A stretch of DNA of 64,000 bases. It comes from Haliotis rubra (lineage: Eukaryota). Position numbers and translations under genes: made by a program. How positions within the stretch are numbered: position 1 is the first letter of the stretch; each line of letters opens with the position of its first letter. The stretch lies in NCBI RefSeq assembly GCF_003918875.1, contig NW_025765481.1, positions 496,001 through 560,000 of the forward strand. Reading direction: 5' to 3'. Below are positions 1-64,000 of this stretch, piece by piece. The notes beneath the pieces are model-generated. The model was given only the letters and a program-made list of their open reading frames with translations. It had not been told where the DNA came from and did not search any database.

Positions 1-41
1 ATTGAGAAGTTTTTGAAAAGGAATGTTGTTCCTTCCCTCAG

Positions 42-222
42 GTACAGGATCTGTTCCTGCCACCCGCCAATGACCTGCACCATGCCTTCAACTATGGCTA
101 CATCACCCACAACGGCCAGCAGGGTCTGTTCAAACTTGACCTGAAGACCATGAAGTATGTCAAGGCTATCGACTTCTCATCCTACAACTGTGTACCCAAG
201 AGTGTCTCCTTTGTACCTATTG
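42..222 (+). CDS. FSTL5: Follistatin-related protein 4/5-like, internal exon (C-terminal beta-propeller region)
   Basis: cag acceptor at 39-41 and G|GTGAGT donor at 223. Translates VQDLFLPPANDLHHAFNYGYITHNGQQGLFKLDLKTMKYVKAIDFSSYNCVPKSVSFVPIG, resembling the FSTL5 segment 'FGFILH...KIDLETMSYIKTINL..YKCVPQSLAYTHLG' (recalled, not searched). Confidence 0.85.
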
Positions 223-249
223 GTGAGTCAACTCTCCCTTAATACCTAT

Positions 250-599
250 GACAGCCTCCGTGGTGTAGTGGTTAGAGCGTCCACCTAGAGAGCGGAAGGT
301 CGCGGGTTCGATCACCGACCGCGTCATACCAAAAGACGTTAAAATATGGTACTTGTTGGTCCTTGCCTGGCGGTCGGCATTAATGGGTACAACAAGGACT
401 GGTCGGCTCGGAGTCAGTATAATGTGTCTGAGTGGGGTATTCATGCTTCACTGCGTTATGGTATCTCAGTGGGCTAGCACTATAAAGCCAGCTTCAGTCT
501 GGCCTAGTACAAGCAGCTGCACATACACATACACACGCATGCACGTCGTCATGTGAGCGAAATATTCTCAAGCACGACGTTAAACCCAATTTCGTCTCA
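250..599 (+). mobile_element. tRNA-derived SINE (long family B), full length with target-site duplication
   Basis: A box TGGTGTAGTGG and B box GGTTCGATCACC. A 13-bp TSD ccttaatacctat lies at 237-249 and 600-612. Confidence 0.85.
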
Positions 600-1172
600 C
601 CTTAATACCTATTTGTGAGTCAACTCTCCCTTAATACCTATTTGTGAGTCAACTCTCCCTTAATACCTATTTGTGAGTCATCTCTCCCTTAATACCTATT
701 GGTGAGTCAACTCTCCCTTCATACCTATTGGTGAGTCAACTCTCCCTTCATACCTATTGGTGAGTCAACTCTCCCTTAGTTCCTATTGGTGAGTCAACTC
801 TCCCTTAGTACCTATTGGTGAGTCAACTCTCCCTTAGTACCTATTGGTGAGTCAACTCTCCCTGAGTACCTATTGGTGAGTCAACTCTCCTTTAGTACCT
901 ATTGGTGAGTCAACTCTCCCTTAATACCTATTGGTGAGTCAACTCTCCCTAAGTACCTATTGGTGAGTCAACTCTCCTTTAGTACCTATTGGTGAGTCAA
1001 CTCTCCCTTAGTACCTATTGGTGAGTCAACTCTCCCTTAGTTCCTATTGGTGAGTCAACTCTCCCTTAGTACATATTGGTGAGTCAACTCTCCTTTAGTA
1101 CCTATTGGTGAGTCAACTCTCCCTTAATACCTATTTGTGAGTCAACTCTCCCTTAATACCTATTGGTGAGTC
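600..1172 (+). repeat. 29-bp minisatellite (tacctattggtgagtcaactctcccttaa), about 20 copies, derived from the exon/intron junction
   Basis: The unit matches the sequence spanning the donor at 214-242. Confidence 0.95.
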
Positions 1173-1308
1173 GGCACTTTCTGTATGGCTATCGGTGTAT
1201 CAGTACTCTCTTGTTGAGTTGTGGTGAGTCAGTTGTCTTTCTTTGACTTTCAGTGAGTTGGTACTCTCTTTAAGCTGTTGTAGTCACTACTTCTTTCATA
1301 GCTATCAA

Positions 1309-1472
1309 GGGGCGGTGGGGTAGCCCATTGGTTAAAGCGTTGTCTTGTCATGCCAAAGACCCAGGTTTGATTCCCCACGTGTACAAAGTGTGAAGCCCAT
1401 TTATAGTGTCCCCTGCCGTGATATTGTGGGAATATTGCTAAAAGCGATGTCAAAACAATACTCGCTCACTCA
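1309..1472 (+). mobile_element. tRNA-derived SINE (short family A)
   Basis: ggggcggtggggtagccc...ggtttgattcccc...gaagcccattt...gaatattgctaaaagcg...(ctca)n tail. Many sister copies occur in the window. Confidence 0.85.
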
Positions 1473-1874
1473 TGGCTATCAATGTCAGTTTCCCTTTATG
1501 GATAAAGGTGAGTTGGTACTCTCTTTAATCTATTGTAATCACTACTTCTTTCATGGCTATCCGTGACAGGTTCTTTTATGGCTAAAGGTGAGTTAGTTAA
1601 ATACCCACCTTAGGGCTATCAGTTAGTGGGTGCTCTCATTAGGCTACCAGTAATGAAAACTCATCCCACCAGCGGTCAGTACTCCTTTCATAGTTGTCAG
1701 TGAGTACTCCCCTCATGTCCATGAGTTCATCTTTTTCTGTGGGTCACTAGTCTCTTTATAGTTATCAGTCAGTCAGTAGTCACGTTGGCGCTGTCAGAAA
1801 GTTCATAGTAAGGTTTGGGGATTCAGTGAGTCAGTCCTACCTTTGTTGTAGTCGGTGAGTTTATACTCCCTTTG

Positions 1875-2238
1875 CAGGGATGCCAACCACTCTGATTTTG
1901 GAAGATTTTTTTCAAATACAAAATCCACTCTCCGATTTGTCTATAAAAAACTCCGTTTTTTTAGAAAATACAAATTTGTTTATAAATTTAGAATGTTTGA
2001 AAGAATTTTAGTAAATATGTTAGTTTGAGTAAGAATTATCTGGTTAAGTATGCCCGGAAATGCATATTTCCAGGCTAAATCTAAAGATTTTCATATTGGA
2101 AGCCCCCCAGACCCACACCATCAAAGGGGACCCAAACCCCCTCTCACACTAAAACCCATCTCACACCTTCAGGGTTTTAGGAATTTCTTTTAGCAAGGCT
2201 TGACTCCACTTTCATTTGATTCAGGGTTGGCATCTCTG
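1875..2238. mobile_element. Non-autonomous hAT-like MITE
   Basis: TIRs cagggatgccaacc / ggttggcatctctg, with a 6-bp direct repeat cctttg on both flanks. Confidence 0.65.
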
Positions 2239-3077
2239 CCTTTGGGGCTATCAGTGAGACTCGCGGGCCATTGGTTAGTCAGTAATACAGTTACAGCTAT
2301 CAGTACAATGTACTATGTACTAAGTACTTATGAAGTAGAATCCCATGTATTCAAGCTTGTCTCAACAGCCAAATAGAAAGGGGATCAGATGTTAAATGTA
2401 TGGCCTGGTTGATTGCCATGTTTTGTAGTCCCAGCTTGTTGAATTGCTTACTGCCACTATCTTGTTTTATAATTTCTGATTTCATCATAAAAAGCAGTAA
2501 AAAAGATGAATGTGGGAAATGCTAAACTGGCCCAGATCGGTAAAAACGTGAAACTAGCCATTTAAAGGTAGTGCTCATCCAGTGGACTGTCATTTGTAAA
2601 GGGTTACCTCTGGTGATGTTCAGTTATGTTGATTACATGAGAGATCAGAGGTTGTCTCGTAAGGCTTGGGTTATACTTGATTTCATTGATTCCATTAGTG
2701 ATTAGTGACTTGGACCATATTATGGTTAACATATAATGTTATGATTTTGCAAAATGAGATATAGTTATGATAGTTATACTTGTTTAAGATGCAAATTCAT
2801 AATAGACAGTAAAAAAAAAAATGACCAAGAATCAATTGCAAGAACAATAGCATGATGTCATAATGGCTCAAATGTGCTGGTGCTATAAGGGAGATAACTC
2901 TGCATGTCTTAATGGTTCGAGTGTCTCATCAGTTGAAATGTGCTTATATCATTCAGTTTTGAAGTAGCAATGTCACACAGAGGAACAAGGTATATTTGTA
3001 ATGAGGAGTAACTGGTGATTTTAGGTGCATCTGCACTGGTGGACTGATGGTCATATACAGGGGTGTGTTTGTTTCAG

Positions 3078-3272
3078 GTGGACATGTAATCGTCCAGTGT
3101 GTGTCCAAGTCGACCCACGAGACCACACAGCTACTGATGGACTACCTCACAGACAACATCATCTCCAAGACAGCCATCCCAGGCAAACCCTTCGTGGCAC
3201 CGGACTCCAAGCACATAGTCACCATTGACGACTTCTATGGCAAAGTCTCAGTCTTGACAGTGTCAGATGATG
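3078..3272 (+). CDS. FSTL5: FSTL4/5-like exon
   Basis: tttcag acceptor, G|GTAGGA donor, phase 1-1. Translates GGHVIVQCVSKSTHETTQLLMDYLTDNIISKTAIPGKPFVAPDSKHIVTIDDFYGKVSVLTVSDDG (cf. FSTL5 GTPYVSPDGHYLVSIND). Confidence 0.85.
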
Positions 3273-3310
3273 GTAGGACATCTACACAGATGAAATTCCT
3301 TACTCCTGGA

Positions 3311-4066
3311 TAGTTTATTACTTTCACTCTAAACATGGATTGCTGAACTTTAACCCAAACAGTCTGTTAATATGTTATAATTCTGTGGATTTTTACTTAT
3401 TTATTTGTTGGATGTGTACATATTGTCCATTTAAACAAGAGACAACTTTGTCAAATTTCACAAGAGCCAAACATTACATTGTTTAATAACATGGAAAAAT
3501 AATAACCATAATCTTTGTTATTTAGAATGAACAAAACTCTAATTTTATAACAAGATAGAAATGATGGTACGAAAACTGAAAATACAAAGTTTTTGGATTG
3601 CATTACGGTATACCGAACTGAAGGCAAAATACTTTGGTACTACTAATACCGCGATATACTGTTTCACCCCTAATCACTGGTTTGTCTGGTCCAGATTCCA
3701 TCATTTTCAATTTGCCATAGTGGCAACAGTATACCACAGTATTTTGCCTTCAGTTCTGTATACCGTAATGCAATCCAAAAACTTCGTGTATTTTCAGTTT
3801 TCATACCATCAATTCTATCTTGTTATACAATGAGAGTTTTGTTCATTCTGAAATAACAAAGGTTATGGTTATTATTTTTCCATGTTATGAAACAATGTAA
3901 TGTTTGGCTCTTGTGAATTTTGACAAAGTTGTCACTTGTTTGAATGTACAACATGTACACATCCAACAAATAAATATGTAAAAATACATAGAATCATAAC
4001 ATATTAACAGAGACTGTTTGGGTTAAAGTTCAGCAATCCATTGTATAGAGTGAAAGTAATAAACTA
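3311..4066. repeat. Long imperfect inverted repeat (foldback), arms about 330 bp, spacer about 90 bp
   Basis: 3311 tagtttattactttcactct... is the reverse complement of ...agagtgaaagtaataaacta at 4066. Pairing continues inward to about 3640/3729. Confidence 0.9.
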
Positions 4067-4213
4067 ACCTAGTGGTTAAAGCGTCACACCAAAGACCCGA
4101 GTTCGATCCCCAACATGGGTACATTGTGTGAAGCCCATTTCTGGTGTCCCCCGCCGTGATATTGCTGGAATATTGCTAAAAGCGGCGTAAAACCAAACTC
4201 ACTCACTCACTCA
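4067..4213 (+). mobile_element. SINE family A, 5' truncated
   Basis: cctagtggttaaagcg...gctggaatattgctaaaagcggcgtaaaacc...(ctca)n. Confidence 0.8.
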
Positions 4214-4354
4214 ATTTGCCATTATGTAGTTGTAAGAAATCGGCTTGGAACAAATACATCATCAATTAATATCAGGACCCTTTACGAACATGCAAATTTC
4301 ATGAAGTGTGTGTCTCTGTTGTAATGCTATGTGGAACATTCTTCCTTTGTGTAG

Positions 4355-4519
4355 GAAACCTGGAGTCGGAGTTTGAGGTCACGCTGAGCTGCAGCATCAG
4401 CGATGTAGCCTTCTTCTCCTCCGCCGTACATCCCGGATACGATGTTGTCATGACGTCAGCTGATGATGATGACATTTTCTTCCTCAGTCTTACTAATGGA
4501 AAACTGGACAAGGTCAAAG
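4355..4519 (+). CDS. FSTL5: FSTL4/5-like exon
   Basis: tgtag acceptor, G|GTAAGA donor, phase 1-1. Translates GNLESEFEVTLSCSISDVAFFSSAVHPGYDVVMTSADDDDIFFLSLTNGKLDKVKG (cf. ISDLAF...DVLFVELSSGKVKMIK). Confidence 0.85.
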
Positions 4520-5053
4520 GTAAGAACTGTTGTATGCTGGGTTACAAGCTGTCTTCAGCAACCCATGCTTGTTGGAAGAGGTGACTAACGGGATTGGTAG
4601 CTGATGTTGCTGGAATATTGCTGAGAGTGGTTTTAGACTGCAATCAAACAAACAATACTGTCAAATCTTGCTGCTTTGTTATTGAGGGAGTCAAGGGAAA
4701 GGGTCTTACAAAATATGAATCTGTAAAGGAGGGTCATGAGAAGAAGATATTTTGATTAAGTTCAACATCTTCACTCTGTACGAATCTACAGCCCAATTTG
4801 CTCCTCACTCTGTACGAATCTACAGCCCAATTTGCTCCTTCGAAGAGTTTGTGTGACCTGCAGGAGGCCTGGGTAATAAAATACTGTTACTTGCACAACT
4901 GGTTATGGATAATGGCAGTTAAGAGGACTTCTGTTGAAACTCTGAAGACTTTTATGGTGTGATGACAGCCAAAGCGTGGGAAGTATGGCTATGGTGCTAT
5001 AGAGGGCGTTTTCCTGGAATTAGTAACAAAGATATATCATGTTTTTTCTGCAG

Positions 5054-5247
5054 GATCCTCCCTGACAGACCGGGACTGGAAGCCACAGCCGCTGAAGAAG
5101 ACACTTGTAGCTGGAGGCGTCTTCAGTAACTTCCTAGTCAGCTCCCTGCCAACATCTATCCGCATCATCGACGGCAAAGTGCATCGAGTACAGTGTACAT
5201 TTAAAGGCCCAGTCAACAGCCACGTTATTGCCTTTGTAGAAAACTGA
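5054..5247 (+). CDS. FSTL5: FSTL4/5-like terminal coding exon
   Basis: ttttctgcag acceptor. Translates GSSLTDRDWKPQPLKKTLVAGGVFSNFLVSSLPTSIRIIDGKVHRVQCTFKGPVNSHVIAFVEN*, ending TGA at 5245-5247. It aligns to the FSTL5 C-terminus (GLFGQYL...ILDGRLNKLNCEI). Confidence 0.85.
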
Positions 5248-8200
5248 ATCCCACAACATGCAATGTTAATTCTCCACATATCTATTTTAAGAACAAGTTT
5301 TAACTTTATGAACAAGCATGAGCTCTAAAGGAGTTTGAGAATCAAATTATATGAAATGCCATTTACAGCTCAACCAAGATCTTGAGATTTGTATTTGAAG
5401 TTACAGTTTAAACCTTCCAGTCTGAATATTTGAAGGAATACCCCATGATGTGTGAAGTATTTTGAAAAAATAGGTAAGGAAGGGAAATACAGATGATGAG
5501 TATAGAAAATCACCCATTTATCATCAGCTGTTTGCGCTCTACAAAGGGAGACAACTCATTCTGTGGCAAGAAGGGGAGATAATTACGAGCGTTAAGTCCC
5601 CATCATAATTTGCACTAGTGATACAGTGAGCATATCTCATCGTTTGCTTCTAGTATATTGGACCAGAACACAGTAACATATTCACATCATCATCCTGTCA
5701 TCTTGATGTTTCCATTTTGTTGTGTAGATGTTATTTATCAATGCTGTACTCTATTGTCAAAGGCAAACATGTCAGAAGTAGGTTGTGACCAATCACCAGT
5801 GTTTGTCATGTGTGTGCATATATCTTACCTAAAAATACTGCAAATTAATGTCTATTTGATAGATGTGAAAATGCTTTGAGACATTGTGCTGAAGTTGCAA
5901 ATATTTTTATCATTTTATGATACCAGTCTTTGAATTTTTTGGGCACTGCTGTCCAAGAAGTTGTTTTTTTTCACCTTGACTTGATTTTATAGTCATATTG
6001 TTTCACGGAAATTTATATTGTATATTGATGGTATACATTGCAAATGCAATTTTCATGGGCACTTTTTTCACTTAGTGTTACTCGAGTGCAGTCAAGCGGG
6101 TACATGTCCTCAGCCATTACTATGTTGTTTGTATACAGACCTGTTTGCATTTAGCTGGCAGTGTAGGTATAGCGAAGGGAGAGCTTTACATATGTAGATC
6201 TAGATCTAGGGCAATATAGACCTTCAATATCGGAGTAGAGATAGCTAGTGTAAAAAACATTTTCACCATGGAGAGATAATCCCACCTCGGATAATTTCTT
6301 TAGCATCAATTCAATATCAATTTACATTATTCCAATTTGTTCAGCATGAGTCCGATATCTAGATTTTTACTTTAATTTATGAAGTATTTTAAGAAACATA
6401 CATTTAACGTATGACTTGTCTTACTTTTGTTTGTTAGATTGATGTTGAAAGTTAGAGATTAATATTGTATTTGGTTGTGTCTTTCTACGTGTTGTGTGTT
6501 TACCCTGTTATTGAGAAGTTGCTATTTCAGGTAAACCATCGAAATTTGGTCTTTGTTTTTTTTCTTTATATTTTGTTATTTCAGTTCACGCTGAGCTTTT
6601 CCATTGCATGACTTTCTGACACCGCTTGCTTGTAGGCGTGAGTGGTTTACACTCGTTTCAGTGATATCCTGAGGAAGTCCACTTCAAGGTACAACTAGCC
6701 ACGTTCATACAAGATATGTATTTTTATGACATCCTAGTTGAACTAAATGTATGCAGTCCTGTTCACGCTTCTGTGATTTTGAAGTAAATTCAGCCCTATT
6801 GAAAAATATTTTTGTTCACGTAGGTCAGTTTGATGGCTTTTGTCTGTGATTCTTCTAAGAATGGTGGTTGAACAAAATGGAATTTGTACATTCGTTTTGG
6901 GTGTTGCAAGTTTATTTGATATGAAGATCAGAGTGGCATGACAATGCATAAACGTCTAAATTTAATTTCTGTATTCAAATATCTGTACGACTATTTAAAT
7001 CAGTTAACCTGATAGTTGAAGGAGATAAGATGGGTTGTCGGGTTTTAATGGCTCCATTATATGAAATTTTGAATAGTTTTATTACCAGCTGATAATCATA
7101 AGTTATTAACCAATTTCTTTCACCATTTGGACCAAAGTTCTAATCGGAAGAGCCATTGCTTTGTAAAGACCACTTGTGATTGGCTGCCAGACTGTGGCAG
7201 GTTGGGATCCCGATGCTTCTCGCTGTGATTGCTAGCAACTGATTGTATATATACCCTAGTTATGTGTCCTACAATTGAACATTATGTGCCTTTTTTAATG
7301 CTTTTTGTTCACTGCATTTCTGTGGCACATAATCTGTGTACTGTTAAAGGTTTGTCCATAAGCGGCGGCATCAAGGGGAGACAACCGCTGTGTATCATAA
7401 TGATTAGCGCACTGATCAAAGTGCACAGTTAAGGTATATAAGGTTGGCATATTAATGTCATGTTTTTATAGTTATGTATTTTTACTTTTATCCATTTTTT
7501 CATGATCACTTGAACATTCCCTTTTCTGTTGACATATTCATGTCTTGTTTCTGTTATCGTTTTCCGTCATAATAAGCCATTTTTAACGCATACCAGTTTT
7601 ATCAGGAATGTAAAATTAATAGATCTGTTAATATTTTGTTAGTGTGTACCATTCCAGATAGCCTAAACTGGAAGTTACAAATATGGAAGTGATCATAGTT
7701 CTAAAGAATATTTATGCTCAAACAGTGTATTCACTGTCAAAAGGGTAGTTTATGAACAGTTGTATACATAATATCTTGAACTTTAACAGATAGCATTGAC
7801 TTGAAATCTACAACCATGTGTGTTTCAGACTTTTAAATGTGGTATATTCAGGGTTTTAATATTAATACAACACACAAATTGATTTATATTCAGGAACTGG
7901 GTGTAATTTGCTTTCCTTGTTATGGGAAGTGAGTTATAAACTGATTTAAATAAACAGATTTGAAACTGACAGGCAGACACTTAGTCAGTGTTTTGGACAC
8001 ACCCACATCATGGTTCTAAACACTAGTCATGTTTACAACTTTATATGTTTACAATACCAGCACTTATTGCATGCATGGTTTATTCACAGTTTTACCTTCT
8101 CTGTTTTACGTGTCATACATTGGATAAGTGCTATGTACTGAAGTCATGCCTCATTCACCTTAGAAAATATTTAACAGTACATCAAAAGTGAATATTATCA

Positions 8201-8490
8201 AATCTGGTAAGAAACTAGGTTTTAGATGGTATTTAAGGAAACATTTTGTATTATTTTATCATGAAGGGACATTTTAGGAAAGTTTAATTGTAATGTGGAA
8301 AAAAATGACTTAAAGTATTTTGATAATATTGCTTTCACAAATTTGTTTCATAGATGTCATGTTATTCTACAAAGACCGATCTTGCTGACTAACCTATGTA
8401 TATGCAATGTGATTGAATGTGAAATCTGGCTTAAAGTGCACAATTTTACCCTTTTTTGTGAAATCGGTGAAAATATGTGTGAAATAAAAA
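5248..8490 (+). other. Probable long 3' UTR of the FSTL4/5-like gene, with AATAAA at 8483-8488
   Basis: AT-rich, nearly SINE-free stretch after the stop codon. AATAAA is followed by a GT/T-rich tract. Confidence 0.35.
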
Positions 8491-8639
8491 CCTTTTGTTT
8501 AAGAATGTGTTATTCCTTATATTATTGTGTCCCTGTAGGAAATGATGTACCCATGATGTGTCACAGTACCAAATAGTGGCATATGTTACTCATTCTCTCA
8601 AGCACTGGTTTGTCTGGTTTGGACAAATAGTAATAGGCT

Positions 8640-8936
8640 ACCCGTGAAGATCCGGGTGAGAATTGGTCTTCAGTAACCCAAGCTTGTCGTAAGAGGCTAC
8701 CTGTGAAGATCTGGGTGAGAATTGGTCTTCAGTAACCCATGCTTGTTGTAAGAGGCGACAAACAGGATCTGGTGGTCAGGCTCGCTGACTTGGTTGACAC
8801 ATGTCATCATAACCCAATTGCGTAGATTGATGCTCATGCTGTTGATCACTGAATTGTCTGGTCCAAACTCGATTATCTACAGACTGCCACCATATAGGTG
8901 GAAAACCTTGTGAGTGCAGTGTTAACAACCAACTAA
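8640..8936 (+). mobile_element. Short retroposon family C (structured head, no tRNA boxes) with its head duplicated in tandem
   Basis: acccgtgaagatccggg...cttgtcgtaagaggc occurs twice, followed by the family body and an aacc-rich tail. Confidence 0.8.
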
Positions 8937-9384
8937 CTTATAATAGGCATCTGGTGTATAAGGCTATAACAGTCCTGGTGATACAGCTCAAATACTGCCT
9001 CATCACACTGATGATTTACCACATTATGGCTTATGTGAAACTTAAGACAAGGTTTGAATGATTTTGCCAAAATAAAAATAATGAAAAGGTAAAGGAAAAC
9101 TATGAAATCTAAAACTATGAAAACTGAAATATGTAATCACCACAAAAAAGTGGTCACACAATCTGATAAACTGCAAGGCAGACAAGGAGCACCTGCTGTA
9201 ACACTTTATTCTTCCATCCCACCTGCTAGACAACAGGTAGACCTGAGGATGGGCACCTGCTGTGAAGCTGCAGTTTACTTCCCCAACTTCCAGAAGGCAA
9301 ACCATTGCCTGGTGATTGTACAGGAGATGGACATCTACTGAAATACTACCTTTCTCCTATCCCGCTGACCAGAATACATGACCA

Positions 9385-9700
9385 AATCCGAGGTCTAGTG
9401 GTTAGAGCAAGTGAGCGGAAGTCTGTTTCAATTACTTGGCCGTGTTAAACCAAAAGACGTTAAATGGTTGTACTTGTTTTTACCCTGCCTGCCACTTGTC
9501 ATTAAGAGGATATAATGAGGACATCCCACCGGTCGGTATACTGTGTCTGAGTGGGGTATCCATATGTAACTGAGGTATGGTTCTTCACTGGGTGAGCACT
9601 GTCACCTGACAATAACCTGGTCTAGCTCAAATACACACGAACGCACGCACGCACGCACGCACTATATATCTTCAAGAAGTCAGAAGGTGACCTGTAACGG
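9385..9700 (+). mobile_element. Degenerate SINE family B copy
   Basis: Similar to 250-599 (gtggttagagc...ccaaaagacgttaaa...tgtgtctgagtggggtat). Confidence 0.6.
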
Positions 9701-9721
9701 GCGCCTGTTCAATGACTGCAC

Positions 9722-9963
9722 ACCCCTGAAGATCCGGATTAGAATATTGATCTTCAGTAACCCATGCTTGTCGTCAGAGGAGACATACGGGATCGGGTGG
9801 TCAGGCTTGCTGACTTGGTTGACACAATCATGTCATCGGTTCCCATCGATGCTCATGCTGTTGATCACTGGATTGTCTGGTCCAGACTCGATTATTTACA
9901 GACCGCCGCCATATAGCTGGAATATTGCTGAGAGCGGCGTAAAACTAAACTCCCTCACTCACT
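9722..9963 (+). mobile_element. Short retroposon family C
   Basis: Head, body and gctggaatattgctgagagcggcgtaaaactaaac tail. Confidence 0.8.
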
Positions 9964-10091
9964 AATCGACTTCGAACTCGTTGGGGGGTCACCGAGGGAG
10001 GTACACGGATGTCCAGAACCTCTGGGCGACTGAGTCCGCACTTAATGTAGGGCGTTGTCGCATTGTGTTTATAAATCTGACTTACTCCGCA

Positions 10092-10212
10092 TATATAGCA
10101 TCAACCCGGAACTAACTAGCATGTTAAGAAGTTAAAGCCAGGCTTCCCGGCGACTTCTCGAGAGGCAGAGCGGGACACTTGCGCAATTCTATTTAACGCT
10201 GAAGAGGTAAGT
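10092..10212 (+). promoter_or_regulatory. Possible TATA box and non-coding first exon (AG|GTAAGT donor at 10206/10207) for the PAN-mucin gene
   Basis: TATATAG at about 10092, a CpG-richer patch and a perfect donor consensus. No transcript evidence. Confidence 0.3.
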
Positions 10213-10744
10213 GACTATATTGCATTAGGCGGGTTTTCGTACAGATGATATTCGTCTAATTGTACATTACATGGTCAGTAGATATCCCAAATGGCAAGCT
10301 GTCTGTACAAATGTGATGCTGAGCATGCCACGTGGAGCAATTACTCTACCATGTGATTTACTATTCGTATAATTAGATTCACACGAATCTACTGAGATCA
10401 CACAAGTCGCACAACTTTGTTTTATCAAATTAGGTCGCAAGCGCCTGTCTCCATGAATTGTAAAGGGATTCCCATCGAGTCTTAAAACAGTGCTTCCAGG
10501 AGGCTTACAGTTTTAAAATATGACGCAACTGTGTAACTGATTCGACGAATCAGAAATGAAGTGTCTATTATTCTAATGTCTAATACCGTGTTTTTTACAT
10601 GTATATGATTGTATTTGTTTTGTTTTGAGAGGTTTACAAAACTTAGGCAGTATGCGTTAAATGAGAAATGGAAAGAATGGCATTCAAAATGTCGAGATGT
10701 TTTGCCATTTTGCTTCCCATTCGTGAAGACAGTGAATTTAATTC

Positions 10745-10946
10745 ATGAAGAAAAACTGATTTGTATGGATAGTCAACTTCTTTATTGCAATGAGTGCGAC
10801 GTTTCGGTGTAGGTACTAACACCGTTATCAAGCAAGTTAGTACCTACACCGAAACGTCGCACTCATTGCAATAAAGAAGTTGACTATCCATACAAATCAG
10901 TTTTCCTTCATCTTCACAACTTCTAAAATGCCTCTCAAAGAGATTT
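10745..10946. mobile_element. Penelope-like element terminus forming a 76-bp-arm inverted repeat
   Basis: 10745-10820 is the reverse complement of 10836-10911 with 1 mismatch. It contains gaaacgtc...aataaagaagttga, shared with the 58.15-kb element. Confidence 0.75.
10794..10835 (-). ncRNA. Minimal type I hammerhead ribozyme variant (Penelope-associated)
   Basis: Minus strand reads TGC-TTGATAA-C-GGTG-ttagtaccta-CACC-GAAAC-GTC-GCA: a variant core, stem II, GAAAC, GUC cleavage triplet and 3-bp stem I. Confidence 0.55.
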
Positions 10947-11642
10947 AATTGATGGAATTATTTCGTGATATGGTCACTACATGCAAGGTTTGTATGTTTA
11001 CCAGAAACTCCCTAACATTTTGCCATCTTTAATTTACCAAGGCTGTCTGTTTTCGATTATCAAACACTATTTCCATAATAGATTGTTCTGAAAGCAGATT
11101 AGTTACTGTTCCTGTGAATAATAAAAAAGGCATTCTTGAATAAATTCCCGAGGGAAGAAGAACAGCTGCTAATTGTTTGTAATTGTGGTTTGAGGCGTGT
11201 CATGCAGGCAGGGTGTTCTTGCAAAACTTACAGAAAGGAGTTTTGATAAGATAATGCTTTTTAAATACTCTTTTACACAAACGAACGCACACACATGCGG
11301 ACACCCGCGCACACAATTATATGCATTTTCTCCCTCTGTATGGTTAAATGTTAACCAAAGCAAAGAAAAACCCCATCAAACCCGTGCAAATAATCTTGCT
11401 GATTAGAGCTGACTGCAGTGCTTGTGTTTGGGTACGCCGGAGCCACACACAGGGACGTGTACATCAGCAGGTTACAGTGACTCGTGTACAACAGCAACCT
11501 TATCTGGGATGAGGAGGGCGTGTCATGTCGGATGTTTCTGACTAATATACAGGCAACAACATCGTCACTGACGCGGGGGCTGGTTTGCTGGGACACCTCC
11601 CTCGACTGCAACTACATGCTGTTTAAAGCAGCTTTAAGCCAA

Positions 11643-11843
11643 NNNNNNNNNNNNNNNNNNNNNNNNNNNNNNNNNNNNNNNNNNNNNNNNNNNNNNNNNN
11701 NNNNNNNNNNNNNNNNNNNNNNNNNNNNNNNNNNNNNNNNNNNNNNNNNNNNNNNNNNNNNNNNNNNNNNNNNNNNNNNNNNNNNNNNNNNNNNNNNNNN
11801 NNNNNNNNNNNNNNNNNNNNNNNNNNNNNNNNNNNNNNNNNNN
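11643..11843. other. Assembly gap
   Basis: Run of N. Confidence 1.
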
Positions 11844-12304
11844 CTACATCGACGACAATAACAACATAGGAAGTTAAACAGCCCCAGATCTATGTGAAAT
11901 TGTCTCCTAGACGCAGTCTGATAAGGTGTAGAGAATCGAGAAACTAATGACCACCTCGTCCCCCACCGGTACCCGAAATAGTGAGTGAGTGAGGTAAAGC
12001 CACTACAATCAATATTCCAACAGTATCCAGGACACCAGAACTGGGAGTCACACATTGTACCATGTGAGGAACTGAACCACAGTCGTCGGTGTGATGGGCG
12101 AACGCTTTAACCCCAAGGCTACCCTACATCTCCTCATCGATAGGAACGCCGATGCCCGAAACTTTGGCTAACCCACTGCACATGCAGTTAAAATATGTAA
12201 TCGTATTGACACTAACATAGGTTCAAGGAAGTTTGGTCATACCGACATTCTTCGCCCGAGTATATGTTTCCCGTTTACTTGCTGCTACAGATGTTACATC
12301 CTAC

Positions 12305-12389
12305 ATGGCAACAGGGAGTGAAATACGATGAGGATATCAAGGAGGTGTGGTAATACTGCTGCTTGTAATAGGCCTGGATAATGTGAGAT
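12305..12389 (+). pseudogene. Candidate signal-peptide exon of the PAN-mucin gene, with a disrupted start
   Basis: After the ctacag acceptor (12290) the frame reads MATGSEIR*GYQGGVVILLLVIGLDNVR, with a phase-1 donor T|GTATGG that joins 20003 in frame. There is an in-frame TGA, or an ATG at 12328 that is off by one base. Confidence 0.35.
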
Positions 12390-12444
12390 GTATGGTGCTT
12401 GCCCGCGGAGAGACCTTGTCTCAGTAAAACGTAGATAGTAAGTT

Positions 12445-12585
12445 AGTGATTGAGTTTGGTTTTACGCCGCTTTTAGCAATATTCCAGCAACATCACTGCG
12501 GGGGGCATCACACAATGTACCCATGTGGGGAATCGAACCCGGGTTTTCGGCGTGACGAGCGGACACTTTAACTACTAGGCTACCT
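12445..12585 (-). mobile_element. SINE family A
   Basis: Reverse complement of the family A consensus. Confidence 0.75.
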
Positions 12586-12869
12586 GTTTTATCCACTGAA
12601 TACCGAGCGCCAAGCAAGAAAATAACAAGTAATATAGTTTGACCAAATTTGGAAGGACGCAGTTCCCCGGCCTTCTATTCCAGGCAGGTGCTGTAGCAGT
12701 CCTCGGAGGTGGTTCACTTGACAAGAAATATTTACCCATGGAATCAAAAGGCAGATTGGAAAATGAAGAAAAAGCAAACATTATGTACAAGCTTAAATTA
12801 TGAAGTATCTTTTCAGTTCCTTATGTGAATACTGAAGACACATTCTTTATAAATACAGGATTTCAAAAG

Positions 12870-15800
12870 TACGGAGTGGGAAGTGTGATTAAAGTTGATT
12901 AAAGAGATGGAGTAGAGTGTAAGTAAAGGTAAGTAGATTAAAGATATGGAGTGGAAAAGAGTGATAAGATAAAGATGTAAAGGTAAGAAGAATTAGATTA
13001 AGAAAAAGAATATGAAAGTAGAAAGGAGAGATGAAAAAGAGATTAAAAGTAGAGGAATTATAAAAAATTAGAAGTGTAATTAAAGAATTAAAAGTAGAAA
13101 TTAAAAGATGAAAGTGGAGTAATGTAACTAAAGAGATTAAAGATTAAAGTTAATGTGAATTAAAGGGAGATTATAGAATATAGAGATATGAGTGAAAGTA
13201 GAAGTTAATGTAATTAAAGAGATTAGCAAAGAAGAGTAGTTTAGCAACTAATTGATGAAATTAAGAAGGATTCATGAAATTAAAGATTATGAAAGTAGAA
13301 AGTTATGATTAAAGGTAACACAAGTGTACATTTGTAATTAAAGTGTAAAGGGAGTAAATGAATTAAAGAGATTATAAAGATTAGAAGAAGTTGTAATTAA
13401 AAGATATGAAAAGTAAAGTGTGTAATTAAAGGGATTAAAAGTTAGAAAGTGTGTAGTCAAAGATTATAAAAGGTATAAATTAATATGTGGAGATGGGAAT
13501 TATGTAATTGATTAAGTTTATGAGATAGAGAGTACATAACAGAAAAGGAATTATGAAAGAATAAAAGTATATGAATTAAGAGAGTAGATATAAATTAGGA
13601 AGTGTGGTGCAAAGAGATTAATGCAATGAAGTGGAGTGTGTAATTAAAGAGATTGTGCAGTAAAATTAAGAGTATGTAATTAAAGAGATTGTGAAGAGGT
13701 ATAAATTAATGTGATAAGAGAGATTATAAGTTGTGTGAATTGTGAATTAGTTTAATGAGATGGAAAGAGTCCACATAACAGAGAGATTATGAGAATAAAG
13801 TATGAATTAGAGTAGATATAAGGAATTAGGAGTAATTAAGAAAAATTATATGTATAGAGGTATGTGAAACTAAGAAAAAGGATTATAAAGGAGTAGGATT
13901 CATGGTCTAAAGAGATTATAAAAGGAATTAGAGTGTTGATTAAAGAGATTATGAAAGTGGAAAGTGTATGATTAAAGATTAGTAAAGGAAATACAAATTA
14001 ATGTGGAAGAGGGTCTGGTGTGAATTGAGGTGTTAGCAAATGAAGGATAAAGGAGTGCAAACAAGAAGAGATTATGAGAGATAAAGAAATATGTAATTAA
14101 GTAGATATAAAAGGTAAAGATTAAAGAGAGTTAAAAGGTAGAAGTGTGTGATTAAAGAGATTGTAAAAAGTAGAAGAGTGTGTGATTAAAGAGATGTAAG
14201 GAATATAAGATTAATGTAAGTGGAGAGATTATAAGTTAATATGATTGAATTAGTTTATGAGATAGAGGGAGATTACATGACAGAGAAAGGATGTAAAGGG
14301 ATAGTATGATTAAATATAAAGTAGGGGAGTATGGTGGAAAAAGAGATGCAGTAAATTAGAAGTGTGTGTAACTAAAGAGATGAAGGGAGTAAAGTGTGGT
14401 CATTAAAATTGAGGTAGGAAGTGTGAATTAGGTGTGCATGAAGAGTGTGATTAAAGAGATGGGATTGATATGGGAGCAGTAAGAGTGGAGTAGAAGTTGA
14501 TGGAAAAATTAAAGTGAAGAAAATAAAGGAGATTATAAGGTTGGCTCCATAGAATGCTGAGAAGATGATAGAGGAGTGTGACTAAAGAGAGATTATAAAG
14601 GGGAAGTAAAGTGTGATTAAATGTAGATGTAAGGGAGTTAGAAGTGTAGAAGTGTGTGATTAGAAGAGATTGTGTGGAGTGGAAGGGAGGTGTAGATAAA
14701 GGGATTAAAGTAAAGTGTGAATTAAAATGGTGAAGGGAAGTGGGATTTTGAATTAAGTAAAATGTAAAAGTGGAAGGGAGTATGATTAAAAGGTTATCAA
14801 AGTGTGATTGAAGAGATTAAGTGGAGTAGAAATTAGGTAGTAAAAGTAGGAAGTGTGGATTAAGAAGAGATTAAAAGTGGAAATTAGAATTAAAGAGATA
14901 AAAGGTAGAAAGTGTGGGATCAGAAAGTCTGAGGTGGGGAGTGTGGATGAGGACTATGAGGATTGGAAGTGTAGGATTACAAAGTGGAAGTGTGTGATAT
15001 GGAGTGGAAGTCAAAGTGAAGAGGTGTAGGATTAAAGGATGATGAAGGTAGAGGAGATGTGGCAAGATGTATGAAAGTTAAAGGTGTGATTAAAGAGATA
15101 TGAAGAGGAGAATGTGAAATTAGAAGTGTGAAGTGTAAAGAGGATTATGAGGTGAGTGGTTTAATGACTAGAAAAAGGATTATGAAGTGGAAGATTCAAT
15201 GATTAAAGAGATTATGAAAGTGTGGAAGTTTGTGATTAAAGGGAATGAAGTGGGTGTTATGATTGAAGGGGTCTTGAGGTAGTAAAGTGTGGTGAGGATT
15301 AATGAAGTTAGGTTTGTGATTAAAGGGATTAATGAGGAGTGGGAGGTGTGATTAAAGAAGTTATGAAGTGGAGTGTGAGGTGTGATTAGAGATTAGCAAG
15401 AAATACAAATTGTGTGTCAGAGGGGTATAAGTTGTGTGATTGGTTAGTTTGTGAGATAGAGGAGATTACATGAGAAGAAGGTGTGAAGTCGAAAATGCTG
15501 TGGATTATTAGTAGATGCAAAGTGAGAGGTGGTGATTGAGGGGTGTGCAGTAGTGGAGAGTGTGTGATTAAAGGATTAGTGAAAGTGGGAGAGGTGGTGC
15601 TGGGATGAGTGATTAGAGGTATAAATTGTGATAGAGGAGATTAAAGTTAATATGGTGTGAATTAGTTTGTAGGGATGGAGGTGCAAACAGAGAAAGAGAT
15701 TATGAAGGATAGAAAGTATGTGATTAATGAGTAGATGTAAAGTGAGGGAGGTGTGCAATTGAGAAGGATTGTGCAATGAGTGGAGTGTGACTGAAGAGGA

Positions 15801-18797
15801 TTATGAGGAGTGGGGTTCGTGATTAGAGGATGTGAAAGAGTGGAGGTGTGTGAGATGAAGGGAATAATGAGGTGAGAGGTGTGTGATTGGGTTGTGGGGG
15901 TGGAGGGTGTGATTAGCAAAGTTGTGCGAGGGTGTAGAGGATGGGAAGTTGAGGGTGGAGGTAGTTTGATTGAGGGGATAGAGGGGTGCAATGAGAGGAA
16001 TTGTGAGGATAGAGAGTATGTGATTGAGGGATTGTAGGGGTGAGGTGTGTGATTGGGAAAGGAGTTGTGGGTGAGTGGAGGTGTGTGACTGAGGGGATGT
16101 GAGGGGAGTGAGAGGTGTGTGATTAGGTGGGGTGAGGGGGTAAGGTGTGTGATTGGGTGTACTGTGAAGGGTCATGTGATTGAGATGGGTTGATGTGGGG
16201 GATGAGGAGTGAGGTGGTGAAGGGTTGTGATGGGAGAAAGGTGGTGGTGAGAAATAGAGGGATTGCAAGGGTGGACCATGTGTGAGCTGTGAGGGATGGA
16301 GGTGTGTGAGCTTGAGGAGGATTGTGAGGGTAGAGGTGTGGTGATTGAGGGGGTGAGGGGTGGGGGTGTGGGGGTGTGTGATTGAAGGGGATTGTGCGTG
16401 GTGTGGAGGTGTGTGATTGAGGGATTGTGAGGGGTGGAGGTGTGTGATTGAGGGAAAATGTGAGGGGGTGGAGTGTTGGCCCAGGATTGGTGGATGTGAG
16501 GAAGTAGAGGTGGAGGGTGTGATTGAGGGTTGTAGACAGGGGTGAGGGGCTGAAGCTGTGTGATTGAGGGGATTGTGAGGGAGTGGAGGTTTGTGATTGA
16601 GGGATTGTGAGGGTAGAGGTGTGTGATTGAGGGAAAATGTGAGGGGTGGAGGTTTGTGATTGAGGGAATTGTGAGGGGTGGAGGTGTGTGATTGAGGGGA
16701 TTGTGAGGTGTGTGATTGAGGGGATTGTGAGGGGTGGAGGTGTGTGATTGAGGGGATTGTGAGGGGTGGAGGTGTGTGATTGAGGGGATTGTGAGGGGTG
16801 GAGGTGTGTGATTGAAGGGATTGTGAGGGGTAGGTGTGTGATTGAGGGGGATTGTGAGGGGTAGAGGTGTGTGATTGAGGGATTGTGAGGGGTGGAGGTT
16901 TGTGATTGAGGGGATTGTGAGGGTGAGGGGTTTGTGATTGAGGGGTATTGTGAGGGGTGGAGGTGTGTGACTGAGTGGTTTATGAGGGTAGAGGTGTGTG
17001 ATTGAGGGAATTGTGAGTGGTAGAGGTGTGTGATTGAGGGAAATGTGAGGGTGGAGGTGTGTGATTGAGGGAATGTGTGAGGGGTGGAGGGTGTGATTGA
17101 GGGGTGTGAGAGGGTGGAGGTGTGTGATTGGAGGGATTGTGAGGGGTGGAGGTGTGTGATTGAGGGATTGTGAGGGGAGGGTGTGTGATGAGGGATTGTG
17201 AGGGAGGAGGTTGTGATGGAGGGATTGTGGAGGTGTGTGATTGATTGGTTTGTGAGGGATGGAGGTGCATGACGGAGAGGATTGTGAGGGATAGAAGTAT
17301 GTGATTGAGTGATTGTAAGGGGTGGGGGTGTGATTGAAGGGATTGTGCGTGGTGGAGGTGTGTGACTGAGGGGATTGTGAGGGGTAGAAGTGTGTGATTG
17401 AGTGGAATGTGAGGGTGGAAGGTGTGTGATTGAGTGTACTGTGAGGTGGAGGTCATGTGATTGAGGGGATCATGGGTTGATGTGGGGAGATGAGGGGAAG
17501 TGGTGAAGGGAGTTGTGATGGAGAAAGGAGATTGAGGGTGGAGGAAATGAGGGGATTGCATGGGGTGGACCATGAGTTAGAGGGGGATTGTGAGGAGGGA
17601 GAGGTGTGTGATTGAGGGGATTGTGAGGGGTAGAGGTGTGTGATTGAGTGACGTGTGTGAGGGGTGTGGGGGTGTGGGATTTGTGATTGAGGAGGTTGTG
17701 ATTGGTGGAGGGGGTGGGATTGAGGGATTGTGAGGGAGGGAGTTTTGTGATTGGGGTGGTTTGTGAGGGGTGGAGGTGTGTGATTGAGGGGATTGTGAGG
17801 GTTGAGGTGTGTGATTGAGGGATTGTGAGAGGTGGAGGTGTGTGATTGAGGGGTTTGTGAGGGGGAGGTAGAGGTGTGTGATTGAGGGGAAAATGTGAGG
17901 GGTGTAGGTTTGTGATTGAGGGATTGTGAGGGGTGGAGGTGTGTGATTGAGGGATTGTGAGGGGTGTGATTGAGGGGTTGTGAGGGTGGAGGTGTGTGAT
18001 TGAGGGGATTGTGAGGGTGGAGGTGTGTGATTGAGGGGATTGTGAGGGGTGGAGGTGTGTGATTGAGGGGATTGTGAGGGGTAGAGGTGTGTGATTGAGG
18101 GGATTGTGAGGGGTAGAGGTGTGTGATTGAGGGGATTGTGAGGGGTTGAGGTTTGTGATTGAGGGGATTGTGAGGGGTGAAGGTTTGTGATTGAGGGGAT
18201 TGTGAGGAGTGGAGGTGTGTGATTGAGTGGTTTATGAGGGGTAGAGGTGTGTTATTGAGGGGATTGTGAGTGGTAGAGGTGTGTGATTGAGGGGAAATGT
18301 GAGGGGGGGAGGTTTGTGATTGAGGGAATGTGAGGGTGGAGGTGTGTTGAGGGGTGTGAGGGGTGTGATTGAGGGGGTTGTGAGGGGTGGAGGTGTGTGA
18401 TTGAGGGGATTGTGAGGATTGTGAGGGGTAGAGGTGTGTGATTGAGGGGATTGTGAGGGGTAGAGGTGTGTGATTCAGGAAATTGTGAGTTGTGTGATTG
18501 AGTGGTTTGTGAGGAATGGAGGTGTGTGACTGAGAGGATTGTGAGGGATAGAAGTGTGTGATTGAGTGAATTGTGAGGGGTGGGGGTGGGGGTGTGTGAT
18601 TGAATTGATTGTGCGTGGTGGAGGTGTGTGACTGAGGGGATTGTGAGGGGTAGAAGTGTGTGATTGAGTGTGCTGTGAGGGAAGTCATGTGATTGAGGAT
18701 GGGTTGATGTGGGGAGATGAGGAAGTGGTGAAGGGAGTTGTGATGGAGAGAAGATTGAGGTGGAGAAATGAGGGGATTGCATGGGGTGGACCATGAG
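12870..18797. repeat. About 5.9-kb purine/G-rich satellite (about 28-30-bp unit gtgtgattgaggggattgtgaggggtggag) with a 1.2-1.3-kb higher-order repeat
   Basis: C is almost absent on the + strand. The landmark gaggggattgcatggggtggaccatg recurs at about 16270, 17565 and 18785. Confidence 0.9.
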
Positions 18798-19298
18798 TAA
18801 CTCTGAGTGCACTTTGGATCTATGCAGTGTTTCTGTTTTAGGATCTTACATACATGGGTCCCCGACTTTTGCTTCATATCGTTCACCTTGCAAATCTCGT
18901 TCTGGTGTCAAAAGGTAATCAAATATTCATTATTTCGTACAAACTGTTAAACTTGACGTAAAGAATATTTAGTAGTTCTGTTAACCAGAAAGAAGGAATA
19001 TTGGACTACATCCGTCAGTTGACTATGCAAGGCTCGTCATTAAATATGGTAAATAACTTACATGTACTGCTTTAACGCCGTTTTAAACAATATTCTAGTA
19101 ACATTCACGGCTTGTCAACTAAACGTGCCGCTATATAGCAGGAATATTGCCGAGTGCGGCGTACAACTAAACTCACTCACTCAACTTAAAGTGGGAAGTC
19201 ATAAAGGTTGCAGACGCCCATCACTATGAAAGCAACGAGCCAGGGTTTGGTGCTGACAAACCCGGAGACAGGGCGAACCAGGATCGAACCCACAATCA

Positions 19299-19548
19299 AC
19301 CCGTGAAGATCCGGGTTAGAATTGATCTTCAACAACCCATGCTTGTCGTAAGAGGCGACTAACGGGATCGGGTGGTCAGGCTCGCTGAATTGGTTGACAC
19401 ATGCCATCGAATCCCAATTGCATAAATCGATGCTCATGCTGTTGATAACTGGATTGTCTGGTCCAGATTCGATTATTCACAGACCACCGCCATATAGCTG
19501 GAATATTGCTGAGTGCGGTGTTGAACAACAAACCAAGCAATTAAATGA
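19299..19548 (+). mobile_element. Full-length short retroposon family C with TSD
   Basis: TSD aacccacaatca at 19287-19298 and 19549-19560. The element begins acccgtgaag. Confidence 0.9.
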
Positions 19549-20002
19549 AACCCACAATCACAGGTTCTTGACGTGAAGGGAGGTAACTCTACACGTCGAA
19601 TTTCAGGGCCTTGCACGACTGGGCCACACGCGCCAACAGCAACAGTAGAAGTGTTCGAAGCGCACATAACACTACCAGTAACAATTTGTTTTGTTCACAA
19701 CATGGATCCTTAATTTATAAGGGATCATAATTGTTTCAGAAATATTATCGGTCCGAGTGACCCCATAATGATTTACAGTAAATTTTTGTCCTCTAGTCAC
19801 AAGAGGATTTTCTATCTACTGTAACATGTCTGAACTATATCGCAATGGTGTAATGATCAGTCACGAAAGAGTGTGGCTGATCTGGCCTGGGCAGAATTGT
19901 GATGGCTTCGTATTACACCGGGTTCATTTGTGAGGTCATTATTGGTTGGGTCCCGCCTTGAGACGGCTCCAGTAACAACATATTACACCTCCTCTGTTGC
20001 AG

Positions 20003-20224
20003 GTGCAACAAATATTAAGAAGGGTTGGAAGGGATCCCCCGACGACGTGGTGGGGTACAGGGTAGTGGCTGATCTCAATGCCTGTAAGGCTGTCCTTCAG
20101 AAATATGACACGGCAATGGCGGGCGCATTCTGCTCCGGAGAATACTCGTGTTACTTGTACGCGACCGACTCAAAGCTAACAGAAGATGCTAGTTGTACGT
20201 TCTTTAGGAGGGAGCGCATTACAG
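20003..20224 (+). CDS. PAN/apple-like domain exon of a type I membrane mucin-like protein
   Basis: ttgcag acceptor, G|GTAAGA donor, phase 1-1. Translates ATNIKKGWKGSPDDVVGYRVVADLNACKAVLQKYDTAMAGAFCSGEYSCYLYATDSKLTEDASCTFFRRERIT and aligns without gaps to the 58364 exon over the Cys core. Confidence 0.8.
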
Positions 20225-20354
20225 GTAAGAATATTAAAAATAAACATAAAAAGCTGCCAAAGTGAAGAAATGAAGGAAGGTATTTACATTACCACAAGTT
20301 GTCCTTATCAGTGTTCAGACATCGAGTAGCCAGTTTCTCCTTTCCTCTCTCTCG

Positions 20355-20990
20355 GGTCCCACCTCTCCCTCCCTGTGCCCCTCCCCTCTCCATTTCAGTG
20401 TCCAACCTCTCCCTCCCTGTGCCCCTCCCCTCTCCATTTCAGTGCCCCACCTCTCCCTCCCTGTGTCCCTCCCTCTCCACTCCGTGTTCCACCTCCTCCT
20501 TCCTGTGCCCCCCCCCCTCCCTCCACTCCAGTGTTCCACCTCTCCCTCCCTGTGCCCCTTCCCCTCCATTTCAGTGTCACACGTCTCCCTTCCTGTGCCC
20601 CTTCCCTCTCCATTTCAGTGTCCCACCTCTCCCTCCCTGTGCCCCTCCCTCTCCATTTCAGTGTCCCACGTCTCCCTCCCTGTGCCCCTCCCATCTCCAT
20701 TTCAGTGTCCCACGTCTCCCTCCCTGTGCCCCTCCCTCTCCATTTCAGTGTCCCACCTCTCCCTCCCTGTGCCCCTCCCTCTCCATTTCAGTGTCCCACC
20801 TCTCCTCCCCTGTGCCCCTCCCTCTCCATTTCAGTGTCCCACCTCTCACTCCCTGTGCCCCTCCCTCTCCATTTCAGTGTCCAACCTCTCCCTCCCTGTG
20901 CCCCTCCCTCTCCAGTGTCCCATTTCCCTGTGCCCCACCTCTCCCTCCCTGTGCCCCTCCCTTCTCCACCTCCGTGTCCCACCTCTCCCT
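20355..20990. repeat. 43-bp pyrimidine-rich minisatellite (cacctctccctccctgtgcccctccctctccatttcagtgtcc)
   Basis: Direct tandem copies. Confidence 0.9.
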
Positions 20991-21077
20991 TTCGCTCTTT
21001 CTCCCCAGTATCCTTCTCTGCACCCTATCGTGTGACCCCATATTATTGCAAATAACCGCATATAACCTCTGCCACAG

Positions 21078-21260
21078 CCACAACAGCTGCCCACACAGCT
21101 GCGTCTGAAGCAGTTAGCACGGAACGGAATGCTGCTACAACCACCTCGACTGTAGAACCAACCACCTCGACTGCAAACAAAACCACCTCGACTGCAGAAC
21201 CAACCACCTCGACTGCAAAACCAAATTACTTGATGACCACAGCGACTCATTCAAAGTCAG
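21078..21260 (+). CDS. Thr-rich mucin-like exon 1
   Basis: ccacag acceptor, AAGTCAG|GTATAT donor, 183 nt, phase 1-1. Translates ATTAAHTAASEAVSTERNAATTTSTVEPTTSTANKTTSTAEPTTSTAKPNYLMTTATHSKS. Confidence 0.75.
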
Positions 21261-22183
21261 GTATATGGTTTCAAAATTCATAACTTTTAAGCAGATTTGC
21301 TGTTGTAGTAGAACACTGTTCAAACTTACTTTCTTCTTTTTAAATATTTTTCAAAAATATAACTATTACAAGGTAGTGTATAACGATTTTGACATTGAAA
21401 ACAAAATGAAATAGTGTCAGAGCCAAAATTTGTCATCGATTCCCCACATCGGTACAATGTTTGAAGCCAATTTCTGGTGTCCCCCGCCGTGATATTGCTG
21501 GAATATTGCTAAGTGTAAAACCATGTTCACTCTGTTTATAAACAGCGTAGCCTCTTCCTTTTTATTTCTCTCCCTACTATATTTCACACTTCCTACACAC
21601 GTTCTCTCCCTTTACCTAACGCTACTTTGTCTATTTCTGGTGTCCCCTGCGGTGATATTGCTGGAGTATTGCTAAAATCGGCGTAAAACCATATTCACTC
21701 TGTTTATAAACAGTGTAGCCTCTTTCTTTTTAAATCTCACTACCTACACACGTACCTAAGTTTCTGTCTCCCCTATAGTCTTTTCCCAGTGATGATGATT
21801 CGGAGATTTAACATACGCTTTCTGACATAATGCATATATCGCACACGGGCCTGCAGGCTATCTAGTGTTTGATGGAAAGGGGGTTGATTTGGCCGAAAGA
21901 TATAGCAACCTGAAGGGGGCGTTAGAGTTGCATAATTAACTTTTTGTGAGTTTTTAATTTCGAAATTTGCCAGATGTTGTTGGTTTGATGAACTACTGGA
22001 TGGTTTGGTTTGTATTTGGTTTGTTTGTTTTTGAATGTTTGTTTTAATGTTAGCACTATTTGGTTATTTGGTTATGATTATAAGCAGCCTAAAAGGAAGT
22101 TTTAATTGGAAATATCCCTAAGGCTTATCAATAGAGGTGACTCTATATTGTTAAATCTATGTTTTCTTACCTCTTTGTAACAG

Positions 22184-22300
22184 CAGCAACACCTTCGACA
22201 ACTGTGTCTGCAGCCGTTACAACGGAACCGAATGCAACCTCAACCACGTCGACTGCAGAACCAAACAACATTACGGTTCCAGGGACTCGTCCAAAGTCAG
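22184..22300 (+). CDS. Thr-rich mucin-like exon 2
   Basis: taacag acceptor, AAGTCAG|GTAGGA donor, 117 nt. Translates AATPSTTVSAAVTTEPNATSTTSTAEPNNITVPGTRPKS. Confidence 0.75.
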
Positions 22301-22779
22301 GTAGGATTGTTTATACAGTTTATCTTCAGTGAAAACACTGAAACGGACTGGCTGTTGAAGTAGACTGTATTTCTAACTTGCACTCTTCTGTGAAAAACAG
22401 TTTTCAAACATACCAATAACGAGGTTGTGAATCGCAATTTTGAAACTCACTTACACATAAATATATTGTAGCATGGCATATTTTATATAAGTAACACACC
22501 AAACAGACGAAGCAAGTTTTACGTTGTGTCAACAGAAGTGCATGACGGGTAAGGATAATAATTAAAAAGCAACATAAAGATTGCCTCAAAGCCAATATCT
22601 TTCTCTTTGTAAGAATTGAAGGAGGACTTTACATCAACATAATACATTTCCTTGACCTCTGTCTCCAAACGGAGTCGCCATATGATATTAACAATCTGTC
22701 TTTGTCAGTTTCTCTGTCTCTCTCTCTCACCTCCTTTTTCTCCCTCTCCCTTCCCTGTTTCTAAATGTCACCTCCTCAC

Positions 22780-23420
22780 TCTTTGCACTTCTCTCCATTT
22801 CTCTACCCCCTCGCTCTTTGCACTTCTCTCCATTTATCTACCCCGTCGCTCTTTGCACCCCTCTCCATTTATCTACCCCCTCGCTCTTTGCACCTCTCTC
22901 CATTTATCTACCCCGTCGCTCTTTGCACCTCTCTCCATTTATCTGCCCCCTCGCTCGTTGCACCTCTCTCCATTTATCTACCCGTCGCTCTTTGTCGCGC
23001 TCTTTGCACCCTTTTTATCTACCCCCTCGCTCTTTGCCTTTATCTCCCCGTCGCTCTTTGCACCTTCTCCATTTCTACCCCTCTCTTTGTACCCTCTCCA
23101 TTTATCTACCCCGTCGCTCTTTGCACCTCTCCATCTACCCCTCGCTCTTTGCACCTCTCTCCATTTATCTACCCGTCGCTCTTTGCACCCTCTCCATTTA
23201 TCTACCCCTCGCTCTTGCACCTCTCTCCATTTATCTACCCCGTCGCTCTTTGCACCTCTCTCCATTTCTCTACCCCCTTGCTCTTTGTACCTCTCTCCAT
23301 TTATCTACCCCGTCGCTCTTTGCACCTCTCTCCATTTATCTACCCCCTCGCTCTTTGCACCTCTCTCCATTTATCTACCCCGTCGCTCTTTGCACCGATC
23401 TCCATTTATCTACCCTTCGC
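22780..23420. repeat. 35-bp pyrimidine-rich minisatellite (ctctttgcacctctctccatttatctaccccgtcg)
   Basis: Direct tandem copies. Confidence 0.9.
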
Positions 23421-23554
23421 ACCTCTCACTGTCCAGCTCTCCATGTCACTGTCATGTATGTTACTCGCCTCGCCTCCCACCTCTTCCCATTTCTCTATCC
23501 CCACCTCCCTCTCTGTCCCTCTGGTTGTTCATGCATCGAGTGATTCCATATCAT

Positions 23555-24793
23555 TACCAGTAGGTGTCACAAAAGTTTCCGGCCTCACCATGAACAGATC
23601 GCACAAACTCACCAAAACTGGAGAATAGAATCTTAGCATGTGCTTGACACGCAAAACACGAATTCCACGTGCTATAATTTGCTATATATAGCTGTCAAAC
23701 AGCATTACCCTATCGTTTGCTCTCAAAATGTAGAGAACCCAATGCAGGGCTGTGATGAAGTATTTTCGTTTAAATAAGTTTACCCCGAAGCAAATTCATA
23801 ATGAGATGAAACAAACATAAGTGACAAATGTAGTTCGGTGAAACAGTGGTATACTGAATGTACAGGCGCAGGGCAGGCGCAGCACTGAAGACGAGCCCCG
23901 GTCTGGTCGCCCTCGTAAAGTGACTACCGAAGATAAAATTGATGCTGTTCTCGACCAAATAATTAACCAATTAACTACTGCACATGACATTAGCAAAACA
24001 TCAATGGAAAGAACAAACCATGAACATTTGCATATGGACAAGGAGTCTGCCCGTTGGGTGCCCGGAATGTTATCTGAAGAACACAGACGTCAGAGAGTCA
24101 TGGTTTGTCGTCAGATTCTCGAGGACTATCGGAGAGATCCACATGGGTCATATTGTACTCAGGATGAAACCTGAATTCATCACTTTGACCCAGAGACAAA
24201 AAGTCAGAGTATGCAGTGGAAGCACGTGACGTCACCAACGCCCCCAAAATTTACAAAAATCGTCTTCCAGTGGCAATGTCCGTTTTCTGGGACTCTGAGG
24301 GCGTAATCATGATGGACTATTTAAAGAAGGGTTCAACAATAAATTGTCACATTACGCTGAGGAATTGCGTAGGTTGCGTGATCAGATCAGATGAGAGAAA
24401 AGGTAAACTTCACCGAGGTGTCTGACTCCTCCAGGACAATGCTCCAGTTCACACGGCCCAAGTAGCAGTGAGTTCAGGACCGGACTGTGGCTTCAAGATC
24501 CTTCCTCACCCAGCCTATTCTCCAGATCTTGTCCCTCCTGTCTTCTTCCTCTTCCCTCAGCATGAATCTGTCCTCGGGGGCCGCAAATTTGAGACGGATG
24601 AGGGGTCATCACTGCTGTGGAGGAGACTTTAGGGTCACGTGACAAACAATGGTTTTCAATTTCAGACGGGTTAACTATGCAAGAGAAACTTCATTGAAGT
24701 GAAGACGGATTATGTTGAAAAATAAGTACAACAATTTTCATATAGATCGCATATTAGTTTAGGAGGCCGGAAACAATTGGGACAGCCCTCGTA
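23555..24793 (+). mobile_element. Degenerate mariner DNA transposon
   Basis: Imperfect TIRs (...tgtcacaaaagtttccggcctc / gaggccggaaacaattgggaca...cctcgta). Transposase relics SARWVPGML, QDET, VFWDSEGVIMMDYL, QDNAPVH and PAYSPDL carry stops and frameshifts. Confidence 0.9.
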
Positions 24794-24847
24794 CACTGGT
24801 AACTGGGTCATCTTACCCCTTTCTAATAACCGCAACATTTTTGACAG

Positions 24848-25030
24848 CTGTGTCTGAAGCAGTTACAACGGAACTGAATGCAATTACAACCACCTCCACT
24901 ACAGAACCTACCACCCCGACTACAGAACCAACCACCCCGACTACAGAACCAACCACCCCGACTACAGAACCAACCACCCCGACTACAGAACCTAACTACT
25001 CGAAGTTTACAGCTATTCCTGGGAAGTCAG
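24848..25030 (+). CDS. Thr-rich mucin-like exon 3 with TTEPTTP repeats
   Basis: ttgacag acceptor, AAGTCAG|GTATGA donor, 183 nt, with 21-bp coding repeats. Confidence 0.75.
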
Positions 25031-25474
25031 GTATGATTGTTTACATACACTTCTATCAATATTCAAAATTAATTTAAACACACAGGTTGTTTAATGAAGT
25101 AGAATCTTTCCTTTCAAGAATATTTTTCAAAAATATAATTTGGAATACATGTACATTCCAATATATCGATTGTTTCAACAGGAATGTCTTTATGATAGGA
25201 ATATTGAAAAGAAACGTAAATCGGTACTAAACCTAAACTTTGTCACTTTCGGAAATTAAAGGAACGTCTTTACCTCAACATTAGTTATCGTGATCTGTCT
25301 ACAAACAGAGAGACCATACAATATAGCAAACTGTGTCTACCCCGCTCTCTATTCTTTTTCTTTCTCTCTTCTCTGGGCCTCTGTCTACCCTGCTCTATCA
25401 ACAAATCAACCATCCTCTCCCTTTCTACCCCTGTATCTTTCTACCCCTTTGCCCCTTCTCTCTCCATTTTTATC

Positions 25475-25750
25475 TTCTCTGAGATCAGAGAATCAGCGTC
25501 TTCTTGTTATCCCCAAAGTCAAACAAGCTAAATATGGACATCGTGCCTTCTCTTATGCTGCAGTAAAAGTATGAAATGACCTCCCTCAATCCATCCGATC
25601 AAGTTCCGACTTCTAGACATTGAAATCTCTCCTGCAAACACTTCTTTAAACCAGCCAACCATTAGTTCCCAGCTATGTACTCAACTTGTGCGCTTTGAGC
25701 AGGATATCAAGCCTGGATAGGCGCGTTATAAATATTCTTCTTCTTATTAC
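25475..25750 (+). mobile_element. 3' fragment of an L2/CR1-group LINE
   Basis: LRS..RLLVIPKV...YGHRAFSYAAVKV*NDLPQSIR motif, followed by cgctttgagc...gcgttataaat and a short repeat tail. Confidence 0.7.
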
Positions 25751-25899
25751 CTCTCTTTCCATCTCTATCATATTTCTCTCTCTCTTTCTCTCTGGCCCCT
25801 CCCCATATGTCGGTGTCTCCACATCCCGTCGCTGCTTCCTTTTGTTGTAGAAAATGTGTTGTGTGCATGCACTATAATAGATAACTAATTCGTCGACAG

Positions 25900-26163
25900 C
25901 TGTGCCAAAAGCTTTTACAACGGAATCGACTGCAACTACAACTACCCCGATTGCAACTGCAACTACCCCGATTGCAACTACAACTACAGCGACTGCAACT
26001 ACAACTACCCCGACTGCAACTACAACTACAGCGGTTGCAACTACAACTACCCTGACTACAACTACAACTACACCGACAGCAACTACACCTACCCCGACTG
26101 CAACTACAACTTCCCTGACTGCAGAATCAAACTTTGCGAATGCAGTCGGCCAGTCAAAGTCAG
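25900..26163 (+). CDS. Thr-rich mucin-like exon 4
   Basis: gacag acceptor, AAGTCAG|GTATGA donor, 264 nt. Translates AVPKAFTTESTATTTTPIATATTP...AESNFANAVGQSKS. Confidence 0.75.
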
Positions 26164-26596
26164 GTATGACTGATAGGAGTATTGTATATAGGTTCAAAAT
26201 ATTAAATTAATACAGATCGTCTTGAGGTGGAACTAGTGTCAAACTCTCTAAAGTACATATTCAAAGAACACCTATTAGAGTGAATGACCATTTTGAGATC
26301 TCTGTACAAGTTAATATCATTTTATAACATGACAGATGCTATATGATGGGTAGTCTTTTGAATATACACATGTATACATATTCCTGGTATTCGTAAATAT
26401 CGTTTTTTGTTATTCTTATTCATCGTTTCTTGTTATTCATATTTATTGTAATTCATACATATAGTTTCTTGTTATTCATATTATCGTTTCATGTTATTCA
26501 TATTATCGTTTCATGTTATTCATACTAAGTGTGTACTGGCTATAGTGTTCCAGTTAAGAGAGAGTTAATTACTTTTATCCACCCTTCCTTATACAG

Positions 26597-26699
26597 ACGG
26601 TTCTCTGATGTCAACGAATACCCAAGTAATAATCGCCGTAACCATAGGAACCCTCGCGGTTGCATCCCTCATCACATTTTTCGGTATACTTATACTTGG
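26597..26699 (+). CDS. Transmembrane exon of the PAN-mucin gene
   Basis: ccttatacag acceptor, GG|GTAAGT donor, phase 1-2. Translates DGSLMSTNTQVIIAVTIGTLAVASLITFFGILILG. Confidence 0.8.
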
Positions 26700-26719
26700 G
26701 TAAGTAGACCACGATTAAC

Positions 26720-27460
26720 GGTGTACCTGACGAGGCCGGGTAAACACGTCCTTCTGTGTACCTGACAAGGCCGAGTAAACACGTCCTTCTGTGTACCTGA
26801 CAAGGCCGAGTAAACACGTCCTTCTGTGTACCTGACAAGGCCGAGTAAACACGTCCTTCTGTGTACCTGACAAGGCCGACTAAACACGTCCTTCTGTGTA
26901 CCTGACGAGGCCGTCCTTCTGTGTACCTGAAACCGACTAAACACGTCCTTCTGTGTACCTGACAAGGCCGACTAAACACGTCCTTCTGTGTACCTCCTTC
27001 TGTGTACCTGACGAGGCCGACTAAACACGTCCTTCTGTGTACCTGACGAGGCCGAGTAAACACGTCTTACTGTGTACCTGACAAGGCTGAGTAAACACGT
27101 CCTTCTGTGTACCTGACGAGGCGGAGGGTACACGTCCTTCTGGTAGACAAGGCCGGAGTACACGTCCTTCTGTGTACCTGACAAGGCCGAGTAAACACGT
27201 CCTTCTGTGTACCTGACAAGGCCGAGTAAACACGTCCTTCTGTGTACCTGACGAGGCCGAGTGTAACACGTCCTTCTGTGTACCTGACGAGGCGGAGTGT
27301 ACACGTCCTTCTGTGTACCTGACGAGGCGGAGTGTACACGTCCTTCTGTGTACCTGACAACGCCGAGTAAACACGTCCTTCTGTGTACCTGACCCGACTA
27401 AACACGTCCTTCTGTGTACCTGACGAGGCGGAGTGTACACGTCCTTCTGTGTACCTGACA
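26720..27460. repeat. 35-bp minisatellite (gtgtacctgacaaggccgagtaaacacgtccttct)
   Basis: About 21 tandem copies starting 20 bp after the TM-exon donor. Confidence 0.95.
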
Positions 27461-27893
27461 ACACCTGAGTCTTTCTCTGTAGTAAGATTAATTTCTGTAT
27501 ATTCGGGTGATTTGACAAGGTCGAATAAACACTTTTGTGTGTGTAATCCAATGAATACGTTATACGCTTCCTGTATACATGGGTACGTTCTAGTTTGTTG
27601 TAACCTTCCATGCATCTTATGTTTCCTTTAACTATCGTTTGCAATCGATAAACTGACGTCGATGGCCTGAAAGAAAAACAAATGTTATTGTTTCAAATCA
27701 CATGATATTTATTTCTTCAGCAGGAAAAATTTAATCCAAAAGTCTCAAAAACATATCGATAATCGAAGACAAAATCTGTACAAAATATATACAATTTCCT
27801 AAGTAAAGAATAGACACCTGTGTTGAGTCAACTGTAGAGAAATCAAGCCTTCAGCATTGTGCCAGCGTGAGATACATTATTCTCTTTTTTCAG

Positions 27894-27954
27894 AAGACGC
27901 AAACGAAGGAGACGTCGTTTTGATCTAGTGGCGGGTCCCACTGACCATAACTAG
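27894..27954 (+). CDS. Terminal exon: basic stop-transfer and short cytoplasmic tail
   Basis: tctcttttttcag acceptor, phase 2. Translates (G)RRKRRRRFDLVAGPTDHN*, with TAG at 27952-27954. Confidence 0.8.
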
Positions 27955-28793
27955 AGAAGCGAAAAACGTTCCAACGCCGTCTTCCTCAGTTGAAATTCAC
28001 CAGCAATCTTCATCCTTCCAGAAAGGACCCGGATGTTCTTTGAAAAAACAATGGTGTCACATTCGTAGCATGAATTACTCCATATCAAAATCGAACAGTG
28101 TCGTCAAATCAGTTGTCCCATCGCTCCACCAGTGTCATGGTGCTGGTTTGAATCAAGCATGTTTCATAATCTTGGGTATTATCGAGTAAACTGTATATTA
28201 ATGTTGTATGTATATATTCATTGTGTATGGGTTAAATGTCGGGAGGCCATTGTATTTGAAAGCCAATTAAAGACACCACTTAGGATTTTTGTTTATTTGA
28301 CGTCGCTCTCAGCAATTTCCAACCGATCTTTAAATAATCGAGTCTGGACCAGACAGTTCAATGACTGTCATCCTGAGCATCAACTTGCGCCACTGGGATA
28401 TGATAAAATACATCTAGGAATCCATATTAAGGCTTGGATTCGAACACAGTTCAAAATAGATTGTGATAAGTTTATGATTACCCTATTTAAACGCAATGCT
28501 GTTATAGTAATGTATTACAGTCCCCGAACCACATCGTCCCTAATGCCTAGCCTTCCCTGCAATGCTAAAGCACTAGATGAAGCAAGTCTAGATTTTTCCA
28601 GGTTCGGGCTGAATCTCCCATCTCACTGGGGCTCCTTTTAAATTAAAAAGGGTTTATTTGTTACTATCAAAATTATATATATTCAGGGACTAAGCGTTAG
28701 TCTAGTAATGTATGTTTATCTCCGATAGCGGTCTGTCTATTAAGCCATTACAGGCATATGAGATACTGTATCAGATAGGTTCACACAATAGGG

Positions 28794-28926
28794 TAAGTGA
28801 ATGAGTTTAGTTTTACGCCGCTTTTAGGGGGACACCAGAAATGTGCTTCACACATTGTACCCATGTGGAGAATCGAACCCGGGTCTTCGGCATAACGAGC
28901 GAACGCTTTAACCGCTGGGCTACCCC
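28794..28926 (-). mobile_element. SINE family A with TSD tcacacaataggg
   Basis: Reverse-complement consensus with an internal deletion and a 13-bp flanking direct repeat. Confidence 0.8.
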
Positions 28927-29305
28927 TCACACAATAGGGACTCAATAAGGTAACTTATTAAACATTCTAGAGATTGCACATTCTTTTTCGAAACGACGCT
29001 ATTCATTGTTTGTGAGACTACAATAAAATGACGCATTTGATCCTATTTGGGAATACTGTTCAGTTTGTGTGCATGGTTACATGAGGCTATTGAAAGCCGA
29101 TATATATAAGTCTACAGCCTGGTGGAATGCTGGCGGTGTGTGTTATAGTGATGTTTCAGATCAGTGGCGAGTTGGTAATTGCGCACTGAGTTGGTATACA
29201 GGGAAAGGGTGGGACACTTCAGTAACATCCGTGATTCAGTTGTTTTGATGATTGTAGACAAGTAGGGCTCAGTCGATAACCGGTGTTTTCCGGATATTCC
29301 GAAAT

Positions 29306-30111
29306 TGTGTCTGCAGTGGTACGTCAGCTGATAACCTTAGTGTCTGCAGTGGTACGTCAGCTGATAACCTTTGTGTCCGCAGTGGTACGTCAGCTGATAA
29401 CCTTTGTGTCCGCAGTGGTACGTCAGCTGATAACCTTTGTGTCCGCAGTGGTACGTCAGCTGATAACCTTTGTGTCCGCAGTGGTACGTCAGCTGATAAC
29501 CTTTGTGTGGTACGCAGCTGATAGTGTCCGCAGTGGTACGTCAGCTGATAACCTTTGTGTCCGCAGTGGTACGTCAGCTGATAACCTTTGTGTCCGCAGT
29601 GGTACGTCAGCTGATAACCTTTGTGTCCGCAGTGGTACGTCAGCTGATAACCTTGTGTCCGCAGTGGTACGTCCGCTGATGATAACCTTTGTGTCCGCAG
29701 TGGTACGTCAGCTGATAACCTTTGTGTCCGCAGTGGTACGTCAGCTGATAACCTTTGTGTCTGCAACGTCCGCTTAACCTTTGTGTCCGCAGTGGTACGT
29801 CAGCTGATAACCTTTGTGTCCGCAGTGGTACGTCAGCTGCCTTTGTGTCCGCAGTGGTACGTCAGCTGATAACCTTTGTGTCCGCAGTGGTACGTCAGCT
29901 GATAACATTTGTGTCCGCAGTGGTACGTCCGCTGATAACCTTTGTGTCCGCAGTGGTACGTCAGCTGATAACATTTGTGTCCGCAGTGGTACGTCAGCTG
30001 ATAACCTTTGTGTCCGCAGTGGTACGTCAGCTGATAACCTTTGTGTCCGCAGTGGTACGTCAGCTGATAACCTTTGTGTCTGCAGTGATCAGCTAACCTT
30101 TGTGTCTGCAG
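29306..30111. repeat. 33-bp minisatellite (gtgtccgcagtggtacgtcagctgataaccttt)
   Basis: About 24 tandem copies. Confidence 0.95.
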
Positions 30112-30120
30112 TAATAATAT

Positions 30121-30205
30121 TATAACCGATATATCTTGAATGATCACCTGGAAACCGATATTTCTTGAATGATCACCTGGAAACCGATATATCTTGAATG
30201 ATCCC
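30121..30205. repeat. 29-bp repeat (aaccgatatatcttgaatgatcacctgga), left part
   Basis: Three copies. The same unit resumes at 46558-46625. Confidence 0.75.
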
Positions 30206-30499
30206 TTCATGACGCAGTTTAACGTCGGAACACTAGATAACTCATGTCACTTTGCACTGTCATGTACACTCAATATCAACACACATAACAGTAAACTCCC
30301 CTCCACCGCTCATTCTACCATGCTCACCTCTAACAGTAATACACAAGAGGGTAAACAGGATAAATGGACAAAATACATGTGGTACAAGGATGAAAACAGC
30401 ATGGGTTATTGAAGATCAATTCTAACCCGGATCTCTACAGGTCCGATTGAGACATGATGTAACATATGAAATGAAAGAAAGTGAAAAGGAGGGTTAATT

Positions 30500-31515
30500 G
30501 CAAGCTTATGGATGTATCAAAAGTGATTAAGAATTATCTGATAGAACAATTTGAATACCTACAACCAAAGCTTAGACGTAGTTATCGGCCATGAAGCATA
30601 GTTTTCAAACACTTTTGGATAATGTTATTTCATCAAATGTGAAGCTTTGATTGACCCTATCATTGAAATTTAGCTCTATTCCTATACTGTAGTAAACATT
30701 AGACACCAAATGACTTGTTTAGATTTTATATGAGTACAAATTTAGTCCTCCACTAAGTATATGTAGTTAAACTACAATGGCGGCCATTTTGAATTCTGGT
30801 TAATATGTAAACATTCTGAATAACATGCCGTCACTCTAGAAGTAAAGAGAAAACAAAAACAACTTGTTTTAGTAACAAAAATAATGTTATCTGCCATTAA
30901 ATAAATCACCCTCACACATTTCCATGAAAAGTCGGAGAATCGCTAAAATACCCCTGTCTCAAAGAATAAGCTGTAAAACATTAAATTACCACGATATGAC
31001 CATACAAAATGACTTGTTTTGTGCCAAAACCATCACTCTAGGAGAAACAAGTGTCAAAACACATCAAAAGTATCAACTTTGGATGTAAATGGAAACATTC
31101 GGTGTTCATTTTTATGTAGATTTAAGTGCTGAGAAGGCAAAACACGACAAAACAAAATGGCGGCCATAATAGTGGCCATTTTGATTTTTTTTTCAAAACA
31201 AAATTATGTCAAATAATTTCTACATCCTTTAGCAGTACACAGAAGTCAAAATGAAAGTGATCAGATTGATAGTAGTAAAACTATTAATGATTGACTTTGG
31301 GGTGTTGTCGGGCAGCAAACCAAATGTGACGAAAATGCCCCCAGACCCTCACCACATATAATGGCCTGTAGAAAAAACCTGATACCACAATCTGAGAGTA
31401 TTACAGGCCTTTTCATGAGCCCAAGACACCATATTAACTGAAAATAGTGTCAAACAAAATCAGTACTGGGGAGGCTACGATTTGAAATTTTTCAGCTGCC
31501 TCCTCCTGGACTATA
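30500..31515. mobile_element. Probable non-autonomous DNA transposon fragment ending ...cctggacta (Academ-like terminus)
   Basis: Repeated aatggcggccat(tttg) motifs and a CTA terminus. The matching left end was not found. Confidence 0.3.
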
Positions 31516-31537
31516 ACTCTTTTTCAGAAAGCAGCTG

Positions 31538-31914
31538 ATCACACAAAAAACATATATAATGGTTCATTTCCTTCACAAATAGAACTCAACCACCTTGGTG
31601 GGATCAGGAATTAGAAAACTTAAAGCATGACAAATATGCAGCACTCAGAGCCCATAGAGATCACAGTGCAGACTTTGATATCTTCAGACAGTTACGAGCA
31701 CTCTTCAAATGTACATTTAAGCAAAAAAGATAATTACATTTCCAAAATAAACAGAAAGATGAACTAGTAGCAGCAAGCACTAACCCTAAATTATTTTGGA
31801 AAACACTTAAAAAATGCAGATCTTCACCACAACTTTCATCCAATATCTCATGCTAACAGTGGACAGATCACTTCTCAGATCTGTTGTGCATTAAAACTCC
31901 TCAAAACACACCAG
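31538..31914 (+). mobile_element. Non-LTR retrotransposon ORF2 relic, 5' part (5'-truncated)
   Basis: QPPWWDQELENLK...NPKLFWKTLKK...QWTDHFSDLL...QNTP, continuing in frame at 44444. Confidence 0.8.
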
Positions 31915-32109
31915 TTTGAGATTTTGACTCAGTTGAGTTTTCTCAAATTTTCCGTTTCTCAAAACAATCTCAACTCAAACTCAACTGAGTTTTGATTTGA
32001 GATCTCGCTGAGTATTTTTTGTCCATGTTGTAAGCGGCATGAAGTGCCCGTAACTTCCGTTTCTAATGACAACAACATCGTCTGCTATCTGCTCGCTTGT
32101 CGTGAAGCC

Positions 32110-34912
32110 ATGTATACATCAAAGGTTGAGGGCAAGCGGCGACCAAATTGGTCGGAGGAAGAAAAAACATCTTTAGTGGAGGAAGTCAGTAAAAGATTGG
32201 ATCGTCTGTCATCTAAGTTCAAGGGGTGTGGCTCCATCAAAGGGACTAAGATGAAGGAGCAAGCCTGGATGGAGATAGCCGAAACTCTCAACATGTAAGT
32301 TGAATATGATAGATTTCAGAATGTAGCCTTGAATTTATGATTCACGATCAACACAACCTAAAAATACTTTCTGATAAAAGTTGCAGTCAGGTTGTTTATA
32401 TCGAACAAAACAAATGGATATAGAAACTTGGCATGGTTAGATGCCGATCGCTTACTCACTGTCGAGTCCGATTTTCGATCACCTACAACTCCTACGTTTT
32501 CATCATTCACGGATATAAACATACTCTTAAATCGTATCCTGGCTAATAAGGAAATTCTTTTCATAAATATGCACAGTGAAGTGACATGAATATCAAGTTT
32601 TTGACGGTGCTTGACATTGAAAGGATCAGTCTGGTTTATCTGTTACAGAATTTGTAAAGATGACGTCGTATTAACTTATTTTACAGGCCTGGGAACGTAG
32701 TAAAGAGATTTTTATATCTCCTTGTGCTAGATCTAGATAATATATTTTGAATAAAATGTTGGAGGCAAATATTTAGTCATTATAATTCTCTGATCAATGT
32801 TTATCTAGTTACATTTGATCATGATGAATTCTTTTAAATTTATTTGTGTACTGAATATGATTATTGTCGAGATTTAAAAAAAATATATAGTATAAGAAAA
32901 TGAAAATCACAACATTACAACAATATTTCAAATCCTCTTTTTTATTCAACTCTACCACATAAGGAATTCAAAATATCCAAGAAAATGTCTATTAGACTGT
33001 CTCAATAATCCAAATAAAAAATAACTATGTTCAGAAAATGACCAAAGAAATAGAACAGATGGACACTTGTAAATAGTAAATGAGTGACAATAATTTAAGC
33101 AAAAGTGAAAATTCTTCATATCATAATATTGTTGTTCCAGGAAATCCAATTTTGTAAAATGAACTGTGGAGGAGGTGAAGAAGCAATACGCTAATATAAA
33201 GCAGAGAGGTAAGAAAAAGTATTCAATAAACAATCATAATTGCAAAAGGGAAAGTGACTGATTGGAAAATAACAATTAATAGAAGACATACCTTCACTGC
33301 CCTGTATAACAATTTCAAGCACAGACTGAAGGCCCATACACAATATAATTACAAATATTAATAAATTTAATATACAAATAATGAATGAAGTGAATGATAC
33401 TTGACTTGTCATGAATATGTATGTTAATGATATGTACTTATTACAAAAGTGATTCATAGTAGGTAATTTAATTTTTAAAATTCCTATTATGATTTGGTTT
33501 TATGTCTTTGGCAATTCATAGCTAGTAGATTTTTCGAAATGTAAATGTAATATAGTCATAAATGCCAATATGACAGTGTTTTGTAAGATTCTTATGCTAT
33601 TTCAGAAACATATCAATATATTGTATTCTTCATAGCAAAGGACAAAGCAGACGCGATACGCCGGCCGAAGACAGGTGGTGGACCGAAGCCCCCCTCACCC
33701 TCTCTACCAGAGGCTATGGTCCTAGAGGACTTAGCTGACAGGCCTACCCTACAAGGCCTGGTAGATGGCTTTGACACGGAAGGTAAGTGATGCTATTTTA
33801 ACATAATAGAACACTTTAAAATTCAAGGTCATAACGATTTAACTGTTTCATACGCACAATTGACCATACGCCTTGCCTTAAAAATTTGCAGTAATATCAA
33901 GAGTTGCCATTCTCATTAATTAAATTTTTCTCCATTTTGTGCATGACCGAGTGTCACATTGTGCTGAATTTATATCTTGTGATTTTGGTCATCTCATTTT
34001 ATCAAATATCGATTATAGGGAAGTCGCAATGAATAATAAGTCTATTATTGCATCAAAAGCAATCTAAAGCACTAATATAGCCAATTGCATTTCGGAAATT
34101 GTGCTCTTGTGCCCTTAATTAGTACACATGAAGGCTGATAAATAATTTTTAAGTTTTGAAGTCAAATCTGAGTAGTTATATTAAAATCATATGAAGCCCA
34201 TAAATAAATTGCCTGAGGATTAGGCAGATCACCAACTTGTTGAGTTGTATCTGTTACAGATTTCAGTAGTGTGATCAACTCCATGGCGATGGAGGGGAGT
34301 CTGCCCGAAGGTGAAGCTCACCTACCTGTCAGTCAGGAATGTATTCCCAGTGAGTATAAAAAACTTAGTATATGTGCACAAAAATCACTCTATTTAATAT
34401 CATTAAAAAAAGAATTTTTCCAAAAATACCAGTAGACATCCAAATTGTTTACATTCTTTGATATCTTTTAAGTTTGGAAGTGTAAATAGATCAACAGGCT
34501 CTGCATGCTTAAAGATTGAGGATATAATGTCAAAATGTGTACTCTTTTTTAGATAAATAGGCAATGTCTGGTCTACAGTACTTGTAGATAGTATACATGT
34601 CAATCATCAAAAACAAATTCCAAATTTGTCATATTTGTTCCAGATCACACCTTGCCTGTTGATGTCCTTATTGACAACCAGGGTATGCTGCACATCCCCT
34701 CCACAACAACAACAACGAAAGTGAGCAAGAAAAGAAAGTTAATCGATGATGAAGTGTCTGTTCTCCAAGCAGAAAGAGACAAATACATTGCAGAATGTGA
34801 AAAGTTAAAGCAAGAAGCCATTTTTTTCAGAATTAAGGCTGAGGTGGAAGAACTGAAAAAAGAAAAATTACAATTGGAAATAATGAAGCTGAAATGTCAA
34901 AATGAGCAGTGA
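32110..34912 (+). pseudogene. Harbinger Myb/SANT-like DNA-binding gene, copy 1 (exons 32110-32294, 33141-33208, 33636-33782, 34260-34349, 34644-34912)
   Basis: KRRPNWSEEEK...KEQAWMEIA, KTGGG and a C-terminal coiled coil. TGA at 33160 in exon 2 where copy 2 has AGA. Confidence 0.8.
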
Positions 34913-35032
34913 TTTGGGATCTACATAGAATCCTACTAGCATATTTGTACATGGAATATTTCACACAATGAAAATTTGTTTGTTCATTATGTTATGTAAC
35001 AAATCATCATTTGAAGATAATTTGTACAATAT

Positions 35033-37455
35033 TCAGGTGAAGTATGACTGACAAAGATAATTTCTAACATTTGTTCCACTCAGATCATCAGCAACTTGGA
35101 GAGTGAATTTATCATCATTACAATCATCGTAATCAACATTAATTACATCTTGGCGGTCAATGCCGATATTATGTAATATTACACTTGTAACAATTACGTT
35201 ACATGCACTCTTGGGTGACATGCGCAAACCACTGTGCAGACAAGAAAATCTGCGCTTAAGGATTCCGAATGTTTGCTCAATAAGAACTCTGGTTTTCGTT
35301 TGACTTCTGTTGAATTTTTCTTGAGCCCTGTTTGCTGGAGATAGATACGGTGTCATTAGGTAGGACTTGCATGGGTAGCCAGAGTCTCCCAGAAGTAAAC
35401 CCTTGTAAGTACCTGAAAAAAGAAATGACAAATTACAAATGTCAAGTATTCTTTGCTTGTTATTTGTATATGATGTCAATTGGATTAAGTCATAGGCTGG
35501 AGAATGTATGTACAATGAACTGGAAATGAGGTAAGGATATGGTGTTTTAGTATAGCTGGGTAATCATTATAATTCTATATCAAATAGTTAAATATGATTT
35601 AATTAGTATTTAGTGTTATTGGGTAGTTACACTAAGTCTTGTGTGAGTTGTTGGATTATTAAGTACATAATCCTATGACATGTTAGGTTATGTGGACTGT
35701 AGTGCATATGTTAGGTGCATATTATTGTTGGTATGAGAAACACTGTGTGTGTGTGTGTAATATATATTGTATTTCATTGTGTTATGTTATGATTAGGTAT
35801 TAAATACACTCATTGGCCACTGGTGGCTTATCACTGTGGAGTACCTGCGTCTCTGAGACGAGGTTAATTTTATTCTTAGATTTTCATCTGTATGACTACA
35901 ATTTGTGATATGTGCTGAGATGTATATATATATTAAGTAAGCCTTGTTGTGTTCAGAAAATGTTAAATGTAATTGTATGTTTACTTAAAGATACTTTTTG
36001 CTGTACACCAGTAATTTGTTTATGTTTTGTTTCAAGGGTTTTGTCACAAGATCCACTGTAAGGGGTCATCAAATCCCAGACAATAAATCTCTAAACCCTT
36101 CACAAGTATTCGTCATTACTAAATCTTCACGAGATACCCCTGTTATATGAGTACATTCACAATGGCATTCACATGAAATTATTAAATGTATTCTCATCGC
36201 TGTTAATACTAGAGGTGTGATGATACATTATGCAGTGTCATATCCTGGATTGATATGATTAATAGAACAGTAACATAACTATCAATATAAGCAAAGTTTA
36301 TACATACCATTTTCGAATGCCACACTGATTTGACTGTCCCGGAAAATTCTACTGTCATGCACACTTCCAGGCCATTTAGCCACACAGTTGGTAACTCTAA
36401 ACTGTGCATCACAGATCATCTGCCACAAGAAAATAACAATTTGTTGAGTAAATGTAATATTTGGGTTGAATGTTAATTCCATAACATGTAGTAAAAGTAA
36501 ACTAATGATTATATTTGATAATCAAAATTAGTTTTCATTTACTATGATGTGAAAAATTACAATAAAATAATCATGAATTAATTTTAATACACATTCATTA
36601 CAATTTATTTTTAATATTCGGTTCTTGGAATATGAACAATTTTCAGTATGGAATATGTTTTTAACTTGAAGAATTTTAACACATGAACTCACCTGAACAT
36701 TGAGTGAATGAAATCCCTTTCTGTTCACATAGTCACCTTCAGCTTTATTTGGGGCAATGATCCTTATGAACGTGCCATCAACACATCCCAATACGTTTGG
36801 AAACCCTACAAGGTGTAAACAATTATCTAAATTTAAGACTGAAATGATAACAATACCATAGGCAATATCTTTGCAATGTTTATAGATTTAAGAGGTGATT
36901 TTTTTATTCCGCTTCGCAGTTCAACTTTTATATTTTGAAACAGCATTTGGATTGATCTCCCTTTACATAACATCCGGTAAGGATTCTTAACCGTGGTTTT
37001 GATATTTACTGGCTAAGAAAAATAAAGATGTTTACCTGCAATCTTGTAAAACATGGACTTGCATGAGTCCGTGTCCACGGGCATCTTAATGTAGCGCTGT
37101 GCCAGGGGAACCAAAGCTCCGCAAAAGTCCCTGATTGACCGATACACCGACGATGCGGAAATGCTACGGTACGTATCGGCAATCAGGGAACAAAACCCAC
37201 CGGTCGCCAGAAACCGGAGAGAGACGAGCACCTGCGTGAGAGGAGGCAGGGGGCAGCTCCTAGCGGTCTCTCTCTCAGCTGGCCAGCGACCAACGACACT
37301 ATAAACAGGATCGTTTCAGGTCGGAAACGATAGCGGGCAAACACCGATTCCTCAGACATGGTTTCAAGAGGGTTGCTACGGTCGATTAACCCTCTCGCCA
37401 CTCTAGACTTGTTTCTCCGACGGCGTTGTTGCCTTCTCCTATACGCCATTTTCAT
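35033..37455 (-). pseudogene. Harbinger DDE transposase (HARBI1-like), copy 1, frameshifted in exon 1
   Basis: [32 protein letters not shown] and [12 protein letters not shown] motifs. A 1-bp deletion near 37272 relative to copy 2. Confidence 0.85.
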
Positions 37456-37472
37456 CTCAAATAATGACTTAA

Positions 37473-38545
37473 AGGTCACATGCAACGTAAAACACAACTT
37501 TGCAGATTCTGATACCTTTCGGTATGGACATACCGAAACAAATCGTCAAAAATGCAAATTCAACTTATAAAGTTGAAAAATAACGCGATGGAAAAAAACG
37601 CGCGAAATCGGAGTTCAAACGTTTCACTAATTTTCCCCAGACTTTTCTGGGGAAAACGGGTTTCAACAGCTGGGCTGCGCCCATAGCACGTGCGCAAGTA
37701 AATAGGTTCGCGCAGCTTGGAAGCGGGTTGTCGGGTGAATACTCGGTGAAGGCTTTGGTGTGAGCTATTTTTCTAATGTTTTGTTGATATCTCACAGGCG
37801 CGAGCTTTTTATATGTTATGACAGTAAATTAACTGTTTATATAATTTCATTTGTCTATTTTACCACACGTTCTTCTTACCGAGACACTTTCTCAGTTCGA
37901 TACTTAAAAGCAATGTCGTTATTTAGCGTTGACAGAATGTCTAACTGTGATATAGATATGTCGTTGTCACAGGCAAAACTCAATGTCTTGTTTTATTGAC
38001 ACCTACGTGTCTGCCTGCCTGTCTGCTAATGAGAATATTCAATACACAGCTGCTATCACTGACCACATGCAATTTGAACTTAACACCAATCAGGCTATAC
38101 ACCATAAACAAATTGCATTGATTTATGGCCCGAGTTCGGTCTCTGTCACATTAGGTATTTACACAGACAGGCAGGTGTGATACTTGAACACATGACATGT
38201 TATGATGTCTGTTGATTGCAAAATGTTATACACAAAAAATGAGCATGTATTTACAAAGCCCAACATCTCTCTCTATATATACACACAATTAGCCGTGAAG
38301 GCATCTGCAAATGAACCAGCCGTTACACTTGAGTGAACACCCACCCGCTCTGACTGGGTTCGGTATCCCGGCTTCTTCGTTTCTTGGGAAGTAAACCGAA
38401 GTACACAATTTTGCACTTTCGATTTGCGATTGTACGCTTATAATTTTGTTTATATATTTTTTCGTAACCAGCAATGTATATTATATGTCATGAATAAGTG
38501 ATAATTGTGTTTTAATTATGTTTGATTTTTGGTTGCATGTGACCT
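37473..38545. mobile_element. Kolobok-like non-autonomous element inserted at TTAA in Harbinger copy 1
   Basis: TIRs aggtcacatgcaac / gttgcatgtgacct, preceded by TTAA. It is absent from copy 2 (empty site gacttaagttacctacctagc at about 44267). Confidence 0.8.
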
Positions 38546-38904
38546 ACCTAGCAGACTCAAATATTTTGAGTTTTTAACTCAAGTTGAGTCGAAAAACAAA
38601 CTCAGTTTTGTTTGAGAAATGCATTTTGCTGAGTTTTCTCAAATTTGAGTAAAAACTCAGACTTAAGTCTGAAAACAGACTTAAGTTTGTACTCAAATTA
38701 CAAACTGAGTTTGAGATTTTGACTCAGTTGAGTTTTCTCAAATTTTCCGTTTCTCAAAACAATCTCAACTCAAACTCAACTGAGTTTTGATTTGAGATCT
38801 CGCTGAGTATTTTTTGTCCATGTTGTAAGCGGCATGAAGTGCCCGTAACTTCCGTTTCTAATGACAACAACATCGTCTGCTATCTGCTCGCTTGTCGTGA
38901 AGCC

Positions 38905-41713
38905 ATGTATACATCAAAGGTTGAGGGCAAGCGGCGACCAAATTGGTCGGAGGAAGAAAAAACATCTTTAGTGGAGGAAGTCAGTAAAAGATTGGATCGG
39001 CTGTCATCTAAGTTTAAGGGGTGTGGCTCCATCAAAGGGACTAAGATGAAGGAGCAAGCCTGGATGGAGATAGCCGAAACTCTCAACATGTAAGTTGAAT
39101 ATGATAGATTTCAGAATGTAGCCTTGAATTTATGATTCACGATCAACACAACCTAAAAATAAAAGTTGCAGTCAGGTTGTTTATATCGAACAAAACAAAT
39201 GGATATAGAAACTTGGCATGGTTAGATGCCGATCGCTTACTCACTGTCGAGTCCGATTTTCGATCACCTCCTACGTTTTCATCATTCACGGATATAAACA
39301 TACTCTTAAATCATATCCTGGCCAATAAGGAAATTCTTTTCATAAATATGCACAGTGAAGTGACATGAATATCAAGTTTTTGACGGTGCTTGACATTGAA
39401 AGGATCAGTCTGGTTTATCTGTTACAGAATTTGTAAAGATGACGTCATATTAACTTATTTTACAGGCCTGGGAACGTAGTAAAAAGATTTTTATATCTCC
39501 TTATGCTAGATCTAGATAATATATTTTGAATAAAATGTTGGAGGCAAATATTTAGTCATTATAATTCTCTGATCAATGTTTATCTAGTTACATTTGATTA
39601 TGATGAATTCTTTTAAATTTATTTGTGTACTGAATATGATTATTGTCTAGATTTAAAAAAATATATAGTATAAAAAAATGAAAATCACAACATTACAACA
39701 ATATTTCAAATCCTCTTTTTTATTCAACTCTACCACATAAGGAATTCAAAATATCCAAGAAAATGTCTATTAGACTGTCTCAATAATCCAAATAAAAAAT
39801 AACTATGTTCAGAAAATGACCAAAGAAATAGAACAGATGGACACTTGTAAATATTAAATGAGTGACAATAATTTAAGCATAAGTGAAAATTCTTCATATT
39901 ATAATATTGTTGTTCCAGGAAATCCAATTTTGTAAAAAGAACTGTGGAGGAGGTGAAGAAGCAATACGCTAATATAAAGCAGAGAGGTAAGAAAAAGTAT
40001 TCAATAAACAATCATAATTGCAAAAGGGAAAGTGACTGATTGGAAAATAACAATTAATAGAAGACATACGTTCACTGCCTTGTATAACAATTTCAAGTAC
40101 AGACTGAAGGCCCATACACAATATAATTACAAATATTAATAAATTTAATATACAAATAATGAATGAAGTGAATGATACTTGACTTGTCATGAATATGTAT
40201 GTTAATGATATGTACTTATTACAAAAAGTGATTCATAGTAGGTAATTTAATTTTGAAATTCCTATTATGATTTGGTTTTATGTCTTTGGCAATTCATAGC
40301 TAGTAGATTTTTCGAAATGTAAATGTAATATAGTCATAAATGCCAATATGACAGTGTTTTGTAAGATTCTTATGCTATTTCAGAAACATATCAATATATT
40401 GTATTCTTCATAGCAAAGGACAAAGCAGACGCGATACGCCGGCCGAAGACAGGTGGTGGACCGAAGCCCCCCTCACCCTCTCTACCAGAGGCTATGGTCC
40501 TAGAGGACTTAGCTGACAGGCCTAATCTACAAGGCCTGGTAGATGGCTTTGACTCCGAAGGTAAGTGATGCTATTTTAACATAATGGAACACTTTAAAAT
40601 TCAAGGTCATAACGTTTTAATTGTTTGGAAAAAAAGGTTTCATACGCACAATTGACCATACGCCTTGCCTTAAAAATTTGCAGTAATATCAAGAGTTGCC
40701 ATTCTCATTAATTAAATTTTTCTCCATTTTGTGCATGACCGAGTGTCACATTGTGCTGAATTTATATCTTGTGATTTTGGTCATCTCATTTTATCAAATA
40801 TCGATTATAGGGAAGTCGAAATGAATAATAAGTCTATTATTGCATCAAAAGCAATCTAAAGTGGGTATAAATGCACTAATATAGCCAATTGCATTTCGGA
40901 AAGTGTGCTCTTGTGCCCTTAATTAGTACACATGAAGGCTGATAAATAATTTTTAAGTTTTGAAGTCAAATCTGAGTAGTTATATTAAAATCATATGAGC
41001 CCATAAATAAATTGCCTGAGGATTAGGCAGATCACCAACTTGTTGAGTTGTATCTGTTACAGATTTCAGTAGTGTGATCAACTCCATGGCGATGGAGGGG
41101 AGTCTGCCCGAAGGTGAAGCTCACCTACCTGTCAGTCAGGAATGTATTCCCAGTGAGTATAAAAATCTTAACATATGTGCACAAAAAGCACTCTATTTCA
41201 TATCATTAAAAAAAGATTTTTCCAAAAATACCAGTAGACATCCAAATTGTTTACATTCTTTGATATCTTTTAAGTTTGGAAGTCTAAATAGATCAACAGG
41301 CTCTGCATGCTTAAAGATTGAGGATATAATGTCAAAATGTGTACTCTTTTTTAGATAAATAGGCAATGTCTGGTCTACAGTACTTGTAGATAGTATACCT
41401 GTCAATCATCAAAAACAAATTCCAAATTTGTCATATTTGTTCCAGATCACACCTTGCCTGTTGATGTCCTCATTGACAATCAGGGTATGCTGCACATCCC
41501 CTCCACAACAACAACAACGAAATTGAGCAAGAAAAGAAAGTTACTCGATGATGAAGTGTCTGTTCTCCAAGCAGAAAGAGACAAATACATTGCAGAATGT
41601 GAAAAGTTAAAGCAAGAAGCCATTTTTTCAGAATTAAGGCTGAGGTGGAAGAACTGAAAAAAGAAAAATTTCAATTGGAAATAATGAAGCTGAAATGTCA
41701 AAATGAGCAGTGA
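38905..41713 (+). CDS. Harbinger Myb/SANT-like protein, copy 2 (exons 38905-39089, 39919-39986, 40414-40560, 41063-41152, 41446-41713), with a T-homopolymer frameshift in the last exon
   Basis: GT-AG exons splice in frame. There are 6 T near 41625 where copy 1 has 7. Confidence 0.75.
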
Positions 41714-41832
41714 TTTGTGATTACATAGAATCCAACTAGCATATTTGTACATGGAATATTTCACACAATGAAAATTTGTTTGTTCATTATGTTATATAAG
41801 AAATCATCATTTGAAGATAATTTGTACAATAT

Positions 41833-44255
41833 TCAGGTGAAGTATGACTGACAAAGATAATTTCTAACATTTGTTCCACTCAGATCATCAGCAACTTGGA
41901 GAGTGAATTTATCATCATTACAATCATCGTAATCAACATTAATTACATCTTGGCGGTCAATGCCGATATTATGTAATATTACACTTGTAACAATTACGTT
42001 ACATGCACTCTTGGGTGACATGCGCAAACCACTGTGCAGACAAGAAAATCTGCGCTTAAGGATTCCGAATGTTTGCTCAATAAGAACTCTGGTTTTCGTT
42101 TGACTTCTGTTGAATTTTTCTTGAGCCCTGTTTGCTGGAGATAGATACGGTGTCATTAGGTAGGACTTGCATGGGTAGCCAGAGTCTCCCAGAAGTAAAC
42201 CCTTGTAAGTACCTGAAATAGAAATGACAAATTACAAATGTCAAGTATTCTTTGCTTGTTATTTGTATATGATGTCAATTTGATTAAGTCATAGGCTGGA
42301 GAATGTATGTACAATGAACTGGAAAGGAGGTTAGGATATGGTGTTTTAGTATAGCTGGGTAATCATTATAATTCTATATCAAATAGTTAAATATGATTTA
42401 ATTAGTATTTAGTGTTATTGGGTAGTTACACTAAGTCTTGTGTGAGTTGTTGGATTATTATGTACATAATCCTATGACATGTTAGGTTATGTGGACTGTA
42501 GTGCATATGTTAGGTGCATATTATTGTTGGTATGAGAAACACTGTGTGTGTGTGTGTAATATATATTGTATTTCATTGTGTTATGTTATGATTAGGTATT
42601 AAATACACTCATTGGCCACTGGTGGCTTATCACTGTGGAGTACCTGCGTCTCTGAGACGAGGTTAATTTTATTCTTAGATTTTCATCTGTATGACTACAA
42701 TTTGTGATATTTGCTTAGATATAGACATATATTAAGTAAGCCTTGTTGTGTTCAGAAAATGTTAAATGTAATTGTATGTTTACTTAAAGATACTTGTTGC
42801 TGTACACCAGTAATTTGTTTATGTTTTGTTTCAAGGGTTTTGTCACAAGATCCACTGTGAGGGATCATCAAATCCCAGACAATAAATCTCTAAACCCTTC
42901 ACAAGTATTCGTCAGTACTAAATCTTCACGAGATACCCCTGTTATATGAGTACATTCACAATGGCATTCACATGAAATTATTAAATGTATTCTCATCACT
43001 CTTAATACTAGAGGTGTGATGATACATTATGCAGTGTCATATCCTGGATTGACATGATTAATAGAACAGTAACATAAATATCAATATAAGCAAAGTTTAT
43101 ACATACCATTTTCGAATGCCACACTGATTTGACTGTCCCGGAACATTCTACTGTCATGCACACTTCCAGGCCATTTAGCCACACAGTTGGTAACTCTAAA
43201 CTGTGCATCACAGATCATCTGCCACAAGAAAATAATAATTTGTTGAGTAAATGTAATATTTGGGTTGAATGTTAATTCCATAACATGTAGTAAAAGTAAA
43301 CTAATGATTATTTTTGATAATCAAAATTAGTTTTCATTTACTATGATGTGAAAAATTACGATAAAATAATCATGAATTAATTTTAATACAAATTCATTAC
43401 AATTTATTTTTAATATTCGGTTCTAGGAATATGAACAATTTTCAGTATGGAATATGTTTTTAACTTGAAGAATTTTAACACATGAACTCACCTGAACATT
43501 GAGTGAATGAAATCCCTTTCTGTTCACATAGTCACCTTCAGCTTTATTTGGGGCAATGATCCTTATGAACGTGCCGTCAACACAACCCAATACGTTTGGA
43601 AACCCTACAAGGTGTAAACAATTATCTAAATTTAAGACTGAAATGATAACAATACCATAGGCAATATCTTTGCAATGTTTATAGATTTAAGAGGTGATTT
43701 CTTTATTCCGCTTCGCAGTTCAACTTTTATATTTTGAAACAGCATTTGGATTGATCTCCCTTTACATAACATCCGGTAAGGATTCTTAACCGTGGTTTTG
43801 ATATTTACTGGCTAAGAAAAATAAAGATGTTTACCTGCAATCTTGTAAAACATGGACTTGCATGAGTCCGTGTCCACGGGCATCTTAATGTAGCGCTGTG
43901 CCAGGGGAACCAAAGCTCCGCAGAAGTCCCTGATTGACCGATACACAGACGATGCGGAAATGCTGCGGTACGTATCGGCAATCAGGGAACAAAACCCACC
44001 GGTCGCCAGAAACCGGAGAGAGACGAGCACCTGCGTGAGAGGAGGCAGGGGGCAGCTCCTAGCGGTCTCTCTCCTCAGCTGGCCAGCTACCAGGGACACT
44101 ATGAACAGGATCGTTTCAGGTCGGAAACGATATCGGGCAAACACCGATTCCTCAGACATGGTTTCAAGAGGGTTGCTACGGTCGATTAACCCTCTCGCCA
44201 CTCTAGACTTGTTTCTCCGACGGCGTTGTTGCCTTCTCCTATACGCCATTTTCAT
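41833..44255 (-). CDS. Harbinger DDE transposase (HARBI1-like), copy 2, intact 341 aa (exons 44255-43835, 43604-43492, 43218-43107, 42212-41833)
   Basis: Exon lengths 421+113+112+380 = 1026 nt, in frame. Catalytic VDGT, GDSGY and IEQTFG motifs are present. Confidence 0.9.
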
Positions 44256-44443
44256 CTCAAATAATGACTTAAGTTACCTACCTAGCAGACTCAAATATTT
44301 TGAGTTTTTAACTCAAGTTGAGTCGAAAAACAAACTCAGTTTTGTTTGAGAAATGCATTTTGCTGAGTTTTCTCAAATTTGAGTAAAAACTCAAACTTAA
44401 GTCAGAAAACAGACTTAAGTTTGTTTCGAGAAATCGGGGCCAG

Positions 44444-46559
44444 AGCATTTACCTTCACCTTTACATTCTACAAGCAACACTGATTCTTTTTTTAACCAAC
44501 CATTTTCCGAACAAGAAATATCTACAACAATCCTCTCTTTGCCAAATCGTAAAGCTCCTGGACCAGGCGGAATTGCTAATGAATTTTTAAAGGAGTCGAG
44601 AAGTTTCATTGTCCCTACTCTCACTGTTCTTTTTAACAAAATTTATGACTCTGGCTATTTCCCTCCCAGTTGGGGTAAGAGCATAATTTGCCCTTTGTTG
44701 AAATCTGGCGACAAGAACGACCCTGATAATTATCGAGGTATATCCCTCATTGATTCACTTTGTAAATTATTTACATCAATTCTTAATAAAAGATTAAAAA
44801 TCTGGTGTGATTTAAATAATATCATTTGTTAATATCAGGCTGGCTTCAGGGAAAACTATTCTGCAACAGACCACATTTTTACACTTCAGGCTGTCATACA
44901 GAAATATTCATGTAAAATTACGGCACATTTATTGTCTTTTTATCGATTTTTCAAAAGCTTTCGATACTCTTAAACATGATATACTTATAGATTCTCTTCA
45001 TAAGGTTGGATTAGATGGGGAGTTCTTAGATATTATCACATGTATGTATAATTCACTTTGTGTCTGTGTTAGAACTCCTGAGGGACTTTCTAAACAATTT
45101 TCTTGTAATGTGGGTACCCGCCAGGGATGCATTTTAAGCCCTCAGATATTTATAATATTTATTAATCATTTATGCACAATTATGCAAAGTGAAGGTGGTA
45201 AGGGAATATTTATCACTGCTGTTTTCAATAACGTGTATGCCCTTATGTTTGCTGATGATGTTTCGGCTCTTTCAGACACTAGTATTCAATTGCAGAATAA
45301 GATAAATGCCCTTGAATTTATTTGCAAGGAAACAGGAATGAAAGTAAACCTTAAGAAAACAAAAGTGGTGTTTTCAGAAATGGAGGGCCTCTTAGATCTT
45401 ATGAAAAGTGGTATTTTAATGGGGAACAAATAGAAACAGTATCATTTTATAAATATCTTGGCATTATATTTACACCAAAACTTGTTTGGTCCAGGGCAAA
45501 ATTGTGTTTAGCATCTGAGGCTAGAAAGGCAATTTTATCAGTTAATCACTTTCAAAAGAAATTCGGAAACATTAACTGTACAGAATTATTCAAAAGTTTT
45601 GATGCATTGATCACACCAATATTATGCTATAGCTCAGAAATATGGGGAACTTCTTATTGTAAAAGTATTAAATCGGTACAGCTTGATTTTTGTAAAAAGT
45701 ATCTTAAAATAAATAGGTCATCTTGTAATTCCATGGCCCTGGGTGAATGTGGCAGATTGCCCCTGTAGTTTAATTATATGACCCGTGTAATCAAATATTG
45801 GTGTTGATTGTTACAACTTCCTCATGACAGATTACCTTTTCAAAGCTACCTTATGCTTAAGTCATTAGATGATAGTGGTAGAACAACATGGGCATCAAAA
45901 GTTAAAAGTCTTCTTTTTAATTTTGGTTTTGGATATGTTTGGTTGAGCCAAGATGTTGGTGATGTAAAGATGTTTATAAGCTTATTTAAACAAAGATTAT
46001 CAGATAATTTAAAACAGTCCGGGTACTCTTCCCTGTGTAATTCCCCAAATGGAACTATTACCAGTATTTTAAATCTGCATTAAATGTTGAACGTTGTTTA
46101 TCGTTTAACCTTTCTACACATTTAAGAGCTGTTTTAGCACAATTTAGGTGTAGTAATTTTAAAATAGCTGTAGAAACTGGGCGTTACAACAACACTGATT
46201 ATGATCAAAGATTTTGTACATCATGTAAATCTAAAGGTCTTACCTATATTGAAGATGAATTTCATGTACTGTTCATTTGTGAATCCTATTCACAACTAAG
46301 AGAGAGAAGTTTATTACAAAATGTGTTAAAAAGCCTTACACTGTATATTCTTTAGCAAATCTTTTCAAGAATACTAATGTAGACACTGTAAAATCTGTTG
46401 CCTTGTATCTATTTTATGTTAAAAAGATTATTACAAACACACTTGAATGATCATTGTGCCCCTGACTACACTGGAATTTCCTTTTGAATGTATTTTGGGC
46501 CTACGGCCTTTTACTGGAAATAAACTCTGTCTGTCTCTGTCTGTCTGTCTGTCTGTCTG
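44444..46559 (+). mobile_element. Non-LTR retrotransposon (RTE/RTEX-like) RT and 3' end, degenerate
   Basis: KAPGPGGI, NYRGISLI, QAGFR, DFSKAFD, GTRQGCILSP, FADD and ETGRY..C..C...IEDEFH motifs. AATAAA followed by a (ctgt)n tail. Confidence 0.9.
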
Positions 46560-46673
46560 AATGATCAGCTGATAACCGATATATCTTGAATGATCAGCTG
46601 ATAACCGATATATCTTCAATGATCTTTTGAAAAACAATGTATTTTCATTGATCAACTGACTTCGTCCAGGCCG

Positions 46674-46915
46674 ACCCGTGAAGATCCGGGGTTTGAATTG
46701 GTCTTCAGTAACCCATGCTTGCCGTAAGAGGCGACTAACGGGATCGGGTGGTCAGGCTCGCTGACTTGGTTGACACATGTCATCGTATCCAAAATGCATA
46801 AATCGATGCTCATGCTGTTGATCATTGGATTGTCTGCACCAGACTCGATTATTTCCAGACCGCCGCCATATAGCTGGAATATTGCTGAGTGCAGCGTTAA
46901 AAACAAAGAAACAAA
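46674..46915 (+). mobile_element. Short retroposon family C
   Basis: Complete head, body and tail. Confidence 0.85.
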
Positions 46916-47671
46916 AAAGGGGCATTTGACCATGAGATCTGATGAGGGCCTAACGTTACGGCTAACTGGGTTAAGCTTGTAACTGTACGAATAACTTTAT
47001 AATTTACGAATAACTTAATAGTAAACATCCTTTGAGAGAGCGGGATAAATGTTACGTTGAAAGCTATGCGTCTCGTATAACGCAATGTAGGGCTGACGTT
47101 TACTACCATTGTTCTCAAAGTCACGCGTAATCCCCAACACCATTCAAACGAATCTAAAAATAACACCCACATGTAAACCACACCAGACTCACGTCAGCGA
47201 CAATTTTAACGTTTAGTCGGGGTATTACGAACCGGTGTTCGGAACGATCTTATCAACATTGTACAGGGAACGATCATCCGTTGTCGCATGCGGTCGTGAT
47301 TCTAAACACGAGTATTAGCAATGTCCTGAAGCGTTTCCCTATATAGCACCTGTTACATGTTGATAACACCATGTCGCAGTGTTTCCGGATTCTAGATTGT
47401 ATTTTGTCGAAGGGAACAGTGTGGCAGGAAGCAGACAACGTTGCTGAGGATGTCGGTAGTTTTTGATGCCGTATCCTGATGCTTTGAACGCCGCCGATAA
47501 CGTTTACGCCAAATGTTCCAGGTCGACCACATTATATATTACTACGGTACATACTGCAGACAGTTGATGTAAGTATCTCAGTTTCTGGATACATGTCATG
47601 TATAAATCTGACAGTCAATGTACGAGGTGGGTGTAGCGGCGTTGTAAGTAGCATCCCAGCTGAATCACGGA

Positions 47672-47872
47672 CCAGGGAAGATCCGGGATAGAAGTGGTCT
47701 TCAGCAACCTAAGCTTGTCGTAAGAGGCGACTGACGGGATCAGGTGTTCAGGGTCGCTGACTTGGCTGACACATGTCATCGTATCTCGATGCTCGTGATG
47801 TTGATCACTGGATTGTCTAGCCCATACTCAATTATTATATCATTGAGTGCCACTTTAAACAACAAACCAAAC
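47672..47872 (+). mobile_element. Short retroposon family C, degenerate
   Basis: gaagatccgggatagaagtggtcttcagcaacctaagcttgtcgtaagaggcgactgacggg. Confidence 0.7.
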
Positions 47873-48686
47873 TTATTACAGCTTGTCAGCTAAATGTCTA
47901 ACCGATGTAAGGTAGCCTGTCTCACAGCCCCAGAGCTTCTAGCCCCAGGAAAGAAAGACAACTTGAGAGGCTGCATCCAGACTGACTGAGGAGTTCATGG
48001 TGCAAAGCCCTCATGGTGCAAAGCCTAATTGCCAATTCTGTTTTCAGAAAGTGCACTGAAAACGATGTTTTCAGACCTATTTGTGTGATTTTAAGTGGTA
48101 AACCCAGTTTGGCTTAAGATTTATCGTTGTTTTTTGTCATGAAAATGTGGCACGAGTACTCAAAGCGCAAGTTTCAAGCCAAAGCTATGCAATCCATGAA
48201 CGATATCATTTTCCGTTACTCTCAGCCCTTACTACATACAAGAGTCTATAGTTTCAATGTCCCATCTAACTGTGGTTCCTCGTCAAATTAAACAGACTCT
48301 GAGTTATTTGTTTCTATCACAAAGAAATATAATCAGAGACTAAGCGTTAGGGTAGCCTCAGACGTTGACCATTTTAGTGAAAGCCTTGAGCATGGCGTAC
48401 TGCCGACAAATCTAGAAGCATGAACCGGGATTCGAACTATAGTGATAGGCGGCTGACGTTCCCAAGGGACGCAACTCTGTACTGTCAGCCCCTTGAGCGT
48501 GAAAGAGCAAAAGAAAGGAGATGAGCAATGGCGCCTAGCCTAGAAGAAGTGGAATTATGTCTGGTTATGAACTACTGCTAGCAAGTAAATAAAGGGGGGT
48601 AACTCTTCATAAACTAATGAAAAAGGATTAACGGAGTTGTCTTTCTTGAATGAAAACAAGCAGTTGAAAGCTGGTCAAGGTTGTTT

Positions 48687-48785
48687 ATATACTCATGCCA
48701 ATAATGGTTGTCACCCCTCCCACCCACCCCACCCCTCTCAATTAAAAATTGAAGGGGGTGACAACCATTATTGGCATTAGTGTAT
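48687..48785. mobile_element. About 100-bp hairpin mini-MITE (Tc1-like ends)
   Basis: atactcatgccaataatggttgtcacccc ... ggggtgacaaccattattggcattagtgtat. Confidence 0.7.
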
Positions 48786-49502
48786 GTGTGATATAATTCC
48801 TGATATTTTTATCACATATTGCCATTAATGCAGTGTACAGGTCTTTTCCATGACACTTAAAAACATCAATACAGTGGTTTATGACAATATTTTCGTGTTG
48901 TATCACGTGACAGATATGAGACAACAACCACAGATTGTGACGTTTTTTCCTTTTTCATGTTTATGTTAGCAGAAAATAGTACACAGTCCAAATGTTTCAG
49001 TCAGCGGATTTCATCTTCAATCTGAGCATCAATCTGCAGGCATTCAAACATATCATTTGCAATATTTAAGGACATTTAGTCAGTATGGTTAACATTTAGT
49101 TGTGCTCAGTATATATTTGTGTTAGATTTTAAACGATATATGAAATATACTGGATGTGGGTGTGTGGTTGTGGTTGTGGGCGTGGGCGTGGGCGTGGGCG
49201 TGGGCGTGGGCGTGATCATGGGTGTGTGGGGGGCATGGGGATGTGTGGGCGTGGGTGTGTCGGTGTCGGTGTCGTTGTCGTTGACGCGGCGAGTGACACA
49301 TTTAGTACCCGGTGTGGGTTACTGTTGAAAAGGCTTGAGAGAAAGCACTGCCCTGTTGTGCACACATAACGGCGGTCGGGTTTAACAGTACGTGACAAGT
49401 CCGCGTGACAGTCGATTCTCAGAGTCATTTGTCCACTGACTGTGAATTTTGATGAGTCAGCATACGGCTAAGCTCTACCCTTTGTTCACTGTCTGAGCGA
49501 AT

Positions 49503-49611
49503 TATACTCATGCCAATAATGGTTGTCACCCCCCTCCCCACCCCAACCCCCACACCCCCTCTCCAATTAAAAAGAATGAAGGGGGTGACAACCATTATTG
49601 GTATGAGCATA
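49503..49611. mobile_element. Second copy of the hairpin mini-MITE
   Basis: Same 30-bp TIRs and C-rich spacer. Confidence 0.7.
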
Positions 49612-49981
49612 TTTAGGATACACGATTACATCAGTTACCGGCTATGAAGACGTCGTTTCCTCAGTCACGTCCAAATCTGTCGCTACCATGTAGATGAGAA
49701 GATATCCCAGTGTCGGGCACGTCAGACAAACCTTCCCAGAACTTGAAATGACTAACAGGAACTCTGAATTAGCCGATAAAAAGAGAGCTTTCTCTGGCTT
49801 TACGCACTACTTTAAAACATTTTGAAAAATATTTTGACAAAGTTATCGTGTCAAAATACGAAAAGAGAACAAAATTTCATACAGGAATGTCTGATAAATG
49901 ACCAAGCTTGTATAGTATCACTTCATACGGGCTATGGAAATTCCCTCCCATTTCACACGCTTATCCCACTGTTCAAGCGAG

Positions 49982-50147
49982 TGTGAGTGAGTGACAATGG
50001 TTTACGCCGCTTTTAGCAATATTCCAGCAATGTCACGGCGGGGGTACACCAGAAATGGGCTTCACACATTGTATCCATATGGGGAATCGAACCCGGGTCT
50101 TCGGCGTGATGAGCGAACGCTTTAACCACTAGGCTAACCCACGCCCC
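49982..50147 (-). mobile_element. SINE family A with TSD gttcaagcgag
   Basis: Reverse-complement consensus with a flanking direct repeat. Confidence 0.85.
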
Positions 50148-50523
50148 GTTCAAGCGAGAGACTGGCAATGATTTTCAAGCAGTCGTGCAGCCCTTAACTG
50201 TCGTAGTGAACAACCTGTGTTAACCGTTTCTAGATCTGAGTCAAAGTGATTTCCTCACTGTAATACACAGTAAGAATCCGTGGGTATTTGTTCGTTTTTC
50301 CTGCCATAGGAGTAGAAAACCTGTTACTGAGTACGTTGCATAGCGTTACCTCCGCCACGATATGGGTGACAACCCCATTCCCAAATAGCTCCATCCGTGA
50401 TGTTTAGAAACACTTGTATAATGGTGTATTATCATTCATGACGTGATCTCGGGCGACTTTTAGTGTACAGTATTACGCAATTTTTAAGCACGTCGCAAAA
50501 CTAGTCATCTATGACGAAATTAG

Positions 50524-50697
50524 NNNNNNNNNNNNNNNNNNNNNNNNNNNNNNNNNNNNNNNNNNNNNNNNNNNNNNNNNNNNNNNNNNNNNNNNNNNNN
50601 NNNNNNNNNNNNNNNNNNNNNNNNNNNNNNNNNNNNNNNNNNNNNNNNNNNNNNNNNNNNNNNNNNNNNNNNNNNNNNNNNNNNNNNNNNNNNNNNN
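50524..50697. other. Assembly gap
   Basis: Run of N. Confidence 1.
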
Positions 50698-51447
50698 GCA
50701 TATATCGATGCTCATGATGTTTATCACCGGATTGTCTGGCCCATACCACATTATTTCCAGGCCGCCGCCAAGTAGCTGGAATCAAACATTCGTTCATTCG
50801 ACAGTTTCCGTCAGTAATTTCATTTTGATTCATTAGATTTACTTTTGCAAAAACACTCGGGAAAATAACACCAATAAATACATCAATGGATTTTAATTCT
50901 AGGAACCCATTTGTCCCAAACCAATCTGTGCCGGTTTTTGAAATAAGAAAGCTTACAACCGTTGCCATAGACATACATACATGACATGGTTTAGGTGTTT
51001 TATTCAGAGACACACTATAGCCTCCTGAATACCAGCATGACAATCCATGCCTGACTGCCGTAGGGATAAAGTGCTTTATCACAATAGTGACTCCGTGTTG
51101 AAGAAACATACGTATAGTCGTATAGACTAGGTCAGCCTTCCCTCACAAACACACTTAGGTTGACCGCATATATATTGTGAGTTTTGATTGATACTCATTT
51201 CATAAACATGACAACTGTAAAACCTCATGTAAACAGAATGAAGCACAGTTCCCTCTGTGGAATAATAGACATGAAGTATATTATCTACATCAAATTATTA
51301 ATATGTTTCTGGGTCTATGTATTGATATATGTGTAATTAATGTGCTCGTTTATGAATGCTGTAAAATGTATTGATTTGTTAGTGTGTTTGTGTGTCAGTT
51401 TGTGTTTATGTTTGGCTGTTTGTTAATACATGTTTGCGTTAATCTGT

Positions 51448-51617
51448 GGGGGCGGTGGGGTAGCCTAGTGGTTAAAGCGTTGGCTCGTCACGCCGAAGAC
51501 CCGGGTCCGAATCCCCACATGGGTACAATGAGTGAAGCCCATTTCTGGTGTCCCCCGCCGTGATATTGCTGGAATATTGCTAAAAGCGGCGTAAAACCAT
51601 ACTCAGTCAGTCAGTCA
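51448..51617 (+). mobile_element. SINE family A, full length, TSD gttaatctgtg
   Basis: A and B boxes, a (cagt)n tail and a flanking direct repeat. Confidence 0.9.
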
Positions 51618-52152
51618 GTTAATCTGTGAATTGTGCTTTAACCACTAGGCTATCCCACGAGAACGGCATTGCTGTCTCGAGTAGGAGAATGAAATGGGAC
51701 ACGCCTTTGTTTCCTATCATAGACGGGAACAATGCTTTGAAAACTATACATGACAATAATGTTCTTGTTGATGGCTAGTTATCTGAAGCATCATCGGAAC
51801 ACTTTACAGGGCGTGTAATAAGTTAAGGGGAAAGTCCAAGTAGCTCTCAATTCCTTAAAAACGTAAACATAGTTGGGGACACCAGAACTAGAGTTCAAAA
51901 TACTTCGGCGTAACGAGCAAAAACCAGTTGGCTATCGCACAGTCTCCACTGGTGAAAGAAGTTAAATGAGAATCGAATGGTCGCAATACGTCATTCTACC
52001 CCGACTACTTGAGGTCATTCATGCTATCAATCACTGAGTTAACTCGTTAAAACAGTGTTATATCACTAAAAGATTCTAGGGGGGCAGCTGCCCCCTCACC
52101 CCCACCCTGCCCCCCCTGGGCTCCCTACGGCCCTGGGTTGACAACACGTCAG

Positions 52153-52420
52153 GCCCGTGAAGATCCGGGTTAGAACTGGTCTTCAGTAACCCATGCTTGT
52201 CGTAAGAGGCGACTAACGGGATCAGGTGGCCAGGCTCGCTGGCTTGGTTGACACATGTCAACGTATCCTAATTGCGTAGATCGATGCTCATACTGTTGAT
52301 CACTGGATTGTCTGGTCCAGATTCGATTATTTCCATACCGCCGGCTTCTAGCCGGGTTATTGCTGAGTGTGGCGTTGAACAGCCAGCCAAGCAACAACCA
52401 ACCAACCAAACAACCAGCCA
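52153..52420 (+). mobile_element. Short retroposon family C
   Basis: Complete head and body with an (aacc)n tail. Confidence 0.85.
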
Positions 52421-54345
52421 ACTTAACATGTCAAATGTGTACACCACACCGACTCCCGGCACTCTCTTACCCCCGGCTCAACTCATTAAAACTGAACAGG
52501 CTCGGTTTGTAAAGTGCTGTTCACAGGTACACAATGGCGGTTTTCAAAATGCACTTCTGTCTCGGTGCAGCGTTGCACATGGGAATACCTTGCATAATAT
52601 GCTTGCATTATACCAGGGACAGCTGAATGTTGGTATATTGACAGACACATCGACAGACATTGTCATAACCAACATCCGGAACGCGTGATCCTAGTTTCCG
52701 CTCTGTCTGAGTTGGCCGTATACAAGCAGACAGGTTGGGTCAAATTACGTCAACAGGCAACAGCTTGAGGCGGAATGGAGTTGTGAGTGTACTTGAGAGG
52801 TAAGTGTGTGAATCATGTGTTTCCTTGTTGTATTGCAAGTAACAGTAAAGCTGTACTGGTAATAGTGGTGTGTTTATGTTTTCGACTGACAAGTCATGTA
52901 TGTGTACGAGTATATTAATATGGCCCTCATGGGGGTTACAGCACAGTTTCAACGTTGACGAATAAAGCGTGTCTGCAACACGATATAGCAGGTTGTATGG
53001 TGACACACCTACAGACAGTATCGGGGCGAGTCGAGAATCCAGTACACACTTATTGGTCTCTGGCTGACAAAAGGCAGTTAAACGAATAGTCTATATCACA
53101 GTCTCGGAACCATATTGTTTTTCTTTCCGTCAAATCCTGTCTGTGACCCAGATTTACGTTGTAAGTTTAGATTTTCCTCTTCTCCTATCTCCCTGGGGCT
53201 CTTTTCAATTTAGAGGTAGTTGTTTCCAACAATTACATATTTCAGAGGACAGGATAATTAGATATTTTATTGCGGCACCTTAGGTAATTGGGCTTCATGT
53301 GGAATGCACCGGGAGTGAGTTAATGGCACACTGTGGGAGAGGACTGGGAGAGGGTTCGTGGAGGAGAGGGGTGTGAGAGGTGTGTGTGTGTAGAAAAGCA
53401 TCTGCCATAGCTCTTATATAACTGACGCGTAAAGAGTTAACAGGCGTGATCCGCTGGTCACATGTCATCGTATCCCAAATACGTAGATCGGTGCTTACGC
53501 TGTTGATCACTGGATTGTCTGGTGTTATGTAAAGACCGCCGTCATATAGCTGGAATATTGCTGGGGTAAAAGACAACCAACCAAACAATCTTACATAATC
53601 TTACATAACTTGTACTCAAATACTCAAGCACTCGCCGAAGGAATGTTATATTGTCAGTCAATGAAAATCATTGTATGATCAATTGACATGTATTTGACTG
53701 TTGTTCATATTTGAATCCTCTGAACTCAGCTTCTCTTCTGTGATGAGAAAAGGAACCACCGACCTCGATTCATAAATGTGGAACAAAATTGAAACATTAA
53801 AAAGCGTTCCGAGTAAGTACCATAATAACAAAACCATTCAGCCAGATCCATGTAGGAATGCAATTCGTTTTATGGTAATTTATTATTTTATTTAATTTAT
53901 GGAAATTCAATGGATGTGAACCCTGATATAAAGTGACTTTGACCCTGTCTCGCAACCTGGATAGGCTTAGTTCATACTGCGTACTGTCTTAATCGACAAA
54001 AGGCGGATTCTTGATCACCTGATATTCAGATCGTTTGCTCAACAAATGATTCTACTGAAGCGTCCATCCCAGACAGAACGATACATCTGATTTCTGTATC
54101 TCTAAAATGAACAAAAACGATCAGTTTCGAATGGAGACGAAGACGCGTCCGTGCAATCAGACTATTGCGGATTATTCATACACCGGGTCGTTTCTGAGCG
54201 TCTTGCCATCTGTTTTAACGGTTAAAGGTTATGTCAGATTATATGTTTATATTTTGGTTTGGAAAAAATGCATTTGAACTGTGAATTTATCCGTGATCGT
54301 TATTGAAACACCATTCCAAACGCAGACATATATGACTACCTTATG

Positions 54346-54470
54346 TGAGTGAGTGAGTGAGTGAGTGAGTATGGTTTTACGCCACTTTTAGCAATATTCC
54401 AAATATCACGTGGGGTGGGGGGTGGGAGGGGGGACACCAGAAAATGGGCTTCACACATTGTACCCATGTT
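54346..54470 (-). mobile_element. SINE family A 3' part
   Basis: (gtga)n followed by ggttttacgccacttttagcaatattcc...cacattgtacccatgt. Confidence 0.7.
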
Positions 54471-55204
54471 TGGGCTACCTTATGTGTGGACAGTTGATAC
54501 GTTTATAGTTGCATGTAATAGAACTAAAATATTTATTGTCAATATCATAATATTCTTCTATCTTTCAGTGAGAGAGTGAGTGAGTGAGTGAGTGAGAAGC
54601 TTAGATGAAGAGAAGTTCTGAGACATTTACCACTTTGGTGAAACCGTTAGCAGATATGACGCTGAATATCCTGGGACATTATCGAGCCAATCCAGGATTC
54701 GATTCCATGATCCTAAGTTTCTGGCGATACCATAGGTTCAGCTTACCTGTCCTGTGGTTAGATGTGTTTGACATACGGTAAAGTAAATAGAGCGTGTTCA
54801 GTAAACAGACACAAGAACGTTAGAAGCCATTAATTGAAGCATGATCATACGAAAAAGGCTTCCATTGTACTATGAAACAGTGTATAAGTGTATAAAACAT
54901 GTTCTCTTTTAGAAATTCGAAGTGTCACTTTATCAAACATGATATTCACTGTTATACATATATAACGTCAAACCAGTTGCCGTATGTCACGATTTGCAAT
55001 TCAATGTTAGCATAACATAAATCAGCTGCGAGGATTCACACAATGAGCACACAGATTTTTACGTGTATGCCTCCATAAACACAAACAATATTGGAATACA
55101 TTGTGTTTCTAAGTCTCAGTGGGGTGCTTCCGATACAATACGCACGTTACCTTCTTAAAAAAGTCATTTGAAATCGTCCAGCTTGGTAATCCAGTACAGC
55201 TCAG

Positions 55205-55610
55205 GCAATCATAAAACTACCCTTCTTAACATTGTGGCAATTATAAAACTATCCTTCTTGACATTGTCGCAATTATAAAACTATCCTTCTTGACATTTGC
55301 AATTATAAAACTATCCTTCTTGACTTTGTGGCAGTTATAAAACTATCCTTATTAACATTGTGGCAATTATAAAACCATCTTTCTTGACATTTGCAATTAT
55401 AAAACTAGCCTTCTTGACATTCGGGCAATTATAAAACTATCCTTCTTGGCATTGTGGCAATTATAAAACTATTCTTCTTGACTTTGTGGCAGTTATAAAA
55501 CTATCCTTCTTGACATTGGCAATTATAAAACTATCCTTCTTGACATTGTGGCAATAACAAAACTATCCTTCTTGACATTGTGGCAATTATAAAACTATCC
55601 TTCTTGACAT
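55205..55610. repeat. 32-bp minisatellite (gcaattataaaactatccttcttgacattgtg)
   Basis: About 13 tandem copies. Confidence 0.95.
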
Positions 55611-57307
55611 GGTCTCAGTGGACATTGTATTAAAATGGCTGGTTTTGATCTGTTTTCATTCAGTTTGTGGGGCGTATTTGTTTCCGTGTCTATCGTCACT
55701 ATATACAAACAATAATCAATACAACAGGTTGTATTATGCCTTTTGTACAGACCCATTCAAATGCAAATTACACTTGTCATATAGTCGACTAAGCTTTCGA
55801 TAATTTTTTCACGACATGTGATATGGCGCAATATCAGTATCGCCGGTTTGAATGAATAATTCACTGACTAATCAACATTAAACGATCAGTAGTTTGTTCT
55901 TTTAGTTCAACAAAATCACACGTCAATTGTTCGTAAAACAGCATATCTTGGGTGTTAGATAATTCAGGGAAGGTGAGCTACAGATTATTGTCTGGCTTAT
56001 ACAAACTATGGTTATCACAGCAGCAGGTTATCAGTGTCTAGGATTGGGTACCAATACATCAATACGATACATTTTAAAAAGCCTTTTTGTCCACTACGGT
56101 CAACCATGACAGATATACAATACATAGACTCTACCTACACTGCCTTCGTATAAATATATGTCTATAGGTATATTCATGCTCATAGTGTTGTGCTATAATT
56201 ATGTTCAGTGAAAGGGAACTTGAAGTGACAGCTCTCGGCCACTACACACCTTAAATGATGTCAGCGGGGCGTTTGGAAACATACAAGGCAATAGCATACA
56301 CCGTACTTCATAGAAAGACATTTATGAAATCCCTTTTGATAAACAAGCACAAGAAATATCTTCTGAAAGACCAGCTCATTGAACGAGTTCCATTCTGATA
56401 TAAGCACGTGTTTATGAAATTTTCATATGGTGAAGACACCAGACGTTAAGGTGAGTAGTTAGCATACATCTCAACATGAATTGAACATTGACAATTTTTA
56501 ATTAAATGTCTTCCCTCGTATCATGAAGAAACTATACACTAGATTCAGACACAGTCCACACACTAGGCACCAATATTATTGTAAGACACTATATACTACA
56601 TAACTACACCATGTTCTCTTTCTCTTTAACATATGGGGGTGCTCGTCACGCCGAAGAGCCGAGTTCTATTCCCCACATGGGTACAATGTGTGAAGTTCAT
56701 TTCTGGTGTCCGTGGAATATTGCTTAACTCCACTTAACTGACTCAATCTTTAACTTATGCAACGACCATGCATACTACTTCAAGGTTCTTGTTAAACATG
56801 ATATCTCAGTGGGCTATGTCTAAGACCATACCATTCAAGGTATGCTTATCATTGCCTGGGGTTTAATATATTTGTTGTGTTTGCCTGAATTTGCCAGCAA
56901 TTGACAACTGACGACTGATACACGCCAGTATCTAGACGGATGATGTAAATCCTCCTGGACTTCATGCCGGTCCCAATGGTCTACAGTGTCACGTTTGTTG
57001 TTTAACGCGTAGTCAGTCGTACAGACCCTGAAGCAAATATATCCAAGAAAGCCCACACAAGTCTAGAAAACGTGGCAAGTCTAGATTTCCTCAGCTGAAA
57101 ATGAAGAAAGTCTCAGGGCTCCTTTTCATTATATATATTTTTTTTCTACTATGAACTTTTTTCAGTAAAATATGTTCATTTAAGAGACTAGTTGTTAGTC
57201 TATTTAACGCCGCACTCAGTAATATAACATGGTAGCCGTCTGTAAATAATTACGTCTGGACCATACAATCCACTGATCAACATCATGAGCATCGGTCATG
57301 AGCAACG

Positions 57308-57549
57308 TTGATCTTCACAGGTCAGTTATATATGTCAGTGACCTTGTTATCTTTGATCTATGTCAGGTATTTTATCTTTGATCTTTACATTACGGGTCAG
57401 TTATATATGTCAGTGACCTTGATATTTTATCTTTGATCTTTACGGGTCAGTTATATATGTCAGTGACCTTGATATTTTAACTTTGATCTTTACGGGTCAG
57501 TTATATATGTCAGTGACCTTGATATTTTAACGTTGATCTTTACGGGTCG
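57308..57549. repeat. 50-bp tandem repeat containing TGACCTTGA
   Basis: About 4-5 copies. gatatttta recurs at 57421, 57471 and 57521. Confidence 0.85.
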
Positions 57550-57591
57550 ACCGTTTATGACGTCCAGTGTTTCTGTTTCAGCGTCAATGCC

Positions 57592-57652
57592 ATGACGTAC
57601 GGGAGGACGCTGTTATTTCAGTTGGTTCTTATTCGGTTCCTGGTGTGCAAAG
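57592..57652 (+). CDS. Signal-peptide exon of a second PAN-domain gene
   Basis: tttcag acceptor at 57581, gccATG, MTYGRTLLFQLVLIRFLVCK, and a phase-1 donor G|GTAACG that joins 58364 in frame. Confidence 0.65.
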
Positions 57653-57949
57653 GTAACGATATACCTTTATACCTTTCATTTTTGTAAATACCTTTAAGTG
57701 CAAGCATGATCTTTTGTCATAAATAGTTTATACATGACATAACAAATTCCTAATTCCTTCAAATGACCCCCACCCCTTTACAAAAGATATAAAGAACACA
57801 TTCAACGAGCGATAAGGGTATATTAATATTGAAGTTTTTGAACTTTGTGAGTCGTTTGTTCCTTCGGGTGTCTCTAAAACTGCTTTCTGTTTTCAAGTGT
57901 GTTTGTACAGCCATGTAAAGATGCAAAGAATGTTATTTCCATCATGACT

Positions 57950-58115
57950 GGGGCGGTAGGGTAGCCTAGTGGTTTAAGCGTTCGCTCGTCCCGCCGAAGT
58001 CCCAGGTTCGATCCCCCACACGGGCACAATGTGTGAAGCCCATTTCTGGTGTCCCCATCGTGATATTGCTAGATTATTGCTAAAAGCGGCGTAACACTAA
58101 TCTCACTCACTTACT
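57950..58115 (+). mobile_element. SINE family A
   Basis: Full-length consensus match. Confidence 0.85.
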
Positions 58116-58147
58116 CCTCTGGGTTCCGAGGCTTCTAGTCTTTCACT

Positions 58148-58188
58148 CACTCTGATGAAGGAACAAGCATATACTCCGAAACGTCGTG
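58148..58188 (+). ncRNA. Minimal type I hammerhead ribozyme in a Penelope-like terminus (element about 58116-58270)
   Basis: CAC-T-CTGATGA-A-GGA-acaagcatatac-TCC-GAAAC-GTC-GTG, followed by AATAAA. Confidence 0.7.
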
Positions 58189-58363
58189 TTATTCACAATA
58201 AAGAAGTTGACATCCATAAATCTTGTTTTTTCTTATGTATTCCACTTCTAAATGCCCTTCAAAGATTTTCACTCACTCTTGCCATCATGTAGGGATCCGG
58301 ATAAAACTATGTATTTGTTTGTAGAAGCACCAGAAATCTCATCCTCTGAATTCTACACGTCAG

Positions 58364-58603
58364 GTCAGACATGCAGCTTCAAGGAGACGGCGGGAAAGAA
58401 GGGGATGGAAAGCCTGTGGATTACCTCCGGGAATATGACGGCAGACGTGGATGGCTGCAAGACCCTGTGTAGCACAACGGAGCTGTGTATAGCAGGGGAG
58501 TTCCACTCCACCACCAAGACGTGTCACATGTACAGCCTGGAGACAAGTCTCACTGCTCAAGCTGACATAGTGTTCTTTCAGTGGAATATTGATACAGGAA
58601 CGG
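58364..58603 (+). CDS. PAN/apple domain exon (paralog of 20003-20224)
   Basis: cag acceptor, G|GTGAGT donor, 240 nt, phase 1-1. Translates GQTCSFKETAGKKGMESLWITSGNMTADVDGCKTLCSTTELCIAGEFHSTTKTCHMYSLETSLTAQADIVFFQWNIDTGT, with the CxxxC-x5-C-x4-F-x6-CxxY PAN pattern. Confidence 0.8.
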
Positions 58604-58614
58604 GTGAGTATTTA

Positions 58615-60099
58615 TATACTAGGCACATAAAAAAACTGTGCATACAAAAATTTAAAATCTAAGACACATAAGGATTTAAACTCAGAGATTAGTGACATGT
58701 ATCCAACATGCATGCACGTGCCACGTTCCGTGACGGCAGTGGGTTCGTCCTTGAGACGTGCAAAACGTTGTTGCACGTGCATTCCGGGAAAGAGAAACAG
58801 AACAAATGAATGTCACACAATACTGTCACTTTGGAAAGCCCTTGCGATCGTTCAAAACATTAAACGGCTATTGAAACGCATAGCATGCCAAGGCTCACGT
58901 CTGCACAACGTCATGAGGCCATCGGGATGGTCCGTGGTGGAATGTCTCAACGACAAGTGGCTGCACATTTCCACTGCCACCGAAACACCATTTCTGCACT
59001 GGTGAGACGCTACCAGAACACAAATGACGTCATCGATCGGCCACGTTCGGGACGTCCACGTGTAACAACGCCAAGACAGGACAGATGGATAAGGGTGACC
59101 CATCTTCGCCACAGGTTTCAGACTGCAGTGATGACTGCCCGAACCATCCCAGGACTTCGCCGTATCCACCCCAACACAGTTCGACAACGTTTACGTCATC
59201 ACGGGATCAGACCACGACGTCCCGCCATACGGCCTATCCTGACACAACGTCATTGACAAGCTCGCCGAATATGGTGCCGAAATCATATCCGCAGACCCTT
59301 GTTTTGGTGGAGAAATGTTGTTTTTACAGATGAGTCCAGGTTTAACATTTCCTATAGTGATGGACGTCAACGTGCCTATAGACGCGTGGAAGAACGTTAT
59401 GCACAGGCCTGTGTCTTGGAGAGGAATCGCTTTGGTGGTGGTTCCGTGATGATTTGGGGTGGAATAACAGCACGACAAAGAACTCCTTTGGTGATTGTTC
59501 AGGGCAACTTAACTGGTGTGGGCTACAGGGATCAGATTCTTCGACCTGTGGCAATTCCTTTTCTGCAACGTCATGGCCCTGGGTTAACATTCCAACAGGA
59601 CAATGCTAGCCCTCATACGGCAAGGGTTGCTAGGGATTTCTTGCAACACCACAACGTTGACTTACTGCCTTGGCATGCAAATTCACCGGGATCTCTCCCC
59701 GATAGAGCATGTTTGGGACGAGATGGTCTGACGTCTACGCCGTCTTCCTCATCCGCCAGATAACGTCCTTGTCCTTGCAACAGACCTTGAGAGAATCTGG
59801 CGTGACATCCCACAAGCCTTCCTTGCACGTTTGATAGGCTCTATGCGTCGATGCACTGCTGTTCTCAATGCCGATGGTGGACATACCCGTTATTGAGCTT
59901 GTGACATGGTCGTTTGACCCCTGTCCCGCTCGTGGACTCGTGACGTCATTGTACTTGACTTTTCAATTGAAATTCTCCCGACTTGTTATGGTCTCATGAT
60001 CCCTCCATTAAAGTTTAAATGAACCTTAGACATTGTTATCGTACTTATCAACTGGGATAATATTTTGACAATGCACAGTTTCTTTATGTGTTTAGTATA
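58615..60099 (+). mobile_element. Tc1-family transposon; transposase at 58885-59896 with a stop and frameshifts
   Basis: TIRs tatactaggcacataaaaaaactgtgcat / atgcacagtttctttatgtgtttagtata. Motifs RSGRPRVTT, VVFTDESRF, GGGSVMIWG, FQQDNASPH and GGHTRY*. Confidence 0.9.
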
Positions 60100-60471
60100 G
60101 AAACTATTTCTTTATAAATAAGTAGAATATATTAAATATACACATCACACTTACTACATTCTTAAGTTTTAAAAACCGTTTCATACTAAAAGTACATTAG
60201 GAAAATATGTATTAAAACTATTCTCGCTTCCTCGATACTTCAAATAGCAGGAAAATAGGAAAATGTGAATTCTGGGATTTGGGCGATCTGGGATTTGGTC
60301 GATCTCACTTTATCATGGTTTGAAAGAAATGTTCGTTCCGGGACATTACAACTGATCATACTAACTTAAATGTGTTTGCAAAGCATTTTTCTTTACTTGT
60401 AAGCAATGGAATCTGTGCACTTCATTAATTAATCAAATTAAAACTTACCCACTGAGCCTTTGTGTCCTGGC

Positions 60472-63449
60472 TGTTTAATTTAGAAGCCAATAATGTACTA
60501 CAATTTGTACACGTACTAAGAAAGTGTTATTGTTTAATTTAGAAGCCAATACTGTACTACAATTTGTACACGTACTAAGAAAGTGTTATTGTTTAATTTA
60601 GAAGCCAATAATGTACTACAATTTGTACACGTCCTAAGAAAGTGTTATTGTTTAATTTAGAAGCCAATAATGTACTACAATTTGTACACGTACTCAGAAA
60701 GTGTTATTGTTTAATTTAGAAGCCAATGATGTACTACAATTTGTACACGTACTACGAAAGTGTTATTGTTTAATTTAGAAGCCAATAATGTACTACAATT
60801 TGTACACGTACTAAGAAAGTGTTATTGTTTAATTTAGAAGCCAATAATGTACTACAATTTGTACACGTACTAAGAAAGTGTTATTGTTTAATTTAGAAGC
60901 CAATAATGTACTACAATTTGTACACGTACTAAGAAAGTGTTATTGTTTAATTTAGAAGCCAATGATGTAATACAATTTGTACACGTACTAAGAAAGTGTT
61001 ATTGTTTAATTTAGAAGCCAATGACAATTTGTACACGTACTAAGAAAGTGTTATTGTTATTGTTTAATTTAGAACCACGTACTACAGAACGTAGTGTTAT
61101 TGTTTAATTTAGAAGCCAATGATGTACTACAATTTGTACACGTACTACGAAAGTGTTATTGTTTAATTGTTTAATTTAGAAGCCAATGATGTACTACAAT
61201 TTGTACACGTACTACGAAAGTGTTATTGTTTAATTTAGAAGCCAATGATGTACTACAATTTGTACACGTACTAAGAAAGTGTTATTGTTTAATTTAGAAG
61301 CCAATAATGTACTACAATTTGTACACGTACTAAGAAAGTGTTATTGTTTAATTTAGAAGCCAATAATGTACTACAATTTGTACACGTACTACGAAAGTGT
61401 TATTGTTTAATTTAGAAGCCAATAATGTACTACAATTTGTACACGTACTACGAAAGTGTTATTGTTTAATTTAGAAGCCAATAATGTACTACAATTTGTA
61501 CACGTAGTAAGAAAGTGTTATTGTTTAATTTAGAAGCCAATGATGTACTACAATTTGTACACGTACTACGAAAGTGTTATTGTTTAATTTAGAAGCCAAT
61601 GATGTACTACTATTTGTACACGTACTTAGAAAGTGTTATTGTTTAATTTAGAAATCAATAATGTACTACAATTTGTACACGTACTACGAAAGTGTTATTG
61701 TTTAATTTAGAAGCCAATAATGTACTACAATTTGTACACGTACTACGAAAGTGTTATTGTTTAATTTAGAAGCCAATAATGTACTACAATTTGTACACGT
61801 ACTACGAAAGTGTTATTGTTTAATTTAGAAGCCAATAATGTACTACAATTTGTACACGTACTACGAAAGTGTTATTGTTTAATTTAGAACCCAATAATGT
61901 ACTACAATTTGTACACGTAGTAAGAAAGTGTTATTGTTTAATTTAGAAGCCAATGATGTACTACAATTTGTACACGTACTAAGAAAGTGTTATTGTTTAA
62001 TTTAGAAGCCAATGATGTACTACAATTTGTAACGTACTACGAAAGTGTTATTGTTTAATTCAGAAATCAATAATGTACTACAATTTGTACACGTACTAAG
62101 AAAGTGTTATTGCTTAATTTAGAAGCCAATAATGTACTACAATTTGTAACGTACTAAGAAAGTGTTATTGCTTAATTTAGATCCCAATAATGTACTACAA
62201 TTTGTAACGTACTAAGAAAGTGTTATTGTTTAATTTAGAAGCCAATAATGTACTACAATTTGTAACGTTCTAAGAAAGTGTTATTGTTTAATTTAGAAGC
62301 CAATAATGTACTACAATTTGTAACGTACTAAGAAAGTGTTATTGTTTAATTTAGAAGCCAATAATGTACTACAATTTGTAACGTACTAAGAAAGTGTTAT
62401 TGTTTAATTTAGAAGCCAATAATGTACTACAATTTGTACACGTACTAAGAAAGTGTTATTGTTTGATTTAGAAGCCAATAATGAGCTACAATTTGTAACG
62501 TACTAAGAAAGTGTTATTGTTTAATTTAGAAGCCAATAATGTACTACAATTTGTACACGTACTACGAAAGTGTTATTGTTTAATTTAGATCCCAATAATG
62601 TACTACAATTTGTAACGTACTACGAAAGTGTTATTGTTTAATTTAGAAGCCAATAATGTACTACAATTTGTAACGTACTAAGAAAGTGTTATTGTTTAAT
62701 TTAGATCCCAATAATGTACTACAATTTGTAACGTACTAAGAAAGTGTTATTGTTTAATTTAGAAGCCAATAATGTACTACAATTTGTACACGTACTAAGA
62801 AAGTGTTATTGTTTAATTTAGATCCCAATAATGTACTACAATTTGTAACGTTCTAAGAAAGTGTTATTGTTTGATTTAGATCCCAATAATGTACTACAAT
62901 TTGTAACGTACTAAGAAAGTGTTATTGTTTGATTTAGAAGCCAATAATGTACTACAATTTGTAACGTACTAAGAAAGTGTTATTGTTTGATTTAGAAGCC
63001 AATAATGTACTACAATTTGTACACGTACTAAGAAAGTGTTATTGTTTGATTTAGAAGCCAATAATGTACTACAATTTGTAACGTACTAAGAAAGTGTTAT
63101 TGTTTAATTTAGAAACCAATAATGTACTACAATTTGTAACGTACTACGAAAGTGTTATTGTTTGATTTAGATCCCAATAATGTACTACAATTTGTAACGT
63201 ACTACGAAAGTGTTATTGTTTAATTTAGAAGCCAATAATGTACTACAATTTGTAACGTACTACGAAAGTGTTATTGTTTAATTTAGAAGCCAAAAATGTA
63301 CTACAATTTGTAACGTACTACGAAAGTGTTATTGTTTAATTTAGATCCCAATAATGTACTACAATTTGTAACGTACTAAGAAAGTGTTATTGTTTAATTT
63401 AGAAGCCAATAATGTACTACAAATTGTAACGTACTACGAAAGTGTTATT
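60472..63449. repeat. 59-bp satellite array, about 50 copies
   Basis: Unit tgtttaatttagaagccaataatgtactacaatttgtacacgtactaagaaagtgttat, with no spacers. Confidence 0.97.
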
Positions 63450-63924
63450 CCAAATATAACACTTATTACATTTTAGCGTTTTCTGAAAGCCGTTTGGAAA
63501 CAATATCCTTGGAAATCAATTACAAAGTCTTAAAAATCTCCAGTGGATGTTTATAACCTTTGATAATACTTTCTATAAAAAGGGAATAGGCTTTGTATGA
63601 CATTTATCAACGTTATAGAGCAAGAGAGGTATATAGTATCAATACAAGTTTAAGGTAGAGATTATATAGCTGAATAGCGGGGAGCGATTTCAGGGAGAGG
63701 AAAAGCCGGTCATGTACACATAAATGTGGACAAGAGGAATACGACTGATTGGAATCTTTGATGATGCATTTTTCTCTCAGCATTTTAGGCTTAGGCCTTT
63801 TTTTAAATTACTTGGTTTACGGATTTTGAAAAACAAGTATTAGGTCGGTAGGGAGAAAAAAAAAGAACAAAGAAAGAAAAAGGGAATATGGAGATGTTAT
63901 TTGCACACTTGAGTATATCATATA

Positions 63925-64000
63925 TTACTTGACTGACTTAGTCCTCTTTACTCCTTGAGGAGCATAGGGCCTCAACAGTTGTCGTCCACGCTTGCCGGTG
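63925..64000 (-). mobile_element. 3' end of an RTE-clade LINE
   Basis: Minus strand reads ...tggacgacaactgttgaggccctatgctcctcaaggagtaaagaggactaagtcagtcaagt, typical of RTE 3' ends (recalled). Confidence 0.6.

What the first reader, a model, noticed from the sequence alone, without database searches (positions are those of the whole stretch)
20003..27954. Hidden type I membrane protein: PAN/apple head, modular mucin stalk, TM helix and polybasic tail
Seen in sequence: seven GT-AG exons splice in frame (222+183+117+183+264+103+61 nt). They encode a Cys-containing PAN-like domain, about 250 aa of Thr-rich stalk with N-glycosylation sequons (NKT, NAT, NIT), a hydrophobic helix of about 24 aa, and RRKRRRRFDLVAGPTDHN*. 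The ORF track does not show this as a gene. Established knowledge: PAN/apple modules bind proteins or carbohydrates. Inference: a lineage-specific cell-surface receptor or adhesin presented on a glycosylated stalk, possibly acting in mucosal immunity, adhesion or gamete recognition.
Basis: partly seen in the sequence, partly recalled or inferred. Interest (0 to 1): 0.7.

Follow-up and report, generated by a model that had tools for sequence, protein, structure and literature searches.

The report
Abalone membrane mucin with PAN head
This is a real, expressed abalone gene for a cell-surface protein that holds a small, fast-evolving PAN/apple-type binding domain on a long sugar-coated stalk; it is a lineage-restricted member of a familiar protein design, and its function is still unknown.

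Summary
The seven exons are real. All have AG/GT borders and phase-1 introns. Contigs of two RNA-like runs show five of the six junctions directly; two DNA runs of the same organism show none.

The model lacked its 5' end. A signal-peptide exon (18842-18914, ATG at 18854) and a probable 5'UTR exon ending at 10206 complete a 397-aa reading frame. It reads: signal peptide, 74-aa head, about 250-aa Thr/Pro/Ser stalk built from four duplicated exons, one membrane helix, eight Arg/Lys, and an 11-aa tail.

Pfam finds no PAN domain in the head. The head is nevertheless homologous to Haliotis domains that Pfam scores as PAN_1 (phmmer 1e-8 and 3e-6 against 1.8 billion proteins; hhalign 96.9 %). With those relatives in the alignment it folds confidently, and the only strong PDB matches are PAN/apple domains (Z 11-12).

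The head is a variant. The canonical third and fourth cysteines are gone, and two new cysteines are conserved in the H. asinina ortholog.

That ortholog is annotated as 'uncharacterized protein' and has the same nine-exon layout. No protein of this gene from any other species turned up. dN/dS is near 1, and the head exon is the most diverged part of the locus.

Function (adhesion or recognition receptor) remains an inference. The scan has noted other PAN-mucin genes in this genome.

The parts
10180..10206 (+). 3' end of a probable first (5'UTR) exon. The donor is GT at 10207. The transcription start is unknown.
   Evidence: The window block 9845-10726 is collinear with L001 9684-10544, which holds the H. 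asinina first coding exon at L001 10001-10027. The window reads ..FNAEE|DLTY across the proposed junction, against VNAEE|DLTY in H. asinina. There is no in-frame ATG here, so the exon is non-coding in this species. It was not checked with reads.
18842..18914 (+). Signal-peptide exon. The acceptor AG is at 18840-18841, the ATG at 18854, and the phase-1 donor GT at 18915. It encodes MGPRLLLHIVHLANLVLVSK plus the first base of Gly21.
   Evidence: It is 75 % identical to the N-terminus of the H. asinina ortholog. It has the same 61-nt, phase-1 layout as the paralog's first coding exon at 57592-57652. The hydrophobic core has a KD mean of 2.0. The length of RNA contig 7 of X2 fits.
20003..20224 (+). 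Head exon: a 74-aa divergent PAN/apple domain with four Cys (protein positions 48, 64, 70, 85).
   Evidence: Frame. Pfam: no hit. Sequence homology: phmmer hits to Haliotis PAN proteins and hhalign 96.9 %, E 1.4e-10. Structure: AF2 pLDDT 89.7; Foldseek and VIA top hits are all PAN/apple. The acceptor context is conserved in H. asinina.
21078..21260 (+). Stalk exon 1 (61 aa, Thr-rich, NKT sequon).
   Evidence: It is paralogous to the other stalk exons. Its 3' end is joined to exon 3 in RNA contigs of X1 and X2 (table 5c).
22184..22300 (+). Stalk exon 2 (39 aa; NAT and NIT sequons).
   Evidence: Joint 22300>24848, GT..AG, in X1 and X2. It is 74 % identical to H. asinina.
24848..25030 (+). Stalk exon 3 (61 aa; five copies of a 7-aa TTEPTTP-type unit; NYS sequon).
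   Evidence: Joints 22300>24848 and 25030>25900.
25900..26163 (+). Stalk exon 4 (88 aa; 21-nt tandem repeat, 9.4 copies). In-frame length alleles of -6 and -48 nt occur in other individuals.
   Evidence: Joints 25030>25900 and 26163>26597 in X2, and the indels at 26055 and 26012>26061.
26597..26699 (+). Transmembrane exon (about 25 hydrophobic residues). A 6-nt in-frame deletion allele lies at about 26684.
   Evidence: The 19-residue KD window peaks at 2.42. It is 76-83 % identical to H. asinina. Joints are in X2.
27894..27954 (+). Last coding exon: RRKRRRRR, then FDLVAGPTDHN, then TAG. The 3'UTR runs on to at least about 28137.
   Evidence: RNA contig 9 of X2 runs from exon 4 through here, past 28100. 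It is 74 % identical to H. asinina.

Best explanation
The locus is a nine-exon, roughly 18-kb abalone (Haliotis) gene for a 397-aa type I membrane glycoprotein.

Shown:
- The exons are spliced as predicted and the reading frame is complete.
- The head is homologous to Haliotis PAN domains and models as a PAN/apple fold.
- The stalk is 58 % Thr+Ser+Pro and is built from four duplicated phase-1 exons that carry internal repeats.
- One strongly hydrophobic helix is followed by eight basic residues.

Inferred mechanism: the signal peptide is removed near Gly21. The stalk is densely O-glycosylated and stiff, so it holds the PAN head tens of nanometres above the membrane. The head binds an extracellular ligand, either a glycan (as in the galactose-binding PAN/apple lectins SML-2 and TgMIC4, its best structural matches) or a protein. 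The polybasic stretch fixes the topology and probably docks on acidic lipids or ERM-type cortical adaptors, as in CD43 and CD44. The 11-residue tail has no recognisable signalling motif. The protein would therefore act as an adhesion or capture receptor, or as a glycocalyx component, rather than as a signalling receptor. The unusually diverged head suggests a ligand that itself changes quickly, such as a microbe or a gamete.
For: Splicing and expression: one search shows five GT..AG joints in the exon-only runs X1 and X2, and none in the DNA runs X5 and X6.

Complete reading frame.

Ortholog: it has the same architecture and the same nine exons.

PAN homology:
- phmmer E 1.1e-8 (P0004) and 3.2e-6 (P0005) in a 1.84-billion-protein library.
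- The matched domains score PAN_1 at 19.8-21.7 bits, and other domains of the same proteins reach 29.6 bits.
- hhalign gives 96.9 %, E 1.4e-10.
- The family profile's best PDB sequence hits are SML-2, TgMIC4 and EtMIC5.

Fold: pLDDT 89.7, pTM 0.78. Foldseek TMq 0.81 and rmsd 1.5 A to SML-2. VIA Z 11.8, 11.7, 11.5 and 11.1 to SML-2, TgMIC4-A5, plasma kallikrein and FXI apple domains, and the top 25 rows are all PAN/apple-type folds.

Stalk, TM and sequons.

Constraint on the frame: all indel alleles seen are in frame, and the ORF is intact in two species at dS 0.12-0.47.
Against: No Pfam PAN model hits the head or its ortholog, even at E<=10 or E<=1.

The confident structure depends on canonical PAN relatives in the alignment. 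With only the head and its ortholog, AF2 fails (pLDDT 40.4).

dN/dS is about 0.7-1.4 in every exon, and 6 of 8 listed exonic variants are non-synonymous. That fits weak constraint as well as it fits diversifying selection.

There are no tissue, localisation, glycosylation or ligand data. The nature of X1 and X2 as RNA is inferred from their coverage pattern, since the tool lists them as 'RNA?'. Signal peptide and topology rest on hydropathy and charge only; no dedicated predictor was available.
Confidence: 0.6

Rival explanations
1. It is a passive membrane mucin. The protein mainly adds a hydrated, anti-adhesive glycocalyx or mucus layer, possibly after shedding of the ectodomain. The PAN head is a structural cap without a specific ligand.
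For: About 63 % of the protein is PTS stalk. The stalk length varies within and between species through in-frame repeat changes, as in barrier mucins. The short tail has no signalling motif.
Against: The head keeps four cysteines and its hydrophobic core across two species despite 58 % residue replacement. It sits on its own conserved exon. Related Haliotis genes repeat the PAN module up to four times, which suggests the module itself is used.
Confidence: 0.2
2. It is a young, weakly constrained gene drifting close to neutrality. It is transcribed and keeps an open frame, but it contributes little to fitness.
For: dN/dS is about 1 in all exons. The listed polymorphisms are 6 non-synonymous to 2 synonymous. 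Relatives exist only in Haliotis. No protein of this gene from any species other than H. asinina was found.
Against: A 1.2-kb ORF with eight coding exons is intact in both species, at silent divergence up to 0.47. All splice sites are conserved. Every indel seen is a multiple of 3. The TM helix core is nearly invariant.
Confidence: 0.15
3. The head is not a PAN/apple domain at all. The resemblance would be a short cysteine-and-hydrophobic pattern, and the model would be an artefact of the alignment supplied.
For: There is no Pfam hit. AF2 fails without the canonical relatives. Two of the four core PAN cysteines are missing.
Against: Significant sequence hits to PAN-containing Haliotis proteins came from a search with the head alone. 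Profile-profile comparison gives 96.9 % over 65 columns at 42 % identity. The neighbouring paralog in the same window is 30 % identical (E 4e-9) and itself scores PAN_1 at E 6.5e-4.
Confidence: 0.05

Closest known systems
Haliotis asinina XP_067673110-XP_067673114 'uncharacterized protein' (P0007, P0003, P0006, P0008, P0009)
   Same: It is the ortholog. The locus is collinear, with nine exons in the same order and the same phases. The layout is the same: signal peptide, 4-Cys head, four stalk modules, TM, polybasic tail. Even the intronic satellites sit in the same introns.
   Different: The head is only 42-44 % identical. The stalk is about 30 aa shorter, with no expansion of the 7-aa unit in module 3. 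Some H. asinina isoforms start at an ATG in the first exon, which is non-coding here.
Haliotis multi-PAN mucins: H. rubra XP_046561553.1 (P0004), H. cracherodii XP_071108088.1 (P0005), and the paralog at window 57592-58603
   Same: They share a homologous PAN module (25-38 % identity), Thr-rich linkers, phase-1 module exons, and the same kind of 61-nt signal-peptide exon.
   Different: Those proteins keep the canonical C-x3-C...C...C core, carry 2-4 PAN modules, and end without a TM-plus-polybasic anchor (P0005 ends in a hydrophobic, GPI-signal-like tail). This gene has one module with two core cysteines replaced and two new ones.
Apicomplexan microneme PAN/apple lectins (Sarcocystis SML-2, Toxoplasma MIC4, Eimeria MIC5)
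   Same: They are the best structural and best PDB-sequence matches. They are adhesins whose apple domains bind galactose-type sugars, as shown by PDB entry titles 2yip and 2ll4.
   Different: Identity is 12-18 %. They are soluble or complexed multi-apple proteins of parasites, with no mucin stalk or TM. Whether the sugar-binding residues are conserved was not examined.
Vertebrate 'head-on-a-mucin-stalk' type I proteins (TIM-1/HAVCR1, CD43, PSGL-1, MAdCAM-1)
   Same: The overall design is shared: a small N-terminal binding domain or none, a long O-glycosylated PTS stalk, and a single TM. CD43 and CD44 also have a juxtamembrane basic cluster that binds ERM proteins (my own knowledge: Yonemura et al. 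1998). NCBI named an isoform of the P0005 gene 'hepatitis A virus cellular receptor 1-like'.
   Different: There is no homology. The heads are Ig domains or absent, and the cytoplasmic tails are longer and carry signalling motifs. The resemblance is in design only.

Membership tests
PAN/apple domain superfamily (Pfam clan PAN; PAN_1 PF00024) | A match to a Pfam PAN model at or above the gathering score. | tested here: not met
   No PAN family was reported for the head exon, for the longer ORF around it (both at E<=10), or for the H. asinina head at E<=1.
PAN/apple domain superfamily (Pfam clan PAN; PAN_1 PF00024) | Significant sequence homology to bona fide PAN domains. | tested here: met
   The head alone hits P0004 (E 1.1e-8) and P0005 (E 3.2e-6) in 1.84 billion proteins. 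Both pass the PAN_1 gathering score as whole proteins (30.2 and 53.6 bits). hhalign of head+ortholog against seven Haliotis PAN domains gives 96.9 %, E 1.4e-10.
PAN/apple domain superfamily (Pfam clan PAN; PAN_1 PF00024) | Fold: a five-stranded antiparallel sheet packed on one helix (b-b-a-b-b-b). | tested here: met
   The predicted model only: strands 4-10, 15-20, 39-43, 48-52 and 58-68, helix 24-33, pLDDT 89.7. VIA Z 11-12 and Foldseek TMq about 0.8 to SML-2, MIC4, FXI/kallikrein apple, plasminogen PAN and HGF N domains. Caveat: the model fails without PAN relatives in the alignment.
PAN/apple domain superfamily (Pfam clan PAN; PAN_1 PF00024) | Conserved four-cysteine core (helix Cys to strand-4 Cys, plus the C-x3-C...C pair). 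| tested here: not met
   Only the first helix Cys and the strand-4 Cys (head residues C27 and C49) are kept. The other two core positions are Leu31 and Met38. New Cys43 and Cys64 are present and are conserved in H. asinina. Their pairing could not be measured, because no coordinates were available to scripts.
Apple domain in the strict sense (factor XI / prekallikrein type) | A third disulfide linking the N- and C-terminal ends of the module. | tested here: not met
   There is no Cys at either end of the head, although P0005 domain 2 has both.
Type I single-pass membrane protein | An N-terminal signal peptide, one TM helix, and positive charge on the cytoplasmic side. | tested here: met
   The signal-peptide exon has a basic n-region, a 14-aa hydrophobic core and a small-residue S-K-G end. 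There is a single KD peak of 2.42 at residues 354-372, followed by eight R/K. This is a sequence-feature test only; no SignalP or TMHMM was available.
Mucin-domain (PTS) glycoprotein | A long Pro/Thr/Ser-rich region with tandem repeats. | tested here: met
   The 251-aa stalk is 39 % T, 10 % P and 9 % S. There is a 21-nt repeat of 9.4 copies in exon 5 and a 7-aa unit repeated 5 times in exon 4. In-frame repeat-number alleles occur.
Mucin-domain (PTS) glycoprotein | Dense O-glycosylation. | not testable with these tools
   This needs glycoproteomics or lectin blots.

The most novel reading that the evidence does not exclude
The head exon is a target of diversifying or balancing selection in an abalone cell-surface recognition system (pathogen capture or gamete/self recognition). 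The exon and its flanking intron are 2-4 times more diverged from H. asinina than the rest of the locus, the disulfide pattern has been rewired, and local duplication of the head exon is ongoing in H. asinina. These features would mark a lineage-specific 'variable head on constant stalk' receptor family clustered on this chromosome.
Probability: 0.15. Interest if true: 0.6.

Novelty: new member of a known kind. Interest (0 to 1): 0.3.

Why it matters
The work adds a complete, RNA-supported gene model. The gene seems to be missing from this species' public protein set. It belongs to a Haliotis-restricted expansion of PAN-mucin surface proteins.

The head shows how a PAN/apple fold can apparently survive replacement of one of its two core disulfides by a new cysteine pair. 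It also shows why HMM libraries miss such domains.

Abalone are a classic system for fast-evolving recognition proteins and are farmed animals with serious infectious diseases. If the fast divergence of the head reflects selection, the gene would be a candidate recognition receptor. Otherwise it is an ordinary lineage-specific membrane mucin.

Tried and rejected
- Pfam on every exon gave nothing useful. The only rows were chance matches (Madanin, DUF6133).
- The word-index protein search was blank with the head exon alone. With the ortholog's head region or its TM+tail region it returned only the ortholog itself.
- P0001 and P0002 of the big search are repeat-driven artefacts: 10 and 18 short stretches, with unrelated or bacterial Ig-like Pfam content.
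- An alternative acceptor 17 nt upstream (ccag|ta at 19986) was considered, because the upstream in-frame stretch resembles the paralog's N-terminus. I rejected it because the H. asinina models join the signal peptide directly to the residue equivalent to 20003, and the ttgcag|gt context is conserved.
- AF2 on head plus ortholog alone failed.
- P0003 was not on record for a contig look-up. The longest isoform, P0007, worked.
- Cys-Cys distances in the model could not be computed, because coordinates are not exposed.
- The joined spliced protein has no reference, so it was not sent to any search, fold or look-up tool. All such calls were made exon by exon by reference. Joining was done only inside local scripts, to check the frame and composition.


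Full report
**The observation**

They have the stated lengths. Each is preceded by AG and followed by GT, and counted back from the TAG at 27952-27954 they give one stop-free frame. Every intron is phase 1.

The total of 1133 nt is not divisible by three. The first listed exon starts with the last two bases of a codon, so the model had to be incomplete at its 5' end.

There are two small corrections. The basic run is RRKRRRRR (eight residues, not seven). There are four N-x-S/T sequons: NKT, NAT, NIT and NYS.

**The missing 5' end**

At 18854 an ATG opens a 61-nt coding stretch, MGPRLLLHIVHLANLVLVSK plus one base. It ends at a GTAAT donor in phase 1. Joined to 20003 it gives a 1194-nt, 397-aa frame from ATG to TAG (a local script only).

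A paralog in the same window starts with a signal-peptide exon of exactly the same length and phase, at 57592-57652.

The 12 nt before the ATG follow an AG acceptor at 18840-18841 and read DLTY. A GTAAGT donor at 10207 is preceded by ..FNAEE. The H. asinina ortholog reads MRHSVNAEE|DLTY-MGSR across the same junction. The two regions are collinear at 81 % identity.

In this window the upstream exon has no in-frame ATG, so it is a 5'UTR exon, and translation should start at 18854. Two H. asinina isoforms also start there. This upstream exon is inferred and was not checked with reads.

**Expression and splicing**

The single reads call was used on 22120-28100.

- Runs X1 and X2 are listed as 'RNA?'. 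They cover exons only.
- Runs X5 and X6 are from the same organism. They cover exons and introns evenly at about 2 % difference from the window, so they are DNA of another individual.

X1 and X2 carry these GT..AG joints (the tool's coordinates plus its stated 3-nt ambiguity):

- 22300>24848.
- 25030>25900.
- 26163>26597.
- A joint reported as 26691>27893 with one letter between. This is 26699>27894 in an allele that lacks one copy of a 6-nt direct repeat at the end of the TM exon. The same deletion is in X5 and X6.

The 'goes back' joint 24973>22181 has 33 letters between that are identical to the last bases of exon 2 (21228-21260). The contig therefore runs exon 2 > exon 3 > exon 4.

None of these joints is in the DNA runs. 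They are therefore splicing and not a processed copy.

Contig 7 of X2 extends far enough upstream to hold exon 1, the signal-peptide exon and about 27 nt more, but the tool does not show those letters.

**In-frame length alleles and variants**

- -6 nt and -48 nt in stalk exon 4.
- -6 nt in the TM exon.

Of the eight exonic single-base variants listed, six change the residue.

**What the protein is**

The order of parts is:

- a signal peptide with a 12-aa hydrophobic core (KD mean 2.0) and an S-K-G end;
- a 74-aa head with four Cys;
- a 251-aa stalk that is 39 % Thr, 15 % Ala, 10 % Pro and 9 % Ser;
- one hydrophobic helix, with the 19-residue KD window peaking at 2.42 at residues 354-372;
- eight Arg/Lys;
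- the 11 residues FDLVAGPTDHN.

The four stalk exons share their 5' ends and the ..AAGTCAG|GTA 3' ends. They are duplicates of one module. Exon 5 holds 9.4 copies of a 21-nt unit.

**Is the head a PAN/apple domain?**

Pfam says nothing for the head, for the longer ORF around it, or for the ortholog's head. The word-index search with the head was blank.

That left the protein open, so I used the one exhaustive search on the head exon alone. It returned five hits.

- Two are repeat artefacts (P0001, P0002).
- Three are Haliotis proteins: the H. asinina ortholog (P0003, E 7e-10), an H. rubra protein with two PAN_1 domains and mucin linkers (P0004, E 1.1e-8), and an H. cracherodii protein with four PAN domains (P0005, E 3.2e-6).

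The very domains that match the head score PAN_1 at 19.8-21.7 bits (gathering score 21.4). Other domains of the same proteins reach 29.6 bits.

The window's own paralog exon (58325-58603) is 30 % identical to the head (E 4e-9) and scores PAN_1 at E 6.5e-4.

A profile of head plus ortholog aligns to a profile of seven Haliotis PAN domains with 96.9 % probability, E 1.4e-10, over 65 columns.

A profile of all nine has only PAN/apple modules among its PDB sequence matches. The best are SML-2 (E 0.004), TgMIC4 and EtMIC5.

**The predicted fold**

With the nine-sequence alignment, AlphaFold2 gives pLDDT 89.7 and pTM 0.78, with a b-b-a-b-b-b layout.

- Foldseek's top 50 PDB matches are PAN/apple modules or proteins that contain them. 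SML-2 has TMq 0.81 and rmsd 1.5 A. Others are HGF N, plasminogen PAN, FXI/prekallikrein apple, AMA1 and a fungal copper oxidase.
- The Foldseek-independent VIA search gives Z 11.8, 11.7, 11.5 and 11.1 for SML-2, TgMIC4-A5, plasma kallikrein and FXI. Its first 25 rows are PAN/apple-type folds, including MANEC and WSC.

One honest caveat: with only the head and its ortholog in the alignment, the prediction fails (pLDDT 40.4). The fold assignment therefore rests on the homology evidence above and is not independent of it.

**A variant, not a standard member**

In the nine-domain alignment only two cysteines are invariant, head residues C27 (helix) and C49 (strand 4). This is the classic helix-to-strand pair.

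The other classic pair (C-x3-C...C) is Leu31 and Met38 in the head. Two new cysteines, C43 at the end of strand 3 and C64 in strand 5, are present here and in H. asinina. A replacement disulfide is a reasonable inference. I could not measure distances, because no coordinates are exposed.

The N- and C-terminal cysteines of true apple domains are absent.

**Comparison with H. asinina**

Locus L001 is collinear over the whole gene. It has nine exons in the same order. The intronic satellites also lie in the same introns:

- the G-rich 32-bp array in intron 0;
- the 43-bp C/T-rich array after the head exon;
- the 35-bp array after the TM exon.

Residue identity by part:

| Part | Identity |
|---|---|
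| Signal peptide | 75 % |
| TM exon | 76-83 % |
| Tail | 74 % |
| Stalk modules | 50-76 % |
| Head | 42-44 % |

Nei-Gojobori dN/dS is 0.7-1.4 for every exon. The head has dN 0.44 and dS 0.47, against dS 0.12-0.32 elsewhere.

The head exon (JC distance 0.45) and the intron next to it (0.55-0.75, barely alignable) are far more diverged than other exons and introns of the gene (0.13-0.31). A 3.7-kb block upstream is at 0.09.

The reading frame, the splice sites and the cysteines are nevertheless maintained, and all indels are in frame. This pattern fits either diversifying selection on a recognition surface or weak constraint. One pairwise comparison cannot tell them apart.

H. asinina also carries a truncated, 92 %-identical copy of the 5' half of its head exon about 670 bp upstream, so this exon is prone to local duplication.

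**How it probably works (inference)**

The stalk composition is that of a mucin domain. If it is O-glycosylated it will be extended; about 0.25 nm per residue is my recollection for mucin domains. It would then present the head well above the glycocalyx.

The best structural matches include sugar-binding apple domains. The PDB titles name SML-2 with thio-galactose and TgMIC4-A5 with lacto-N-biose. Other PAN modules bind proteins, so the class of ligand is open.

The basic run directly after the helix obeys the positive-inside rule. It also resembles the juxtamembrane basic clusters through which CD43, CD44 and ICAM-2 bind ERM proteins (my own knowledge, not tested).

The remaining 11 residues carry no motif that I recognise. 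I therefore read the protein as an adhesion or capture receptor, or a structured glycocalyx component, rather than a signalling receptor.

**Novelty and context**

The ortholog is in RefSeq as an uncharacterized protein. Two literature searches found no paper on it.

No protein of this gene from another species was found, even with the highly conserved TM+tail as the word source. The gene therefore seems to be unannotated in the window's species.

Earlier first-reader notes list several other PAN-mucin genes in this genome. One is in this window (57592-58603, which I confirmed as a PAN-like paralog) and one lies 110 kb further on. The scan has thus met this kind of gene before on other DNA.

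The design (binding head, mucin stalk, single TM) is well known. What is particular here is the Haliotis-restricted, HMM-invisible PAN variant with a changed cysteine pattern and a very diverged head exon.

The joined spliced protein has no reference and was not sent to any search, fold or look-up tool. Those calls used single exons by reference, or public proteins returned by the tools.

Noticed in passing
window 57592-57652 and 58325-58603 (+): This is a second gene of the family. A 61-nt signal-peptide exon is followed by a 279-nt phase-1 exon encoding a more canonical PAN domain (PAN_1 E 6.5e-4, PAN_3 E 3.8e-3). Its closest relative is domain 2 of H. cracherodii P0005 (66 bits). The following exons were not found before the window ends.
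   Followed up: partly
window 58890-59900 (+): A Tc1/mariner-type transposon (HTH_23, HTH_28, HTH_Tnp_Tc3_2 and weak DDE_3 matches) lies in the intron after the paralog's PAN exon. A degenerate mariner-like element with frame breaks lies in intron 3 of the main gene (about 23850-24700). There the DNA runs show depth spikes and internal deletions.
   Followed up: partly
window 12800-18800: About 6 kb of purine-rich satellite (GC skew up to +0.95; a 32-bp G/T-rich unit with about 70 copies at 16288-18668) fills the intron between the 5'UTR exon and the signal-peptide exon. A related array (76-78 % identity) occupies the same intron in H. asinina.
   Followed up: partly
window 20356-20990, 22770-23415, 26721-27461, 29305-30087: There are four minisatellites with units of 43, 35, 35 and 33 bp. 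Three are inside introns of the gene and one is downstream. The arrays after the head exon and after the TM exon are also present at the same places in H. asinina. The DNA runs show a 649-nt shorter allele of the third array (26817>27467).
   Followed up: partly
window 4991-8697: A 3.7-kb block is 90 % identical (JC 0.09) to H. asinina, far more conserved than the gene studied. In H. asinina it starts inside the end of an upstream Kazal/Ig-domain gene (1179-aa product), so it may be that gene's last exon and long 3'UTR, or conserved non-coding DNA.
   Followed up: no
L001 19220-19336 (H. asinina): This is a truncated duplicate of the 5' half of the head exon (118 nt, 92 % identical to the real exon), about 670 bp upstream of it. 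There is no counterpart in the window.
   Followed up: partly
window 25520-25740; also 19100-19540, 21470-21730, 57940-58110: These are copies of short interspersed elements. Some have a tRNA-like head and share the tail motif ..GGAATATTGCTGAGTGCGGCGTAAAACTAAACTCACTCACTC. The element at 25520-25719 reaches word depths of 1277-5066 in the DNA runs, against about 15-60 for unique sequence.
   Followed up: no
window 60460-63440: A roughly 3-kb A/T-rich satellite with a unit of about 59-60 bp lies downstream of the paralog's PAN exon.
   Followed up: no
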